Source: Candidatus Obscuribacteraceae bacterium
Lineage (GTDB): Bacteria > Cyanobacteriota > Vampirovibrionia > Obscuribacterales > Obscuribacteraceae
Assembly: GCA_044226015.1 (NCBI GenBank)
Contig: JBGAHS010000003.1
Coordinates: forward strand, 608,001 to 672,000
Direction: 5' to 3'
Length of the DNA stretch: 64,000 nt
Made by a program: the position numbers and the translations under genes. A model generated the notes under the pieces. The model was not told the origin of the DNA. It made no database searches and saw nothing but the letters and a program-made list of their open reading frames with translations. Of the stretch, positions 1 through 64,000 are shown one piece after another. The stretch's first letter is position 1. The number at the start of each line of letters is the position of its first letter.

Positions 1-223
1 TCCAGCCGCGAATCCTAAATAGATCTTGAAGGTATGTCGTGACAAGCCTCTTCAGTCTCTTAGAAAGTCTTTACTGCCTGAGAGGGCGTTTGAAACCCGA
101 AAGCATTGACACTCCTTGGATTCTGCCATATTGTAAGCGCCAATCGCGTCACAAAAATATGCTTTTTGCAGACGATTCGAAACGCGGTTGAAAACAACTT
201 CGGTCATCCAAGGGAGAATCTAA

Positions 224-1294
224 ATGCTTGAGCTATTCAAAGACCTGGATACTTATGGGCATGAACAGATAGTTTTTTTCCAGGACAAAGCAACTGGTTT
301 GAAAGCTATCGTGGGAATACACAGCACCGTTCTCGGTCCTGCACTCGGCGGCTGCCGGATGTGGAACTATAAAGATGAGTCCGAAGCTTTCCGTGACGTA
401 CTCAGACTCTCTCGTGGAATGTCCTACAAAGCGGCAATCGCCGGATTGCATCTCGGCGGTGGCAAAGCCGTAATTTTCGGAGATTCACGCACACAAAAGA
501 GCGAAGGACTCCTGAAATCATTCGGTCGCTACATCGACTCCCTCGGTGGCAGATACATCACAGCAGAAGACGTCGGTATGAAAGTCGGCGACATCGACAT
601 CATCCGCACGCAGACCACACATGCAGTCGGCGGAAGTAACGAAGGCGGCAGTGGGGACCCAAGCGGCATGACCGCACTTGGAACTTTCCAGGGCATGAAG
701 GCGGCTGTGAAAGCCGCTAACATCGGCGAGCTTTCCGATCTCACAGTCGCTATTCAAGGTGTGGGCAACGTCGGTTACCACCTCTCAAGCTATCTCTCAG
801 CTGCTGGCGCTAAGCTCGTAGTGAGCGACATCTACCCGGCACAAGCAGAAAGAGTGAAAGAAGAATTCGGCGCGAAAATAGTTGCTGCGGAAGAAATTTA
901 CGGTGTTGATTGTGACGTGTTTGCACCTTGCGCACTCGGAGCAATCATCAACCAGAAGACCATTCCACTTTTGAAGTGTAAAGTTGTAGCAGGCGCTGCT
1001 AACAATCAGCTAGAAACAGAAAACGACGGATTCGCACTCATGAAGCGTGGCATCGTTTACGCTCCAGATTACGCTATCAACGGCGGCGGATTAATCAACG
1101 TCGCAGCTGAACTCGACGGATACAACAAAGAAATCGTACTCGGCAAGGTCAGCAAGATTTACAACACAATCGCCGACATCCTTGCTCACGCTGAAAAAGC
1201 AGGCATTCCACCTCACGTGGCTGCCGATGAAATCGCTGAGAAGAGGTTGAACGAAAAAAAGGCCAGTGGCTCTCGCCAGGTAGCTAAAGTCTAA
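224..1294 (+). CDS. Leu/Phe/Val (ELFV family) amino acid dehydrogenase, probably leucine dehydrogenase
   Basis: GPALGGCRM, GMSYK, LGGGKAVI, YITAEDVG, GxGxxG (QGVGNVG), GAANNQL, PDYAINGGG motifs; GGAGA RBS upstream. Confidence 0.95.
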   Translation: MLELFKDLDTYGHEQIVFFQDKATGLKAIVGIHSTVLGPALGGCRMWNYKDESEAFRDVLRLSRGMSYKAAIAGLHLGGGKAVIFGDSRTQKSEGLLKSFGRYIDSLGGRYITAEDVGMKVGDIDIIRTQTTHAVGGSNEGGSGDPSGMTALGTFQGMKAAVKAANIGELSDLTVAIQGVGNVGYHLSSYLSAAGAKLVVSDIYPAQAERVKEEFGAKIVAAEEIYGVDCDVFAPCALGAIINQKTIPLLKCKVVAGAANNQLETENDGFALMKRGIVYAPDYAINGGGLINVAAELDGYNKEIVLGKVSKIYNTIADILAHAEKAGIPPHVAADEIAEKRLNEKKASGSRQVAKV

Positions 1295-1314
1295 TTGCGA
1301 GAGCATTAAATTCG

Positions 1315-1347
1315 AAAGGTCCACCCGAAGGTGGACCTTTTCTTTTT
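1315..1347 (+). terminator. Rho-independent terminator
   Basis: AAAGGTCCACC-CGAA-GGTGGACCTTT stem followed by TCTTTTT, ~20 nt after the stop codon. Confidence 0.85.
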
Positions 1348-1435
1348 GCACACCCGTTACGAAACGACTTTTCAAGAGCAAAGACAAGATTAATTAGGGG
1401 ACAATAAGATTATCTGTCTCAAGGTAAATTAGTTC

Positions 1436-1807
1436 ATGACTGAGATATCAGGCTCGAACCATCTCGTCCAGGATGACTTCAAGTGCCCACGCTGTGGCAC
1501 CAAGCTCAGCTGCGGAATTGGCTTCAGGGCTGGCACCGTCAAAGGTATTAACTACAAGATTGGAGACAAAATCGATTGGTCGGGAAAACCTAACTGGCCA
1601 AGCGAACGTCCGGAAAATGGAAGCTTTAAGACTATAGGCTATTTTGAGTGTGAAAACCTCAGATGTGAGACCTGGAACGATTGCTTCCCTGAGGTGCAGG
1701 AAGTTCTCATAACCATCGAGAACGACATTATTCGCGCTTATAAACCTGTCTTCTACAAACCAGACAGTATCGACTTCTCCGTATTAACCCCAGACCAGGA
1801 AATTTGA
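1436..1807 (+). CDS. Hypothetical Cys-rich, possibly Zn-binding protein
   Basis: 123 aa ORF with CPRC and CENLRC clusters; ends 4 nt before the next gene. Confidence 0.65.
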   Translation: MTEISGSNHLVQDDFKCPRCGTKLSCGIGFRAGTVKGINYKIGDKIDWSGKPNWPSERPENGSFKTIGYFECENLRCETWNDCFPEVQEVLITIENDIIRAYKPVFYKPDSIDFSVLTPDQEI

Positions 1808-1811
1808 AAAG

Positions 1812-2984
1812 ATGGACGCCAAAGAGTTTTTGATGATACCGGGACCAACACCAGTTCCAGACAACGTATTGGCGGCGCTTGCAGCGCATCCATTGGGGCA
1901 CCGCACAAAAGAGTTTTCAAAGATATTTGCAGGAGTGACAAACTCACTAAAGAAACTAGCTCAGGCTGAGGAAGAGGACGCCTATGTTCTTACCTCTTCA
2001 GGAACAGGAGCTATGGAAGCTGCAATATCAAACACACTGAGTCCGGGAGACGAAGTTTTGAGCCTGGTATGCGGCGTTTTTGGCGAACGCTGGGCAAAAA
2101 TCTCCGAAGCTTTCGGAATGAAAGTTGAGCGACTGAAAGTAGAAGCAGGTCAGCCAATCTCGCTGGAAAGCCTGAGACAACGCTTGCTTCAAGACAAAGG
2201 ACGCCAAATAAAAGCTGTGACGATCACTCACAATGAGACATCAACCGGAGTGATAAATGACCTGCAGCAGCTCGTACTCGCTGTCAGAGAGCATGGTGCA
2301 TTGTGCATAGTTGACGCTGTCACAAGTTTCGGCGCCGTGCCAATCTCATTCAGCGCCTGGGGCATCGACGTCCTCGTTGCTGGAAGCCAGAAAGCACTCA
2401 TGCTGCCTCCTGGTCTTGCAGTAATATTCTTCAGCAAGAGAGCCTGGCAGGCTTATGAGACCTCAAAACTGCCAAAGTTCTACTTCGACCTAGGCAAATG
2501 CAGAAAGTCGCTGGAAGCAGAAACAACTCCGTTTACACCAAATGTTTCATTGATTGCAGCACTCAAGACCTCGCTCGACATGATTCAACAAGAAGGTCTC
2601 ACCTCTATTGCAGCTCGCCACGACCGCATGAAAAAAGCCCTCAGAGCAGGGCTTATCGGCATGGGACTCAAACCACTGGTCGCCGAACAGCATGCTAGTC
2701 CAACCATCACTGCATGCCTTCCACCAGCGAGCACTTCGGTAGATCAAATTCGCCGTTTGATGAACGAGCGTTATCAGATTCGACTGGCTGACGGACAAGA
2801 GGAACTTAAGAGCAAAATTTTCCGCGTCGGCCACATGGGATATGTTTTCGAACGTGACATTCTCATGACACTTGCTACTCTGGAAGTTTGCTTGACCACT
2901 CTTGGACATCGCTGCCCAGCCGGAATAGGCGTAGGCTCTGCAATTACAGAGTTGACCAGCGTCCAGAGCATGCTCAGCAAGTAG
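1812..2984 (+). CDS. Class V PLP-dependent aminotransferase (alanine-glyoxylate/serine-pyruvate family)
   Basis: LMIPGPTPV, SSGTGAME, HNETSTGV, DAVTS, GSQKAL (PLP lysine), FRVGHMG. Confidence 0.95.
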   Translation: MDAKEFLMIPGPTPVPDNVLAALAAHPLGHRTKEFSKIFAGVTNSLKKLAQAEEEDAYVLTSSGTGAMEAAISNTLSPGDEVLSLVCGVFGERWAKISEAFGMKVERLKVEAGQPISLESLRQRLLQDKGRQIKAVTITHNETSTGVINDLQQLVLAVREHGALCIVDAVTSFGAVPISFSAWGIDVLVAGSQKALMLPPGLAVIFFSKRAWQAYETSKLPKFYFDLGKCRKSLEAETTPFTPNVSLIAALKTSLDMIQQEGLTSIAARHDRMKKALRAGLIGMGLKPLVAEQHASPTITACLPPASTSVDQIRRLMNERYQIRLADGQEELKSKIFRVGHMGYVFERDILMTLATLEVCLTTLGHRCPAGIGVGSAITELTSVQSMLSK

Positions 2985-3092
2985 GTAAAAATCAGCAAGC
3001 AAGCGCACCTTGGCAACTTAAAGTTTTCCAAGCTTGTCTAAAACGCGCTGTTTTTCTGATATTAAATGGATACAGAGTATCCGTGATTTCTC

Positions 3093-3989
3093 ATGAAAAA
3101 TCGTAGAAAAGAAAACCTGAAAGCTGGACTCTTAGCCGCAAATTTGTTTTGCGCTGTTTTGCTTTCAGCTCTTCCTGCTTCAGCACAATGGGGCTATTCG
3201 CCCTTGACGGGCAGCAACAACTGGCTTTGGCTTAGTCGCTCTCTCTATTCCCCTAGCTATTTTCTCTTCAGAAACGGCTCTTATGGAGCAGGCGGCTATC
3301 TAGTGAATTCTCTGGCTTATCAAGCTGCTTACGGAGTCAGCCAGGGCATCAATTCTGTTGGAAGAAAGAAAGCCATGAAGCAGTATTATCAGAATGCCAA
3401 CAACGGCATTAACGCTCCTGTAATTGATCAAGTTTCTGCTGCACCGTGGTATCACCCTCCGCGTGGAGTGAATGGCTATCAGACGGGACCACAAACGAGT
3501 CCTGTGCCATCAGTTACAGCAAGTGATAAAGATCCCTTTGCCGATCCACAAGCTGGCAATTTTATGCCGGTGCCCCAGATGATGAATGATGATGCCCCGG
3601 GAAACGGACCAATAGTCAATCCGCTAACTCAACCGCTGGCGGCTCTGCCTGTTGAACCCACCCCGGTGAAGAAAAGCAAGACAGTTCCAGCTGCTGCGCC
3701 CGACTTTAGAGCTGCACAAGCAGAACAGGCAAAAGCAGAGGTGCCCTCGAGCAATCCATTTGCACAGGCTTTCGTCGATCACGTCAACAATAAGTTCGAA
3801 GGCAATATTGCAAAGGCTTTTGCAGATAAACAAACTACCGCTTACGCAAAAGCACTGGGCTTCATTGAAACAAGCAAAATCTCAGAAATTCCAGAAGACC
3901 GATTGGACTTGATCAACAAGATTTTGAAGGATCCTGGTGAGGATGCTTTGACCAAAGTAAACACCATTCGGTTGCTGATAAAACACTAG
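3093..3989 (+). CDS. Hypothetical exported protein
   Basis: Basic N-terminus, hydrophobic stretch and ASA-QW signal-peptide-like site; Pro-rich linker. Confidence 0.65.
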   Translation: MKNRRKENLKAGLLAANLFCAVLLSALPASAQWGYSPLTGSNNWLWLSRSLYSPSYFLFRNGSYGAGGYLVNSLAYQAAYGVSQGINSVGRKKAMKQYYQNANNGINAPVIDQVSAAPWYHPPRGVNGYQTGPQTSPVPSVTASDKDPFADPQAGNFMPVPQMMNDDAPGNGPIVNPLTQPLAALPVEPTPVKKSKTVPAAAPDFRAAQAEQAKAEVPSSNPFAQAFVDHVNNKFEGNIAKAFADKQTTAYAKALGFIETSKISEIPEDRLDLINKILKDPGEDALTKVNTIRLLIKH

Positions 3990-4152
3990 CTTTTGCTGGA
4001 TGTTTTTGGAAGTTGCAAATAGGGTAAATTGGCAGAAGGGACGAAAGTCTCTCAGTAGCTTTTCGATTTACTTGCTTAACAGTTGAATTGAGATATCATT
4101 GTGCGCAATGAGTGAATTACTACCTCTCTGCTTACTAAGAATATGGGCGCGA

Positions 4153-5799
4153 ATGAACGACTCCTGGTTGTCGTTCAAGACTGTCGGCAAAGACAGGTAC
4201 CTTATCAACCCATCCGGTTATTTCATCGAACTTCCTGACGGCTCGTTAACGCAGATCAGTCCAAGAGTGACATTTCCAGTCTGGGACCTCTTTCCTTCTG
4301 TGCCCATGGAAACTCTGAGCATTCGGACACAGTATGGACCAGATGCCAGATTTGTGGCGGTTCCGATGATAGTTCCGCGCGAAACTGAACCTGTCAAAGT
4401 TGATGTTGAAACGCTACGACAGGATCCTCTAACCAAATTGCAGTTTCCCGAGGGCTTGGGTGAACTTGAAAAGTACGTGCTCTTTCGCGCGCTTGAGGCT
4501 GGTCTGGTTTCAAAAACTGGCTTCAGCAAGATGGTGGAGATGCGAAGCCGTTACCGGACAATTGGGTCCGCTTTAATTTATGGTGGCATCTGCCAGTGGG
4601 AAACGCTTCTAGGATATTGCCTTGATACTAGACCGCCTTCCCGTCTTGATCCGCCATCGCTTCGCACGCTCATTGAAAGACGCGAATGGGAGCTGATAGG
4701 TGAAATTCTTCAAGCCCTTGGAAAAATAAATCGCACGCAACTCGAATACGCGTTAAAGATAAAACGCGAAGGCAGCCAGGCTCTGGGTCAGATTCTCACT
4801 GCCATGGGCGCCTGCCAACCTCTCGACGTTGAGCGCTGTTTGAAAATTCAAGAAGAAGTAAAACAGCCTGCCGGCGGCGAAGTAGCGCTTATCGGCAAAT
4901 TACTCGTAAGTCAGGGAGTAATTTCGGAAGAGGACCTTGAGGATGCTTTGCGCAATCAGCGAATTGCAAGACAGCCTCTTTCAAAAATACTTGTCTCGAT
5001 GGGTGCATGCTCACAACGCGACATCGACGGCTTTGCCAGAGTTTCCGGCGTATCCTTCCAATCAGAAATCGATGATGTAAGCCTGGGAAATTATCTGCTG
5101 AAAACAGAAACTATTACAAAAACCCACATGGAAGAAGCCCTCCGCATTCAACAACGGGGACGTCAGGTTCTCGGCGAACTTCTAGTATCCATGGGGCTTT
5201 GTTCAGCCACAGACATCGAAAACGTCATTCAATTTCAACGCGAAGTAAGAGAGACACATCGCTCTGGAGTTGAAAAACTCGGTTCAATTCTCATCCACGC
5301 AGGAAAGGTTCCGCCCCCCAAAGTGGAAGAGGCCGTGAAATTGCAAGGCATAGGCAGGCAGCCATTTGGAGCCATCCTCGTAGCGCTTGGCGCCTGCACC
5401 GCCGATGATGTCATTGAAGCTCTGGACATTCAAGCAAAATGGCGAGCAAGAGAGCGTCCACCTGGAGACAGATTGGGTGAAGTGCTGGTCAGACAAGGTG
5501 TTGTTTCAGAAGAAGATCTGGAAGGACCACTTCTTGAACATATGAGAGAAGAACGACCTCTCGGTCGCATCTTGATCGATCGAAACATCTGCGTTCCTGA
5601 ACAGATCATCGAAGCACTAATTGAGCGCGATCATGATCGTCAGTATCAGTTTCTGGAGTTTGTCAGAAACTACACAAACACTCCATCAAACCGAACGGGT
5701 TCAGACAAGATCGACGAAGCTCACCAGGAAGGTCAAAGGAAGGGTTCAATCGTCGACAAGCTTTCATCATGGTTTTCCAGACCGAAAGGCAAGCCCTGA
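4153..5799 (+). CDS. Protein with tandem MshEN-like (type II secretion ATPase N-terminal) repeats, putative c-di-GMP binder; no ATPase domain
   Basis: About ten copies of xLGxxLxxxGxxxxxxLxxALxxQ (e.g. RLGEVLVRQGVVSEEDLE, LIGKLLVSQGVISEEDLEDALRNQ). Start uncertain; ORF is open from 4099. Confidence 0.75.
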   Translation: MNDSWLSFKTVGKDRYLINPSGYFIELPDGSLTQISPRVTFPVWDLFPSVPMETLSIRTQYGPDARFVAVPMIVPRETEPVKVDVETLRQDPLTKLQFPEGLGELEKYVLFRALEAGLVSKTGFSKMVEMRSRYRTIGSALIYGGICQWETLLGYCLDTRPPSRLDPPSLRTLIERREWELIGEILQALGKINRTQLEYALKIKREGSQALGQILTAMGACQPLDVERCLKIQEEVKQPAGGEVALIGKLLVSQGVISEEDLEDALRNQRIARQPLSKILVSMGACSQRDIDGFARVSGVSFQSEIDDVSLGNYLLKTETITKTHMEEALRIQQRGRQVLGELLVSMGLCSATDIENVIQFQREVRETHRSGVEKLGSILIHAGKVPPPKVEEAVKLQGIGRQPFGAILVALGACTADDVIEALDIQAKWRARERPPGDRLGEVLVRQGVVSEEDLEGPLLEHMREERPLGRILIDRNICVPEQIIEALIERDHDRQYQFLEFVRNYTNTPSNRTGSDKIDEAHQEGQRKGSIVDKLSSWFSRPKGKP

Positions 5800-5804
5800 T
5801 CGAG

Positions 5805-6884
5805 ATGCGAAAACGCCTCCGTGAACTGGGTATTAAGACCGGTTATTTGCCAGTCGGCAAGAAAAATACCATATGTGATGTAGCAGGACTTCGTGTTGGA
5901 CACAGCACGATAATCGAAGGAGATGGCGCACTTGTCCGCGGTCAGGGACCGAAACGAACTGGCGTCACAGTCATCATTCCTCACGCAGATGACCTCTGGA
6001 GTAGTCGCCCCAGTGGTGCATTTTATTCTCTCAACGGCTGCGGCGTGGTTCTTGGTTCCGACTGGATTAATGAATCAGGAGCGCTCGAAGGTCCAATAGC
6101 GCTGACAAATAGCCATTCCGTCTTTGATGTTGGCAAAGCACTGACAAACATCATGGTCGACAGATTCCCAGCCATAGGCACCACAGATGATGCCTATCTT
6201 CCAGTAGTAGGCGAATGCGACGACAGCCCTCTCAACGACATTAATGGGTATCACGTAAAAGAAGAACACGTACGTAAGGCATTTGAAAATGCAAGCGACG
6301 ATGTGACAGAAGGAGCTGTCGGAGCCGGCACCGGCATGACTTGCTACGGCTTTAAGGGCGGCATCGGAACAGCATCGCGTCTTGTTTCAATTCAAGATAA
6401 GACATACACCGTAGGTGTGCTGGTAAATACGAACCATGGTCAAACCCACCAGCTTCTGATTAACGGGAACCCGGTCGGTTTGCGCCTCAAAGAGGAAAGC
6501 CTGGGAAAAGCGAACGATGAGGGAAGCATAGTAATGCTAGTTGCGACTGACGCACCCTTCAATCACCAACAGCTAGAACGAATCTGCAAACGTGCATGCA
6601 TGGGGCTTGCCCGAACCGGCTCAAGTGCAGGCAACGGCAGTGGTGACTTCGTCATCGCTTTTTCCACCGGTCGTCGAGTACCTCGCCAAAACAAATCTGC
6701 CATTCTTACCTTGCCAGAAATTCATTCAGACCACATTGGTGGCTTCTTCGAAGCTACTGTAGAAGCAACTGAGGAAGCCATTCTCAACAGCATTTTTGTT
6801 GCCGACAGCATGACGGGGCGCGATGGATTCACCTCGCCTGCACTGCCAGTTTCTCGCTGCCTTGAGCTTTTGCAAGAAAAATGA
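5805..6884 (+). CDS. dmpA: P1/DmpA-family aminopeptidase
   Basis: N-terminal RLRELGI..G..NTICDVAG.RVGH, GVTVI, PVVGECDD, GAGTGM, EGSIVMLVATDAP autocleavage region, GSGD. Confidence 0.9.
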   Translation: MRKRLRELGIKTGYLPVGKKNTICDVAGLRVGHSTIIEGDGALVRGQGPKRTGVTVIIPHADDLWSSRPSGAFYSLNGCGVVLGSDWINESGALEGPIALTNSHSVFDVGKALTNIMVDRFPAIGTTDDAYLPVVGECDDSPLNDINGYHVKEEHVRKAFENASDDVTEGAVGAGTGMTCYGFKGGIGTASRLVSIQDKTYTVGVLVNTNHGQTHQLLINGNPVGLRLKEESLGKANDEGSIVMLVATDAPFNHQQLERICKRACMGLARTGSSAGNGSGDFVIAFSTGRRVPRQNKSAILTLPEIHSDHIGGFFEATVEATEEAILNSIFVADSMTGRDGFTSPALPVSRCLELLQEK

Positions 6885-6927
6885 GGACAATTTCTTGCCC
6901 TCATTTTTCTCTATATTCTTGCTAGTC

Positions 6928-8907
6928 TTACGCTTTTGCAGCGACAGGAATGTAATCGAGACTTTCCTTGTTTTCGACCGAAGAGAGATCTCCAGGATCT
7001 TCACCAAGATATTTTCTGCGAATGGTTCCACGCAAGATTTTGCCAGATCTCGTCTTTGGCAACGCAGCCACAATATGCACAGCCTCAGGCTTTAGAGGAT
7101 GCCCAAGCTTATGTCCAATTAGCTCTCGCAACTCTTTTTCCAGCTCAGAGCTGCCAGCTTTTCCTGGAACTATAACGACGAAACATACAAGACCTTCACC
7201 TTTAACAGCGTGGGGAACCCCAATGGCCGCCGCTTCAGCAACTGCTTCGTGTTCGACCAGAACAGACTCTACTTCTCCGGGACCCAGCCGTTTTCCTGCG
7301 ATCTTTATAGTATCGTCAGAACGCCCAAACAAGAACCAGAAGCCATCTTCATCAACTTTAGCCCAATCGCCGTGATACCAGATTTCAGGGAAACGATTGA
7401 AATAAGTATCGATATAGCGCTGAGGGTCACCCAGGAAGCCTTTAGTCATGGACGGAGACGGCTTTCTGCATATTAGATGACCGATGCCGTCCCGAATGCT
7501 CTTCCCTTCTTCATCGACTACATCAACATCCATACCGAGCCCGGGTCCGCCCAGAGTGCAAGGCTTCAAAGGCATACAAGGCAGAGGTTGAATCAGACAT
7601 CCGATAAGCTCAGTGCCTCCAGAAATGTTGATGATTGGGCTGCGACCTTTACCGACTTTGTTGAAAAACCACATGTAACTGTCGATATCCCAGGGTTCGC
7701 CAGTTGAGCCCATTAAACGAAGCGTAGACATTGGATATTTATCGACCCATTCGTCTCCTGCGGCCTTTAATACGCGAATAGCAGTAGGGCTGATTCCTAG
7801 CGTGTTTACTTTATGTCGCTCAACCATCTTCCAGACTCTATCTGGCTCAGGGAAGTTAGGTGCACCTTCAGCAATTACCATGGTGCCGCCCCAGAAGGTG
7901 ACACCGATCATTTCCCATGGTCCCATCATCCAGCCAATGTCAGTGAACCAGAAAAATACATCTGTTGGTTTCACGTCGAAGGCAAAACCCAGTTCACGTG
8001 CGATGGATGCGAGAGCTCCGGCGTGCGTATGCACAGTGCCTTTCGGCTTGCCGGTAGTGCCTGAAGTGTAGAGGTACATCGACGGATGCTCTGCTGGAAG
8101 GTGCGCAGTCGGAAGATTCGCATCCGCTTTGTCCACCACTTCACTCCAGAGCAGGTCGCGACCATCCTTCCATGTGGTGGACATTCCATAGCGATCCAAA
8201 ACTATAACGTGCTTCAGGTCTTCCAGTCCTTCTGCAGCTTCATCGGCATCAGGTTTGACAGCGATTTTCTTACCTCGGCGCATGCCACCATCAGCGGTGA
8301 ACAAGACCTTAGCCTTAGCGTCAACCATTCTAGCGCGGAGTGCTTGACCACCGAATCCACTGAAAACAGGAACAGCCACAGCACCGATCTTCAAACAACC
8401 GAAAAGTACTGCCACCACTTCAGGCACCATCGGCATGTAGATGCCTACAGTATCTCCAGCCTTCACACCCAGATTTAAGAGCGCCGATGCTACTTTGCTG
8501 CTTTGCTCATTTAGCTTTCCATAGGTCCAAACTACAGGTTCACCATCTTCCGTTTCCCAGATGATAGCCTTGTGATCAGCACCCACCTTGGGACGGTTCG
8601 CATGCACTTTTCCAGCAGCGTTGATGTGATAGTCCAGACAGTTATCTATGATGTTCATCTCTCCGCCGACGAACCACTTGGTCCAGGCGAAGCCCTCAGA
8701 CTGGTCCATCAACTTCGTGTAAGGCTTGTACCAGTCAAGTCCGACATAATCAAGCGCTTCAGTCCAAAACCAATTTGTGTCTTCTGCTGAACGCTTAACC
8801 AGCTCTTTCACATCAGAAATATTGTGCTTTTTCATAAAGTCCACGACTCTGCAATTCAGATAATCACCGGTCGGGCGCCAGATTACGTCGTTAAATGTTG
8901 TGCTCAT
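6928..8907 (-). CDS. Acetyl-CoA-synthetase-like AMP-forming acyl-CoA ligase
   Basis: YTSGTTGKPKG, DIGWMMG, GSTGEP, ISGGTE, HGDW, GRSDD, PKTRSGKILR. Confidence 0.93.
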   Translation of the reverse strand: MSTTFNDVIWRPTGDYLNCRVVDFMKKHNISDVKELVKRSAEDTNWFWTEALDYVGLDWYKPYTKLMDQSEGFAWTKWFVGGEMNIIDNCLDYHINAAGKVHANRPKVGADHKAIIWETEDGEPVVWTYGKLNEQSSKVASALLNLGVKAGDTVGIYMPMVPEVVAVLFGCLKIGAVAVPVFSGFGGQALRARMVDAKAKVLFTADGGMRRGKKIAVKPDADEAAEGLEDLKHVIVLDRYGMSTTWKDGRDLLWSEVVDKADANLPTAHLPAEHPSMYLYTSGTTGKPKGTVHTHAGALASIARELGFAFDVKPTDVFFWFTDIGWMMGPWEMIGVTFWGGTMVIAEGAPNFPEPDRVWKMVERHKVNTLGISPTAIRVLKAAGDEWVDKYPMSTLRLMGSTGEPWDIDSYMWFFNKVGKGRSPIINISGGTELIGCLIQPLPCMPLKPCTLGGPGLGMDVDVVDEEGKSIRDGIGHLICRKPSPSMTKGFLGDPQRYIDTYFNRFPEIWYHGDWAKVDEDGFWFLFGRSDDTIKIAGKRLGPGEVESVLVEHEAVAEAAAIGVPHAVKGEGLVCFVVIVPGKAGSSELEKELRELIGHKLGHPLKPEAVHIVAALPKTRSGKILRGTIRRKYLGEDPGDLSSVENKESLDYIPVAAKA

Positions 8908-9199
8908 ACTTAAGTTCCAAATATGGTTTGGGGCAAGAGCTATGCATTGTACATCTGTTGAGATTCTATATCGCTATCAATCTCTCATTTAAGCTATTCA
9001 AGAGCTTCTTGAAACAAAAAATGCTTTTACCTGCGAAAAGCCGACGGCAAACGCAAGAGACACAAAACTCAGTAAAGCACCGAAAGCGATTCATCACATT
9101 GCTCTATGCCTACTACTGCTTATCGTATTGCGACACAAAATGCGAAAGCTGAGAATTACTTCTCAGCTCTCGCACGGTCAGCTCATGACCGACAGACGC

Positions 9200-9496
9200 T
9201 TACCACTGTGAAGCCATCACAGCAGTGATACCAACTGGAACGAGCACCAGTACGGTGATGGCAGCGACCTTCAGACCGAGCAGCGCCCCGGTGCGAACGT
9301 CTTCACCGTTGCGGTGACATCGGTAAGCGCCGCATAGACTGCAGACCATGGCTAGTATGCAGATGTGAATGGAGTATCCACACACTGCATGGAAGCACGC
9401 GAGAAAGAATAGAAACACTGCAAGACCCATGATTGTCTTCCTTTCCAGGCAGACCCGAAACCTTCGTTCCGGGACTGCGGTCATGTGAATCGTCAA
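9200..9496 (-). CDS. Small hypothetical membrane protein
   Basis: 98 aa with ~3 hydrophobic segments, directly downstream of the 9513-10484 gene. Confidence 0.5.
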   Translation of the reverse strand: MTIHMTAVPERRFRVCLERKTIMGLAVFLFFLACFHAVCGYSIHICILAMVCSLCGAYRCHRNGEDVRTGALLGLKVAAITVLVLVPVGITAVMASQW

Positions 9497-9512
9497 TCAC
9501 AACAAGGGTTGA

Positions 9513-10484
9513 TTACTCTGGCGGCAAGACAGATGCCACACAAAGTACCGACCCGTAGTGGTGCGCGCCGACCATCGGCAAGCCTTCAATCGGGTTGAAA
9601 CTGTCTGCCTCCGGCAGATATTGCGGCAACCCATCGGCGTTCACGGTGTAGTTCAGAATTCGCACGCCACCATCTGTGAAGGCAAGAATTCGTTCCTTGC
9701 GTCCAAATTGCAGTGAATGAATTCTGGTTGTGTTCCGCAGTTTGACGACCGCGCCCTGCCGCAGCCCACTGGAAGCAAGCCAGACTTCGTTGCCTACCCC
9801 AGCGTAAACTAGCAGCCCAGGTGCAGCGTAGTCCAGAGCCTTGATTTGCATGGCGTTGATGACTTGCCCGTCGAAGAGGTCAACGCCTCGACTGGTAGGA
9901 AGCTCATCACTTTCGTAGGGCACTTCAACAAGCGAGTTGTTCTCGCAGGCAAGAATGAGCATGCGCGAAGCTTCGTCGAAGACCATGGCTCGTCCAGGCG
10001 ATGGAAGTTGCACTTGATACAGCTCTTCGGTATCGCCGTCATCTTTGAGGCGGAATACAGTCACAGTGCAGTCTGCAGATGCCACCGCCAACAGCTCTGC
10101 CGAAGAGTCGAAAGCAAGGCAAATAGCCTTTTCGCAGTAGATCGGCTCGTAGGACTCGCTGCTGTTAGACGGGTTGATGCGGTAGACGAAATCATCACCC
10201 TGAAAAACCAGCGCAAGCTGACTGCACATCGGGTTGAAAGCCAGACATTTCAGAGGGTCACGGAAGCGAAACTTGTTGCTGCGGCTGCTGGCATTCAGCT
10301 CGATAACGGTTCCATCTTCCATCATCGGATTGAGTCCAGCAGCACGCAGGTCGTGAAACTCCGGCGCTTGGTCTTGATACTTCACGACTGCGCATGAAGC
10401 AAAGGGCGAGAACAGAACAGAGTCGACTTCGCTTCGAGGGTAAGCTGGGTCGACAAGAACAGGAACAACAGAGTACTTTTTCAT
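9513..10484 (-). CDS. Hypothetical WD40/beta-propeller-like protein
   Basis: Repeated blade-like segments (LKCLAFNP..QLALV; AICLAFDSSAELLAVASADCTVTVF; IHSLQFG); AAGGAA RBS. Confidence 0.65.
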   Translation of the reverse strand: MKKYSVVPVLVDPAYPRSEVDSVLFSPFASCAVVKYQDQAPEFHDLRAAGLNPMMEDGTVIELNASSRSNKFRFRDPLKCLAFNPMCSQLALVFQGDDFVYRINPSNSSESYEPIYCEKAICLAFDSSAELLAVASADCTVTVFRLKDDGDTEELYQVQLPSPGRAMVFDEASRMLILACENNSLVEVPYESDELPTSRGVDLFDGQVINAMQIKALDYAAPGLLVYAGVGNEVWLASSGLRQGAVVKLRNTTRIHSLQFGRKERILAFTDGGVRILNYTVNADGLPQYLPEADSFNPIEGLPMVGAHHYGSVLCVASVLPPE

Positions 10485-10815
10485 ACAGAATTCCTTGGGT
10501 TGTGAGTTATAACGCCTGAAAGGCGCCTTGACTCAAAGTGAAATGAACTCGAAACAGTTGTTGGTTTGGTGAAATTCAGCCTTGGGGAGAAAAAAACAGA
10601 GATACTTCTCACCCAAACACAGACGCCAGCCGATGGACCACCTCTATCAGCGCGGTGTAACAGTGTGCGTTCGTATATTTCACACGCAAGTCGCTAAAAC
10701 CCTTCACGCAAGGTGCTGAAATGACTAATAGCAGGCAGTCCTGTAACATTAAAGCTCTTGCTAATTTTTCCGCTCGCAACTCTGTTAGGATTTAGAAGCC
10801 AACGAGATAGAGACC

Positions 10816-11178
10816 ATGTCAGAAGAAAACCGCACAGACCGTCCATGGGGAAGTTTCTACGTTCTGGTTGACAGTGAAGCCACCAAGGTGAAACGGCTGC
10901 TGGTCAATCCGGGACAGCGTTTGAGCCTGCAAAGCCACAAGCATAGAGACGAACACTGGGTCGTTGTTAGTGGCACAGCAACAGTAACACTAGATGACGA
11001 AACCCGCGACTACTCTTATGGACAACACATTTTTGTGAAACGGGGCACCAGACATAGAATTTCTTGCACAAAAGACCAGGCAGTCGAAATAATTGAGATT
11101 CAAATCGGCGACTCCTTTGCGGAAGAGGACATCATCAGGTACAGCGATGATTACGGCCGCTCAGGACAAGACTGTTAA
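10816..11178 (+). CDS. Cupin protein, mannose-6-phosphate isomerase type II C-terminal domain
   Basis: RPWGSF, KVKRLLVNPGQRLSLQSH.HR.EHW, EIQIG...EEDIIR..DDYGR. Confidence 0.92.
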   Translation: MSEENRTDRPWGSFYVLVDSEATKVKRLLVNPGQRLSLQSHKHRDEHWVVVSGTATVTLDDETRDYSYGQHIFVKRGTRHRISCTKDQAVEIIEIQIGDSFAEEDIIRYSDDYGRSGQDC

Positions 11179-11596
11179 CTAGCAATTCACGTTAACTCAA
11201 CAAACTTACACAAATGCTTTGATTAGAAGCTCGCGTCATTTGTGCAAGCACATATTAGCCAAAAAAAATGGGAATCTACGCACGCTGCCTGGGCCCATCC
11301 GCACTTCGTCGGAGGCGTACACGGTCAACGGCGCACGCCGACACAGGCAATTTACATGCCTTAGGAACAGTTTGCAATTTCAGGGGAGTAAGCCCTAGGG
11401 TGAGCTGTCTCTTTCATCACTCCTCACCGCCGGCAAACGAACCCCAACAAGTAACTTAGCCACAGTCAACACATCGAACTCTGAGTGCGTACTCAGGGCT
11501 TGATGCATGCGGTGATGAACCTCGAAGAGACGCTTCTCGCGTTCCGGTCTAGTCGACTGCGAACAAAACCTAAACTTTTTTCGTGAAGGAGCCTTT

Positions 11597-12814
11597 ATGT
11601 CGAAAGCTCAACTGCTTCGGGCTGGCAATGTTCGCCAGATGCCCATCGTCAACACGCGAGGAAACCTGCTCGGCGTTCGCGCCATGCGCCACTCCGACCG
11701 CGTCATCGAACACAACAAGATGCGCCAGACCTGGTTCCAGACCTTCGCTGGTTTCGTCGGGCTCAGCCTGCTCATCGCCGGCGCCAGCTGGTTCTTCGGT
11801 GGGCTGACCATTCTCGGCTGGTTCGGCGGCATCTGGTTCGCCACCTTGCTGCTCGCCTGGTGGTTCAGCGCGTGGATCACTCCTCGCGCGGTTCAGGCTT
11901 ACGCCGCCGACCCCAACACCGAGCGCGGTGCTGCTGCCATTCGCTGTGCTGATCGTGCCTGGACGCAGCTCACCGACCATGTGCGCGAGCACTACGGCGA
12001 GCGTGTCGTTCGGCTGCTCAAGCGACCGGAGGTCATGCTCTCGCCGAACAAGCACGCCAATGCGTTCTGCACCGGGCGCGGCTGGCGCAACTCTGTCATC
12101 GTCATCTTCGAAGGCGCGTTCCTCTCGGGCATGACCGAAGACGAAATCGTCGCCGTTCTGGGTCACGAACTCGGACACTTCTTCCACCTGGACGTGTTCC
12201 TCCAGACCATCGCTTCCGTGCTCGGCGCCGTGTTCACGTTGACGGTCGCGAGCACCTTCAAGCGCTTCGTTCAGCCGCTTTTCGCCCGCCTGCCTCGCTG
12301 GCTGAGCTGGCTGGGTTGGCTCAGCAACATCGCGCTGCTCTTCGGCTTCCGCTTCGGCGGCGGTCTCGTCAAGGTCGTGCAGATGTTCATTTCCCGCTCT
12401 CGCGAAGCTTCGGCTGATGCATTCTGCTCGGAAATCACCGACGACCCGTGCGCCCTCGCACGTGCGCTGAAGAAGCTGGTCGCCTACGAAGTCGACCTGG
12501 CGAAGAAGGAAGCTGAGGAAGCCGAGAAGAAGAAGCAAGCCGACCCCGTGGCCTATCACGCCGCGCAGATGCTCAAACTCTGCGAGGACTCCGTGCTGGA
12601 TGCGCTCGGCATCATGCTCTTCATCGACACCCTGGAGACGCTCGACCAACACGAGCGTGCTCAGACGGGTCAGAAGCCCTCGGCTCTGGCTCGTTGGTGG
12701 AACAGCCTGATGGAAAACCACCCGCCGGTCGAAGACCGAGTCGCGTGGCTGGAACTGGCCGCTGGTCAGTCCTGCCCGTGCCCCGAGGTCGACGACCGGT
12801 TCCGTCGCCGCTAA
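11597..12814 (+). CDS. M48 family (HtpX-like) membrane zinc metalloprotease
   Basis: N-terminal TM pair, ANAFCTG, HELGH zinc motif, SRSREASAD, HPPVEDRV; AAGGAG RBS. Confidence 0.9.
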   Translation: MSKAQLLRAGNVRQMPIVNTRGNLLGVRAMRHSDRVIEHNKMRQTWFQTFAGFVGLSLLIAGASWFFGGLTILGWFGGIWFATLLLAWWFSAWITPRAVQAYAADPNTERGAAAIRCADRAWTQLTDHVREHYGERVVRLLKRPEVMLSPNKHANAFCTGRGWRNSVIVIFEGAFLSGMTEDEIVAVLGHELGHFFHLDVFLQTIASVLGAVFTLTVASTFKRFVQPLFARLPRWLSWLGWLSNIALLFGFRFGGGLVKVVQMFISRSREASADAFCSEITDDPCALARALKKLVAYEVDLAKKEAEEAEKKKQADPVAYHAAQMLKLCEDSVLDALGIMLFIDTLETLDQHERAQTGQKPSALARWWNSLMENHPPVEDRVAWLELAAGQSCPCPEVDDRFRRR

Positions 12815-12825
12815 GCTCGGCGCAA

Positions 12826-12861
12826 AGGAGGGCACCAGCAATGGTGCCCTCCTGTTCTTTC
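12826..12861 (+). terminator. Stem-loop/terminator after the M48 protease
   Basis: AGGAGGGCACCA-GCAA-TGGTGCCCTCCT (GNRA loop) followed by GTTCTTTC. Confidence 0.7.
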
Positions 12862-12908
12862 TCAGTCGTAATAACAAAAACAATAAGCAGCGAAGGAGCG
12901 AGACTGTT

Positions 12909-13142
12909 ATGAGTACACATCACGTTTGCGTTTTTCGCAAGGTCCGCGGTTCCGATGAATACGTGCCCATCAACCAGGTTTTCGACCTCAAAGTGGGCGA
13001 ACGCAAATTCATCGGACAGTTCCGTGAAGAGACGGTCAACGACGGACCCTCGGGCAGCCACAAGCGCACGATCTGCCTGCCTGTCGGCAAGCCCAGCGAA
13101 TCAACGCTGAGCCAGCCAGACATCGATGGGCTGAAGCGCTAA
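12909..13142 (+). CDS. Small hypothetical protein
   Basis: 77 aa; AAGGAG RBS; codon usage like the upstream gene. Confidence 0.55.
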   Translation: MSTHHVCVFRKVRGSDEYVPINQVFDLKVGERKFIGQFREETVNDGPSGSHKRTICLPVGKPSESTLSQPDIDGLKR

Positions 13143-13421
13143 GCCGCAGCAAATGGACGGAAGACTCAAATCTTCCGCCCATTTGACTTTTCCAGACATA
13201 CACGACATGGCGTAGTACGCTTAACATGAAATACAAAGACGACGGCTTCCCTGGCAGAGTAGCAGCAGAAGACCCAGATAAGTTCATTATCTGGATCTTT
13301 CTTGCTGACTCAAATTGCTCTAAGCAACCAAAATAGAGTAAATAGAGTTCTTAGAGCAGAGCACACCCAATTTTTCCTCCATCAAGGATGCGCATGTTTT
13401 CTTCTCACTTCTCAGATGGAA

Positions 13422-13838
13422 TCAGGAAGCACTAGCAGACTCATCCGGTCCAAGACACTCCCAATAGCGGTGCCAGCTGTGGATCGTCTTGTATGAACGG
13501 CTAAACTCCGGAGCATAGCGAGCCCTGTATCTTACTCCATCCAAGACGACCTCTTCTTGCGAGCGCGCTGAAGGAAAGTAGTGATCAAGACGTGCAGACA
13601 CTGAGCTGAATTGCTCAAGTGCTTTGCGTTCCTCCCAATAGCTACCCCACTTCGTAACTTTGCCTCCCACAAGCTTTCCAGCTCTCCGATAGCCTCCCTG
13701 CTTCACCAGCGGATAAAACCGCCGCCTGTATTCTCGCCCCTGATACTTCACGGTCTGATTTGAACCAGTGGAAGAGAATTTCTCATTGAGAAACTCGTTC
13801 ATTTCCTGGTCATCAATTCGCTCAAATCCAAATTCCAT
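13422..13838 (-). CDS. Hypothetical protein with a two-fold internal repeat
   Basis: VKYQGREYRRRFYP...KWGSYWEE and VVLDGVRYRARYAP...SWHRYWEC; start placed at MEFGFE (uncertain). Confidence 0.6.
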   Translation of the reverse strand: MEFGFERIDDQEMNEFLNEKFSSTGSNQTVKYQGREYRRRFYPLVKQGGYRRAGKLVGGKVTKWGSYWEERKALEQFSSVSARLDHYFPSARSQEEVVLDGVRYRARYAPEFSRSYKTIHSWHRYWECLGPDESASAS

Positions 13839-14172
13839 CAAACGATACCCCCATTGTTTTGCAGTGCAAGTCAGTTCCAACGAAAAAAAAATCCGCATGA
13901 CGCAAAGCCATGTGGATTCAAAGACTCAATCAATGATCTTGTGATTTTTTTTCGGAAAATTCCTGTGCTGAAACTGCTGTGTAGACAGCTACAAACCTAA
14001 GACACTCATTGACCCGAAGTCAGTAAAAAAATCACTCAGTGACGTAATCACCGCCTTTACAGTGGCTGCTCAGCTAGCGCAAGGCTCTAATTCTGCAGGT
14101 CAATAAGTTCTGAGCAGTTAAGTGTCTTTCCAATTGAAGCAGGGTATAAAAAAATGGCTCAAGGAATTTTGA

Positions 14173-14886
14173 ATGAACGAAGAAAAATCGGAAAAGCAGC
14201 GCAGAACAGAAAAGGAGATTCTTTTTCAACGCCGACTCGCCGAATTGCGAAGCAAGAAACAACGCTTCGCCTGGGAGTCAGGTGAACTTCCCCAATTCGA
14301 GATTCCAAAACATGAGTCAAAACTACTTGCTGATCGTGAGGTCGAAGACCCCAACCTAAGCGAAGAAGAGCTTGAGCTGCGTGCCCTCCTCGATCTAACT
14401 TCCAGAACATACGATTTCAAAACTTTCTACAAACGTTTGAACTACGAACTCAGAAGAGCCAGAAGATATAAACGCCCGCTCTCATTGATTCTCGTAGCAG
14501 TAGATCAATACGAGGTACTATCCCTTAAAGTCAGTGCCGCCGCGCGCGACGCTGCTGTTCAGGCGACTGCAAAACTGCTATTGAGCAGCATTCGCGACGT
14601 TGATATCGCAGGAAGATGCAGAGAAGACACATTCGGTGTCATACTGCCAGAGACGGCTGGACCGGGCGCTGAAATCGCATCAGAGCGCATAAGAACTCGC
14701 ATTGAGGCACATCAACTACCAGTTCCATTCGACAATTTGCTGATTACAGTCAGTGTTGCAGTCGCACATTTTCCGGGACACGGAGAGGAAGTAGAAGAAC
14801 TTTTCGGCAATTGCGTAGATGCGCTTTTGTGGATTTTGAAACGTGGTGGCAACGCCGTAATGTTTGCGAAGGAAATTCCTCAATAA
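14173..14886 (+). CDS. GGDEF-domain protein with degenerate active site
   Basis: DLTS, ELRRARRYKRPLSLILVAVD, RDVD I-site, REDTF in place of GG(D/E)EF, ILPET, ITVSVAVA. Confidence 0.85.
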   Translation: MNEEKSEKQRRTEKEILFQRRLAELRSKKQRFAWESGELPQFEIPKHESKLLADREVEDPNLSEEELELRALLDLTSRTYDFKTFYKRLNYELRRARRYKRPLSLILVAVDQYEVLSLKVSAAARDAAVQATAKLLLSSIRDVDIAGRCREDTFGVILPETAGPGAEIASERIRTRIEAHQLPVPFDNLLITVSVAVAHFPGHGEEVEELFGNCVDALLWILKRGGNAVMFAKEIPQ

Positions 14887-15038
14887 CTTTGCACCAAATA
14901 CGCCACCACTACATTTCAACCAATTCGTTTCCAACAGCCTACTATGTTTATACATACGAATCAATCCGTAGACAAGGCACAAAGAAGAAGGACCAGACAG
15001 AAAGTGGCGAATGCCACATTTCTACCTGGTCCCGGAGA

Positions 15039-15545
15039 TTATCGTCCGCCCCGGTCCATCCAGGCGGCGACTTCTTCTTCTCGTTCTGCTCCGAAGGCAC
15101 AGCCGCTCGAACGCAAGCAGAACGCCCGCACTCGATGCATCTTCGCCATGAAGTGGTTGCCGGGCGAGAAATACCCTTTCAGGTTTTCCAGCACGGACTT
15201 CAGGCTCGCTGCGCAGCCGACGTAGTCGCCCTGAGCAAGGCGAAACTCGGCGAGTTCGAAGTGCGAGCGCATAGCGTCACGCCACTTGAAGGGACGCTGG
15301 CCATCGCAGAAAGCCGCCGCCGCCACGAGATTCTTCTCGATGACAGAAACGTCGGTCGCATGCCGAGCGGCCAGGCGAAGCAGAACCAGATTCCGAGGCG
15401 ACTCGTAGCACAAATCATCGCAAAGAATTGCCTCGACCAGATGTGCCGCTGAAGCGAGAGCCTCCGCAGCCTGGGTAATATTTTCCATACACGCTGTCTC
15501 CACAGCTAGTTGTTGCACCATGGAGCGGAGAGTGACCGAAGCCAC
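15039..15545 (-). CDS. Hypothetical helical (TPR-like) protein
   Basis: Ala/Leu-rich helices (HFELAEFRLAQGDYVGCAASLKSVLE); follows the ABC transporter on the same strand. Confidence 0.5.
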   Translation of the reverse strand: MASVTLRSMVQQLAVETACMENITQAAEALASAAHLVEAILCDDLCYESPRNLVLLRLAARHATDVSVIEKNLVAAAAFCDGQRPFKWRDAMRSHFELAEFRLAQGDYVGCAASLKSVLENLKGYFSPGNHFMAKMHRVRAFCLRSSGCAFGAEREEEVAAWMDRGGR

Positions 15546-15571
15546 CCTCCGCCCCCCGCTTGTCGGCTGAC

Positions 15572-17488
15572 TTAGCCGGATACTTCCGTGCTGGGCACCA
15601 CTTTCCAGCTACCGTCGCCGGTAAGCTTGAGCACCTCAGCATGGTACTTCACCAACGTCGGACGGTGCCCAACGCTGACGTAGGTCGTGCCGCTCTTCTG
15701 GAGAAGCTCGTAGACATGCTCTTCGTTGGGAACGTCGAGCGCGCTGGTGGCTTCGTCCAGGATTGCGTACTTCGGCTTGGCGAGCAAGAGTCGAGCGATT
15801 GCCAGACGCTGTTTTTCGCCGCCGGAGACGATGGACTGCCAGTCGAGAATCTTGTCGAAACCGCCGTGGTTGCCGGGCAGATGACCGAGATTGACCAGCT
15901 CGAGAACCGCTTGCAGCTCAGCGTCCGTCTTGTTCTCACATTTCGGGAAGAGCAATTGCTCACGCAGAGTTGCGGTCACCATGAGGTAAGGCGACTGCGG
16001 CAGGAACATGATGTCGTCCAGTCCCGGGCGGGTGATAGTGCCAGAGCCAGAACGCCAGAGTCCGGCGAACGTGCGCAGCAAGGAAGTCTTGCCGCAGCCG
16101 CTGGGACCCATGATGACCAACCCACCCTTCGACACGGTAGCGGTCAAGTCACGCACGAGAGTGCGCTCATAGTCCGGAGTGCAGAGGGTGAGATTATCGA
16201 GAGCCAACTTTTCGCCGACGACAATGTCGATACGGCTCCGACCCGGAACGTTGGAGGGCTCGGTTGCATTGAGAGCCCGGTCGAAACCCCACAGACGGTT
16301 AATGTTGGCAGTGAACAGGCTGAGCGTGCGGAATTCCACCACGATGAGTGTCAGGGCCGAAAGCACCTGGCCAAACGCCTGAGAAGCCTGCGAGATTGTG
16401 CCCATCTCCACCTTGCCGGCGAAGTAGAGCGGTCCGAGCACCAGGAAAGGAATCGCGACGGTGAAGTAGTCGCTGCCGGTTTGAATGAAACCGAGATTCC
16501 GAGTCCAGCCAATGAGCTGGTTCCAGTTCGTCATGACCTCGCTGAAGCGGCGCCGCAATTGCGACTCTTCACGCTGCTCGCCCTGGTAGAACGCGATCGC
16601 TTCGGTGTTGTTGCGAACGTGAACCAGGTTGTAGCGGAAGTCAGCTTCATAACGGGAGTGATTGAAGTTCAATCCGACGAGCTTTCGTCCAACGAAAACC
16701 GCAATCACAGTAAAGATTGCAGACCATCCGATTGCAATCCAAGCAAGCCAACCGGTGGGGTCGACTTCCTTGAGAATCGGCATGAAGCTCGAATAGGTCA
16801 TGACGCCGCCTAGTGCGGCCAGTAGCAGATTGCCCGCACCGCTCACGAACGCGTCCACGTCTTGCGCGATACGTTCATCAGGGTTGTCGATGTGGGCCAT
16901 GTGGTTGATCTTGTAGTAGTTCTGGTCCTTGAACCAGAGCTCCAGGTAGTGCTTGGTCATCCAGTTGCGCCAGCACATGGCGAACTTGTTCTTGACGTAG
17001 CTGTAGAGCACCACCACGAAGGTGCCAACCACGAAGCACGACAGCAAGCGGATAACCATGGTCATGAAGTTGGCCTGATCCTTGTGGTTCAGGGCGTTCA
17101 TGATGGCGCCGTTTGCGACGTTCAGAATCACGTTGAGAACGTTGACGCTGAGCATCAGCAAGAGCAGCAGGAAGAGAAGGAGCATTCCCTGATGATGCTC
17201 GTTCTTGGGCCAGAATCTGCGACCCAGGTAACTTGCACCTGCAGTGAGTGCGACGGCCGGGGTGACATAGTACAGCAAGAAGCTGTCCAGTCCAGACTTG
17301 TAGCCGGCGATGACGAAGTTCGTGATGTCTTCGACGTGCGCGGCGACCTGCTGAAGGCCGAAGTAGGAAGCAACAGTGGCCACGATCAGAACCGCCCAGA
17401 GGGGCAGACTTTTCAAGCCATTCGGGAACCAAAATGGGCGTGCGATATCGAAAAATCGCTTCGCCATGCCAAGCTTTTCACTTTGCAT
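15572..17488 (-). CDS. Fused permease/ATPase ABC half-transporter, ABCD/YddA/Rv1819c(BacA)-like family
   Basis: IDNPDERIAQDV, EADFRY..VHVR.N.EAIAFYQG (EAA-like), Walker A GPSGCGKT, SGGEKQR, ILDEATSALD, SVGHR. Confidence 0.92.
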   Translation of the reverse strand: MQSEKLGMAKRFFDIARPFWFPNGLKSLPLWAVLIVATVASYFGLQQVAAHVEDITNFVIAGYKSGLDSFLLYYVTPAVALTAGASYLGRRFWPKNEHHQGMLLLFLLLLLMLSVNVLNVILNVANGAIMNALNHKDQANFMTMVIRLLSCFVVGTFVVVLYSYVKNKFAMCWRNWMTKHYLELWFKDQNYYKINHMAHIDNPDERIAQDVDAFVSGAGNLLLAALGGVMTYSSFMPILKEVDPTGWLAWIAIGWSAIFTVIAVFVGRKLVGLNFNHSRYEADFRYNLVHVRNNTEAIAFYQGEQREESQLRRRFSEVMTNWNQLIGWTRNLGFIQTGSDYFTVAIPFLVLGPLYFAGKVEMGTISQASQAFGQVLSALTLIVVEFRTLSLFTANINRLWGFDRALNATEPSNVPGRSRIDIVVGEKLALDNLTLCTPDYERTLVRDLTATVSKGGLVIMGPSGCGKTSLLRTFAGLWRSGSGTITRPGLDDIMFLPQSPYLMVTATLREQLLFPKCENKTDAELQAVLELVNLGHLPGNHGGFDKILDWQSIVSGGEKQRLAIARLLLAKPKYAILDEATSALDVPNEEHVYELLQKSGTTYVSVGHRPTLVKYHAEVLKLTGDGSWKVVPSTEVSG

Positions 17489-17766
17489 AGCAGTGTCCTT
17501 TCCAAGTTGGCAATTGCGCGACCGAAGTCCTCACAACTGCGTGGTTTCTTTGTTTTCACAGAGAATCAGCCTCGGAGACTGCACAAATCGAACTTCAACA
17601 GGAAGCTGATAGTGCTACAACAGAAATTTCCTTTCGTTTGAGTGGGCGAGTAGGGTTTCCTTGTTTGAGGCGTGAACAGATAACGACGTCAGCCTACGGC
17701 CGGGGGCACTTTAGATCTGAATTTGATCTATTTCAGCCCGGTCGGGCCGCAGAAGCATGAGCCCCC

Positions 17767-17872
17767 ACCGCACGGGCGTCTCGGGACGTGGCAGCGGCGG
17801 GACACCGGCTAGATTAGCCAGGTTTCCACTTGGCGACCAACCTCTCACCACTAGCGGAGGTATCGCAGCGGT
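17767..17872 (-). promoter_or_regulatory. Candidate cobalamin-like riboswitch in the leader of the ABC transporter
   Basis: Sense strand: ACCGC/GCGGT closing stem, long hairpin, AAGTGGAAA, hairpin CTGGCT-AATCT-AGCCGG, GTCCCGCCGCTG, GTCCCGAGACGCC. Partial match to the cobalamin consensus. Confidence 0.4.
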
Positions 17873-17987
17873 AGCCGGCGCTAGCATTCAAGCTGCACTA
17901 ACTGTTATTCGCAAGTACTCAAGACTCTGCCAATGGTCCTGCTTCGGTGATGCTTTTTCTCAACTCCGATTTACGACTGAATCGAGC

Positions 17988-20573
17988 TCACCTGTCTAAC
18001 TGCTTAACGAACCCATCCCAGTCTCTTCCAAGACTCGTGAAATTTCTATTGCCCTGATGTTCCCTTCTGGCTTCAGCAAAACCTCTTTCAGCTCCTTTAG
18101 CTAATGCCTTTCCTTGTTCAGTCTGTTCTTGCTCTCGCAGCAAAACAATCATTTGCTTTATGCGCTGCCCTAATTCTTGATCGTTTCTAGCGGCGCCTAT
18201 AGTGCCAATTGTCTTTTGCAGCTCCTCCGTTTCCTTTGACTTAGGAAAGTGGTCCACAACGGCCTTGAGTTCTTTTACAAGTCGGCCCTGACCATCCAGC
18301 GACAACCCTTCTGACTCTTTCAAATCCGTTTGCATTTTTCTCAATGGTGAAGCAATACGTCCGAATTCACTCTTGTCTTGAATTTCCTTACCTGGCATGT
18401 TGAAGCCTAAGCCACCAATGCCATCCTGTCCTTGCTTTGGCTCGCCAAACTGGGCTACCGCCATCGCATCGTAGGATTTTATTAGCGACGCAGCAGCTCT
18501 TTCAATTTCAGGGTCTTTACCAGAAAAAGTTGTGAGCAAGTTCTGCGCAAATGACTTTAAATCTCTGATATGACTTTGATCCTCTCTGGCTCCATCAGGA
18601 GCAACGGGTGAGCCATCAACAGCTTTTCTAATTCCAGCTTCACTCGATTTATCATGCATACCCCTGTTGAGCTGCGCTCCAAGCTGGTCGAAATCGCGCT
18701 TGAAATCGCCGTACTTGCTCATGTCAAAGGCAGCTAAAGTTAACGTTGCGTTGTCTTCTCCCGCTCCATTTGCACCTTTGCTAGCCAAATCCACGATGTT
18801 CTTTGCAAAATCACGACCAGACTGAGAAGGATTATTCATCAGCGAACGAAACTCTGTGCCCAAATTTTGCCCATCATTTGCCAGAGTAATTTTCTCAATT
18901 GCCGATGATGCGACAACATTTTCTGCTACATCCTTTACCTTGCCCAGAGTGTGCGGGGAAGACATTGAGCAAACATCAAAATTGAGCAAATCAAGCTTTT
19001 TATGCTCTCCGCCTTGAAGACCTTTCTTTATGCCGTCCACCATCTGTGGTAGGGACATAAGATCTTTGTTTGTCGCCACGGAATTATCTGCACCTTGTTG
19101 TATTCCCTGAACAACCAGCCCAAGCTTGTTCGATGGGGCCAACTTTCCTGCATCTTTGAGCAATTCCTCAATTTCTTTTCCTGGAGTGCTCGCCTTCGAA
19201 TCGGGTAACTTGTCTATTTTCCCATCGTGAATGAAATACCTTTCTGTACGAGCTGAACCGCTTTGAAGTGCTTGCATATCACACGCAGCTACTTTTGCAG
19301 GGCTGTTTGTTTCGTTGTGGCAAAGATTCCCCTTCTTATCAGTCGGCCTCTCAGCTGCGACAACAAAATCAACGGACTTATTTTCTGTTTCTTTTGCTAA
19401 TCCCTTGAGTTGTTCGAGCAATGGCTCAGAACCGTTACCTTTCGGAAAATGCTCTGTTGCTGGACCAGAGGCGCCCAACTCAACTGCTATGGTCCACTCC
19501 TTCTTCGTAGGGTCCGCTGCCTTTGCGGGATCCTCCTTCGCCTTCGCGGGATCCTCTTTCGCCTTCGCGGGATCCTCCTTCGCTTTCGCGGGATCCTCTC
19601 CTACCTTCGCGGGATCCTCTTTCGCCTTCGCGGGATCCTCTTTCGCTTTCGCGGGATCCTCTTTCGCTTTCGCGGGATCCTCCTTCGCTTTTGCGGGATC
19701 CTCTCCTACCTTCGCGGGATCCTCTTTCGCCTTCGCGGGATCCTCCTTCGCCTTCGCGGGATCCTCATTCGCCTTCGCGGGATCCTCTTTCGCTTTCGCG
19801 GGATCCTCTTTCGCCTTCGCGGGATCCTCTTTCGCTTTCGCGGGATCCTCCTTCGCTTTTGCGGGATCCTCTTTCGCCTTCGCGGGATCCTCTCCAGGCT
19901 TTGCCGCATCCTTTGCGGGATCCTCTTTCGCTTTCGCTGGATCCTCCTTCACCTTTGCGGGATCCTCCTTCGCCTTCGCGGGATCCTCCTTCGCCTTCGC
20001 CGGATCCTCCTTCGCTTTCGCGGGATCGCCAGTTTTTAGGACGGGGTCATTGCCTAGATGTTTGCTCGCCTTATCCCCTTTGAATTCAACATCATTTCCG
20101 CGTGAATCTTTTTGATGCTTAACGTTGCCGTCGTTGTCTACAACTCCACGCAGCACTGGTTCAAAGTTTCCATGCTGATCTCGAGTGCTGACCACGACAC
20201 CAGTTCGTTTGCCAAAATCTTTTGAGTGAATTTCAAATGACCGTCCATCTTCTCCGGAAAAGGACTTCTGCCCTCCAAACGCCATGGCGTGTGCTGCTTT
20301 GATTTTATCTTCTGCAGAAGATTCCGGATTTTTGAGAACGTCTAGATGACCTTGCCCCTGCTTATCCCCAGACTGAACAGTCAAACGACCAACAGCGCCC
20401 TGCTCGGCCAATTTCTCAGAATCTTTCGCGCTTCTCTCGTTTTTTTCTTTACCAGTGCCTTTGCCCTCAGACTCTGCGGCCAGTTTGCTCTGCGCTGAAT
20501 CGCTTTGCTTTTGCACATCCGCATCATTAGCGTCATGCTTCTCCTTCGGAGCATCCTTCACTTTTTCACTCAT
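17988..20573 (-). CDS. Large protein with AKEDPAK repeat linker and C-terminal clostripain (peptidase C11)-like domain
   Basis: KKEWTIAVEL, LDLLNFDVCSMS (cf. FDACLM catalytic Cys region), VASSAIE, TLAAFDMSK, DLKSFA; the expected HG catalytic His motif is not seen. Confidence 0.7.
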   Translation of the reverse strand: MSEKVKDAPKEKHDANDADVQKQSDSAQSKLAAESEGKGTGKEKNERSAKDSEKLAEQGAVGRLTVQSGDKQGQGHLDVLKNPESSAEDKIKAAHAMAFGGQKSFSGEDGRSFEIHSKDFGKRTGVVVSTRDQHGNFEPVLRGVVDNDGNVKHQKDSRGNDVEFKGDKASKHLGNDPVLKTGDPAKAKEDPAKAKEDPAKAKEDPAKVKEDPAKAKEDPAKDAAKPGEDPAKAKEDPAKAKEDPAKAKEDPAKAKEDPAKAKEDPAKANEDPAKAKEDPAKAKEDPAKVGEDPAKAKEDPAKAKEDPAKAKEDPAKAKEDPAKVGEDPAKAKEDPAKAKEDPAKAKEDPAKAADPTKKEWTIAVELGASGPATEHFPKGNGSEPLLEQLKGLAKETENKSVDFVVAAERPTDKKGNLCHNETNSPAKVAACDMQALQSGSARTERYFIHDGKIDKLPDSKASTPGKEIEELLKDAGKLAPSNKLGLVVQGIQQGADNSVATNKDLMSLPQMVDGIKKGLQGGEHKKLDLLNFDVCSMSSPHTLGKVKDVAENVVASSAIEKITLANDGQNLGTEFRSLMNNPSQSGRDFAKNIVDLASKGANGAGEDNATLTLAAFDMSKYGDFKRDFDQLGAQLNRGMHDKSSEAGIRKAVDGSPVAPDGAREDQSHIRDLKSFAQNLLTTFSGKDPEIERAAASLIKSYDAMAVAQFGEPKQGQDGIGGLGFNMPGKEIQDKSEFGRIASPLRKMQTDLKESEGLSLDGQGRLVKELKAVVDHFPKSKETEELQKTIGTIGAARNDQELGQRIKQMIVLLREQEQTEQGKALAKGAERGFAEARREHQGNRNFTSLGRDWDGFVKQLDR
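19520..20030. repeat. Coding tandem repeat, 21-bp unit, ~24 copies
   Basis: Unit ~CTTCGCGGGATCCTCTTTCGC encoding (A/V)(K/G)EDPAK; no spacers between units. Confidence 0.95.
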
Positions 20574-20808
20574 GTGGCTACCTCATTCTCGAGCAGAGAA
20601 CTTCAAATCAATCGTTAGTAAGTCGGGCAACGATGTATTATGTTTGAGACGCTGTGAAAATCACGTGATTATTTTGCGGCTTCCGCAGCCCAGGCGGCAC
20701 TATATGTCTACATCCTCAGACTCGACTCCTAAGTAGCACAAGAAGTTAAGTTAAGAGCCTCTGGGCTATGCAGAGCAGCACCGCATGTGGTGCTACGTCA
20801 TTCAACAC

Positions 20809-21309
20809 CTAGCCATTCAAGAGCTTATTTTGCTCTCTTTCGTGCAAAACACTTTTACAAACCCAGCCTTCACGTCCTTGAAACTGTCCATCTTTGACTC
20901 TGATTTTGACGGCTTCTTTTTCTTTTTCGTTGTTCAGAACGATTACCTGGGTATCGTTGTCGATTTCTAAAATCGTGCCATCTAATGCCCATTCGGTGAC
21001 CTTCCCAAGCTGCTGCGTATTAACAAGATCTTTTACAGAAGGTTCTGCAACGAAAAGAGGAATGGCATTCTTGTTCCGATCATAAACACGATAGGAATAT
21101 GTCTTCGGCGCAGCTTCAGAACCAATGCCCATCATCATTTTGATGAGATAAATCATTCCGACAAGAAGAGCAACGCCAAACAAGAGCCCGACAAGAATGC
21201 TGACAAGTCTGACGACAAAGCCAATAACAACCAGCCCTACCAGGCACAATATGAAAATTCCGATTATTTGAAATACAAGCTTCAGCATTTCACCCTCTGG
21301 AACATTCAT
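20809..21309 (-). CDS. Membrane protein with C-terminal SH3-like domain
   Basis: Two N-terminal TM helices; C-terminal AVKIRVKDGQFQGREGWV is SH3b-like. Confidence 0.6.
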   Translation of the reverse strand: MNVPEGEMLKLVFQIIGIFILCLVGLVVIGFVVRLVSILVGLLFGVALLVGMIYLIKMMMGIGSEAAPKTYSYRVYDRNKNAIPLFVAEPSVKDLVNTQQLGKVTEWALDGTILEIDNDTQVIVLNNEKEKEAVKIRVKDGQFQGREGWVCKSVLHEREQNKLLNG

Positions 21310-21460
21310 ATGTTACCACCGTGAGCAAGACAGATGCAGAATCCAATAGCGATCTCGAAATACCAGCCCTTTAAAAGTATAAAAGGACTTTAAAATGCAA
21401 AAAGCGATTGAGAATGTGCAAGAGGGAAACTATTAATGCTCCCCTCTTGCACCGATAATA

Positions 21461-21631
21461 CTATGACTTCCGCTTTTTCAGATCTTGCAGAAGCTTGTAC
21501 TGCTGCTCAGCAAACCACAGATCCTCGCGAGTTTTTTCCTTGCAGCCGAGTTCGCCACAACCGGTGAACAGCATTTCGGCATGCACAACATTGCGGGGTT
21601 CCTGCTTGACGGTGGTATTCGACTCACTCAT
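21461..21631 (-). CDS. Small hypothetical protein (56 aa)
   Basis: CAGGAGA RBS before ATG (MSESNTTV...); downstream of the 21712 gene. Confidence 0.45.
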   Translation of the reverse strand: MSESNTTVKQEPRNVVHAEMLFTGCGELGCKEKTREDLWFAEQQYKLLQDLKKRKS

Positions 21632-21711
21632 AGCTTTTCTCCTGAGTTGAAAGGAAGAGCTTCTTGCTGAAGCTCTTCCCGGTCCGATAATCTTGATGAT
21701 GCTGCTGATGC

Positions 21712-22578
21712 TTAGCTGAAGATCCACTCCAGCCAGCCCATCTTGCGCCGAGCCTCGCGACGACGAGCGTCAGACGCCGCAAGCAGCTTGCGCCACTCCG
21801 TCTCCTCGTCATCATGGCTGCACTCAGCAAGACCTTTCTCGTTGCTCGCGGCGACCTCGCTCATGCGGGCACGCATGCCGGCGATGAACTCATCTGCCTC
21901 GGCCGAAACCTTGGCGAGATGCGCATCGATGTTACTGGAAAACTCGGACAGGATGCGCTCGGTCACGGGAGCCATGCTCTCGCGGAAATCGTGAAGTGAC
22001 CTGGCGCCCTCGGCACGAATCTCAGCTTCAACGCGCTTGAGCGTCTCATTGCTGTCCAGCGCCTCCTCAGCGAAGCTGCGCATGACGATGCCGGCGACGG
22101 TCTCACCATCGCTTTCATGCATGCCGAGCGAGTCGAGGGCACGACGGAGAGCCTTCTCACCGGTCTTCAGGAGAAGCAGACGCTCGAGGTCAGTCTCGAC
22201 ATCAGCGAGCTTCCGCATCCACTTATAAGCGATGAGCTTGGACATGTCGGCGAGATAGTGATCGTCGACAAGAATGCGCTCGCGGTCGATTCGCACCTCG
22301 TGCGAAACAGTCGCGCTGGGCCGCGGAGCCTTGAGCTTGCGGATGACAGTGCGACGATAACGGGAGTCCTCGAGACGGGAGTTGTCGACTTCGAGCGCGG
22401 CCGGCTTGAAGGTGGACTCGCAGCAGAAGGTGGTGAGACCGTGAGACTTGATGGACTTTGAGAACTTCGCCCAGGCGGACTCCGAAGAAGCATCTTTGCG
22501 GATGACTTTCGCAAAGAGAGCCACGAAGGTGTCCATGAGTCCGTGTTCGAACTTAGAATCGATCGTGATGGTGGTCAT
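21712..22578 (-). CDS. Hypothetical helical/coiled-coil protein with amphipathic C-terminus
   Basis: High-GC codon usage; GAAAGGA RBS before MTTITID; ends RRKMGWLEWIFS. Confidence 0.7.
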   Translation of the reverse strand: MTTITIDSKFEHGLMDTFVALFAKVIRKDASSESAWAKFSKSIKSHGLTTFCCESTFKPAALEVDNSRLEDSRYRRTVIRKLKAPRPSATVSHEVRIDRERILVDDHYLADMSKLIAYKWMRKLADVETDLERLLLLKTGEKALRRALDSLGMHESDGETVAGIVMRSFAEEALDSNETLKRVEAEIRAEGARSLHDFRESMAPVTERILSEFSSNIDAHLAKVSAEADEFIAGMRARMSEVAASNEKGLAECSHDDEETEWRKLLAASDARRREARRKMGWLEWIFS

Positions 22579-23430
22579 TGGATCAGGTCCTTTCTGTAGG
22601 GTCTGTTGGTTCCCATGTCTCATGATCGAGGCATAGAAACGGTTGATATTCGCGACTACTGTGGAAAACGGTTAGGTGTTGAAATTCCTGCGGTCAAAAA
22701 GTTTTGGTGAACGAATGGAGTTCTATTTGAACGCTCTTTCAGGAAATTTTGCAAACAGCCGTGTGATGACATAGCACCCCAAAATATGCGTTAACAGATT
22801 CACTGCGACCCCCGAAGCCTTTATTCATAGGGACCTCGGGACGACACCGCAAGCAACAGGCGACATCGGTTTCGAACGTTTCACCAGTCTTTCCAAAAAG
22901 CACATCTCGAAACAGATGCCTGCGCGTCGTTTCCAGCTTCGATTTTCAATTCGCGCAGCCACCTCATATGGTGCACAAAAGCAGCGCACAAAACAAAGCA
23001 GAAGCGCCATATCCATTTTTCAGCAATCCTTTTCAGCATTCTTTCAAAGAGCTTTCAAATATACTAAATTCCATTACCATTCTTTCCCAAAACTTTCTCC
23101 AAACCCGCAATCGCTCTTCCAGCTGAGCTATTGCCCCTCTAGACCTTCTCAAAGCCTTCTCCAATATTTCTACAATCTTTCAAGAAAAACAGCAAGCAAT
23201 GTTTTGTCCAATGGCTCCCACACTTGATTTCGACAAAAATCGAAGTCTGCCACGAAAGTGAACAACACGTTCACGTAAGATTTCCATATAAAAAGTCATA
23301 GAATGACAAACTCTAAATCCCTATAAATAGGAACGCAACAGCTACTATACAATTACGTACTCAATGAGCGAACAAAAGAAAGATACGAGAAAGAATTCAA
23401 TTAAGAATCCATCTCAAATTGCAAAGCATT

Positions 23431-23468
23431 AGTGGGTCAAACACATCGATCATGTTTGACCCACTTTT
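23431..23468. terminator. Stem-loop downstream of the patatin gene
   Basis: AGTGGGTCAAACA...TGTTTGACCCACT 13-bp inverted repeat. Confidence 0.6.
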
Positions 23469-23505
23469 GCTTCCTGAGCGAAATAGCGCCTTCGAAGAGT
23501 CCTAG

Positions 23506-24396
23506 TTAAAGCAAGCCGGCTTTCTTCGCCATTGAAAAGCTCAGTCGGCTTTTCTGCAAAGCGTGCTCAAACATCTCTGTATGAACACTCAAAGGCAAAT
23601 TCCAAGCAGCACTCGAAACATCTGGCAAACCAGTCTCTACAACAAGGGCTTCACCTGTTTGGGGCATGCGAAATTTAGCCATTCCAATATTCGGGAGAAT
23701 CATTTCGAGCAAATGAAATATCCTATCGAAATTAGATAACTGATACCAGCGTTCTTGATGAATCTCAGAGGCTAAGCCCAGTTTGCTTATCAAAACAGGT
23801 TTCGCAGAAAAATCGAAAGCGAACGGATGGTACAAATATCCATCGAAGTATATTGCACCATTCTTTGCCTTCCGCAATTTTCGATATGCAGAAAGCAACG
23901 CGTTCCAACTCTTCAGTTCTCCGAAATCACCATCGACTACAGGGCGCATTACACCAGGCAAAGAGCATGATGCGCTAAGCGCTTTCGCAAGATCATAATT
24001 GCAGCCAGAAAAAACTTTCGGCTTAGCTCTGACTATGTCGAAAGCGACAATTTGCATATTTTCGTTCGGCTGCAAATTGTAAGTCTTCACTATGTCCCGA
24101 AATATGGGAAGCAAATCAATGAATTCACCTTGCAGAAGCTCATCGGCAGTAGGCCAACGGAGACGTGCAGTACCTTCACCTCCACCAGATTGGAGATTTC
24201 CAAAATGCTTTTGCAGCAAAGAGCATATTGTTTCAGGACTGTATCCATTGGTGTAAAACGCGAGAACAACAGAGCCGATTGAAACTCCTGTACCTTTTCC
24301 CAACTCAATGCCACACTCCTGGGCAGCTTTCAGAAAACCTGCATGTCCAGCGCCTTTAGAACCACCGCCACCAAGAACGTAATCAAATTTTTTCAT
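23506..24396 (-). CDS. Patatin-like phospholipase
   Basis: LGGGGSKG oxyanion loop, GVSIG nucleophile elbow, ASCSLPG, FDGY. Confidence 0.88.
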   Translation of the reverse strand: MKKFDYVLGGGGSKGAGHAGFLKAAQECGIELGKGTGVSIGSVVLAFYTNGYSPETICSLLQKHFGNLQSGGGEGTARLRWPTADELLQGEFIDLLPIFRDIVKTYNLQPNENMQIVAFDIVRAKPKVFSGCNYDLAKALSASCSLPGVMRPVVDGDFGELKSWNALLSAYRKLRKAKNGAIYFDGYLYHPFAFDFSAKPVLISKLGLASEIHQERWYQLSNFDRIFHLLEMILPNIGMAKFRMPQTGEALVVETGLPDVSSAAWNLPLSVHTEMFEHALQKSRLSFSMAKKAGLL

Positions 24397-24837
24397 CAAT
24401 TTTCCTCAATATGAATTGAGATGCATCTGCTCGATGCATCTCAACGGCTCGTAGTGGAATCCTGAGCCGAGCAAAGCCACACTGCCGCAAAGGCAAATCT
24501 GCGATTACTCAGGCAATTAGAAGTTCAATGCAATTTTTAGTGGTTCTGCCGTTCGAAACGAGGATCGCAGCAGAAGACTACTAGTCCGCTAGATCAACAT
24601 GAATTAAGTGACAGAACTTGGGTGATATAACTTGGGTGATATAGAAACCCGAAAAAAAATTGGACAATGAACTTCAATACTGAGTCAAAAGCAATGGACA
24701 GCTCCGCGGCAAGCTGATCTTGCTGGCGCACTGGTAAGCACACTAACGCTTCAGCTTGCGAAGCTATTGCTAACGAAAAGCAGAAAGCTGCAAAACAAGC
24801 ACCTTAGCCCTACTATCTGCAATAGCAATACAAGCAG

Positions 24838-24876
24838 AAAAAAAACCTGGAATCAAGATTATTGATCCCAGGTTTC
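24838..24876 (-). terminator. Rho-independent terminator of the 24882-25898 patatin
   Basis: AAACCTGG..ATCAA/TTGAT..CCAGGTTT stem with an A-run on + (U-tract on -). Confidence 0.7.
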
Positions 24877-24881
24877 GTAAA

Positions 24882-25898
24882 CTAATCGAGGCGACAATCC
24901 ATAATGAAGAGGTCGCGATTGGAAGCCAGCCGCCCCAATTCCTGAAACCTCTCGTTGCTGATGAGTCCGCGCTTCCACAAAACGACTACGGTTTCCGCGA
25001 ATCCACTCATCACTGCATACCATTTTTGCTCGACACTAAGAGAGAATTGCAGAGACTTAAATTTGTTCACCGTAGGTGATACCAAAATCGTTCCCTGCTC
25101 AGCCCAGACAGCAGGGTCCATTTCATCGTGCGGACAGAGACAGTTTTTACCGCAGAGCAGACGCCAGAAATCGAGGATGAAATCAGACTTCGAACCACGA
25201 CTGACGCCGACGTCGCAAGCAAGAATCTGGCTAGCTTTGACATCAAAGCTTCGCGCAACAACCCCGACAGGACACTGCCCATCCCAGGAGAGTGCGCCAT
25301 CAAAAAGGTAAATGTCGTTCCACACCTTCGGCTCAATGATACCGGGAACCGCACAGGATGCGCACACAGCGAGTCCAAGCGGGGCTGCTTCGTCACTGAG
25401 CTGACGGCTGCTTCCGTCATGAAGGTACTGGAACACTCCCTTCGAGGTGAAAACAATCTGTGTTCTGCCTGCGACAGCCATCGTCCAATAGTTTTCCGGC
25501 CATTCGGGTACCAGATCGTTGACAAATTTCTCCAATTTCTCAGAACCAAGAACTCCATATCGTGGTCGCGTTCGAGCCAGACGTTCCTTCAAGAAAAAGG
25601 CTAGAAACATCTGAACAGCATTAGCACGCCTGGTCAAAAGAGAATTGAAATCGATGTCGATAGCAAGTTGAACCATTCTGCCGGGGCTCATTCCAGCAGC
25701 ATGCATGAGAGTAGGAATGGAGCCACCACTGACACCGCCAATGGTGCGAGCATCTGCATAGCCGGTTTTATGCAGCGCGTAGAGAAATCCGGCGCTTGCG
25801 AGAATGGCGCGTGAGCCACCACTTCCGCAAACGGTATGGAGTTGAGTTTTGTCCAGTGCAGAGGCCTTCCTGCCAACAGCAAGTTGAGTCGTAGACAT
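24882..25898 (-). CDS. Patatin-like phospholipase
   Basis: GSGGSRA, GVSGG, ASCAVPG, FDGA; paralog of 45023-46114. Confidence 0.88.
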   Translation of the reverse strand: MSTTQLAVGRKASALDKTQLHTVCGSGGSRAILASAGFLYALHKTGYADARTIGGVSGGSIPTLMHAAGMSPGRMVQLAIDIDFNSLLTRRANAVQMFLAFFLKERLARTRPRYGVLGSEKLEKFVNDLVPEWPENYWTMAVAGRTQIVFTSKGVFQYLHDGSSRQLSDEAAPLGLAVCASCAVPGIIEPKVWNDIYLFDGALSWDGQCPVGVVARSFDVKASQILACDVGVSRGSKSDFILDFWRLLCGKNCLCPHDEMDPAVWAEQGTILVSPTVNKFKSLQFSLSVEQKWYAVMSGFAETVVVLWKRGLISNERFQELGRLASNRDLFIMDCRLD

Positions 25899-26665
25899 AG
25901 CATTCGGTCCTGGGGGTAGAGGATATGGCTCTCAGGGCTGGCATGCGCCAGACTGAAACCTGTCACACGGTGGTGAGCGAAAGCGGTGAGAAACAGAGAA
26001 AAGAGGTACGGAGTTAGCGGCTTCGGTTGCAGAAAAATATGACTAGATGGTCAAAATCTATAAGCCAGGCGGCTCCAGACTCAAGGCTCTGGAGATGTTC
26101 GAGCTTAGACCATTTCAAGCTTCCTCATCACCCTGGGCCAACACTTAACGGATAGCGCCAACTCAGCAAGGAAGAAGAGCCGAAAGTCCAGTAGTCTAGC
26201 TCTTGTCAGGAGAAGCACCAGATACGATACCGTTGACAAGAGAAACCAATGTCAAGAGCACAGAGAGTCTTCCGAGCGCACGTATACAGTTCACTCCGCT
26301 ATGCCAACCCCATGACGGCGATCACAAGATCACTCGTAGACCCCTGTCAGGCAGTGCTATCGGGAGACAGCGCTCTAAGCGCGCGTTAAGTCCTTCACAC
26401 CGAGTCGCGCTTGAACCGCAGTAGCTCGACCTTATAGCGTGGGGTGTATCTCAATCACTCCCGCTTCCGTCACACCTAGACAGTATCGAACCATAAATCC
26501 CAGGCACATCTAGCCGAATCAGTCGGTTGGACCAATACACCTTGCTTTGGATCGGTACTTCTTTCGAGCTTGAGATACATTGCGGCAGCTCGATGCTGTC
26601 GAACCTGGAAAATGCACCACGCGCAGCGCCTCGTCCTGCGCAATACACAAAGTCTGGAGCAAAAA

Positions 26666-28564
26666 ATGCCAACAAGTCTACCTGGCTCATTCTGGAGCCA
26701 TGTCTTCTCCAACCCTGATGGTCGAGCGGTGGTTCTCAAAAACCCGTTCGCCAACAGCGCACCTATCATCCTACCGGGCGGTCCCCCCATGGGCACAGGC
26801 GCTCATGTCATATTCCCGCCAGTGCTAACGCACATCAGCTGGGAGTCCGCTGGTCAAGCAGTAGCCAGCATCATGGCTTACCTGCGCCAGAACGGCTTCA
26901 AGAAGGGCGACCGCGCAGCGATCCTGGGATGGAACAGCCCCGAATGGGTCTGGGCCGACCTGGCTATCCAGAGCCTCGGCGGAGTGTCCATTCCCATCTA
27001 CCCCCACAGCGCTACCGAACAGGTCAACTACGTCTTGACCGATAGCGCTGCAAAGTTCACCTTCTCAAACGAAGATGAACAGCTGAAGAAGGTCAAAACA
27101 GGCAAAGCAGTTCACTTCGACCAGATTCCTCACGAACTGGCTTCGTGGCTGCCTGTGCGACCGTTCTACAAGTGGTTCGTTGCGAACTCGAGTCCCGAGC
27201 TAGCCGACAATCCTCTCTCCTGGCCTGGCGTCAAGCAAGAGCTGGAACAGCTGAGAGAAATTGTTGGCAAGCAGGGCTTCTGCGGCATCTCTGCGACGGA
27301 TCTCGCAACGATCATCTACACCTCCGGCTCAACCGGAGTGCCGAAGGGCGGCATGCTGACACACGGCAACATCGCCGCCGCTTGCACCGGGTTGGCTGCC
27401 CATGGATTCAAGCAAGACGCTGAGGACGACCTGTACCTCAGTTACCTGCCTCTGGCTCACGTCTATGAGCGCGTCGATGGCATGGCTATGAGCATCTGGA
27501 ACGGCATTCCTGTCGCCTTCTGCAAGGTCGATGAGGTCGGCGCCGCACTGAAGCTCTACCAGCCTACAATGCTACTCGGCGTTCCAGCCGTCTGGCGGAA
27601 AATCAAGGACAACATCGAAGCAAAGCTCAAGGAAGCAACGGGACTCAAGAAGTCCATTGCGGACTGGTCCTTCGCACAGAAGAAGCCTGGACTCAAACGA
27701 TTCCTCGCGGACTTGCTGGTATTCAGCAAGATTCGTGCCCAACTCGGTGGGCGACTCCGCATTCTCCTGTCTGGAGGTGCGCCGATTTCGCCTGATGTTC
27801 TCGAGTTCTTCAACCAGATTGGTCTGGAACTGCTGCAAGGTTACGGTCTGACCGAAACCGCCGGCGGTATCACAACCAATCGTCCCACCTGGATGCACGG
27901 TGTACAGGGACCGCGCAACAAGGTCGGCTCAGTGGGGCAAGTAGTGCCCGACTGCGAGGTGAAGATCGTGCCTGAACCCGGTGATACATCCGGCTCGGGC
28001 GAGATTCTGCTGCGAGGTCCGCTCGTGTTCAAGGGCTACTGGAACATGCCCGAAGAAAACGAGAAGACTTTCACAGCCGATGGCTGGTTCAAGACTGGCG
28101 ACCTCGGTCGTGTTGACGAGGATGGCTTCCTCTTCATCACGGGACGCAAGAAACGCCTGCTCAAGACCGAGGGCGGCAAGTATGTCGCACCGGAGAAAAT
28201 CGAGAAGGCGTTCGAGCCCTTCCCGATTGTTCAATATGCGGTTCCAGTCGGAGACGGCCGCAAGTACATTTCGGCTCTCGTCTTCGTCAATCAGGCAGTC
28301 GCGGAAAAGCTCGTGAGCAAGCCCGTTCCTGCAGGTGAAGATCGTGCCGCATTCTTCGCTGCTCAAGAAGAAGTGAAGAAGGCTGTAGCCGAAGCCGTCG
28401 AGGCAGTCAACTCGAAGCTCGAGCGCTGGGAGACCTTGAAGAAATTCAAGATCATCAGCCAGGAGGCTTCCGTCGCGAATGGCTTGCTGACACCGACGCT
28501 GAAGATTCGCAGCGAGGAAGTCGGCAAACGTTTCAAGCTCGAAATCGAATCTCTCTACGCGTAA
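26666..28564 (+). CDS. Long-chain fatty acid-CoA ligase (AMP-forming)
   Basis: IYTSGSTGVPKG, YLPLAHVYER, SGGAP, GYGLTE, WFKTGDLG, GKYVAPEKIE, LTPTLK; start moved to ATG after GGAG. Confidence 0.93.
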   Translation: MPTSLPGSFWSHVFSNPDGRAVVLKNPFANSAPIILPGGPPMGTGAHVIFPPVLTHISWESAGQAVASIMAYLRQNGFKKGDRAAILGWNSPEWVWADLAIQSLGGVSIPIYPHSATEQVNYVLTDSAAKFTFSNEDEQLKKVKTGKAVHFDQIPHELASWLPVRPFYKWFVANSSPELADNPLSWPGVKQELEQLREIVGKQGFCGISATDLATIIYTSGSTGVPKGGMLTHGNIAAACTGLAAHGFKQDAEDDLYLSYLPLAHVYERVDGMAMSIWNGIPVAFCKVDEVGAALKLYQPTMLLGVPAVWRKIKDNIEAKLKEATGLKKSIADWSFAQKKPGLKRFLADLLVFSKIRAQLGGRLRILLSGGAPISPDVLEFFNQIGLELLQGYGLTETAGGITTNRPTWMHGVQGPRNKVGSVGQVVPDCEVKIVPEPGDTSGSGEILLRGPLVFKGYWNMPEENEKTFTADGWFKTGDLGRVDEDGFLFITGRKKRLLKTEGGKYVAPEKIEKAFEPFPIVQYAVPVGDGRKYISALVFVNQAVAEKLVSKPVPAGEDRAAFFAAQEEVKKAVAEAVEAVNSKLERWETLKKFKIISQEASVANGLLTPTLKIRSEEVGKRFKLEIESLYA

Positions 28565-28671
28565 CCAGTACAGCATCAGTTAAGTCGACACGGGAGAGCG
28601 CAGGCATTAGCTTGCGCTCTCCTGGCGTTACCTCGATCGATGCATTCGGAACTAAAGAAAGGAGTCCAAAA

Positions 28672-29532
28672 ATGGCTCATTCCAATTGTCGCACGCCTGA
28701 CCGCAACTTCTGTGCGCCAGGCGGCAAAATCGCTGCACTGTTCGTTGACCTTGACGGCACCATGCTGGTCTGTCAACCATATTTCGACCAGGCGCACGCG
28801 AACTTCGCCCACTTCATGAAACTGCGAGGCTTCGACCCCAAAGAGGCTCTCAGCGTCCTGCACAATGTCGACCACTCCAACACCGAGCGAGCCGGCTTCG
28901 AGCGCGACCGCTTTGGCAAATCACTGGTCGAAGCGTATGAGCACATGCGCAAGTCCAAACGTCGCCGCTTCAAGGCGGAAGAAATAGAGAACGACCGCCA
29001 GATCTGTGAAAACATTGGTCGTGCTCCGTTTTTCCGCGAACCGGAGCTTTTCCCCAATGCTGCTGCGGTTCTCAGCCGAGCCCATCACAACTTCAAAATC
29101 ATCGCGGTAACCATCGGTAACCGCGAGGCTCAGAAGTACAAGGTACGGCAAGCTGGAATTCAGCGCGTCTTCGATGAACTCGTCATCACTTCACGCGATG
29201 ACAAAGAACAACTTGTTGCTCAGCTCATCAAGGACTTGAAAATCGACCCGCAGCTCTCCGCTTTCATCGGAAACAGCGTGCGAAGCGATGGTGCTTGCCT
29301 CGCGCACACCAATTTCATCTACCTGCCGCTGGAATCAGGCTGGTCTTTCGACAAGTCCGCGGCTCTGCCGAAGGATACTGGCTTCGAGACCATGCAGGTA
29401 GCTGATTGGCGCCAATGCGAAGAAAGTGCCATCAATCGACTCGTTCGCCGTCGCCGTCTCGCCATGGGCAATTCGGGACCTGTCGCTGTTATCACCGAGC
29501 AGCCCTGCTGCAAAGGTAAAAACGACACCTGA
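28672..29532 (+). CDS. HAD-superfamily hydrolase/phosphatase
   Basis: FVDLDGT motif I, AVTIG motif II, FIGNSVRSD motif IV; GAAAGGAG RBS. Confidence 0.85.
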   Translation: MAHSNCRTPDRNFCAPGGKIAALFVDLDGTMLVCQPYFDQAHANFAHFMKLRGFDPKEALSVLHNVDHSNTERAGFERDRFGKSLVEAYEHMRKSKRRRFKAEEIENDRQICENIGRAPFFREPELFPNAAAVLSRAHHNFKIIAVTIGNREAQKYKVRQAGIQRVFDELVITSRDDKEQLVAQLIKDLKIDPQLSAFIGNSVRSDGACLAHTNFIYLPLESGWSFDKSAALPKDTGFETMQVADWRQCEESAINRLVRRRRLAMGNSGPVAVITEQPCCKGKNDT

Positions 29533-29758
29533 ATGAAAATTTGATTGCACGGTCGTGCATCAGTTTTCGTGAGGAAACACGGTCTTCGGACCCTGTTTCC
29601 TCCTTTTTCTCGCGGCATCTACTACATCTATACATACGGTGACATTCGTAGCACATGTCACGAAGATTCTTGCAGAAATAATGGAGTTGCAAATTCGAGT
29701 AACTCAAGCCCGACTGGGAATGATATATTCGCAGTCGATCTATAAGCAGGAGTTTTCA

Positions 29759-31330
29759 ATGAAATTTCCAAGGTGCAGCGGCATTCTTTTGCATCCAACA
29801 TCTTTGCCAGGTCCCTACGGAATCGGCGACTTTGGGGAGGAAGCGTATCGCTTTGCAGATTTTCTTGCAGACTCTGGACAGCACCTCTGGCAATTATTAC
29901 CTCTGGCACCTACAGGATTTGGTGATTCTCCTTACCAGTGTTTCTCAGCATTTGCCGGAAACCCACTTTTAATTAGTCCCGATAAACTAGTCGAACATGG
30001 CTTGCTCGAAGAAAAAGATCTTCAACCTGTCCCACGGTTTTCACAAGATAAAGTCAATTTCGGCAAAGTAATCGAATACAAAAAGAAATTGCTTTTGCAA
30101 GCATATGAAAACTTCAAAACAACAACAGACACGGCTTTGCGCGCTGACTTCCTGGCATTCTGTCACAAGACTGCCGACTGGCTGGAAAATTATGCGCTCT
30201 TTCGCGTACTGAAGGAAGAGCACAATGGCTCACCGTGGAATCAGTGGGGAAAGGCTCTGGCTCTCAGAGATAAGTCCGCAATCGAGGAGGCAAGAGAACG
30301 TCACCTCGATGGAATAGAAGCCGAAAAATTTCTGCAATATCTGTTCTTTAAACAGTGGGCAGCTCTAAGAGAATACTGTCATTCTCTGAAGATTAGCATT
30401 ATTGGAGATACACCAATATTTGTCGCCTATGACTCTGCTGATGTTTGGGAACATCCAAATTTGTTTAAGCTAAATCAGGAAGGTGAACCACTGGTGGTGG
30501 CAGGTGTTCCACCAGACTATTTCAGCGCAACAGGGCAACTCTGGGGCAACCCTCTCTACGACTGGGAAGCGATGAGCAAAGACGGCTACAAATGGTGGGT
30601 GAACAGATTCAAAGCCATGCTAGACGTTGTTGATATTGTTCGAATAGATCACTTTAGAGGATTCGCCGCTTGCTGGGAAATTCCAGCGGGCGACAAAACC
30701 GCACAAAGAGGCCGCTGGGTGGAGGTGCCAGGTCGAGACTTCTTCAGCAAATTGAAGGAGGACCTTGGAGATGTTCCAATTATTGTGGAAGACCTTGGCG
30801 TAATTACTCCTGACGTAGAAGCATTGCGAGACGATTTTGCTTTCCCTGGAATGCGAGTTTTGCAAATGGCGTTTGGCTCAGACAGCTGCAATATCGACCT
30901 TCCCCACAATCATGTGCGCAACGCAGTTGTTTATTCCGGCACACACGACAACGACACAGCAGTAGGTTGGTTCAATTCCAAAGAAGGCGCCGGCTCGACT
31001 AGAGATGCCTCTCAAATTCTTCTTGAGAGACAGCGTTGCATGCGCTACTTCAAGAGTAATGGAAAAGAGATTCACTGGGATTTTATTGAAGCAGCGGCAT
31101 CATCTGTTTGTGATATTGCCATTGTTCCTCTTCAAGATGTTTTGGGACTGGGCTCAAAATCCAGAATGAATCTTCCTGCAAGCAATGAAGGAAACTGGTC
31201 TTGGAGATTTAAATCTGATTCACTCAATTCAGAAATCGCTTCGCGATTGAAAGACTTCGTTGTCTTCTATGGTCGCGACAATGCCTATGTACCAGCGACT
31301 ACACTGCAGCTGGCACGACAGTTCGCATAG
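29759..31330 (+). CDS. malQ: 4-alpha-glucanotransferase (amylomaltase, GH77)
   Basis: GILLHPTSLPG, WQLLPL, AGVPPDYFSATGQLWGNP, RIDHFRGF, EDLG, GTHDNDT, RMNLP..GNWSWR. Confidence 0.97.
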   Translation: MKFPRCSGILLHPTSLPGPYGIGDFGEEAYRFADFLADSGQHLWQLLPLAPTGFGDSPYQCFSAFAGNPLLISPDKLVEHGLLEEKDLQPVPRFSQDKVNFGKVIEYKKKLLLQAYENFKTTTDTALRADFLAFCHKTADWLENYALFRVLKEEHNGSPWNQWGKALALRDKSAIEEARERHLDGIEAEKFLQYLFFKQWAALREYCHSLKISIIGDTPIFVAYDSADVWEHPNLFKLNQEGEPLVVAGVPPDYFSATGQLWGNPLYDWEAMSKDGYKWWVNRFKAMLDVVDIVRIDHFRGFAACWEIPAGDKTAQRGRWVEVPGRDFFSKLKEDLGDVPIIVEDLGVITPDVEALRDDFAFPGMRVLQMAFGSDSCNIDLPHNHVRNAVVYSGTHDNDTAVGWFNSKEGAGSTRDASQILLERQRCMRYFKSNGKEIHWDFIEAAASSVCDIAIVPLQDVLGLGSKSRMNLPASNEGNWSWRFKSDSLNSEIASRLKDFVVFYGRDNAYVPATTLQLARQFA

Positions 31331-31558
31331 ATATTGATTGCATTGCTTTCCAAAATCTATCTCATCTAAGCGCCGAAATCTACAACAAGATCATTCAAGC
31401 TCAGCCCACAGAGCCAATTTTCGAATTGGATCTATGGCTGAGCTGAGCGTAGCCCTGAGGGGGAGTATCCCCATATGTGCATATATCTGCTTGAAGTAGT
31501 CTGGACATAGTGGTTTGGAACCGTGGTCCTTCAGCCCCAAGGATGATGGGAGAATTTT

Positions 31559-32599
31559 ATGTCTGGATTTGAAGATAAGCTGAGTGCAAACACTCAGCAG
31601 AAGAATAATGTTGAGAGAAGCGAGCAACGCGAAGAACACGAACAACGAACAAATCTGTTGGATCTCGTCAACGACGTTCGCAAGGATAGCTCTCATAACA
31701 ATAGTGGGAAACTAACAAGGTCTGAATTAATTGGCAGTTTTGATAATCCTATAGCGCTCTCAACATACCTTGAGCATCGCGATGCCAGACAAAACAGAGA
31801 TACTTATTTCAGAGCAGGTGCAGCAGCAATAACTCGGTTTGGACGCACTGTGCTCGGTATGTCTGATGCAAGCTCTGCTTTCGAATCAGCACGAGCCTCT
31901 GGAAATGAGGGGCTTATGATCACCCTCTACAAAGCTGACAAAGAACAAAGAGAATTCGAAGAGAAAGTAGGAATTTACGGAAGCGCAGCGCTCAAAACAG
32001 GCTTCTTGTTCACTTCAGGAAAAGCAGGCTGGGTAGGACTTACAGCAATTTCAGCAAGTGACAGCGCGCGTCCGTCAGATTCTTTTGGGCAGCAACTCGC
32101 TGACACCACTCTTGGTGCAGCACGAGGACTTGCTACTAGAGCATTGTTCATGAAGATCAACGAGCAGAACTGGAACCCGGTCATGAAGGGCTGGACCTAT
32201 GGCTTAGGAGATAGATTTATTGATAACAGCCTCAACAGTCGCTATTATCTAAACGGCGACGGCAAGGTAGACCTTGCCTCATTTAGAGATGGGGCTTTGA
32301 CTGCACTTCATCACACAATTGGTGCACAAGCACTAGCGACTGATGCAGCGACTCTCAGTGTATCTGCATTACTCATTCCAATCGATAAGTACATGGGCGG
32401 TGCTTACTTCAAGAATGTATTGGCACAGAAACTAACAATGGCTGGAGTTTCAGGATTGAGCGAAGGCTCACTAAAAGAGCTGAACCGTCAGCAGGACAGA
32501 ATGAAAGGAATCGATTGGCAGAAAGTGGCTCAGAAAGGCGGAGAAAGAGCAATTTTAGACACACTTTCCGCCGTGCCAGGTTCGCATCTCTGGTACTAA
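31559..32599 (+). CDS. Hypothetical protein
   Basis: 346 aa ORF, GGGAG RBS, Gly/Ala-rich helical segments. Confidence 0.6.
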   Translation: MSGFEDKLSANTQQKNNVERSEQREEHEQRTNLLDLVNDVRKDSSHNNSGKLTRSELIGSFDNPIALSTYLEHRDARQNRDTYFRAGAAAITRFGRTVLGMSDASSAFESARASGNEGLMITLYKADKEQREFEEKVGIYGSAALKTGFLFTSGKAGWVGLTAISASDSARPSDSFGQQLADTTLGAARGLATRALFMKINEQNWNPVMKGWTYGLGDRFIDNSLNSRYYLNGDGKVDLASFRDGALTALHHTIGAQALATDAATLSVSALLIPIDKYMGGAYFKNVLAQKLTMAGVSGLSEGSLKELNRQQDRMKGIDWQKVAQKGGERAILDTLSAVPGSHLWY

Positions 32600-33015
32600 A
32601 AGAACTAGAAAGAACAACAGAGAAAGATCTGGGCCAATCCAAGGTTATCGCCTAAGCTACGCTGCATTCGCAAAGCAGCGCGAGGTGGACTGCTTTTTAA
32701 CAGGGATTTATGTTACGGCAGAAGAATGCGCGTGGCTCACACTCTAGCTTGCGCAGCAAGATAATAAAAAAATTGTGCTTAACAAACAAAGATTGAGCTG
32801 ACACTACTCAAACCAGATTTTGAGCCATGTTCGTTACTAGGCTCTGCTCGTCTCAAAGTTTCGTCCCAATATCCCCTGCAACTCCCAGCAAATAGAAAAA
32901 GCAACGCATCCATTACTTATCTCGACAGCCAAATCTGGCAGTCCAGGAAAGATGCCTGCGTTTGCCGGACGAACTTTGAGACGAACCTTCATCAACCTAA
33001 AGCAAAGGAAATAAC

Positions 33016-34137
33016 ATGAGCAGCATTCGACTGATCGCCCCCACCGCTGGCTTCGGCGTCCAACTCCTTCAGAAAGAACTGGCGGCGAACGCCGGCAAGA
33101 ACGTCCTCGTCTCGCCGCTGAGCGTCAGCGTCGCGATGGCGATGGCCATGAACGGCGCGCGTGGGAAGACTCGCAAGCTGATCGCCTCTGGACTGCAACT
33201 GCCCGACTTTGGCAGCCTCGCGGCGACCAACCTTTCCTATGCCAATCTGCTGGCCGAACTCAACGACAAGGAAGCTCTCGGCGTCGACCTCGCCGTGGCC
33301 AACGCCATCTGGGCGAAGCAGGACTTCCCCTTCAACCCGCAGTTCATCGGCTCGGTGGCCGCGCAATTCAATGCGCAGATCAGCAACGCCGACTTCAGCG
33401 ACCCCGCCACGCTGGTGGCACTCAACCAGTGGGCGTCGGACAACACGAACAAGCGCATCACGAAGATTCTCGACGAAATCTCGCCCGAGAAAATTCTCTT
33501 CCTTCTGAATGCGGTCTACTTCAAGGGAGAATGGACGGTCAAGTTCGACAAGACGCTCACGAAGGACGAGGACTTCTTCGCGCCGTCGGGCACTCGCAAG
33601 CATCCGCTCATGCAGCGCCAGGGCAACATGGTCTGGACGCGCGGCAAGAACTACCAGGCGGTGAAGCTGCCGTTCGGCAAGAACGAGCGCACGAGCCTCT
33701 GCGTCTTCCTGCCGGCGCCTGGTGTCAGCGTCGAGTCGGTCGTCGCCGGCCTCAGCGCGAGCGAAATTCGCAATCTGGTCACGCTGGAGGAAGGCACCGA
33801 CGGCACGCTCTTCCTGCCCCGCTTCAAGCTCGACTATGACGTCTGCCTGAATGATTCGCTTCAGGCTCTCGGCATGGGCGATGCTTTCAACTCGGGCAGC
33901 GCCGACTTCTCGGCCATGGCGAGCGGTCCGATCTTCATCAGCGAGGTCAAGCACAAGACCTTCGCCAGCTTCGACGAGGAAGGCGGTGAAGCGGCAGCTG
34001 TGACTTCGGTCGGCGTCGGCATCGAGTGCGTTCCGGTCAGCTTCAACATGCGCTGCGACCGCCCCTTCGCGATCGCGCTGCAGGACAAGCAGACCGGAGC
34101 CCTGCTCTTCAGCGGCGTCGTCAACGACCCGCAGTAA
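33016..34137 (+). CDS. Serpin (serine protease inhibitor family)
   Basis: NVLVSPLS, GARGKT, LLNAVYFKGEW, LPRFK, hinge EEGGEAAAVT, DRPF, LFSG.V.DP. Confidence 0.96.
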   Translation: MSSIRLIAPTAGFGVQLLQKELAANAGKNVLVSPLSVSVAMAMAMNGARGKTRKLIASGLQLPDFGSLAATNLSYANLLAELNDKEALGVDLAVANAIWAKQDFPFNPQFIGSVAAQFNAQISNADFSDPATLVALNQWASDNTNKRITKILDEISPEKILFLLNAVYFKGEWTVKFDKTLTKDEDFFAPSGTRKHPLMQRQGNMVWTRGKNYQAVKLPFGKNERTSLCVFLPAPGVSVESVVAGLSASEIRNLVTLEEGTDGTLFLPRFKLDYDVCLNDSLQALGMGDAFNSGSADFSAMASGPIFISEVKHKTFASFDEEGGEAAAVTSVGVGIECVPVSFNMRCDRPFAIALQDKQTGALLFSGVVNDPQ

Positions 34138-34181
34138 GGGCACAACTTGGGCACCGTAAAACTAAAGGCTGAGTAAGCCTG

Positions 34182-34220
34182 GCGCTGGTTGAGGATTCGT
34201 CCTCTTCCAGCGCTTTTTTT
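34182..34220 (+). terminator. Rho-independent terminator of the serpin
   Basis: GCGCTGG..GAGGA-TTCG-TCCTC..CCAGCGC followed by T7. Confidence 0.85.
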
Positions 34221-34287
34221 CTTCTCTGAGCATTCTATTATATCCTATCGTATTAATCCAGAGAATTGTAAAGGCGAAAGAAGAAAC

Positions 34288-34324
34288 AGGGAGGCAAGAT
34301 CCTGAGATCTTGCCTTCCCTTTTG
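34288..34324. terminator. Stem-loop between convergent genes
   Basis: AGGGAGGCAAGATC-CTGA-GATCTTGCCTTCCCT with A-rich 5' and T-rich 3' flanks. Confidence 0.7.
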
Positions 34325-34341
34325 TTCTTAGAGACGAGCTG

Positions 34342-34683
34342 CTAGAGCAGATCGCGCTCAACGCAAAGCTTCACCGCGGCTTCGTGCTCGGCAGCCTGCT
34401 GGCATGCTTCGCGAATCCAGTGGTGTGCACGCGCATAGATTTCGAGCCGATGCTTCTCGCTGCCCAGAGCTTCCTCGGTACGCGAAAGCATGATGCGCAG
34501 CGAATCGTTGCCGGAGTATTCCATGCGGAAACCCGACTCGTCGTTGAGCTGCTCGATGAGACTGGAGGCGAGTTCCGTATAGCGGCCTTCGACGCGAATT
34601 GCGAAGGGCAGCTTATAGACCCGTTCCAGGGGCGAGTGCTGGCTGAAGCTCAGCTCGGCACACTTATCCGTGTGAGCGTTCAT
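34342..34683 (-). CDS. Hypothetical protein (113 aa)
   Basis: GAAAGGA RBS; high-GC codon usage. Confidence 0.6.
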   Translation of the reverse strand: MNAHTDKCAELSFSQHSPLERVYKLPFAIRVEGRYTELASSLIEQLNDESGFRMEYSGNDSLRIMLSRTEEALGSEKHRLEIYARAHHWIREACQQAAEHEAAVKLCVERDLL

Positions 34684-34775
34684 GTTGTATCCTTTCTTAC
34701 TTTTTCAACTGTGCTAGAGAAACACAGGTGGAAAAGGTGAGTCTCCTCACCTTTTCCGACTTGTGTCTCGAATCG

Positions 34776-34952
34776 CTAGCGAAGCAGGTATCCCATCAGG
34801 AAGAAGAGCCCAGTGATAACAGTTCCGCCAATCAGACCGGGAATTGCCGGCCAGCCAGTAGCCAGCAGAACAAAGCAGCTGAGCACCCAGAGGATGATGA
34901 GCCAGCCCAGGTTGATGGGGAGATCGTTTTTGTAGCCTTCCGGTTTGTTCAT
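34776..34952 (-). CDS. 58-aa two-helix membrane micro-protein (below ORF-track cutoff)
   Basis: Translated by hand: MNKPEGYKNDLPINLGWLIILWVLSCFVLLATGWPAIPGLIGGTVITGLFFLMGYLLR*. Confidence 0.5.
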   Translation of the reverse strand: MNKPEGYKNDLPINLGWLIILWVLSCFVLLATGWPAIPGLIGGTVITGLFFLMGYLLR

Positions 34953-35024
34953 GAAAAATCCATTTGAATGTTGAAGTGAAGTTGAACGAGTGTTAGTAAC
35001 AAATAGAACCGATGAAAAAATTGA

Positions 35025-35065
35025 CTAAAGAAAGAAGCGACTCCCCGAGCCGAAACTCGGGGAGT
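35025..35065 (-). terminator. Terminator-like hairpin after the acyltransferase
   Basis: ACTCCCCGAGT-TTCG-GCTCGGGGAGT on the sense strand, then CGCTTCTTTCTTT. Confidence 0.7.
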
Positions 35066-35070
35066 GCTCA

Positions 35071-36138
35071 TCAATAGCGTTTGGCGAGTTCCAGCAGCTC
35101 AGCAATCTTGAGCCGAACCTGATCGATAGCTTCGAGTTCATCGCTCGGCAAAGAGCCAACAGCGATGGGCTCACCCACGACGACAACGCCACCATAGATG
35201 GTGATTTGCGAATGCCGGTAGGCAGCAAGCGCAGCCTCGCGTTTGGCGACCACGTCAGCACGCTCGGACGGCGAAAGCGCGTCGAGGTCGAGCTTGAACA
35301 GTGGGTCCCAGTGACGCGGGTTGCGCATACCGAGGAACAACGAACGTGTCCGGTTGAAGAGCTTCTGACTCCAGTGCGCTTCTTTCGGGTCGCGCCTGTA
35401 GTGAATCGCCAGAGGAAGAATCGAGACGGGTTCGCCCGACTCTTGTGCAGCATCTCGTGCCACACGAATGGCTCCTGCGCGAAACTCTTCCTTCTTGAGC
35501 TGATTGTCCGGCATCAACGCCCCCTGCGGTGCAATCGCAAACGCGATGTCATCGCCAGGAAGCGAGAGCGTAAAGCAGCTCGCAAAGAAAGAAGCCAGCG
35601 CCAGCAGCTCGCTACCTATGCAGAACAGGAAGGTCGCGAGCCCGAAGCCGATGATGCCGAGCCAGGCGGCAACGGCGGTGCGCATGCGCAAACCGCACTT
35701 GCGCATGGCAAGCACTTTCACGGACGCGCTCTGACCAGCAGCCCGTTCGGCTTTGGTCTTGAACGTAACCGTGACGATTCCTATCCAAGCCGCCAGCACA
35801 CCGAAGAAACCAGTGAATTGAGCAGCGTCGCCCAGGGCACGGAAGTGGCGCCCGGTGGCCGACCGCACCATGGCGAAGTCGGCAGGAATCTGATGATTGG
35901 CGACAACGACGACGCGTCCCTTGCGAGGCGCATTTTCCTTGCCGACAACCTTGATGGGTCCGATGGTGAGGAAGCCGACCAGCCGAGCCGCCCCGCAATA
36001 CATGAGCTTTGCAAAGGCGCTCGTATCGGGAACGACGTGTCCGCTAGTCTGGAGCTTCCCGGCGTGATACCGCCAGTAGAAGTACCATACCAGCACCGCC
36101 AGAAGCAGTGCGGCAGGCACACAGAGAAGTGCGCTCAT
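35071..36138 (-). CDS. PlsC-like glycerolipid acyltransferase with inserted hydrophobic hairpin
   Basis: N-terminal TM, VANHQIPAD (HxxxxD), IAPQG, ILPLAIHY, VVVGEPI; paralog of 46212-47270. Confidence 0.8.
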   Translation of the reverse strand: MSALLCVPAALLLAVLVWYFYWRYHAGKLQTSGHVVPDTSAFAKLMYCGAARLVGFLTIGPIKVVGKENAPRKGRVVVVANHQIPADFAMVRSATGRHFRALGDAAQFTGFFGVLAAWIGIVTVTFKTKAERAAGQSASVKVLAMRKCGLRMRTAVAAWLGIIGFGLATFLFCIGSELLALASFFASCFTLSLPGDDIAFAIAPQGALMPDNQLKKEEFRAGAIRVARDAAQESGEPVSILPLAIHYRRDPKEAHWSQKLFNRTRSLFLGMRNPRHWDPLFKLDLDALSPSERADVVAKREAALAAYRHSQITIYGGVVVVGEPIAVGSLPSDELEAIDQVRLKIAELLELAKRY

Positions 36139-36359
36139 TCTGTTTCTTCTTTCTCAATAAAATTTCTCCAGTTGAGAGAAGCGAGGACGGCATCGTGATG
36201 CCGTCCTGCATATTGCTGCCAGCTTTCGCCAGCGCGCACTCAAAGGCTAGCCCGTGTTAGAGGCCAGCAACAGGAATGCGCTCATTGCGCTGAGTCTTGA
36301 AACACTGCCCGAAAGGCGGAGAAGCTCCCCGCCTTTCCTCTTCGTGCAGTATTGATGCT

Positions 36360-36689
36360 TCAGCTCAGCCGGGCGAGGAGCGCGAAGAGGATCCGCTCGA
36401 TGGCCTTGATGCCGCCCACGATGAAGCCCCAGGCGACACCGACGAAGGGCACGCTGGCGACCACGCAGATGAGGCCGAAGAGATTGCCGCCGGCGACAAC
36501 CGCAGCAGTCGAGATGAAGCCCATCACGACCGCGGCAGCGACCACGCCCAGCGCGGTGAAGAAGAAGAAAGCCTCGGCGCTCCGGAACTTCCAGCGCTCG
36601 GCCAGGAAGTAGGCGACACGTCCGCTGGTGACAGCGGCGATGGCGACGGAGGCGACGATGAGGGCGAGACCGAAGATGTCGATATGCAT
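36360..36689 (-). CDS. Small membrane protein, array family B
   Basis: 109 aa, 3 hydrophobic helices, SVPFVGVAW..GG..IERIL..LLARLS; GAAAGGA RBS. Confidence 0.75.
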   Translation of the reverse strand: MHIDIFGLALIVASVAIAAVTSGRVAYFLAERWKFRSAEAFFFFTALGVVAAAVVMGFISTAAVVAGGNLFGLICVVASVPFVGVAWGFIVGGIKAIERILFALLARLS

Positions 36690-36729
36690 TGTCTGTATCC
36701 TTTCTTGTCGTATGGTCTAGCGCTGTCGA

Positions 36730-37206
36730 TCAGCGCTTGTCGCCGTTCCAGAGTTCGACCAGGAAATGCCCGAGCCCGTAGCAGGCGACGAAACCAGCAG
36801 CCGCGACGGTGCCGTTCGTCCAGTTCACGAGCGGGTTTCCGGTCGCCGTGAAGATCTGCATGCAGGCGGTGGCGAAGTAGCCCATCACGGTGAGAACCGC
36901 GACACCGGTGAAGATCTCGCCGGTGGACAGGCGCATCGAAGCCTTCTGCCGCATGTTCTTCAGCAGACGCAGGAGGAAGAAGAAGCTGCCGATGATGGCG
37001 GCGAAGAGCGTGCCGCCGAGGACGACCGGCATGATGGCCATGAAGATGCCGCCGATGTAGTTAAGGACGGCGAAGACGCCGACCACGGACGACGCACCGA
37101 CCAGCGCCAGGAAGGCGTTGGTCTTGTCGAGACCGACACGAATCACCTCGGGCTCCTTGCCGGGCTCGGGGTTGACGGCCGGGATGCTGTTGAGATCATT
37201 GCTCAT
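36730..37206 (-). CDS. Membrane protein, array family A (subtype A2)
   Basis: 158 aa, MP.VLGGTLFAAIIGSFF, VMGYFATACMQ, NPL..WT.G, LWN. Confidence 0.75.
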   Translation of the reverse strand: MSNDLNSIPAVNPEPGKEPEVIRVGLDKTNAFLALVGASSVVGVFAVLNYIGGIFMAIMPVVLGGTLFAAIIGSFFFLLRLLKNMRQKASMRLSTGEIFTGVAVLTVMGYFATACMQIFTATGNPLVNWTNGTVAAAGFVACYGLGHFLVELWNGDKR

Positions 37207-37247
37207 TTAGAACCTCGTTCTGTTCGAGTATGGGGGGGGAGAGCTGC

Positions 37248-37568
37248 TCAGTCGAACTTGCGGATCAGCTGCGAAAGCACTCGCTCGAGCGCCAGGTTGC
37301 CGCAGATGACGAAGATCCAGCTGATTCCGATGAGCGGGATGCTTCCGAGCACCGAGACGATGCCGCCGATGATGCCCAGCTTGTCGATGGCAGCACCGGA
37401 GACGAAGAACATGATGATGGCGCCAAGGCAGCCGGAGACCAGGTAAGGGAAGGGATGCGAGCCCCCCCAGCGCAGATCGGCCAGGCGAATGTAGATCTGC
37501 CCGCTGCTGACGAAGCCGAGGAACATGGAGGAGATGAAGAGAAGTCCGAAGTATGCTTGCATATTCAT
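37248..37568 (-). CDS. Small membrane protein, array family B
   Basis: AAGGAG RBS before GTG ATG; SIPLIGISW...GNLALERVL..LIRKFD. Confidence 0.75.
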   Translation of the reverse strand: MNMQAYFGLLFISSMFLGFVSSGQIYIRLADLRWGGSHPFPYLVSGCLGAIIMFFVSGAAIDKLGIIGGIVSVLGSIPLIGISWIFVICGNLALERVLSQLIRKFD

Positions 37569-37587
37569 CACGAGTCTCCTTCTGTGT

Positions 37588-38055
37588 TCAGCGGCCGGAC
37601 TTGCTCTTGTCGCCGCTCTCATTGAAGAGCTGCTTGGCAAACTTGCCGCCAGCGAAGAGCATGCCGAAGAGAGCAGCCGAACCGACACCGTAGGTCCAGA
37701 GGCTGGACGGGTCGGCACCGGGCTGGAAAGTAGCGACACAGGCGGCGGCGAAGTAGCCGAGCACGCCGATGACAGCCAGGGCACGGTAACAGTCCGTGAT
37801 GGCGACCGACTTCTGCGCAGAGCGGCGAATGCGCTTGAGCATGAAGACGATGCTGATGAAGACGCTCATCAGAGCAGCGAAGAGCGTCACGCCGGCGACG
37901 TAGGGGAAGGCGCTGGTGGCGACGAAGCCGACCAGCTTGAAGAGGCTGTAGATGCTCAGGGCGATCGCAGCCAGCAGAGCGCCGGCGCCGAGGCTGAAGA
38001 GACGACCCTTGTCGCCATCGACCTGCTCGACCGGATTGGTGTTCTCATTGCTCAT
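37588..38055 (-). CDS. Membrane protein, array family A (subtype A1)
   Basis: GAGGT RBS before MSNENT; FSLG, PYVAG.TLF, RRSAQK, GYFAAACVATFQP..DPS.LW.YG, LFNE. Confidence 0.78.
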   Translation of the reverse strand: MSNENTNPVEQVDGDKGRLFSLGAGALLAAIALSIYSLFKLVGFVATSAFPYVAGVTLFAALMSVFISIVFMLKRIRRSAQKSVAITDCYRALAVIGVLGYFAAACVATFQPGADPSSLWTYGVGSAALFGMLFAGGKFAKQLFNESGDKSKSGR

Positions 38056-38141
38056 TGTGCTTACCTCTTTTCGAGTATGGGTTGCAGAATCAGGACCCGG
38101 GAGCAGAGTCTGTTCCCGGGACAGTTTCAGACCGCTGCGGC

Positions 38142-38471
38142 TCAGGAGAGCCGGGTCATCAGCCCGTTGAGAATACGGTTGATGCCCATGGTCATGCCGA
38201 TGGGGAAGGCCCAGATGAAGCCCGCCGCCGGAATCGAAGCAGCCATGACGACGAGCCCGCCGATGTAGCCGAAGTGAGCCAGGGCCGGCACGCAGATGTA
38301 GCCCATGATGGAAGCGCAGAGCACGGCGCCACCGACACAGAAGACGAAGCCGGTGAACGTGTTCGGCCAGTCGATGCCCATCTTCTTGCAGACGAAGTCG
38401 CCGATGCGCAGTCCGGTGACGCCAGCCAGAGCGACGGTGATCACGAGGATGCAGAGAGCATAGGAGCTCAT
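38142..38471 (-). CDS. Small membrane protein, array family B
   Basis: AAGGAA RBS before MSSYAL; SIPAAGFIW...G...INRIL.GLMTRLS. Confidence 0.75.
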   Translation of the reverse strand: MSSYALCILVITVALAGVTGLRIGDFVCKKMGIDWPNTFTGFVFCVGGAVLCASIMGYICVPALAHFGYIGGLVVMAASIPAAGFIWAFPIGMTMGINRILNGLMTRLS

Positions 38472-38500
38472 GTGGTGTTTCCTTTTCTTCGAGATAAGGT

Positions 38501-38965
38501 TCAGGACTTGCTGCTGTTGCTGTCGTTCCAGAGCCCGGCGACGAAGCGCCCGAGCCCGAAGACAGTAGCGAAGCCGGCGCAGGCGATCGAGCCCGTGCAC
38601 CAAAGCGAGAGCGGGTTGCCACCGCTGCCGGTGAAGAGCTGCATGCAGGCCGTGGCGAAGTAGCCCATGACGGTGAAGACCGCCAGAGCCGTGAAGCCCT
38701 CCCAGAAGGAGAGACGCAGGCTGCTGCGCACGCGCATCAGCTTGAGCATCTTCATCAGGTAGAAGAAGCTGCCGACGATGGCAGCGAAGAGCGTCCCGCC
38801 GAGCAGGAAAGGCATCGCGCCAGCGAAGACGAGGCTCGCCTTCTGCAGGAAGTAGAAGCCCGTGCCAGCGCCAGCGGCACCGGCGGCGAAGAGCGCGATA
38901 TTGCTGAGCGTGACACCGCTGAGGTCGATGTTGATGTCGACCGGGTTCTTGGTCAGATTGCTCAT
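38501..38965 (-). CDS. Membrane protein, array family A (subtype A2)
   Basis: 154 aa, MPFLLGGTLFAAIVGSFF, VMGYFATACMQ, NPLSLWCTG, LWND. Confidence 0.78.
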   Translation of the reverse strand: MSNLTKNPVDINIDLSGVTLSNIALFAAGAAGAGTGFYFLQKASLVFAGAMPFLLGGTLFAAIVGSFFYLMKMLKLMRVRSSLRLSFWEGFTALAVFTVMGYFATACMQLFTGSGGNPLSLWCTGSIACAGFATVFGLGRFVAGLWNDSNSSKS

Positions 38966-38994
38966 GTGTACTTATCCTCTTTCTTGTGGGTTGC

Positions 38995-39333
38995 TCAGGA
39001 GAGCTTCTTGAGCAGATTTCCCAGAATCCGCTCGAGAGCCTTGTTGCCGCCGACCACCACGATCCAGCTGAAGCCGACCACGGGAATCGCCGCGAAGCAG
39101 GTGATGATGCCGAAGGGAATTCCTCCCACGTCGAGCGCCGCCTGCTGCACGAAGTAGATGATCAGCCCGGCGACAGCGCCGCCGAACAAGGTGAAGACGT
39201 CACGACCGTCCCCACGGATGCCCCAGCGATTCGCAAAGTTGCGCGCGAAGATGCCGCTGGAGACGCCGGCATAGATGACCGCCAGCATGGTGAGGAAGGT
39301 GGAGAACTCGAAGGGAAGCATGCTGTAGTGCAT
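38995..39333 (-). CDS. Small membrane protein, array family B
   Basis: 112 aa, GVSSG, AIPVVGFSW...GGNKALERILGNLLKKLS. Confidence 0.75.
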   Translation of the reverse strand: MHYSMLPFEFSTFLTMLAVIYAGVSSGIFARNFANRWGIRGDGRDVFTLFGGAVAGLIIYFVQQAALDVGGIPFGIITCFAAIPVVGFSWIVVVGGNKALERILGNLLKKLS

Positions 39334-39358
39334 TTGTCAGTTCCTTCTGCTTGAGCTT

Positions 39359-39640
39359 TCAGCTCGGGATGTCGATGTTGCGGAGAGCCTTGAGAGTCTC
39401 CCAGATGTGGCTGGCACCGATGCCAGCGAACAGCATGTAGAGACCCCAGACGGCGACTTGCAGCCACCCGTTGTCGGGAAGCAGGAAGGGCGTGAGCATA
39501 GCCGCGCCCACCATCGTGATGAGCACGAAGGCGACGCGAGCTTGCATCTGGTGATGCACCAGCCAGAGCCAGACGCGGTAGGCGCCGACGCCGACGATTG
39601 CCAGCAGAATGATGCTGATGATACCGAGAACGGCAGACAT
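39359..39640 (-). CDS. Small 3-TM membrane protein (singleton 'C' in the array)
   Basis: AAAGGA RBS before MSAVLGII; 93 aa, three hydrophobic segments. Confidence 0.65.
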   Translation of the reverse strand: MSAVLGIISIILLAIVGVGAYRVWLWLVHHQMQARVAFVLITMVGAAMLTPFLLPDNGWLQVAVWGLYMLFAGIGASHIWETLKALRNIDIPS

Positions 39641-39665
39641 TAGGATTTCCTTTCGTCGTTCGAGC

Positions 39666-40196
39666 TCAGTTGGTCTTCGACTTCTTGGCCGAGCCCTCAT
39701 TGAAGAGCTGGCCAGCCCACTTGCCGCCGCCGAAGAGCATGCCGAAGAGGGCCGCCGTGCCGACACCGTAGCTCCAGAGCGTGGACGGGTCGGAAGCGGG
39801 CTGGAAGGTGGCGACGCAGGCGGCGGCGAAGAAGCCGAGCACCGAAATCACCGCCATCGCCGTGTAGCAGTCCCAGATGGCGAAGGTCTTCTGCGCCGAG
39901 CGGCGGAACTTCTTCAGCATCGTCACGATGCTGAGGAAGACGGTCATCAGCGTGACGAAGAGCGCCGCGCCGGCGACGTAGGGCGCCGCCGAGCTGATGA
40001 TGCCGCTGACGAGAGCGACGAGGCTGTAGCCGCTGAGGATGACGGCGGCCACGACCGCTCCGAGACCGAGCGAGAACATGCCCCCCTTGTTGCCGCTCTC
40101 CGTGGTCGGAGTCGGCGTCTCGGGAGCCTTGGGCGCATCGGGAGTCGGGGAGGTCGGGGCGACCGTTTCTCCGGGATTCTGATTGATGTCCGTCAT
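39666..40196 (-). CDS. Membrane protein, array family A (subtype A1) with Pro/Thr-rich N-terminus
   Basis: GAAGGA RBS before MTDINQ; FSLG, PYVAGAALF, RRSAQK, GFFAAACVATFQP.SDPS.LWSYG, LFNE. Confidence 0.78.
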   Translation of the reverse strand: MTDINQNPGETVAPTSPTPDAPKAPETPTPTTESGNKGGMFSLGLGAVVAAVILSGYSLVALVSGIISSAAPYVAGAALFVTLMTVFLSIVTMLKKFRRSAQKTFAIWDCYTAMAVISVLGFFAAACVATFQPASDPSTLWSYGVGTAALFGMLFGGGKWAGQLFNEGSAKKSKTN

Positions 40197-40316
40197 TGAC
40201 GAAATCCTTCGTTGCGTTGAGCGTACTTCAGACGCTCTGTTGAAGCTTGTGCGGAGCCCCGGATGGACTCCGCACGGTTTGCCAGTAGCACTTGCCACCG
40301 TTTACGCATTACAACG

Positions 40317-40970
40317 CTAGATGCGCTCCCAGTTCATCGTCGGCGGCGTGAGCACACCGAGCGAGAGTCCGAACTTGAGAGCGTCGTCGACCCGCATATC
40401 GGTCTCGACGACAGCGCTTGTGGGAACGACGACGACGACACCGCTTGTCGGGTTCGGCATCATCGGCACATAGATGATGTAGCGCTTCACATCACCTTCG
40501 TGCGCGGGCGGAATTTCGTTGGTCACGAAGCCCATGGTTTTGAGCCCCGGAGTCCAGTCGAGGAACACGACCTTACGGAAGCGTGATTCGCCCCCTTGCT
40601 CGCCGAATGAATCCACGACATTGCGCGCCGATGAATAGATGAGGCGCAGGACCGGCGTTTTGTGAAGAACGCTGTCCACGAAATTCAGACCGATTTGTCC
40701 ATGCCGGAACGCAGCGAGCGCGCCGACAAGGCTCAAAAGAAGCAACGCCATGATGAGACTGACGCCTGGAATATGTCCTTCAGCCAGCGGTCCTTTCAAC
40801 CAGCTAGCCGGCAAGACGCGACGCACAAACTCGTCAGCGAAACTGCCGAAGGCAGCGTCAACGAGATTGTATGCGAAGTTCAGGACAACGATGCTCAAAA
40901 TCAGTGGCGCCAGGAAGAGCGCACCGCGAATGATGGCGGCACGCAATTTCTCAGCAAGATTTGTAGTCAT
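40317..40970 (-). CDS. DUF502 family membrane protein
   Basis: G.LFLAPL, P..R.IYSSAR.V, MGFVT, YVPMMPNPTSG, V.DALK..LSLG. Confidence 0.88.
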   Translation of the reverse strand: MTTNLAEKLRAAIIRGALFLAPLILSIVVLNFAYNLVDAAFGSFADEFVRRVLPASWLKGPLAEGHIPGVSLIMALLLLSLVGALAAFRHGQIGLNFVDSVLHKTPVLRLIYSSARNVVDSFGEQGGESRFRKVVFLDWTPGLKTMGFVTNEIPPAHEGDVKRYIIYVPMMPNPTSGVVVVVPTSAVVETDMRVDDALKFGLSLGVLTPPTMNWERI

Positions 40971-41169
40971 AGCTCGTTCCTTTCGGAAGAACCGACAAGG
41001 GGGGCGAGCGAACTCGCCTCCCTTGCGTTCTGGCGGGCGCGGTTTGCGCCTGCCAGTCCAGCGTGATAGAAGAACAAGCTTGCGCTTATTCTATCGAAGT
41101 AATTGATCAGGCGTGACCGTCAGGTTGCGTAAACCTGTCAACCACCCATGATGCTGATGCTGCGTCAGC

Positions 41170-43002
41170 TTACTTCGACTCAGCGTAGACCGCGTCGATT
41201 TCAGCAGCGAAGCGCTTGATGAGCACCTTGCTGCGAATCTTCAGGGTCTCGGTGATGACGCCACTGTCGATGGTGGCAGCCAGCGGCATGATCTTGAACC
41301 GCTTCACCTGCTCCCAGTGCTCGAGCGACTTGTTGGCGCCAGCGATGGCTTCCGCCACAGCCGCCTTCACCGCATCGTGCTCGGCGTAGAACTTCGCCGC
41401 GTCGGCCCCCGCAGGAGCAGCGCCAGCCAGTTTCTTCGCCTCGTCCTGATTGACGAAGATGAGCGCGATCGGATACTTGCGACCGTGAGCAACCGGCACG
41501 CTGTAGTGAATGATCGGGAAGTGCTTGAGCGCACCCTCGAGCTTCTCACGCGAGACGTACTTGCCGCCGGAAGTCTTGTACATGCCGTCCTTGCGGCCCA
41601 GCACGTAGACGAAGCCGTCGTCGTCCATGCGTCCGAGGTCGCCGGTCTTGTACCAGCCATCCTCGGAAAACGCGTTGGCGGTCGCCTCGGGGAGGTTCCA
41701 GTAGCCTTTGAAGACCTGCCCACCGAAGAGCTGAATCTCGCCGGTACCGGGCTCGTCCTCGCTCGGGTCGTGCGCGATGCGAACCTTGCAGTCCGGCACC
41801 ACGTAGCCGACCGAGCCGACCTTGTTCTTGGGACCCTTGCCGGGCGCCCAGCTCGGACGATTGGTCACGATGCCGCCGACCGTCTCCGTCGCGCCGTAGC
41901 CCTCGAGAATCTCGATGCCCAGGCGATTGAAGAAGTGCAGCACATCCGCGTTGATCGGAGCGCCACCGGAGACAGCCATGCGCAGGCGCCCGCCGAGCTT
42001 GGCGCGCACCTTGTCGAAGACGATGCGGTCGAAGATCTTCCCGGCGGTCGTTCCCGGCTTGCTCGCCAGAGCCAGCTTGAAGAGCGGCTTCCAGACGAAG
42101 AGCGTGTTGAGCACCTTGCCGATGCCTTCCGCCGGGTTCTTGACGCCGTTGTAGATCTTCTCCCATACCGCCGGCACGCCAGCCAGAACCGTGGGACGGA
42201 AGCGCCCCATGTTCTTGGCCAGCTGGTCGATCGCCGAGAAGGCGACCGGCGTGCCGTTCCAGGTGCAGAGCCCCATGCCGTCGACGCGCTCGAGCACGTG
42301 CGAGAGCGGCAGATAGCTGAGCACGAGGTCCTTCTCGGTGATGCCGAGACCGACCTGCGACATCGAAGCCATCTTGGCCGCGATGTTGCCGTGGGTGATC
42401 ATGCAGCCCTTCGGCGCGCCCGACGAACCCGACGTATAAATGAACGTCCCCAGGTCATCCGGCGCCAGGTCGGCGAAGTAGGTGCCCGGCTTGCGCTGGG
42501 CGCGCATCGCAGACAGCTCGGCATCGACCGCGGGGTAGCGGGCGAGGGACGGCGCCGCCTTGGCGACCGCCTCGAAGATGCTGCCGCCGAGCTTCACGAG
42601 GTCTTCCAGCGACGTGAGCGCATCGATGAAACGATAGCCCTCGCCGACCGTGACCTTCTTGATCTGCTCGTCGTCGGCCGCGAAGCTGAGCTTCACGCCG
42701 GCGTCCTTGAGCACGTAGGCAGCCTGCTCGGCAGAGCTGTTCGGATAGATCGGAACGGTGACGGCGCCCAGGGACTGGATGGCATAGTCCGCCCAGACCC
42801 ACTCGGCCGAGTTCCAGCCGAGAATGGCGACACGGTCGCCCTTCTGAACGCCCTTCTTGCGGAGAAACGCCATGATCAGAGCGACCGCCGTTCCCGACTG
42901 GGACCAGCTGATCTGCTTGAGATCGGCGCCGTTGTCATAGACGATGGCGCAGGCATCGGGAGTGCTGAACGCACGAGCCCAGAACTTTTGAATCAGTGTC
43001 AT
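41170..43002 (-). CDS. Long-chain fatty acid-CoA ligase (AMP-forming), paralog of 26666-28564
   Basis: IYTSGSSGAPKG, YLPLSHVLER, SGGAP, GYGATE, WYKTGDLG; AAGGAG RBS before MTLIQK. Confidence 0.93.
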   Translation of the reverse strand: MTLIQKFWARAFSTPDACAIVYDNGADLKQISWSQSGTAVALIMAFLRKKGVQKGDRVAILGWNSAEWVWADYAIQSLGAVTVPIYPNSSAEQAAYVLKDAGVKLSFAADDEQIKKVTVGEGYRFIDALTSLEDLVKLGGSIFEAVAKAAPSLARYPAVDAELSAMRAQRKPGTYFADLAPDDLGTFIYTSGSSGAPKGCMITHGNIAAKMASMSQVGLGITEKDLVLSYLPLSHVLERVDGMGLCTWNGTPVAFSAIDQLAKNMGRFRPTVLAGVPAVWEKIYNGVKNPAEGIGKVLNTLFVWKPLFKLALASKPGTTAGKIFDRIVFDKVRAKLGGRLRMAVSGGAPINADVLHFFNRLGIEILEGYGATETVGGIVTNRPSWAPGKGPKNKVGSVGYVVPDCKVRIAHDPSEDEPGTGEIQLFGGQVFKGYWNLPEATANAFSEDGWYKTGDLGRMDDDGFVYVLGRKDGMYKTSGGKYVSREKLEGALKHFPIIHYSVPVAHGRKYPIALIFVNQDEAKKLAGAAPAGADAAKFYAEHDAVKAAVAEAIAGANKSLEHWEQVKRFKIMPLAATIDSGVITETLKIRSKVLIKRFAAEIDAVYAESK

Positions 43003-43130
43003 GGAGAGAACTCCTTCTCTTTCAGGTCGCCTCTGCGACCCGGGGCACTCATCTGGAGCGCCCATTTAGCTGATGAGAACTGACAGGGTGATTTCGCAAT
43101 CACCCTGTCTCGATTGCACTGAAGAGCGGC

Positions 43131-44093
43131 TCAGACAGCCGCTTTCTTCTCCTTCTTCGCCTTCTGGTATTCGACGAACTTCGCCACGCACTCGGCCGAA
43201 GCCGGCGTGTGGCAGAGGTTGGCGAAAGAGCAGGACTCTTCCACCATCGCCGCGTTCTTGTCGCCGCGCATCGCCGCCTTCATGACCTTGAGGGCCTCGA
43301 GCGGAGCCGGATACTTGCCGCGCGTCTGGACCTTGATGGCCAGGGCGGCGAGCGCCGAGATGCAGCTGACGCCGATGGCGGAGTCGCCGATCGCACGCGT
43401 GAACTTCTGCATCGCCGAGGGCTCACGAGTCGGAGGCGACTCGCCCAGAACGACGCCGACCGCGCGGCTGAAGAGCTTCGACTCCGGCACCAGCTCGTCG
43501 ACCAGCCCAGTCTGCAGCGCCTTGCGCGCCGACCAGGGCTTGAGCGGGTTGGTGATGAGCGGCACAGCAGCAGCGAAGCCCAGCATCAGCGGAGCGCGCA
43601 CCGTGCCGCCCCAACCGGGAAGCACGCCGAGCGCGACCTCGGGCAGACCGATGACCGTCGACTTGTTGTCGGTGGCCAGGCGGTACTTGCAGACCAGGGT
43701 CAGCTCGGTGCCGCCGCCGAGGCAGCGACCACGAATCGCGGCGACCGTCGGAAACGGCAGCGCCTCGATGCGCGCGAGCAGAGCCTTGCCCTGATTGCAG
43801 CCGTCGTAGGCGATTTCGGGCGGCATCGACTGCGCGTACTGAATCTCCTTGATGTCGGCGCCGGCGATGAAGCAGTCGTCCTTGGAAGAGCGGAAGACAG
43901 CGCCGACGAACTCGCCGGGCTTCTCGAGCACCTTCACGACATGGTCGAGCTCCTTCATCACCAAGCTGGACAGCAGGTTGACCTTGCTGACCTTGCTGTC
44001 GAAGGTGACGATGGCGACGCGGTTCGACAGAGTGCTGAGCTCGACGACGTTGCCACGGAAGAGAAGACGAGACTTGATGGGGTTGCGGGTCAT
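43131..44093 (-). CDS. Enoyl-CoA hydratase/isomerase resembling an isolated FadJ/FadB N-terminal domain
   Basis: FIAGADIKE, CLGGGTEL, GLPEVALGVLPGWGGT, GLVDELVP, YPAP; both catalytic Glu present; no dehydrogenase domain. Confidence 0.9.
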   Translation of the reverse strand: MTRNPIKSRLLFRGNVVELSTLSNRVAIVTFDSKVSKVNLLSSLVMKELDHVVKVLEKPGEFVGAVFRSSKDDCFIAGADIKEIQYAQSMPPEIAYDGCNQGKALLARIEALPFPTVAAIRGRCLGGGTELTLVCKYRLATDNKSTVIGLPEVALGVLPGWGGTVRAPLMLGFAAAVPLITNPLKPWSARKALQTGLVDELVPESKLFSRAVGVVLGESPPTREPSAMQKFTRAIGDSAIGVSCISALAALAIKVQTRGKYPAPLEALKVMKAAMRGDKNAAMVEESCSFANLCHTPASAECVAKFVEYQKAKKEKKAAV

Positions 44094-44165
44094 GTAATCC
44101 TCATTTCATCAGGTTGAGGCGCCGCACCGTATTTGGTGCGGCGCCAGAGGGATAGAACGAAGGGT

Positions 44166-44981
44166 TCAGGCGCTCGGCTTGAGCGCGAGAACCTTCTGCC
44201 TGAGAATCTCGGTGGCTTCGCGAGGGTCGCTCGGAAGCTCCGTGTTGGCAATCGGCTCGCCGATCACGACTTTGACGCCGCGCCGATAGTAGAACGCACC
44301 GACGAGCGGCACGAGCCACTGCAGCGGGATGGGCAGCTTCAGAATCCACTTGCCCGGGTAGCGCCCGTAGTGCATGTAACCGGGCACGACGTGAACCGGT
44401 CGGCCCAGACGAGCGGACGCTTCCTGAACCATACGAACGGCGCCGGTCTTGAACTTGCCGACCGTTCCATCCATATTGGTCCAGGCCTCGGGGAAGATGA
44501 CCTCGATGTTGGCGCCGTCCTCGGCGGTGAGAACTTTCACCGACGCGTTGAAGGCGGCATGACCATTGTCGAGGTCGACAGAGAAGACGCCCCACTTGCT
44601 GAAGAGCAAGCCGAGCAGCCCGCCACCGACCTTCATCACGCCCTGCGCTGCCGGGTATCGAGCCTTGCGGTTGAGCACCACAGGAGCGATCGCCACGTCG
44701 AGCAGACTGCCGTGATTGAAGGCCAGCACGAAGGGAGCCGGCAAATCCGCCAGCTTCTCATGCCCGACTGCGTCGATCTTGCCGACGAAGCCATCGACCC
44801 AAGCCTTCGCGAAACGCACCATTCCACGGTGCGCCCGGTCAGACGGGGTCGGAGCCAAGTAGCCGCACTCGACGACTTGCTTGGCTCTCCTGAGAGCATC
44901 CTTCAAACGGGGAAGAAACCAGGCCAGTGCGGCAGCGAAAGCGCCGCAGGCCAGGAGCAGAACAATCAAGTTGATCGACAT
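44166..44981 (-). CDS. 1-acyl-sn-glycerol-3-phosphate acyltransferase-like (PlsC family)
   Basis: N-terminal TM, FNHGSLLD, IFPEA, FKTGAVR, VVPG, VVIGEPI. Confidence 0.88.
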   Translation of the reverse strand: MSINLIVLLLACGAFAAALAWFLPRLKDALRRAKQVVECGYLAPTPSDRAHRGMVRFAKAWVDGFVGKIDAVGHEKLADLPAPFVLAFNHGSLLDVAIAPVVLNRKARYPAAQGVMKVGGGLLGLLFSKWGVFSVDLDNGHAAFNASVKVLTAEDGANIEVIFPEAWTNMDGTVGKFKTGAVRMVQEASARLGRPVHVVPGYMHYGRYPGKWILKLPIPLQWLVPLVGAFYYRRGVKVVIGEPIANTELPSDPREATEILRQKVLALKPSA

Positions 44982-45022
44982 GTCGATCTCCTTCTGGATC
45001 CAATTAGATGAGAACCACGGGC

Positions 45023-46114
45023 TCAGTAGAGCCCGTGATCAGCGAACACCCGCTCGGCACGCCGGGCGAGGTCTTGCTTCTCCTTTGCAGGAGCCGGAAT
45101 GTAGTCGCGCCAGTAGCCCAGCGCGTCGAACAGGCTCTGCACCTTCTCGAGCCTCTCGCCAGCCAGCAGCCCCTCCAGAGCCAGACGTGCCGTAGCCGCT
45201 TCGAAGCTGACCAGCATCGCCAGCCACTTCTCGTCGTCCGACAAGTTGAACTTCAGGGAGTGGACATGCTCGATGTGCGGGCGGAACTCGATGACGCCAG
45301 TGGTCTCCGGACCCCAATGGAAATCCGGGTGAACCTGCCAGAGCACGCGAGCCATCCTGTGCAGCCGACCAGAGACAGGGCTGAGCCTGTCTTCGCCGAC
45401 GCGGCAGGCGATGATCTTGCGCGGGTCCGAACCGAAATGACGAATCATCACGCCCACCGGGCAGAGACCGTCACGGCTCAGACCGCCATCGAAGAGCATC
45501 ATGCCCTTGTACTCGATGGCGGCGATGACACCGACGATGGTGGCACTGGACCGCACAGCCAGCTCGAGCGGAGCAGGATGAACGGACAGCTGCGTCTTGC
45601 GACCAAAGGTATCGCAGAGGAAGACGCCGTCCTTGTTGAAGACAACGGCAGAGCCGTCGCGCGTGGTCGCCATCGTCACGAACTTCTCCGGCCAGCTCTC
45701 GATGCCGCGCTTGCGGGCTTCGTTGAGCACGAACTTGCCGAGGTTGTTGGAACCCAGCAGTCCGGTCACATGCCAGTCGGCGTACTCCTTCGGGCCGGTA
45801 GGCTCGATGAGCGAGTCCATGCCGCGACGCAGCACGTTGCCGACCCCACGGCGAATGGCGTGAGCCATACCGTCCTGGAACGTGACGTACCTGGTGAAGT
45901 CGGTCTCCAGCGTGATATGCAGCGCCTCTTTCGCGCTGATACCGGTCGCGGTGACGGCACTGAAGATGCCACCGCCGCTGACGCCGAAGTTCTTCGTGAT
46001 CTTCAAGCCAGCCATGCCGCACGCGGCAAAGGCACCAGCTCCGGCGAGCACAGCTGTCGCACCGCCCGAGCTAATCGCGAGCTCATAGCCGCTGGCAACA
46101 TCCGTGTTAGTCAT
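45023..46114 (-). CDS. Patatin-like phospholipase
   Basis: SSGGATA, GVSGG, FDGG; GAGAGGT RBS before MTNTDV. Confidence 0.85.
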   Translation of the reverse strand: MTNTDVASGYELAISSGGATAVLAGAGAFAACGMAGLKITKNFGVSGGGIFSAVTATGISAKEALHITLETDFTRYVTFQDGMAHAIRRGVGNVLRRGMDSLIEPTGPKEYADWHVTGLLGSNNLGKFVLNEARKRGIESWPEKFVTMATTRDGSAVVFNKDGVFLCDTFGRKTQLSVHPAPLELAVRSSATIVGVIAAIEYKGMMLFDGGLSRDGLCPVGVMIRHFGSDPRKIIACRVGEDRLSPVSGRLHRMARVLWQVHPDFHWGPETTGVIEFRPHIEHVHSLKFNLSDDEKWLAMLVSFEAATARLALEGLLAGERLEKVQSLFDALGYWRDYIPAPAKEKQDLARRAERVFADHGLY

Positions 46115-46211
46115 AACGCACCTCTCTTTCCACAAGAGAAAGAGGGAACCCAGCGTGAGCCGGGGTCCCTCTAGTCGTGGGTGAATCAGGGTTGAAGTGA
46201 GTGAGAAGCGA

Positions 46212-47270
46212 TCAGTGCTGCTTCGCGGTCTCGTAGAGCTCCACGATGCGAGCGCGAACGATGGCGATGGCCTCGATCGGATCTTCCGGCAGGTCAGCGA
46301 TGGAGATGGGGTCGCCGACCACGACAACGCCACCGTAGTTGGTGACGTTGGACTTCTTGTGCGCCTTCATGATCTCCTTGCGCTTCGCCTCGGACTCGGC
46401 ACGCTCGTCCGCGGTCATGGCTTCCAGGTCCTTCTTGAACTCCGGATTCCAGGCCTTGGGGTTGCGGGTGCCGAGGAACATGGAACGCATGCCCTTGAGG
46501 TGGCGGTGCGTCCAGTCGGCGCCGTTCGGGTCGCGCTTGTAGTGAATCGCCATCGGAACGATGGTGACCGGCTCGCCAGCAGCCGAAGCCGCAGCCTTGC
46601 CAATGCGCACAGCACCCGGACGGAAGAGTTCCTTCATGTCCGGGTCATCCGGCAGAAGGGCGCCCTGCGGGAAGATGCCGAGGGCGGGGCCGCTGCCAGG
46701 CATGCCGGCAACGACCAGAGCGAGAACGACCGCACCGAGGGCATACCAGGGCATGCCGAAGTGCAGAGACGCGACGAAGCCGGCAGCCGAAGCGAGCCAC
46801 AGGGTCACAGCGACACCGAAGCTGATGCGCCAGTTCTTGGCGGCAACAGAACGAATGCAGCCTTGCTCAGCAGCCTGACCATCGGTCTTCTGCTTGAACG
46901 CAACCGAGATGACGCCGCCGCAAGCAGCGAGCACGCCGAAGAAGCCGCCCAGCTGGTCCGCAGCGGTGAGCATGCGGAAGTGGCGCCCCGAACCGCGACG
47001 AACCATCGCGAAGTCGCAGGGCAGTTGGTGGTTGGCGGCGAAGATCACTCGCCCGCCGCGCGGAAGCTTGTTCTTGCCGATCACCTTGACCTTGCCGACC
47101 GTGAGGAAGGTCAGCAGGTAGGCGAACGCAGCCATGCCGAACTCACCGAACCAGCTCGTCTGCGGCGGCACGTAGCCGCTCTGCGGGAAGCGGGCAGCGT
47201 GGCCCTTCCAGAACATGTACCAACCGGCAACGCCGAACAGCGCGCCGAGGATGCTGATGATGTAGATCAT
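46212..47270 (-). CDS. PlsC-like glycerolipid acyltransferase with inserted hydrophobic hairpin
   Basis: N-terminal TM, AANHQLPCD, IFPQG, IVPMAIHY, VVVGDPI; GGAG RBS before MIYIIS. Confidence 0.82.
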   Translation of the reverse strand: MIYIISILGALFGVAGWYMFWKGHAARFPQSGYVPPQTSWFGEFGMAAFAYLLTFLTVGKVKVIGKNKLPRGGRVIFAANHQLPCDFAMVRRGSGRHFRMLTAADQLGGFFGVLAACGGVISVAFKQKTDGQAAEQGCIRSVAAKNWRISFGVAVTLWLASAAGFVASLHFGMPWYALGAVVLALVVAGMPGSGPALGIFPQGALLPDDPDMKELFRPGAVRIGKAAASAAGEPVTIVPMAIHYKRDPNGADWTHRHLKGMRSMFLGTRNPKAWNPEFKKDLEAMTADERAESEAKRKEIMKAHKKSNVTNYGGVVVVGDPISIADLPEDPIEAIAIVRARIVELYETAKQH

Positions 47271-47432
47271 CTTGTATCTCCGTAGAGTTTGAGAGTTAAA
47301 GCTGCACATGCAGTCTTCGAAATAGGGCTCAGCTGGAAGCTTTAGCCCCTCCGTGAAGAAAGCTCACCGGGTAGCCACTTCCTATATTTAGTGGCGAGCC
47401 AGAAAGCCCATTTGCCTTGCGGTAGAAACAGC

Positions 47433-47537
47433 TCAGGAGAGGACGTTCAGGTTTCCGAACATCTTCTTCATGAGTTCGTCCCAGGACTTGCGCGGATGCA
47501 CAATCCAGCGGACAGCTTTGCGGATGCGTTCTTTCAT
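47433..47537 (-). CDS. 34-aa amphipathic micro-peptide
   Basis: AAGGAG 6 nt before ATG; MKERIRKAVRWIVHPRKSWDELMKKMFGNLNVLS*; codons (CGC, ATC, AAG, TTC, AAC) match flanking genes. Confidence 0.55.
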   Translation of the reverse strand: MKERIRKAVRWIVHPRKSWDELMKKMFGNLNVLS

Positions 47538-47610
47538 GCATCGCTCCTTTTTTCTTCTTTTAGAGGAAGAACGAGGGGAGAGCTTGCGCTCGCCCCTCGT
47601 CCGGAGAACC

Positions 47611-49584
47611 TCAGTCCTTCTGTTCGTAGGACTGGAAGATGGGCTTCACCGGAACGCCCTGGAGCTCACGAATGTTGCCACTCATGATGTGCCCCATGGT
47701 CTCCTTCGAAGCCGCCTTGATGCCCTTCGAGGTCGGCGCCTTGCCGCTGAGACGGCAGGTCATCATCTCGCAGAGCATGTTGAGGGCAGCCACACGACCG
47801 GTATCACCGGCGGCGGCAGCGCTACGCGCACCCTCGATGGCGACGAACATCGTGACGATGTCGGCCAGCGGCTGGTAGACCTCGAACTCGGTGATGAGCT
47901 GCTCGTCTGCGAGCTTCTCGCCGAACTTGAACACGAGCGAGACGAGGTTCTTCTTCCAGGCGAACCACTTCTTGGCCGCGAACTCGAGATGCGCGATGAA
48001 ACGCTCGTCGAGCCCGCTCAGGTCGCCGACGACCTTGCCCTTCTTGACGCCGCGGTAGCAGTTGAACAGCACCGGCAGGAAGCCCGAGGCGCCGCCGATG
48101 ATCTTCTTGCGATTCTTCACGAGACCGCTCTTGCCCTTCCACAGCGTGGCGAGGATGGTCGGCAGGCCGAGGTGGAACTTCTTCAGGTTCGGCATCAGGT
48201 CGAACATGTTGACGCCGGCTTCCTTGAAGCCACGCCCCATGTCCTCCAGACCCGCACCGCGAAGCGCCTTGACCAGCGAGTTGACGCCAGCCTGAGCCAG
48301 CATCGGGTTCGGACCCTCGTAGACGCTTGCGACCAGCGCGTTGGCGATGTTGTCGCCGAGCGGATGACCGCGGAAGAACGAGCGCCCACCGTGGATTTCG
48401 ATCCCGGTCTTGCACATCACGTCCCGGAGCTCGTTGGTGCTCCAGGTCTTGGCGATCATCGCCGAGAGGTCACCGGCGCGACCCTGGTCCACCTGGTCGG
48501 CGGTCCAGAGCGAGAGCAGCTCCGAGCCGGCGATGTCGGCCGCGATCGTCGCCATGCGATACTGGATGCCCAGCCGCTGGTCGAGCGTCACGCCGAAGGT
48601 CTTGCGCATCTTCACCCACTGCGGACAGGAGGCGAGAATGATGCTCATCATGATCGAGGCGCTGACGCCGACCGCCCAGCGGCCGTCGTCGAGATCCTTG
48701 AAGATGGCTTCCAGACCGTTGCCGGGCAGAATGTTGCCGACCGGAACGCGCAGCCCGTTGAAGACGAGGCCGTTGTTCTCGAGCGCCGGCTGCAGAACGT
48801 GCAGGTTGTAGCGGTTGAGCCGGAACTCAGCCGTGTCCTCCTTCGGCAGGTCGACCTTCACGACCTTGAACTGGTCGTTGATCTTCATGAACACCGCCAC
48901 CTCGGCGCCGTAGGTCGCGCGCGAGATGAAGAGCTTCTCGCCATAGATGCGCAGCTCGTCGCCTTCGATGACGCCGTAGGTGCGAATCTTGGTGATGTTG
49001 CAGCCAGCCGAGGGCTCGGTACCGGCGAAGGCGCCCTGGAAGAGCGCGGTCGCCATGTGCGAGAGGAAGACCTGCTTCTGCTCTTCGGTGCCGAAGTGCT
49101 TGAGCGCACCGACCGGACCGATGAGCGTCTTCACCGACATGGTGCCGGGGATAACGGGGTCGCCGATGCGGCCGAGAACCAGCATGACCTTCGCGAGGTC
49201 TTGCATGGTTGCGCCAGCTCCGCCGTACTCGGTCGGGATGGTGAGCCCGTAGAAGCCGGCGGTGGTGAGTTCGGCCTCGAGCGTCGGATTGAAGGCGCCC
49301 TTCTCGTTGAAGAGGGCATTCTTGCCGAGGTATTCCTCGACGAGCGCGACGCAGCGATCCAGAACGACCTTGACGCTCGGCGTCATCTCGTCGCCCTTGC
49401 GAGCGAAGAGGCTGATGTCGAGGTCACGGGAGAGAAGCGCCTCCTGGATGGCTCCGGGAAGCTTCTGATGCTTGCTGGCCGCAGCTTGCGCATTGTCGAC
49501 CGCGTTGACAGCATCGATTTCCTGCTGACCCTTGCCGGCTCGCTTGAGGGCATCGGTGAGCAGATCATTGGAATGATTGGTCAT
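47611..49584 (-). CDS. Acyl-CoA dehydrogenase (long, FadE/ACADVL-like)
   Basis: GLTIPTEYGGAG, FGTEEQK, AFAGTEPSAG, GEKLFIS, LDDGR, RKTFG, IHGGR, VYEG.N; AAGGA RBS before MTNHSN. Confidence 0.92.
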   Translation of the reverse strand: MTNHSNDLLTDALKRAGKGQQEIDAVNAVDNAQAAASKHQKLPGAIQEALLSRDLDISLFARKGDEMTPSVKVVLDRCVALVEEYLGKNALFNEKGAFNPTLEAELTTAGFYGLTIPTEYGGAGATMQDLAKVMLVLGRIGDPVIPGTMSVKTLIGPVGALKHFGTEEQKQVFLSHMATALFQGAFAGTEPSAGCNITKIRTYGVIEGDELRIYGEKLFISRATYGAEVAVFMKINDQFKVVKVDLPKEDTAEFRLNRYNLHVLQPALENNGLVFNGLRVPVGNILPGNGLEAIFKDLDDGRWAVGVSASIMMSIILASCPQWVKMRKTFGVTLDQRLGIQYRMATIAADIAGSELLSLWTADQVDQGRAGDLSAMIAKTWSTNELRDVMCKTGIEIHGGRSFFRGHPLGDNIANALVASVYEGPNPMLAQAGVNSLVKALRGAGLEDMGRGFKEAGVNMFDLMPNLKKFHLGLPTILATLWKGKSGLVKNRKKIIGGASGFLPVLFNCYRGVKKGKVVGDLSGLDERFIAHLEFAAKKWFAWKKNLVSLVFKFGEKLADEQLITEFEVYQPLADIVTMFVAIEGARSAAAAGDTGRVAALNMLCEMMTCRLSGKAPTSKGIKAASKETMGHIMSGNIRELQGVPVKPIFQSYEQKD

Positions 49585-49734
49585 GTCATTAGTCCTTGTT
49601 GCGAGAACCGCGAGCAACCGAATGGCGCTGCTGAGTCCTCGTTGGTCAGACAGAATCGACCCAAAGAGTTGGAACTTCAGCTCCAACCTTGAGTACTCGC
49701 GTTTGTGATAGAGAAACGTCAAAGTCCGCCGAGC

Positions 49735-49896
49735 TTATCCCCTTTCGAGGAGAAACCAGACGAACCCGAGAACCGCCTCAGTCGTGTAGCAAGAGATGAG
49801 GAAACCCACCGGGTTAGCCACACGCTGCACACGACTTTCAAAGCAGTAGAGCACAACAGGTGCAAGCATGGCGATTGCCAGAAGAAAGACTGCCAT
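49735..49896 (-). CDS. 53-aa membrane micro-protein heading the lipid locus
   Basis: AAGGAG RBS; MAVFLLAIAMLAPVVLYCFESRVQRVANPVGFLISCYTTEAVLGFVWFLLERG* (hand translation). Confidence 0.5.
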   Translation of the reverse strand: MAVFLLAIAMLAPVVLYCFESRVQRVANPVGFLISCYTTEAVLGFVWFLLERG

Positions 49897-50494
49897 GTGC
49901 GAACTCCTTGAGTCGGTCAGTACGCTTACAATCCAGCCGGTCAGCCAGTTAGATGCCCGATCCGCAAACTAGCGGTGAAGAAATTATCGAGTTGCTGAAG
50001 CAGATGCGATTTGCAGTTGCTGTAGACCTGAAGGGAAAGAAGAACGTATTGACAACATCATTATGTGCCTGCCCCCTGGGGCGCTCCAAAGATGGGCGTG
50101 TAACACGGCTGTAACACGCAGAACACAAACTCTCGAAAGCCCCATTTTACGGTTTCGAAGTTCTTCACACTTGTTCACCATTCTCTGAAATACGAGTTCG
50201 ACTACGCAAATCCCGCAAACAGATCTTCGAAGTTCGGCTTGCGCAGCGTTACCACCTGCAGCAGAGGAAGTGCTTTCTGCATATATAGGCAGCAAAAAAA
50301 TGTGAATCCACGCAATCCACTTGCTCCAAAAAGTACTGCTGCCCCCAGTCCACTAACGCAGCTCCACAAGCCTGCTGCGATGCACTCGGCAAATCGCAGG
50401 CGCGGCAAATCGCTACGCAAGCTTAGTGAATTCTGCCGAAAGAAAGGACTGATATGCTGGATGAAGACCCCGCTTCGGTTATTAGACCACTCTA

Positions 50495-52354
50495 ATGCGC
50501 ATAGCCTTACAGCCAGGCACTTTGTTTCACCAACGCTACCTCATCAGCAAGCAGCTGGGTGCAGGCGGCATGGGCAGCGTTTATCTGGCTGAGCAAGTCG
50601 ACGCAAAAAGAAAAGTGGCCCTCAAGATTCTCCACTCTGATGACTCAAGCGACGAAAAAATAGACCGCTTTTTGCGGGAGTTTCAGGTTTTGTCCAAACT
50701 CCAACACATAAACGTAGTCACCTTCTATTCGGCTGCGATTACTCCGGAAGGCACAAAATATGCGGTAACCGAGTACATCACAGGCAAGAGCCTTCAAACA
50801 GTGCTGCAAGAAGAGGGTCGCCTGAGCTGGGCGCGTGTATGCAATATTGGTTCACAAATTTGCGATGCCATTGAATACGCAAATGCGCAAGGCATTGTCC
50901 ATCGAGACCTGAAGCCAGCCAACATTATGCTGGTTAATCACCCAGCCCCAGACACAGTCAAAGTAATTGATTTCGGGCTTGCCAAAATCACTTCCGGCGA
51001 CCTTATGAAAACGCTCACCCAGACTGGCGAAATCATAGGCAGCCCCCACTACATGAGCCCTGAGCAAATTCTAGGGCACAATGTTGATGAACGCTCAGAT
51101 CTTTATTCGTTAGCTTGTATCATCATCGAATGCCTTTCTGGACGAAAAATATTCGACAGCGACCAGGCACTGAGCATCATCAGAAGCCACATTCATGATG
51201 ATGCACGCAAATTCTTAGAACACCAGTTCGACAAAAATGATAAGGCGCTGATTTCCTCGCTTGCCCGCGCCTTAGCCAAAGAGCCGGAGAAACGCCACAA
51301 AACAGCATCCGAATTCAAAAATGAACTGATTGCTATCTGCGCCCAGCACGAATCATCAACACTTGCCTCTGTAGGTTCCGCAAACACCACAGGTAAATGG
51401 GGCGTTTTCCTGCTCATTCCCATTTTGCTTCTTGCAGGAATCTATGGCAGTTCTTTGATGCAAAAGCAAAACAAAGTGCCCGCCATAAAGACAAGCCCAA
51501 GCAATAGTTTCGAAACCATCGTTGCGAAGTTATATAGGGATTCTTATCGGCTGGAAGAACATCTGAAGAAGGAAAAAAATCACGAAAGGCAACTTGAGCT
51601 GTTCGAGGAATATCGAATGAAGGTGCGCAAATTGAATGAATTCCTCCATGACGTTAAAGGAAGAGAACTAGAAGAAGTTGAGAACTGCAAACGATTGCTC
51701 AATTTCAGTGAGATTGCATCGGATGAGCCACGAATTTTCAGGCTTGAAACATATCACACTATCGTCGGCCGATATATCACCATGAATGACTATGATTCAG
51801 CACTCATCTATCTTGAAAAAGAACGAAGAATTCTTGATGAAGTCACGGAAGAACTGCCTTCCGTTAGAGCCCGCCTTTACAGCACGTTCGTTTCAGTTTA
51901 TGGAATAAAACATCGATTTGATGATTGCTTGAAGTATTTACCGAAAGCTTTTGCCGAATACAGAAAATCCAACAAAGAAACCTTTCTTGCTTCAGACCAG
52001 GGAAGGGCTGTGCAATTTCTTGAGGGCCGCCCTATGTTCAAGGTTGCACCTAACAAATCATTCAATTCAAACGTCTTGTACGAAGTCTATGAAACTCTGG
52101 CTGAAATCACGCCAGCTGACTCCAACGAAGCTGCAAAGCTGGGGGAAATTTTCAGCCAGCTAGCCGCTTTCTTCATGGAACAGCACGATTTAAAGATAGC
52201 TGCAGAAATATTGAAAAATGAGGAATTGTTTCTCTCTAAGCAAAGTTCAAGCTCAGAAATCGAAGCAGAGAAGAAAAACTGCGCAAGACTCCTGAAAAAA
52301 CTGAAACAAACCAATAAGACAGTCTCTGCAGGCGCGCCTGATTCGGAAAACTAA
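50495..52354 (+). CDS. Hanks-type Ser/Thr protein kinase with TM segment and helical C-terminal domain
   Basis: LGAGGMGSVY, VALK, HRDLKPAN, DFG, GSPHYMSPEQ, SDLYSL; TM GVFLLIPILLLAGIYG. Confidence 0.95.
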   Translation: MRIALQPGTLFHQRYLISKQLGAGGMGSVYLAEQVDAKRKVALKILHSDDSSDEKIDRFLREFQVLSKLQHINVVTFYSAAITPEGTKYAVTEYITGKSLQTVLQEEGRLSWARVCNIGSQICDAIEYANAQGIVHRDLKPANIMLVNHPAPDTVKVIDFGLAKITSGDLMKTLTQTGEIIGSPHYMSPEQILGHNVDERSDLYSLACIIIECLSGRKIFDSDQALSIIRSHIHDDARKFLEHQFDKNDKALISSLARALAKEPEKRHKTASEFKNELIAICAQHESSTLASVGSANTTGKWGVFLLIPILLLAGIYGSSLMQKQNKVPAIKTSPSNSFETIVAKLYRDSYRLEEHLKKEKNHERQLELFEEYRMKVRKLNEFLHDVKGRELEEVENCKRLLNFSEIASDEPRIFRLETYHTIVGRYITMNDYDSALIYLEKERRILDEVTEELPSVRARLYSTFVSVYGIKHRFDDCLKYLPKAFAEYRKSNKETFLASDQGRAVQFLEGRPMFKVAPNKSFNSNVLYEVYETLAEITPADSNEAAKLGEIFSQLAAFFMEQHDLKIAAEILKNEELFLSKQSSSSEIEAEKKNCARLLKKLKQTNKTVSAGAPDSEN

Positions 52355-52490
52355 ACCTAGCGCAGCATTATTGATAGCTCATAGCTCATTTGAACTGTGA
52401 TATAGTCTGCAATCGATTCAAACTACGAATCGAAGCAGCCACTGCAAGTCTAAGCTTGCAAACTATCAGGTAGGTAGGACCATCAGGACC

Positions 52491-53246
52491 ATGCAAGAAC
52501 TCGAAGCCAAAGCTGTAATTCTCGATATTGAAGGAACTTGTTCAGCCAAATCATACTTAAACGATGTGCTCTTTCCTTTCGCCAAAGAAAACGCTCGTTC
52601 TTATCTGGAACGCTGTTGGGACGAGCAGAATACACTTGAAGCATGCGATCAAATAGCAAGAGAAACAGGCAGAGCTAGCAGCTACGATTGGCTTTGTGGA
52701 TTTGAAAAACGAAGTGATCAAATTGACGCGGTTATGACTGAAGTGATCAAGCTAATGGAGGCGAATTCAAACTCCAGAGGACTGAAAGAACTCCAGGGCT
52801 TCATCTGGGCCGAAGCTTATTCTAGTGGACTTCTATGCTCGCAAGTATTCATTGACGTGCCTCAAGCGCTTGCTTGCTGGCGTGCAGGCAAAGTCACCAT
52901 GGCTATTTACGATGCAGCTATTTCGACTGCGCAAAGAGTCTTCTTCAAACATACGGAATTTGGCGACCTCTCCGATTACTTCGCCGGATTCTTTGACACT
53001 AGCAGCGGTGCAAAGTTAGAGCCTGAAAGTTATAAGAGAATCTCAAGACTGCTTGGACAAGAGCCGGCAGAAATAGTCTACTTCAGTGATTGCGAGAAAG
53101 AACTCGATGTAGCCAAAAATGCGGGACTGCAAACAGTCATGGTGGCGCGCCCGGAGAATAGTCAAACACAGACTCAAAAACATATTTCCATACCAAGTTT
53201 TTACGATGTGCGCATCGTAGAATCACTGGCCTCAGACCCTGTATAG
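52491..53246 (+). CDS. mtnC: Enolase-phosphatase E1 (acireductone synthase)-like HAD protein
   Basis: LDIEGT, VLFPFA, LKELQGFIW..Y, FFDT..GAK.E..SY, SD..ELD.A..AG. Confidence 0.85.
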   Translation: MQELEAKAVILDIEGTCSAKSYLNDVLFPFAKENARSYLERCWDEQNTLEACDQIARETGRASSYDWLCGFEKRSDQIDAVMTEVIKLMEANSNSRGLKELQGFIWAEAYSSGLLCSQVFIDVPQALACWRAGKVTMAIYDAAISTAQRVFFKHTEFGDLSDYFAGFFDTSSGAKLEPESYKRISRLLGQEPAEIVYFSDCEKELDVAKNAGLQTVMVARPENSQTQTQKHISIPSFYDVRIVESLASDPV

Positions 53247-53627
53247 CTTACATAGCTTTACTAAAGCGCGACTATTTGAAAACATATTAAGCGGCCCAGA
53301 CAGAGTTCTTTTGGGCCGTTTTCAGTACAAAAAAAACTTGTGTCAGCTGCGTCAGGTCAGCTTCAGTTCAGCAAATGGGTTATTTTGCGAAGAGTCTATA
53401 AACAGGAACAAAATGGGCGCTTGACATTACCCAGTACAAAACCCTAGAACCAAATTATCTTTCGTCTTCACCAACTCCTCGGTGCTCTGGTTTCTAGTTA
53501 TCCATTCACACTTTCCAAACTCGTCGCTCGGCATTTCTGTGTCACGAACATACTCGTGGACGCCGACTTGCACACAAACAAGTGTGCAACTTTGCGTGCG
53601 CCGCACGCGTTTTTGGAAAGGGAAACC

Positions 53628-54272
53628 ATGACGAATACGGCACAATCGGCAGCAGCTTTCGATCAATACAAGATCTACGTGGCAGGAGCTGCTGTCACCC
53701 TTTTGCTTGTAGGTTCTCTGAGCGGCATGTGGCTGTCTCTCAACCATTTGGCTGAGAGCATCAGTGCCTTCACTGGGTCTACACCGGGAAATTCCTGGTT
53801 CATGGCTGTAACAATCGACGTTATGCTCCTTGGCGCGGAGCTGGCTATGATTGTCGAAAGCGATGAGCCATGGCATGTCTGGATCATTCCAGGCGGACTT
53901 TTCATGCTCTGCGGCGCCATGTCCGTAGGGTTGAACGTTTGGGCGTTTGTTGAGCACGCTCCCAGTGCGAAACAATTCGCTATGGAATTTGCAATTGCAC
54001 TCGGTATTGTCCTCCCTCTGGCCATCGTGCTTGCATGCTTGTCGTGCAGCAAGGTTCTCCAGAAAGCAGTACCGTTGTACATCCTGTCGCGCCAGTCTCC
54101 CCAGACTCGGCAGGACGCAGATTCCGTTGCGGATGTAGCAACGCCCAATTCGGATGACCAGAATCCGTCTCGTGGTAAGCACTACCTCCGGAACAAGGCA
54201 CGCAGGGAGCGGGCCCGCATCCGGAAGATGAGCTTCAACGAGCCGGCCGATCAGGTCGCCAAGGCCGCCTAG
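53628..54272 (+). CDS. Four-TM membrane protein with basic tail (DUF2637-like)
   Basis: S.NHL, WFMAVTID, SVGLNV helices; GAAAGGG RBS; terminator downstream. Confidence 0.55.
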   Translation: MTNTAQSAAAFDQYKIYVAGAAVTLLLVGSLSGMWLSLNHLAESISAFTGSTPGNSWFMAVTIDVMLLGAELAMIVESDEPWHVWIIPGGLFMLCGAMSVGLNVWAFVEHAPSAKQFAMEFAIALGIVLPLAIVLACLSCSKVLQKAVPLYILSRQSPQTRQDADSVADVATPNSDDQNPSRGKHYLRNKARRERARIRKMSFNEPADQVAKAA

Positions 54273-54279
54273 AACCCCA

Positions 54280-54321
54280 GAAGGGGGAGGAGTGCTGGTT
54301 AACCCCAGCATTTCTCTTTTC
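54280..54321 (+). terminator. Rho-independent terminator
   Basis: GAGGAGTGCTGG...CCAGCATTTCTC stem followed by TTTT. Confidence 0.6.
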
Positions 54322-54547
54322 GCCTAAATTCTACTATTTGTTATAGCATACCGGATCATTTTTATAAGCTTCCTAATCCATAATCTTGTTCGGTCAGCGC
54401 TGCCTCCTCTACAGAGAGCGAGCCAGAGGCCCGCTCTCCAAGATTTTTTCACAGCAGCTGGTTTTACCAGCCGCGCGGCCGACCACCTTGCAGTGCCCAC
54501 CCGAAAAGCATCAGACAAACAACGGCGACGACCAGGAGCTTGTAATC

Positions 54548-54745
54548 ATGAAGGATCTCAACTCGACCGTGAAGCGGAGCTTAGTCAAAGCTGGCGCCAC
54601 CGCCACCACCACCGGTGTCAACGCACGAGGCAGCAGCACTCGTGAAAGAATTGTCGCTCGTCAGTCCAGAATTGGGGGAACAAGCCCCTTCGGAGGAATT
54701 CCTGTTGTTTGCAATTTCTGCGACTGTACTGAAACGATACGCTAA
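54548..54745 (+). CDS. Possible small protein (65 aa) with C-terminal CxxCxC
   Basis: AGGAG RBS before ATG AAG GAT; MKDLNSTVK...VVCNFCDCTETIR. Confidence 0.35.
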   Translation: MKDLNSTVKRSLVKAGATATTTGVNARGSSTRERIVARQSRIGGTSPFGGIPVVCNFCDCTETIR

Positions 54746-54929
54746 GCTGCTATGAATAAGAGAGCCGACCGCACAATCGCAGTTCCAGAAGCTGCGATTA
54801 TTGGCTCTTCGCACTGTGTTATGACGCAAAAACGAACTACAAAATTCGTCATCCAAGTACTAAACTTTGCAATCTCGTACCAAAGACGTTGGCAAAAGTT
54901 ATAATGTCCAAGCATTTTGGAGAAATGAA

Positions 54930-55571
54930 ATGAAAAGCAAATCAATCTTATTTTCGGCACTGCTTACACTCACCTTGAGTCATGAATGCCTGGCAGTCAC
55001 AGGGTCTGGAAAAGCCGGAAAAGAAGATCGAAAAGTTCCAGCATTTCACGGCATTTGCATAATGCTGCCTGCCCAACTTGAAGCGAAGCAGGGAGCTCCT
55101 GGTCCTCTTACAATCGAAGCGGATGACAACATTCTTCCCTACATCAAAACAGAGGTGAAGGATGGAATACTGTACATAGACTCAAAAGAGAGTCTGCAGA
55201 CTCGCTCTAAGATGTCCTTCAAAGTCAGTTCCAGCAAGCTCGATCAATTACAAAGCAAAGGTACATGCACGGCTAAAGTCAGTGACTTGAAAGGTGCGGA
55301 ATTTAAAGCTTCTTCTAGCGGCACCGCATCCATGAGCATATCTGGAGAGGTCGGCAAGTTCATTTCACAGATTGACGGCACCGGAACAGTGGACTCAAGT
55401 AAGCTTAAAGCGAAAGCTGTAGTAATTGATATCAAAGGCACTGGAACTGCAAAGGTTGATGCCAGCGAGTCTCTCGATGCCACAATCAAAGGAACTGGAA
55501 CAGTAAAATACTCGGGCAACCCCAAAGTGAAGCAGAGCATTTTTGGGCTTGGTAACGTTTCAAAAATCTGA
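54930..55571 (+). CDS. Head GIN domain / DUF2807 family exported protein
   Basis: Signal peptide, VTGSG, IEADDNILPYI.T.V.DG.L, repeated xGTGxx beta-helix units, GTGTVKYSGNP. Confidence 0.88.
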   Translation: MKSKSILFSALLTLTLSHECLAVTGSGKAGKEDRKVPAFHGICIMLPAQLEAKQGAPGPLTIEADDNILPYIKTEVKDGILYIDSKESLQTRSKMSFKVSSSKLDQLQSKGTCTAKVSDLKGAEFKASSSGTASMSISGEVGKFISQIDGTGTVDSSKLKAKAVVIDIKGTGTAKVDASESLDATIKGTGTVKYSGNPKVKQSIFGLGNVSKI

Positions 55572-55923
55572 GCGTTCTCTCGAAACGAGAAGGTAGCAAG
55601 CAGAACCGTTCACGATCAAACTTGCTACCTTCGAAGCTGCTACGGAATCGTAGTGGCATCATGATTTCATAATCACCTTGTGGTGCCGTCTCTCATAAGG
55701 CGGCAGAGATTGATGCATCTCGATCTTCTTCCCATTCAAAGTCCTTATTTTCGAATTCAATTCAGTACAAATGAGACCCATCACATAAACGACATTTGAT
55801 GGATCAATCTTTTACATCCGCAAAACCTTGTGCTGCAATAGTTTGCTCCAAGATGTACGGATGCAAAGGATTCAGGACTTGACTGCGTGCTATCATCGAA
55901 CGCCTCTGGAATAGGAAGTGCTG

Positions 55924-57399
55924 ATGCTATTTAACAGCTTCACTTACCTCGTTTTCTTACCAATAGTGGTTGCCCTTTATTGGGTCCTTCCACCTTTGGC
56001 TAGACGAGTTCTTTTACTGGTAGCAAGCTATTTGTTCTACATGAATTGGATGCCGACTTATGGGCTCTTGATTCTCGGGCTAACAATAGTCAACTTCTAC
56101 TTCGGCATATTTCTCGACAAATACCATCACGCAAAGAAGCCCATTCTTACAGCCGCTCTGGTATTCAATCTGGGCTGTCTCTGCTTCTTCAAGTATGCTG
56201 ATTTCCTCCTCAAGTCTCTATGGAATGCACTACATTTCGGCTCATCAGCAATGGGAATGGAGAACGCGCTGCTTGCAAAATGCCCCGAACTGCACATCTT
56301 ACTTCCGCTAGGAATCTCTTTTTTCACTTTTGAATTCATCCACTATCTAGTGGACATTTACCGTGGTGCAAAACCTATGAAGAACTTCGCATGGTTTGCA
56401 CTTTTTGCGGCTTTCTTTCCATCACAAATTGCTGGTCCAATCAAACGTTATCAGGATTTCGATGAACAGCTTCATGCAAATCATAAGTTCGACCCCAACA
56501 TGTTTCGTGAAGGCTTGGGGCTGATTTTCATTGGCTTGTTCAAGAAAATGGCGCTAGGAGACAATCTCGGACATGTAGTCGCAGTAGGATTCAACAACCC
56601 TGCTGCTATGGGAACACTTGACGCCTGGCTGGCAGCAATCGGATTCACAATCCAAATTTACGTTGACTTCTCTGGATACACCGACATAGGACGGGGCTCG
56701 GCGCAGCTTCTCGGTTACAAACTACCGAGCAATTTCAACTGGCCATTTCTAGCGGCAAATCTGACAGAGTTCTGGCGCCGCTGGCATATCTCGCTGTCCA
56801 CATGGTTGCGTGATTATCTCTTCATTCCCATGGGTGGATCGCGCGTTCCTAACTGGAAATTGAAACGCAATCTATTTATCACAATGGCACTAGGTGGGCT
56901 CTGGCACGGAGCCGACTGGAATTATGTGATCTGGGGAATCTTCCACGGCACTGGGCTCGTACTTTCAAAAGACTGGAGTGATTTTGTAGATCGCACACCA
57001 GCTCTAAAGAATCTTCGCCCGACGCCATTCTGGCACTGGAGTGGAGTCGCATTCACATTCACATTTTTGATTTTTGCTTGTGTTCTGTTCAGAGCATCAG
57101 ATGTACCCCAGGCATTGCACGTAGCAAGCCGCATGTTCAACCTGGCGCCTTCCTATGAAGTCATCCACGCGTTTTTCACCTCAACGCTTCCATATTCTCT
57201 ATTTGCTTACTGCGCATTTTTGACATTCGAAAAATTGAGCAAGATGGCAGAGGCAAAACCAGTTCCAGTTCTGACAGAACTAGTATCTTTCTGGAACAAT
57301 TCCTTCCCCACAAGACTTGCCAGCTACGCAACTCTTGCAGTGATGATAATGGGTCTTGCACCAGAAGAAGTTGCTCCTTTCATCTACTTCCAGTTTTAG
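55924..57399 (+). CDS. MBOAT family O-acyltransferase (AlgI/DltB-like)
   Basis: MLFNS, LPLGISFFTF, FFPSQIAGPI, QIYVDFSGYTD, FWRRWHISLSTWLRDY, GLWHGA, PFIYFQF. Confidence 0.95.
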   Translation: MLFNSFTYLVFLPIVVALYWVLPPLARRVLLLVASYLFYMNWMPTYGLLILGLTIVNFYFGIFLDKYHHAKKPILTAALVFNLGCLCFFKYADFLLKSLWNALHFGSSAMGMENALLAKCPELHILLPLGISFFTFEFIHYLVDIYRGAKPMKNFAWFALFAAFFPSQIAGPIKRYQDFDEQLHANHKFDPNMFREGLGLIFIGLFKKMALGDNLGHVVAVGFNNPAAMGTLDAWLAAIGFTIQIYVDFSGYTDIGRGSAQLLGYKLPSNFNWPFLAANLTEFWRRWHISLSTWLRDYLFIPMGGSRVPNWKLKRNLFITMALGGLWHGADWNYVIWGIFHGTGLVLSKDWSDFVDRTPALKNLRPTPFWHWSGVAFTFTFLIFACVLFRASDVPQALHVASRMFNLAPSYEVIHAFFTSTLPYSLFAYCAFLTFEKLSKMAEAKPVPVLTELVSFWNNSFPTRLASYATLAVMIMGLAPEEVAPFIYFQF

Positions 57400-57408
57400 G
57401 GCGGGTTT

Positions 57409-57612
57409 ATGACAAACACAGTATTGACCCAAGAAACGAAGCCGCTTCAAGAGCACCCCGAAGCGCCCAAGCCGCACCGCCCATGGTGGCTCTCCACATT
57501 ACAGTTCACTGGAACTCTTTTACTCGGAGTTTGTGTGCTCGAATCCTATTTCAACTTTGCCGGAGTTGGGAACGAAGAGTTTTTGCAAAATGGGATAACA
57601 GGTCTTACGTAG
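57409..57612 (+). pseudogene. Probable 5' fragment of an MBOAT partner (AlgJ/SGNH-type) gene
   Basis: Starts 9 nt after the MBOAT stop, has one TM anchor, then stops after 67 aa where the high-GC PrkA block begins; identity inferred from context. Confidence 0.45.
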
Positions 57613-57746
57613 CTTCGTTAGAAGTGCGCAGGACCTCTCGATTGTCAGTTGTTTCTACAACGAGTGTGCGAGACAGCTCGTTCACACACTCCAACCTGTT
57701 CGCCCGTAAAACGGCTCAACTTCCTTTTATGCAGGAGGTCAATTCT

Positions 57747-59867
57747 ATGTCGGAAAATGAAAAGCTCAGAACTCTGCTGAGCTTGAAGCCGATCAAGGCA
57801 GAGGAACTCAGCTTCGGCGAGTACCTCAGGCGGCTCAAAACAGAGCCCGCCATCGCCGAGACGGCTGCAAGCCTGCTGGTGAGAGCAACTGAAGCTAGTG
57901 GCGAGTTCAACAAAGCTCTTCCCGAGCAACTCCCCTATCTAAGGATGCTCAAACAGTTCGGCATCACCGCCTACAATGCGTTCGCGCATGTACGCGGTTC
58001 CCAACGCACTGTTCACCGCATTCTCAACCACCTTCGCGCTGCTGCTGTCAACGGATATCAGCTGCGCCAGGCACTGATTCTTCGCGGCGGTCCTGGTTCG
58101 GGCAAAAGCTTCCTGGCTGATGCCCTGAAGGATGTGCTCGAAGGACAGCTCATCTACACCGTCGCCGGCTGCCCAGTGCACGAGAACCCGCTCAACTTGC
58201 TTACCTTGCTTCCCGCCGAGACCGTCAAGGCACTGGGCAAAGAGCTGGGCGTCGAGCAAGTCATCGCAGACAATCTGTCTGTCGCAGGTCGTCCTTGCCA
58301 GCACTGCTGGAAACAACTTATGGATGGGAAGGACGAAAATAATCCTCCCAATCTGTTCGATGTACCTATCCAGGTGATGCGCATCTCGTGTCGCGAGTTC
58401 GGCGTGTCCACGTGGACGCCGGCGGCTCCAGGGCAAGGCACCAGATTGAGCAGCGCTCTTGCAAGAGGGTCTCGTGGCATTATCGACATGCCCGAAATCT
58501 TCTCGGTGGCACAACCGGCTCAGGGTCAAGCATCAGAACTGGACGTGCTCCTGGAGGTCACCAACGACCGCCGCATGCCCGCCAGCGCTGACGGCGAGAC
58601 TCAAGGCTATCTGCCATTCGACGGCGTGCTGATCGGACAGACCAACCATGGCGCGTGGGACGCCTTCATCAAGAGCCAGAAGGACCCCAACAAGTTCACG
58701 CGTCGCTTCCATGTAATGGATGTGCCCTACATCCTCTCTGTGACGGAAGAAGAGCTGGCGTACCGTGATTTCATCGGACAGATGAAGGAACGCCCGCACA
58801 TCGACCCCATGGCTCTGAAGATGGCTGCACTGCTGGCTGTCATCTCTCGTATGAAAAAGACTCATGATGTGGACATCGTGAGCCGTGCCCGGATGTACGA
58901 CGGTGAAAACCTCGTCATTACCAAGAAGACCGGCAGCGAATCGAGTCGCGACACCCTTCCGCTCGGCGGCTGGGGCGAAGCGGCATCGACTTCGAAGTCG
59001 CGCGCAAGGCAAGAGAAAGAGTACTTCACTGTGCTCGACCTCTGGCGTGATGCGGGCGAAGACGAAGGCATGTATGGACTGAACATGGCCGACATGCTCT
59101 CCACCGTCAGTCAGGCGATCGACTTCTATATGAAGCGAAAGCCGCAGTTCCTGTCCTCGTTGCGCATGATTAGCTTCCTGCGCGCGAAGGTCATGGAAAT
59201 GTCCAAGAAACCGGGGCTGACCGACAAGGAGAAGGAGGTCATCAGCAACTGCCTCGAGTTCCTCAAACCAGCAACATCGAAGACTGAGAAACCCGGCATC
59301 ATTGAAGAGGAATACCGTCGCATCCTGCGGCGCGAACTCTTCTCGGTGGTGGCACCGGACTTCGACACGCGCGCCGGAGAAATTTTCCAGCGCTACAGGG
59401 AACACGCCAAGCACTTTTCGCAAGGCGCCAAATACTTTATGGATGCAAATGACAGGAGCCATAAAGTCAATGTCGACACCGATTTCCTCGACACTGTTGA
59501 CCGCTGGTGCGGTGTGACAGGCGAAGAGGACAGAGGCAAGGCACGACTGGCACTGGAAGCTGATTTGCTCGACCTGATTCGCGACAATGCTCGCAGGCTC
59601 AAAGCTGGTGACGACAGTGCCAGCGAAAAATTTGAGCTGAGCTGGCAGTCGCTACCGCGTCTTGAGAAGGGCATCCGCGCGATGCTCAACGAAGAGATCG
59701 TGAAGAAGGTCGAGAAGATTCTTCGTCCCGAGTTCGAGTTGAAAGACGACGAACTCAAGCACCGTAAGGAGTCGCTCGAGCGTTTCCGTGCGCTCGGATA
59801 TTCCGAGCAATCGCTCGAAGAGGCTCTCCAATACATCCAGGACTACGAGCTGTGGAAGCTCTCCTGA
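57747..59867 (+). CDS. prkA: PrkA/YeaG-family AAA+ protein (divergent copy)
   Basis: LSFGEYL, Walker A GGPGSGKS, CPVHENPL, FDGVLIGQTN, VPYILS..EE; AGGAGG RBS. Confidence 0.82.
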   Translation: MSENEKLRTLLSLKPIKAEELSFGEYLRRLKTEPAIAETAASLLVRATEASGEFNKALPEQLPYLRMLKQFGITAYNAFAHVRGSQRTVHRILNHLRAAAVNGYQLRQALILRGGPGSGKSFLADALKDVLEGQLIYTVAGCPVHENPLNLLTLLPAETVKALGKELGVEQVIADNLSVAGRPCQHCWKQLMDGKDENNPPNLFDVPIQVMRISCREFGVSTWTPAAPGQGTRLSSALARGSRGIIDMPEIFSVAQPAQGQASELDVLLEVTNDRRMPASADGETQGYLPFDGVLIGQTNHGAWDAFIKSQKDPNKFTRRFHVMDVPYILSVTEEELAYRDFIGQMKERPHIDPMALKMAALLAVISRMKKTHDVDIVSRARMYDGENLVITKKTGSESSRDTLPLGGWGEAASTSKSRARQEKEYFTVLDLWRDAGEDEGMYGLNMADMLSTVSQAIDFYMKRKPQFLSSLRMISFLRAKVMEMSKKPGLTDKEKEVISNCLEFLKPATSKTEKPGIIEEEYRRILRRELFSVVAPDFDTRAGEIFQRYREHAKHFSQGAKYFMDANDRSHKVNVDTDFLDTVDRWCGVTGEEDRGKARLALEADLLDLIRDNARRLKAGDDSASEKFELSWQSLPRLEKGIRAMLNEEIVKKVEKILRPEFELKDDELKHRKESLERFRALGYSEQSLEEALQYIQDYELWKLS

Positions 59868-59906
59868 GCCCCAGCCATTCACCTTTAGATTGAGAGGAAT
59901 TAAATC

Positions 59907-62090
59907 ATGTCTCAGAATCACATTGACACCCGCTTCGTTTCCCGTGAAGAACCCTTCAGCGGTAGCTTCACCGAACTCCTCGCCGAGATCAAGAAGTATC
60001 CGGCAATGGTCGAATCGGCCAAGGCTCGTCTGCACCGCATGATCGTGCGTGGCGGCGTCGACCAGAACCGTTCGGCTGAAATCCAGCGCATCTACGGCAA
60101 GGACGGTCTGGTCGCCTACAACGCGTTCAGCCAGTTCTACGGCATCGACCCGTCCATCTACCTTGTCGTGAACAACTTCCTGGGTGCTGCCGTCAAGGGT
60201 GCGGAAGCCGACAAGCAGGCGCTCGTCGTCATCGGACCTCCGGGCTCGGGCAAGTCGGACTTCTTCGCTCGCGTCAAGCAAATCTACCGCGGCTCTGAGC
60301 CCATCCCCTTCCTGGGCGGCTCTCGCGTGCACGACAACCCGCTGAACCTGCTGTTCATGATCGATCGCGTTGCTCGCGAACGTTCGGGCGGCAAGATGTC
60401 CAACAAGCGTGCCGAGATCGCCAAGATCATCGAATCGCTGGGCGTCGCCGACCTCATGGACTGGAGCAACCCGGACTGCACTCGCGTTCTCACCGGCAAC
60501 GGCGTCGGCGCGAACATCGAAGGTCTCTCGCAGCTCAGCACTGATGACCTGGTCTCGGCCATCGTCTTTGGTCTCGGTTTGCCCCGCAGCACCCGCAACA
60601 ACATCGGTCGTCCCGAGCCGATGGTGCAGGACATGCTGCTCGGCAAGTTCATCAACAAGAACGCGCCTGTGGACCTCGCGCAGTACCCGATCGAGTCCAT
60701 GTTCTTCGACAGCGATGACGAAGGCTCGGCTGGTATCGTGGACGTGCCTGAAGTTCAGCCCCTGAACTTCGACATCGGCACCTGGATCGGTACCGAAAAC
60801 CTGGCCATGCTCGGTCGTCTGCCTTCGGGTGACCCGCGGCTGGTCGAACTCAACGGCGCCTACAACAAGGGCAACCGCGGTCTCGTCATCAAGACCGAAG
60901 GTCTGAAGAACCCGCCCGAAGCTCAGCGCGTCACGCTGGAAGCTCTCCAGGGTCGCCGCGTCGGCATCCCTGCTCCGCTGGGTGGTTCGCTCCACTTCGA
61001 CGGTCTGGTCATCATCCACTCCAACGAAGGTGAGTACGACCGCTTCATCAAGGAGCGCGTCAACGAGCCCTACGTTGACCGTTTCTGGAGAATCTGGTTC
61101 CCCTACCCGATGGAAGCCCGCCAGGTCCAGAAGGTTCACGAGAAGTTCTGGAAGGGCTCTGACTTCGCCAAGCCCGAGTCGCTTGGTGGCGTGCACGTCG
61201 ACCGTGACGTCTTCGAGTACACCTCGCGCCTGGCTGTTCTCTCCGCTCTGGAAGCACACCCCTCGGTGCCGCTTGCCACGAAGCTGGACGCTTACGATGG
61301 TCGCGACATTCGCCAGAAGGGCATGGGCACGAAGGTGTCCGCCGCCGAACTGCGCCAGCAGGCTTCGCCGCGCGAAGGTCTGTCCGGTATGTCGCCTCGT
61401 GAAGTCGCCAAGATCGTCAACGCGATCGCGGCTGAAGTGGGTCCCGGCAAGGCTGTGACGAGCCGCCTGGTTCGTGACCGCGCCTCGGAATGGTTCCGCA
61501 GCAACGTGCAGGACGAGGAGAAGCTGAAGAGGCTCCAGGGCTTCATCGCCAACGAGCTCGACAGCTGGCGTGCCAAGAATCGCAAGCAGGTCTGGCTGGC
61601 TGCGATGGTCCCCTCATTTACTACTGAGTGCCAGGATGTGTGGGAGCGCTATCTGGATAACATCCAGGCGTTCGCCCGCGACAAGTCCGTGCGCATGACC
61701 GGTTACGGTCGTGGTCCGGTCGGTGGCGATGAACCGTTCATGCGGGAAATCGAGTCCGATCCAGATTGGGGCGTCAGCGCTGCTGAAGCGCCGAAGTTCC
61801 GCGCGGAGATTCTCTCGGCTGTGATGCAGCACACGACGGAAACCGGTAACGCCGTGGTTCCGTACAGCTGCCACGACGCTCTGAAGAACTGCATCGAGCG
61901 CTACGTTCTGCGCAAGGTGCAGGAGACTGCTCGTACCTTCTCGACCTCCAGCGCGCGCTCCGAAGAGGACAAGCGTAAGCTGTCGGAAGTGAAGCGCCGC
62001 CTGATCGACGACTTCGGTTTCAACGACTGGAGCGCCGACGAGCTGCTGCGTGAAGCGGAAGAATCGAAGGGCTTCGTTCTCGTCAAGTAA
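59907..62090 (+). CDS. prkA: PrkA/YeaG-family AAA+ serine kinase
   Basis: FYGID, GPPGSGKS, VHDNPL, GNRG, HSNEGEY, PYP, KLDAYDG, EGLSGMSPR. Confidence 0.9.
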   Translation: MSQNHIDTRFVSREEPFSGSFTELLAEIKKYPAMVESAKARLHRMIVRGGVDQNRSAEIQRIYGKDGLVAYNAFSQFYGIDPSIYLVVNNFLGAAVKGAEADKQALVVIGPPGSGKSDFFARVKQIYRGSEPIPFLGGSRVHDNPLNLLFMIDRVARERSGGKMSNKRAEIAKIIESLGVADLMDWSNPDCTRVLTGNGVGANIEGLSQLSTDDLVSAIVFGLGLPRSTRNNIGRPEPMVQDMLLGKFINKNAPVDLAQYPIESMFFDSDDEGSAGIVDVPEVQPLNFDIGTWIGTENLAMLGRLPSGDPRLVELNGAYNKGNRGLVIKTEGLKNPPEAQRVTLEALQGRRVGIPAPLGGSLHFDGLVIIHSNEGEYDRFIKERVNEPYVDRFWRIWFPYPMEARQVQKVHEKFWKGSDFAKPESLGGVHVDRDVFEYTSRLAVLSALEAHPSVPLATKLDAYDGRDIRQKGMGTKVSAAELRQQASPREGLSGMSPREVAKIVNAIAAEVGPGKAVTSRLVRDRASEWFRSNVQDEEKLKRLQGFIANELDSWRAKNRKQVWLAAMVPSFTTECQDVWERYLDNIQAFARDKSVRMTGYGRGPVGGDEPFMREIESDPDWGVSAAEAPKFRAEILSAVMQHTTETGNAVVPYSCHDALKNCIERYVLRKVQETARTFSTSSARSEEDKRKLSEVKRRLIDDFGFNDWSADELLREAEESKGFVLVK

Positions 62091-62336
62091 ACAGGAACTT
62101 CCTGCATAGGAGCAGGAACTCTGACTTGAATATTGGTATGAGGTATGGCGCGTGTCGCAACCTTATTCCCGTAAGCTTGCTCAGAGATATGGCTCAACGG
62201 GTGCAAGCACTCGAGGGAGCTGTGTGTGATAGACCCGGGGGGAGGGAATTGGTTTTGCCGATTCCCTCCCTCTCGTCTTTTCCTGTTCTCGCAGACATCA
62301 ATTTATATATGGCTCGAAAGAGCAGGAGGTTTTTCA

Positions 62337-63890
62337 ATGAACGAAAATGATGAACTCGAATCCGCAGGGCAAGCCCCGCGGAAGAGTCGAGTGCGTGTCA
62401 GAGAGGACAGTTCGCTGCCGCCTCTGGTCAACACGCACTTGCTCGCAAGTCGTACCGTAATCAACCCACCTGGTCCTCCGCACAAAGACCGCACCGGTCC
62501 TGACCAGGAGCGCTACAAGGAACGCAATCGTCCAAGCAAGGACAAGCTTCCCGACATCATCCGCAACAACCCCATCTTCGACGACAAAGGCAAGGTCAAG
62601 GTCCCCATCAGTGGTGGCTACGAACCGCGCTGGCGTCCTGGTCGTGACCAGCAAGGTGGTGGCGGCGGCGGTGGCGGTAAGAAAGCTGGCGAAGACGAAG
62701 CAGACATGACCTACACCGAGATGAGCTACGAGGAATTCCTCCAGCTCTTCTTCGACGGGCTTGAGCTGCCGTTTTTGCTGCGCAAGATGATCGCTCAAAC
62801 CGAGGTCAAGACGCACAAGCGTCGTGGCATTACCAACCAGGGTCCGAAGTCTCGCCTCAACAAGCTGGAGTCGGCCAAGTCTCGCCTCAAGCGCGCCATC
62901 GTAATGAAGAACGCGCACCCGGAAGAGTTCACTCCGAACTTTGCCGAGCAATGCCAGGCTGTTTTCGAGTCGTACCTTTTCTATGCCGCAATGGCTAGCG
63001 AGGTCGATTCGCTCGTCGAGAAACCGAATTACGAGGTGCTCGATGAGACACAGTTCTTGCTCGACGTTGCCAACGCCGGTCGCGAAGAGCAAGACGCAAA
63101 CGAGCTTGAGTTCCGCACTGCAGTCCTGCTGCAAGCTCAACTGCATCTGCAGGCGAGCCCCAGCGAAAGCCGGGTTTCGTACAAGGTGCACGAGCTGATT
63201 CAAGAGCGCGTGGAAGAATTCGTCAAGGAGCTGATTCGCCAGGGCACTGATATTCCCGGTGTCGAAGAGGTGCCGTTCCACAAGTCGGACCTCAAGTACG
63301 GGCGCATCGAAGAGAAGATGGAACCGGACAGCAAGGCAGTGGCATTCCTGCTGCTCGACCGTTCGGGCTCCATGAATGGCGACCCCATCGCCATTGCAAA
63401 GGCGTTCTTCCTGCTGAACATCCTCTTCCTGCGCGCCAAATACAAGAACGTCGCCATCGTCATGATCGCGCACGACGCCAAAGCAGAGCGAATTCTGGAC
63501 GAAAAGAAGTTCTACCAGATTGAAGCAAGCGGCGGCACAGTGGCGGTTCCGGCGTGGAAGATGGCTCTGGAAATCGCCGAGGCTGAATACTCGTCGAGCG
63601 GCTGGAACCGTTATATGTTCCACGCCACCGACGGTGTACTCTTCGACGGTGACACAGTCATCGCAGACTGGTGGACGAAGCTCATCGAGTCGCCGTTCAA
63701 CTACTGCGGCTACCTGGAAATCATCGCTGGCGGCTGGACCAATCCGAAAGATTGGGACGCCGGCGGCAAGGCGTTGCTCAAACTGAAACCCGCCATTGCT
63801 GCACACGTGGGCATGGCTCGGGTCGCTTCTCTTGCGGACCTGCCGCGTGCATTCAAGGAGATCCTCGACAAGGACCGTGTGAAGAGCTAG
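62337..63890 (+). CDS. YeaH/YhbH (DUF444) family vWA protein
   Basis: DQERY, VKVPI, Gly-rich linker, FFDGLELP, DLKY, AVAFLLLDRSGSM (MIDAS), SGGT, WNRYMFHATDG, YLEI; AGGAGG RBS. Confidence 0.9.
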   Translation: MNENDELESAGQAPRKSRVRVREDSSLPPLVNTHLLASRTVINPPGPPHKDRTGPDQERYKERNRPSKDKLPDIIRNNPIFDDKGKVKVPISGGYEPRWRPGRDQQGGGGGGGGKKAGEDEADMTYTEMSYEEFLQLFFDGLELPFLLRKMIAQTEVKTHKRRGITNQGPKSRLNKLESAKSRLKRAIVMKNAHPEEFTPNFAEQCQAVFESYLFYAAMASEVDSLVEKPNYEVLDETQFLLDVANAGREEQDANELEFRTAVLLQAQLHLQASPSESRVSYKVHELIQERVEEFVKELIRQGTDIPGVEEVPFHKSDLKYGRIEEKMEPDSKAVAFLLLDRSGSMNGDPIAIAKAFFLLNILFLRAKYKNVAIVMIAHDAKAERILDEKKFYQIEASGGTVAVPAWKMALEIAEAEYSSSGWNRYMFHATDGVLFDGDTVIADWWTKLIESPFNYCGYLEIIAGGWTNPKDWDAGGKALLKLKPAIAAHVGMARVASLADLPRAFKEILDKDRVKS

Positions 63891-64000
63891 TGCTCTCCTA
63901 CGGCTTCTGCGTCGCATAGTTTCGCTCATTTCGAGAGCCAGAGAAGCTCGTCTTCTCTGGCTCTGCGCATGAAGTCGTTTCAAGCACCAACCTTTTTCCA

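Follow-up and report, generated by a model that had tools for sequence, protein, structure and literature searches.

Nine intact open reading frames, all on the minus strand and separated by gaps of 19-86 nt, occupy positions 36360..40196 of the window, the whole 64,000-nt stretch of DNA that was analysed. Each is preceded by a purine-rich, Shine-Dalgarno (SD)-like run. Together, they encode four proteins of family A (176, 154, 155, and 158 aa), four of family B (112, 109, 106, and 109 aa), and one further protein, C (93 aa), and they are transcribed in the order A1-C-B-A2-B-A1-B-A2-B. The cassette measures 3.9 kb. An earlier, sequence-only reading had described this layout, and its span, intactness, ribosome-binding sites, and gene order were all confirmed. 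The features are, in the direction of transcription:

40317..49722, minus strand: context outside the cassette, with genes for acyl-CoA dehydrogenase, acyltransferase, patatin, acyltransferase, enoyl-CoA hydratase, acyl-CoA ligase, and DUF502 (by Pfam)
40197..40316, minus strand: 120-nt spacer from DUF502 to the first A1 gene, with three hairpins followed by an SD-like AAGGA (fold z -4.55, 0/200 shuffles as good)
39666..40196, minus strand: g1, family A, subfamily A1, 176 aa
39359..39640, minus strand: g2, family C, 93 aa, about 3 TM
38995..39333, minus strand: g3, family B, 112 aa, 3 TM and a conserved C-terminal amphipathic helix
38501..38965, minus strand: g4, family A, subfamily A2, 154 aa
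38142..38471, minus strand: g5, family B, 109 aa
38056..38141, minus strand: 86-nt spacer where the two units meet, with a weak hairpin (z -1.14, 22/200 shuffles as good)
37588..38055, minus strand: g6, family A, subfamily A1, 155 aa, with 64% identity to g1
37248..37568, minus strand: g7, family B, 106 aa
36730..37206, minus strand: g8, family A, subfamily A2, 158 aa, with 49% identity to g4
36360..36689, minus strand: g9, family B, 109 aa (AF2 model pLDDT 92.7)
36301..36353, minus strand: strong hairpin just 3' of g9, the last B gene, likely a 3' end or stabiliser (z -4.04)
35071..36138, minus strand: context, the last acyltransferase of the lipid operon, split from DUF502 by the cassette, a distance of 4.2 kb

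With the scores given above, the junction-spacer hairpin is not above chance. The hairpin 3' of g9 was missed by a terminator scan because it carries no U run, and is absent from the 7 sites which that scan called; the array of genome G002 has its own leader and a counterpart of this hairpin (z -6.08). A scan for sigma-70 sites gave none above chance, and no integron-like repeats were found in the array spacers. As had been noticed earlier, three A genes (g4, g6, and g8) begin identically, with ATGAGCAAT, and CCCATACTCGAA lies 5' of g6 and g8.

The grouping into four A and four B paralogs was borne out by pairwise comparison, where all six A-A pairs (z 22-77) and all six B-B pairs (z 9-22) scored above each of 300 shuffles. 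Family A splits into A1 and A2 with 100/100 tree support. The 16 A-B pairs reached z 4.8 at most, with one pair at 0/300 shuffles, and a profile comparison of A with B gave a probability of 0.5%; C stayed at z ≤ 0.7 against all 8 other array proteins. Homology of A with B and of C with either, as well as an internal repeat in A, were rejected (profile probabilities all ≤ 2.3%). The motifs proposed for the two families are indeed shared, except that the first A motif should read P...G..LF, and that g7 lacks the W....G and the final LS of the B motifs.

No array family matched Pfam or NCBIfam above the cut-off. Searches of PHROGs and PADLOC gave weak matches only (E 0.013; for PADLOC, one match among 9 proteins), the best match among PDB sequences had an E of 0.23, and the best ESM Atlas scores, 0.88 and 0.87, fell below lead level, in agreement with the earlier statement that A and B belong to no recognized family. 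Foldseek returned no match at E ≤ 0.001, and a fold search found generic helical bundles and coiled coils (best Z 7.2 for B and 8.5 for A). GtrA/DPMS (PF04138) was rejected, as g9 scored 14.3 bits against a gathering cut-off of 26.1 and 4 of 17 members matched (best E 0.0086). No description of the array was found in the literature outside subscription journals; the supplements of a study of this order (bioRxiv 10.1101/2022.01.26.477801) may list the families. The same study gives an average of 616 unknown families per genome in this order. Orphan membrane proteins are thus common there, and the unknown status is in itself unsurprising. What is new is the families and their arrangement; for the mechanism, we claim no novelty.

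The A proteins are predicted to span the membrane four times, as two hairpins in a positive-inside layout with a basic loop and an amphipathic C-terminal helix, and they share an invariant Cys. In g1, a tail rich in S, T, P, and E is combined with two uncharged hairpins, a basic loop between them, and a C-terminal amphipathic helix. Across 33 array proteins (15 A and 18 B), the C-terminal hydrophobic moment was 0.4-1.0 in 32, compared with medians near 0.2, and uncharged runs of about 50-60 residues occur in most array copies. The B proteins have 3 predicted spans, with charge strongly on one side and a conserved cytoplasmic helix, GxNKAIER(I/V)L; they vary most in the cytoplasmic loop and in TM2, not in an exposed outer loop. 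No conserved charged or catalytic residue was found inside the membrane spans, making a structural role more likely than that of an enzyme. The AF2 model of an A monomer (g6) was not compact (pTM 0.48), as might be expected if A folds within an oligomer.

The array was present in 2 of 107 genomes of the order, and a decayed relic in G007. In G002, the array (G002:C56) has a gene order identical to that of the window, C included. A metagenome array, L025, reads A1-C-B-A2-B-A1-B, followed by the beginning of an A2 gene, which overlaps the first part of L026, and the two together probably hold the same nine-gene order. Elsewhere in the genome of the window, C9 carries a single A1-B-A2-B unit. Three of five metagenome loci were used, the others (L028 and L029) being acyl-CoA dehydrogenases. 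Every A gene with visible downstream DNA leads into a B gene (15 of 15; 12 directly and 3 via C), A1 alternates with A2 in all cases where both are visible, and A and B occur together in every full array. Runs of B occur as well, as A2-B-B-B in L026 and as A2-B-B-A1 in L027. C had been called a singleton, which is true of this genome but not beyond it: orthologues are present in G002 and L025, and C invariably follows the first A1 and precedes the first B. A search for A proteins of all lengths yielded 10 of 146-186 aa, with no fused form among these, after a 1842-aa repeat protein (E 2.9e-4) had been dropped; no longer or fused B was found among 8000 candidates, which is weak evidence. Viral contigs gave no match, nor did plasmids, searched with A, or phages, searched with B.

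Identity across lineages is 36-53% for A proteins and 21-45% for B proteins. Within and between arrays, identities were 0.67 vs 0.46 for A1, 0.59 vs 0.43 for A2, and 0.33 vs 0.32 for B. Copies of A1 and of A2 cluster with those of their own array instead of with those in the same slot, which B copies do not. AU tests, for which the groups were chosen after the larger tree had been seen, rejected slot orthology, with p 9.7e-5 for A1 and p 1.8e-9 for A2. On these trees, independent doubling in each lineage would look the same as gene conversion. The proposed duplication of a four-gene unit stands for A1 and A2, but not for B, whose copies do not track their slots. Pairwise dN/dS among the paralogs was 0.3-1.0, a range that is unreliable under the codon bias here: the array has a GC3 of 0.82-0.90, where the host median is 0.455, and 34 of 5593 ORFs reach at least 0.82. 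The high GC3 is common to the surrounding island, so that it points to origin no less than to expression.

The A/B array is probably best read as encoding a heteromeric membrane complex, with its function inferred. The same order recurs in other uncultured cyanobacterial relatives, suggesting that one complex is probably built together. The sequence-only reading had proposed an obligate A/B heteromer; co-occurrence of A and B agrees with a heteromeric complex, but the B-B and B-B-B runs argue against a strict 1:1 pairing. Given these runs and the two deep, alternating A subfamilies, the fixed pair looks like A1+A2. The reading that we favor, with a probability of roughly 0.4, is that the operon is self-contained and encodes an abundant complex of the inner membrane, in which A1+A2 would form a fixed core and the B subunits would be exchangeable; its role would be that of a scaffold or passive pore, not of an enzyme. 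The core would consist of four-TM proteins folded as two hairpins with their termini inside, on which several loosely constrained, three-TM B proteins could dock as exchangeable subunits, each presenting its GxNKAIER(I/V)L helix to the cytoplasm, while C would be an optional component. The four-gene unit may have been doubled for dosage, and gene conversion may keep the A copies alike so that they still co-assemble. Such a complex would most likely support or shape the membrane, as a scaffold or coat, or at most form a passive pore, and would not be an ion-coupled transporter; fold searches of the A and B models gave no match in support of a scaffold. A bolder version, a new class of bacterial assembly in which an A1:A2 core made uniform by gene conversion and a tandem library of B proteins, differing in number and sequence among lineages, form a combinatorial scaffold or gated pore in non-photosynthetic relatives of cyanobacteria, seems doubtful to us; such an assembly may be a coat of internal membranes or lipid domains, or a regulated killing pore.

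The operon would have been gained and lost, and its place within the lipid operon looks like a secondary insertion of a separate unit. The earlier proposal, read here as a lipid flippase, a channel for fatty acids, or a coat on lipid bodies that would serve the flanking patatin, acyltransferase, and acyl-CoA enzymes, is one that we consider quite unlikely. It draws on the position of the window array, on the C9 unit, which a second lipid-operon copy follows on the same strand after 3.3 kb, and on codon usage, which matches that of the lipid genes (RSCU correlation 0.93). Both arrays of this genome are thus either inside a lipid operon or no more than 3.3 kb from one, a residual link. However, 5 of the 7 operon copies examined lack the array (G000:C1, G002:C137, G002:C94, G003:C81, and G007:C52). 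In two of these, DUF502 is joined directly to the last acyltransferase, with 11 bp between them in G002:C137 and 72 bp in G003:C81, and G003 has the operon without any A match at all. Conversely, the G002:C56 array has genes for glutaminase, TPR, and amidase proteins as its neighbours and no adjacent lipid operon, although patatin-like and acyltransferase-like genes were recognised by eye about 10 kb away. Neither the 1.9 kb preceding L025 nor the 3.5 kb following L026 encodes a lipid enzyme, and the GtrA matches lie far below the cut-off. The link between array and lipid genes is therefore weak, and service to the flanking enzymes was not upheld. A PspA-like identity of island proteins was not borne out by Pfam.

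SemiSWEET/PQ-loop proteins and MPC1/MPC2 are small carriers with a basic loop after a TM. The array proteins resemble them in size, loop, and a possible heterodimer of paralogues, but have no PQ motif. A highly diverged heteromeric carrier of this kind for small solutes, with an A1/A2 heterodimer and B as accessory or further three-helix unit, would fit the label "uncharacterized protein with PQ loop repeat" that JGI gives two A2 proteins. The in/out order of a PQ-loop three-helix bundle may also recur in A, from TM2 through the basic loop to TM3 and TM4, and in the three predicted spans of B. Yet hhalign against 24 PQ-loop sequences, one a mis-picked ORF, gave probabilities ≤ 0.8% for A, A1, A2, B, and C, the PQ dipeptide is absent from all 33 array proteins, and none of 37 A or 17 B members had a PQ-loop/MtN3 Pfam match at E ≤ 0.1, making this improbable. 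PF00810 appeared at E 0.069 in 1 of 37 A members. The 1-3-2 three-helix bundle was absent from the best 50 fold rows of either model, which does not amount to exclusion. Unlikely, too, but a better candidate than the carrier is a two-component A1+A2 pore, directed at competitors or acting in self-killing or addiction, with B as a diversifying, tandem three-TM immunity protein or plug, much as immunity genes accumulate at polymorphic toxin loci. The variable length of the B runs is just as compatible with stacked immunity genes, and the conserved two-member core, the patchy presence with a relic in G007, and the foreign-looking cassette are in keeping with it. In Caulobacter, two small hydrophobic partner genes (cdzC and cdzD) likewise share an operon with a small 3-TM protein, CdzI, encoded beside the two toxin genes of this contact-dependent bacteriocin; as reported (PMC5380434), Cdz comprises a type I secretion system, toxins of 84-86 aa with glycine zippers, and one immunity gene. 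The A proteins, in contrast, are 146-207 aa long with four spans, the unit is doubled, and B is multicopy. No type I secretion genes flank the window, C9, G002, or L025/L026 arrays, and no secretion system adjoins any array seen. Moreover, GxxxGxxxG occurs in just 1 of 15 A proteins, the positive-inside, four-span layout of A is what proteins inserted into their own cell's inner membrane typically show, the diversity of B is not on its exposed outer loop, and neither PADLOC nor PHROG matches rose above noise.

The proposed A1+A2 complex with exchangeable B subunits was also compared with other systems of small membrane proteins. Reticulon, REEP (Yop1), and CURT1 have long hydrophobic hairpins, a polar loop, and an amphipathic helix without catalytic residues. 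Hairpins and amphipathic helix are present here too, a generic feature that does not establish membership: none of these Pfam families was among the matches at E ≤ 0.1, and the array differs in having three families in one ordered bacterial operon without a Pfam, PDB, or fold match. SMR (EmrE, EbrAB) and Fluc are small transporters of paired paralogues with dual topology, SMR having 4 TM and a membrane-embedded Glu. The array likewise has paired paralogue genes, and B, at about 110 aa, is SMR-sized, but B was rejected as a member, having 3 spans, no conserved D/E within them, a strong positive-inside bias, and no Pfam match. Magnetosome operons such as mamGFDC are, like the array, island-borne sets of small membrane paralogues present in a few lineages, with a structural role that the array may share; no family match to them was found, and no magnetosome genes lie beside the arrays.

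Two aspects of the array deserve attention: the exact nine-gene order held across lineages despite low A and B identity, and the asymmetry between homogenised A copies and divergent, expandable B copies. Although narrow distribution and an uncultured host limit its reach, the 3.9-kb cassette bears no toxin or resistance hallmark and could be expressed whole in E. coli, making it directly testable. The locus was also recovered from a 2016 activated-sludge run of another study (X2), where 34700-41300 is contained in one contig with 52 differences; 7 of the 40 listed differences fall inside the array, 6 of them synonymous and 1 nonsynonymous.

The array lies on the minus strand within a lipid operon, and its nine open reading frames are intact, with intergenic gaps of 19-86 nt and an SD-like run upstream of each, which bears out the sequence-only reading of contiguous genes, each with its own ribosome-binding site:

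36360-40196, minus strand: array (cassette) of small membrane-protein genes, ordered A1-C-B-A2-B-A1-B-A2-B
Around the array: lipid operon encoding acyl-CoA dehydrogenase, acyltransferase, patatin, acyltransferase, enoyl-CoA hydratase, acyl-CoA ligase, DUF502 and acyltransferase

The division into four A and four B proteins also held, as all 6 A-A and all 6 B-B pairwise alignments exceeded 300/300 shuffles. A and B were unrelated in profile comparison, and C resembled neither. One contig from X2, an activated-sludge sequencing run of 2016 from another study, spans the whole stretch with 52 differences; the array accounts for 7 of the 40 listed, all but one of them synonymous. Because this contig carries the whole stretch and the array differences are mostly synonymous, the genes are real and no assembly artefact.

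No match to A, B or C was found among families, solved sequences or folds, in keeping with the earlier failure to recognise A or B, and no description of the array was found in the literature searched. A "PQ loop" label given by JGI to A2 proteins failed direct tests. The three families are new, their ordered arrangement is conserved, and no known kind of system passes its tests. A is predicted to start with a variable polar N-terminal tail, followed by an uncharged run of ~50-60 residues forming a first hairpin with a conserved central Pro. A basic K..R loop and then a conserved D/E would lead to a second uncharged hairpin, in which G, C, F and W are invariant, and to an amphipathic C-terminal helix. 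In B, TM1 is predicted to be followed by a basic RW loop, then by a TM2-GG-TM3 hairpin, and finally by the conserved amphipathic helix GxNKAIER(I/V)L. AF2 modelled B confidently as three helices (pLDDT 92.7) and A as three long, poorly packed helices (pTM 0.48). The predicted spans of A and B contain no conserved acidic or basic residue, which makes ion coupling or catalysis seem unlikely.

Among 107 genomes of the order, A was detected in two, both of the same genus; for C, the hits came from 2 of the 8 genomes searched in the genus. B, with 11 candidates scored for each genome, had matches in 4 of 401 across the class: a full array in two, a relic in one and a marginal hit in one. When an A profile built from four sequences was run unfiltered against 1.84 billion representatives, it yielded 10 real relatives, and word-based searches yielded 25 A and 11 B proteins, the window's own included. 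A decayed relic (L056:1498-1733; G007:C24, about 64.9 kb) heads a GC-raised block and has a B C-terminal fragment (E 4e-13) next to an A C-terminal fragment (E 0.002). At L057:1228-1710 (G001:C14), a 161-aa membrane protein with weakly B-like first 70 residues (E 9e-4) is accompanied by further small membrane ORFs but lacks a neighbouring A.

The order on contig C56 of another genome, G002, matches the window exactly. The window itself is G000:C6:608001-672000, and contig C9 of this same genome (G000) carries a single unit, A1-B-A2-B, without C. Metagenome contig L025 reads A1-C-B-A2-B-A1-B, followed by an A2 start that overlaps the start of L026 (A2-B-B-B), so that the two probably make up a single array of eleven genes; L027 carries A2-B-B followed by the beginning of an A1. 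Wherever DNA downstream of an A gene is visible (15 genes, from about four independent lineages), the A gene leads to B, 12 times directly and 3 times via C. The proposed A/B alternation thus stands in that each such A leads to B, but not strictly, as it is A1 and A2 that alternate, with B genes present in variable number (L026, L027). The analysis thus shows a conserved order, co-occurrence, a predicted topology and an asymmetry between the A and B families. At L025:5100-5365, the contig jumps from the A2 start to the second B of L026 (97.6% identical), reflecting either a deletion variant or a misassembly. A small, soluble, unfamiliar protein adjoins both the C9 (L013:14008-14403) and L026 (1808-2131) arrays (z 11, 0/500 shuffles); window 34342-34683 is only marginally similar to it.

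A1 and A2 are deep subfamilies (tree support 100/100), within which copies cluster by array rather than slot. Copies of one array shared more identity than copies of different arrays for A1 (0.67 versus 0.46) and A2 (0.59 versus 0.43), whereas B showed no such effect (0.33 versus 0.32). AU tests, with groups chosen after the larger tree was seen, rejected slot orthology (A1 p 9.7e-5, A2 p 1.8e-9). The two A2 genes of G002 diverge heavily in their first third and little thereafter, resembling a conversion tract. Since the full arrays share this order and have C only in the first unit, a single old doubling, after which the A copies underwent gene conversion, is the simpler reading; separate doublings in each lineage may also account for the pattern. 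Values of dN/dS (0.3-1.0) are unreliable under the array's codon bias.

The array sits in a GC-rich block (0.61 versus ~0.47 for the genome), with a GC3 of 0.82-0.90, a level reached by 34 of the 5593 ORFs of the genome; ribosomal-operon ORFs range from 0.36 to 0.56. Its codon usage correlates at 0.93 with the neighbouring lipid genes and at -0.06 with the host.

We consider an abundant heteromeric inner-membrane complex the best reading, at a probability of roughly 0.4. A1 and A2 would form its core, to which B proteins would attach as exchangeable subunits, and the whole may serve as a scaffold, a passive pore or a coat that shapes the membrane; both assembly and function are inferred. The heteromeric complex proposed earlier is thereby retained as the likeliest reading, without a requirement for lipid service. 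A less probable candidate is a pore of two components accompanied by stacked immunity or gating genes, suggested by analogy to CdzC/D/I (PMC5380434). Somewhat less probable again is a role in the service of the lipid operon, as a lipid flippase, channel or coat. Both arrays of G000 lie in, or within 3.3 kb of, such an operon, the C9 array between FtsH- and RseP-type protease genes, and patatin-like and acyltransferase-like genes, recognised by eye, lie ~10 kb from the G002 array. However, the window-type operon recurs within the genus, and 5 of the 7 copies examined lack the array. DUF502 and the last acyltransferase are 11 bp apart in G002:C137 and 72 bp apart in G003:C81, and in the window a 4.2 kb cassette separates them. 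An AT-rich leader and a strong 3' hairpin accompany the G002:C56 array, which is flanked by a glutaminase gene on one side and TPR and amidase genes on the other. We regard the cassette as most likely autonomous, its place in the lipid operon being the result of a secondary insertion; a functional link to lipids may exist but need not. A diverged SemiSWEET- or MPC-like carrier appears improbable.

The window's acyltransferases at 35071-36138 and 46212-47270 match Pfam only in their N-terminal part and have a hydrophobic stretch mid-protein; this type was found only in genus g1 (7 of 107 genomes at E <= 1e-20). Across G000, GC-rich islands that total ~300 kb and differ from the host in codon usage (32900-50000 and 57400-64000 in the window) carry three copies of lipid operons, SPFH pairs, FtsH/RseP/HtpX-type proteases, MoxR-vWA genes, a PrkA/PrkA/DUF444 operon and a serpin. 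At 57483-62090, two tandem PrkA-family AAA genes precede the DUF444 gene, where one is usual. At L090:682-3899 (G000:C6, 698.7-701.9 kb), three near-identical coiled-coil proteins, each with an N-terminal anchor, are encoded in tandem; by eye they seemed PspA-like, but the two scanned gave no Pfam match. They adjoin an unfamiliar 1050-aa protein, and a similar set occurs on C8.
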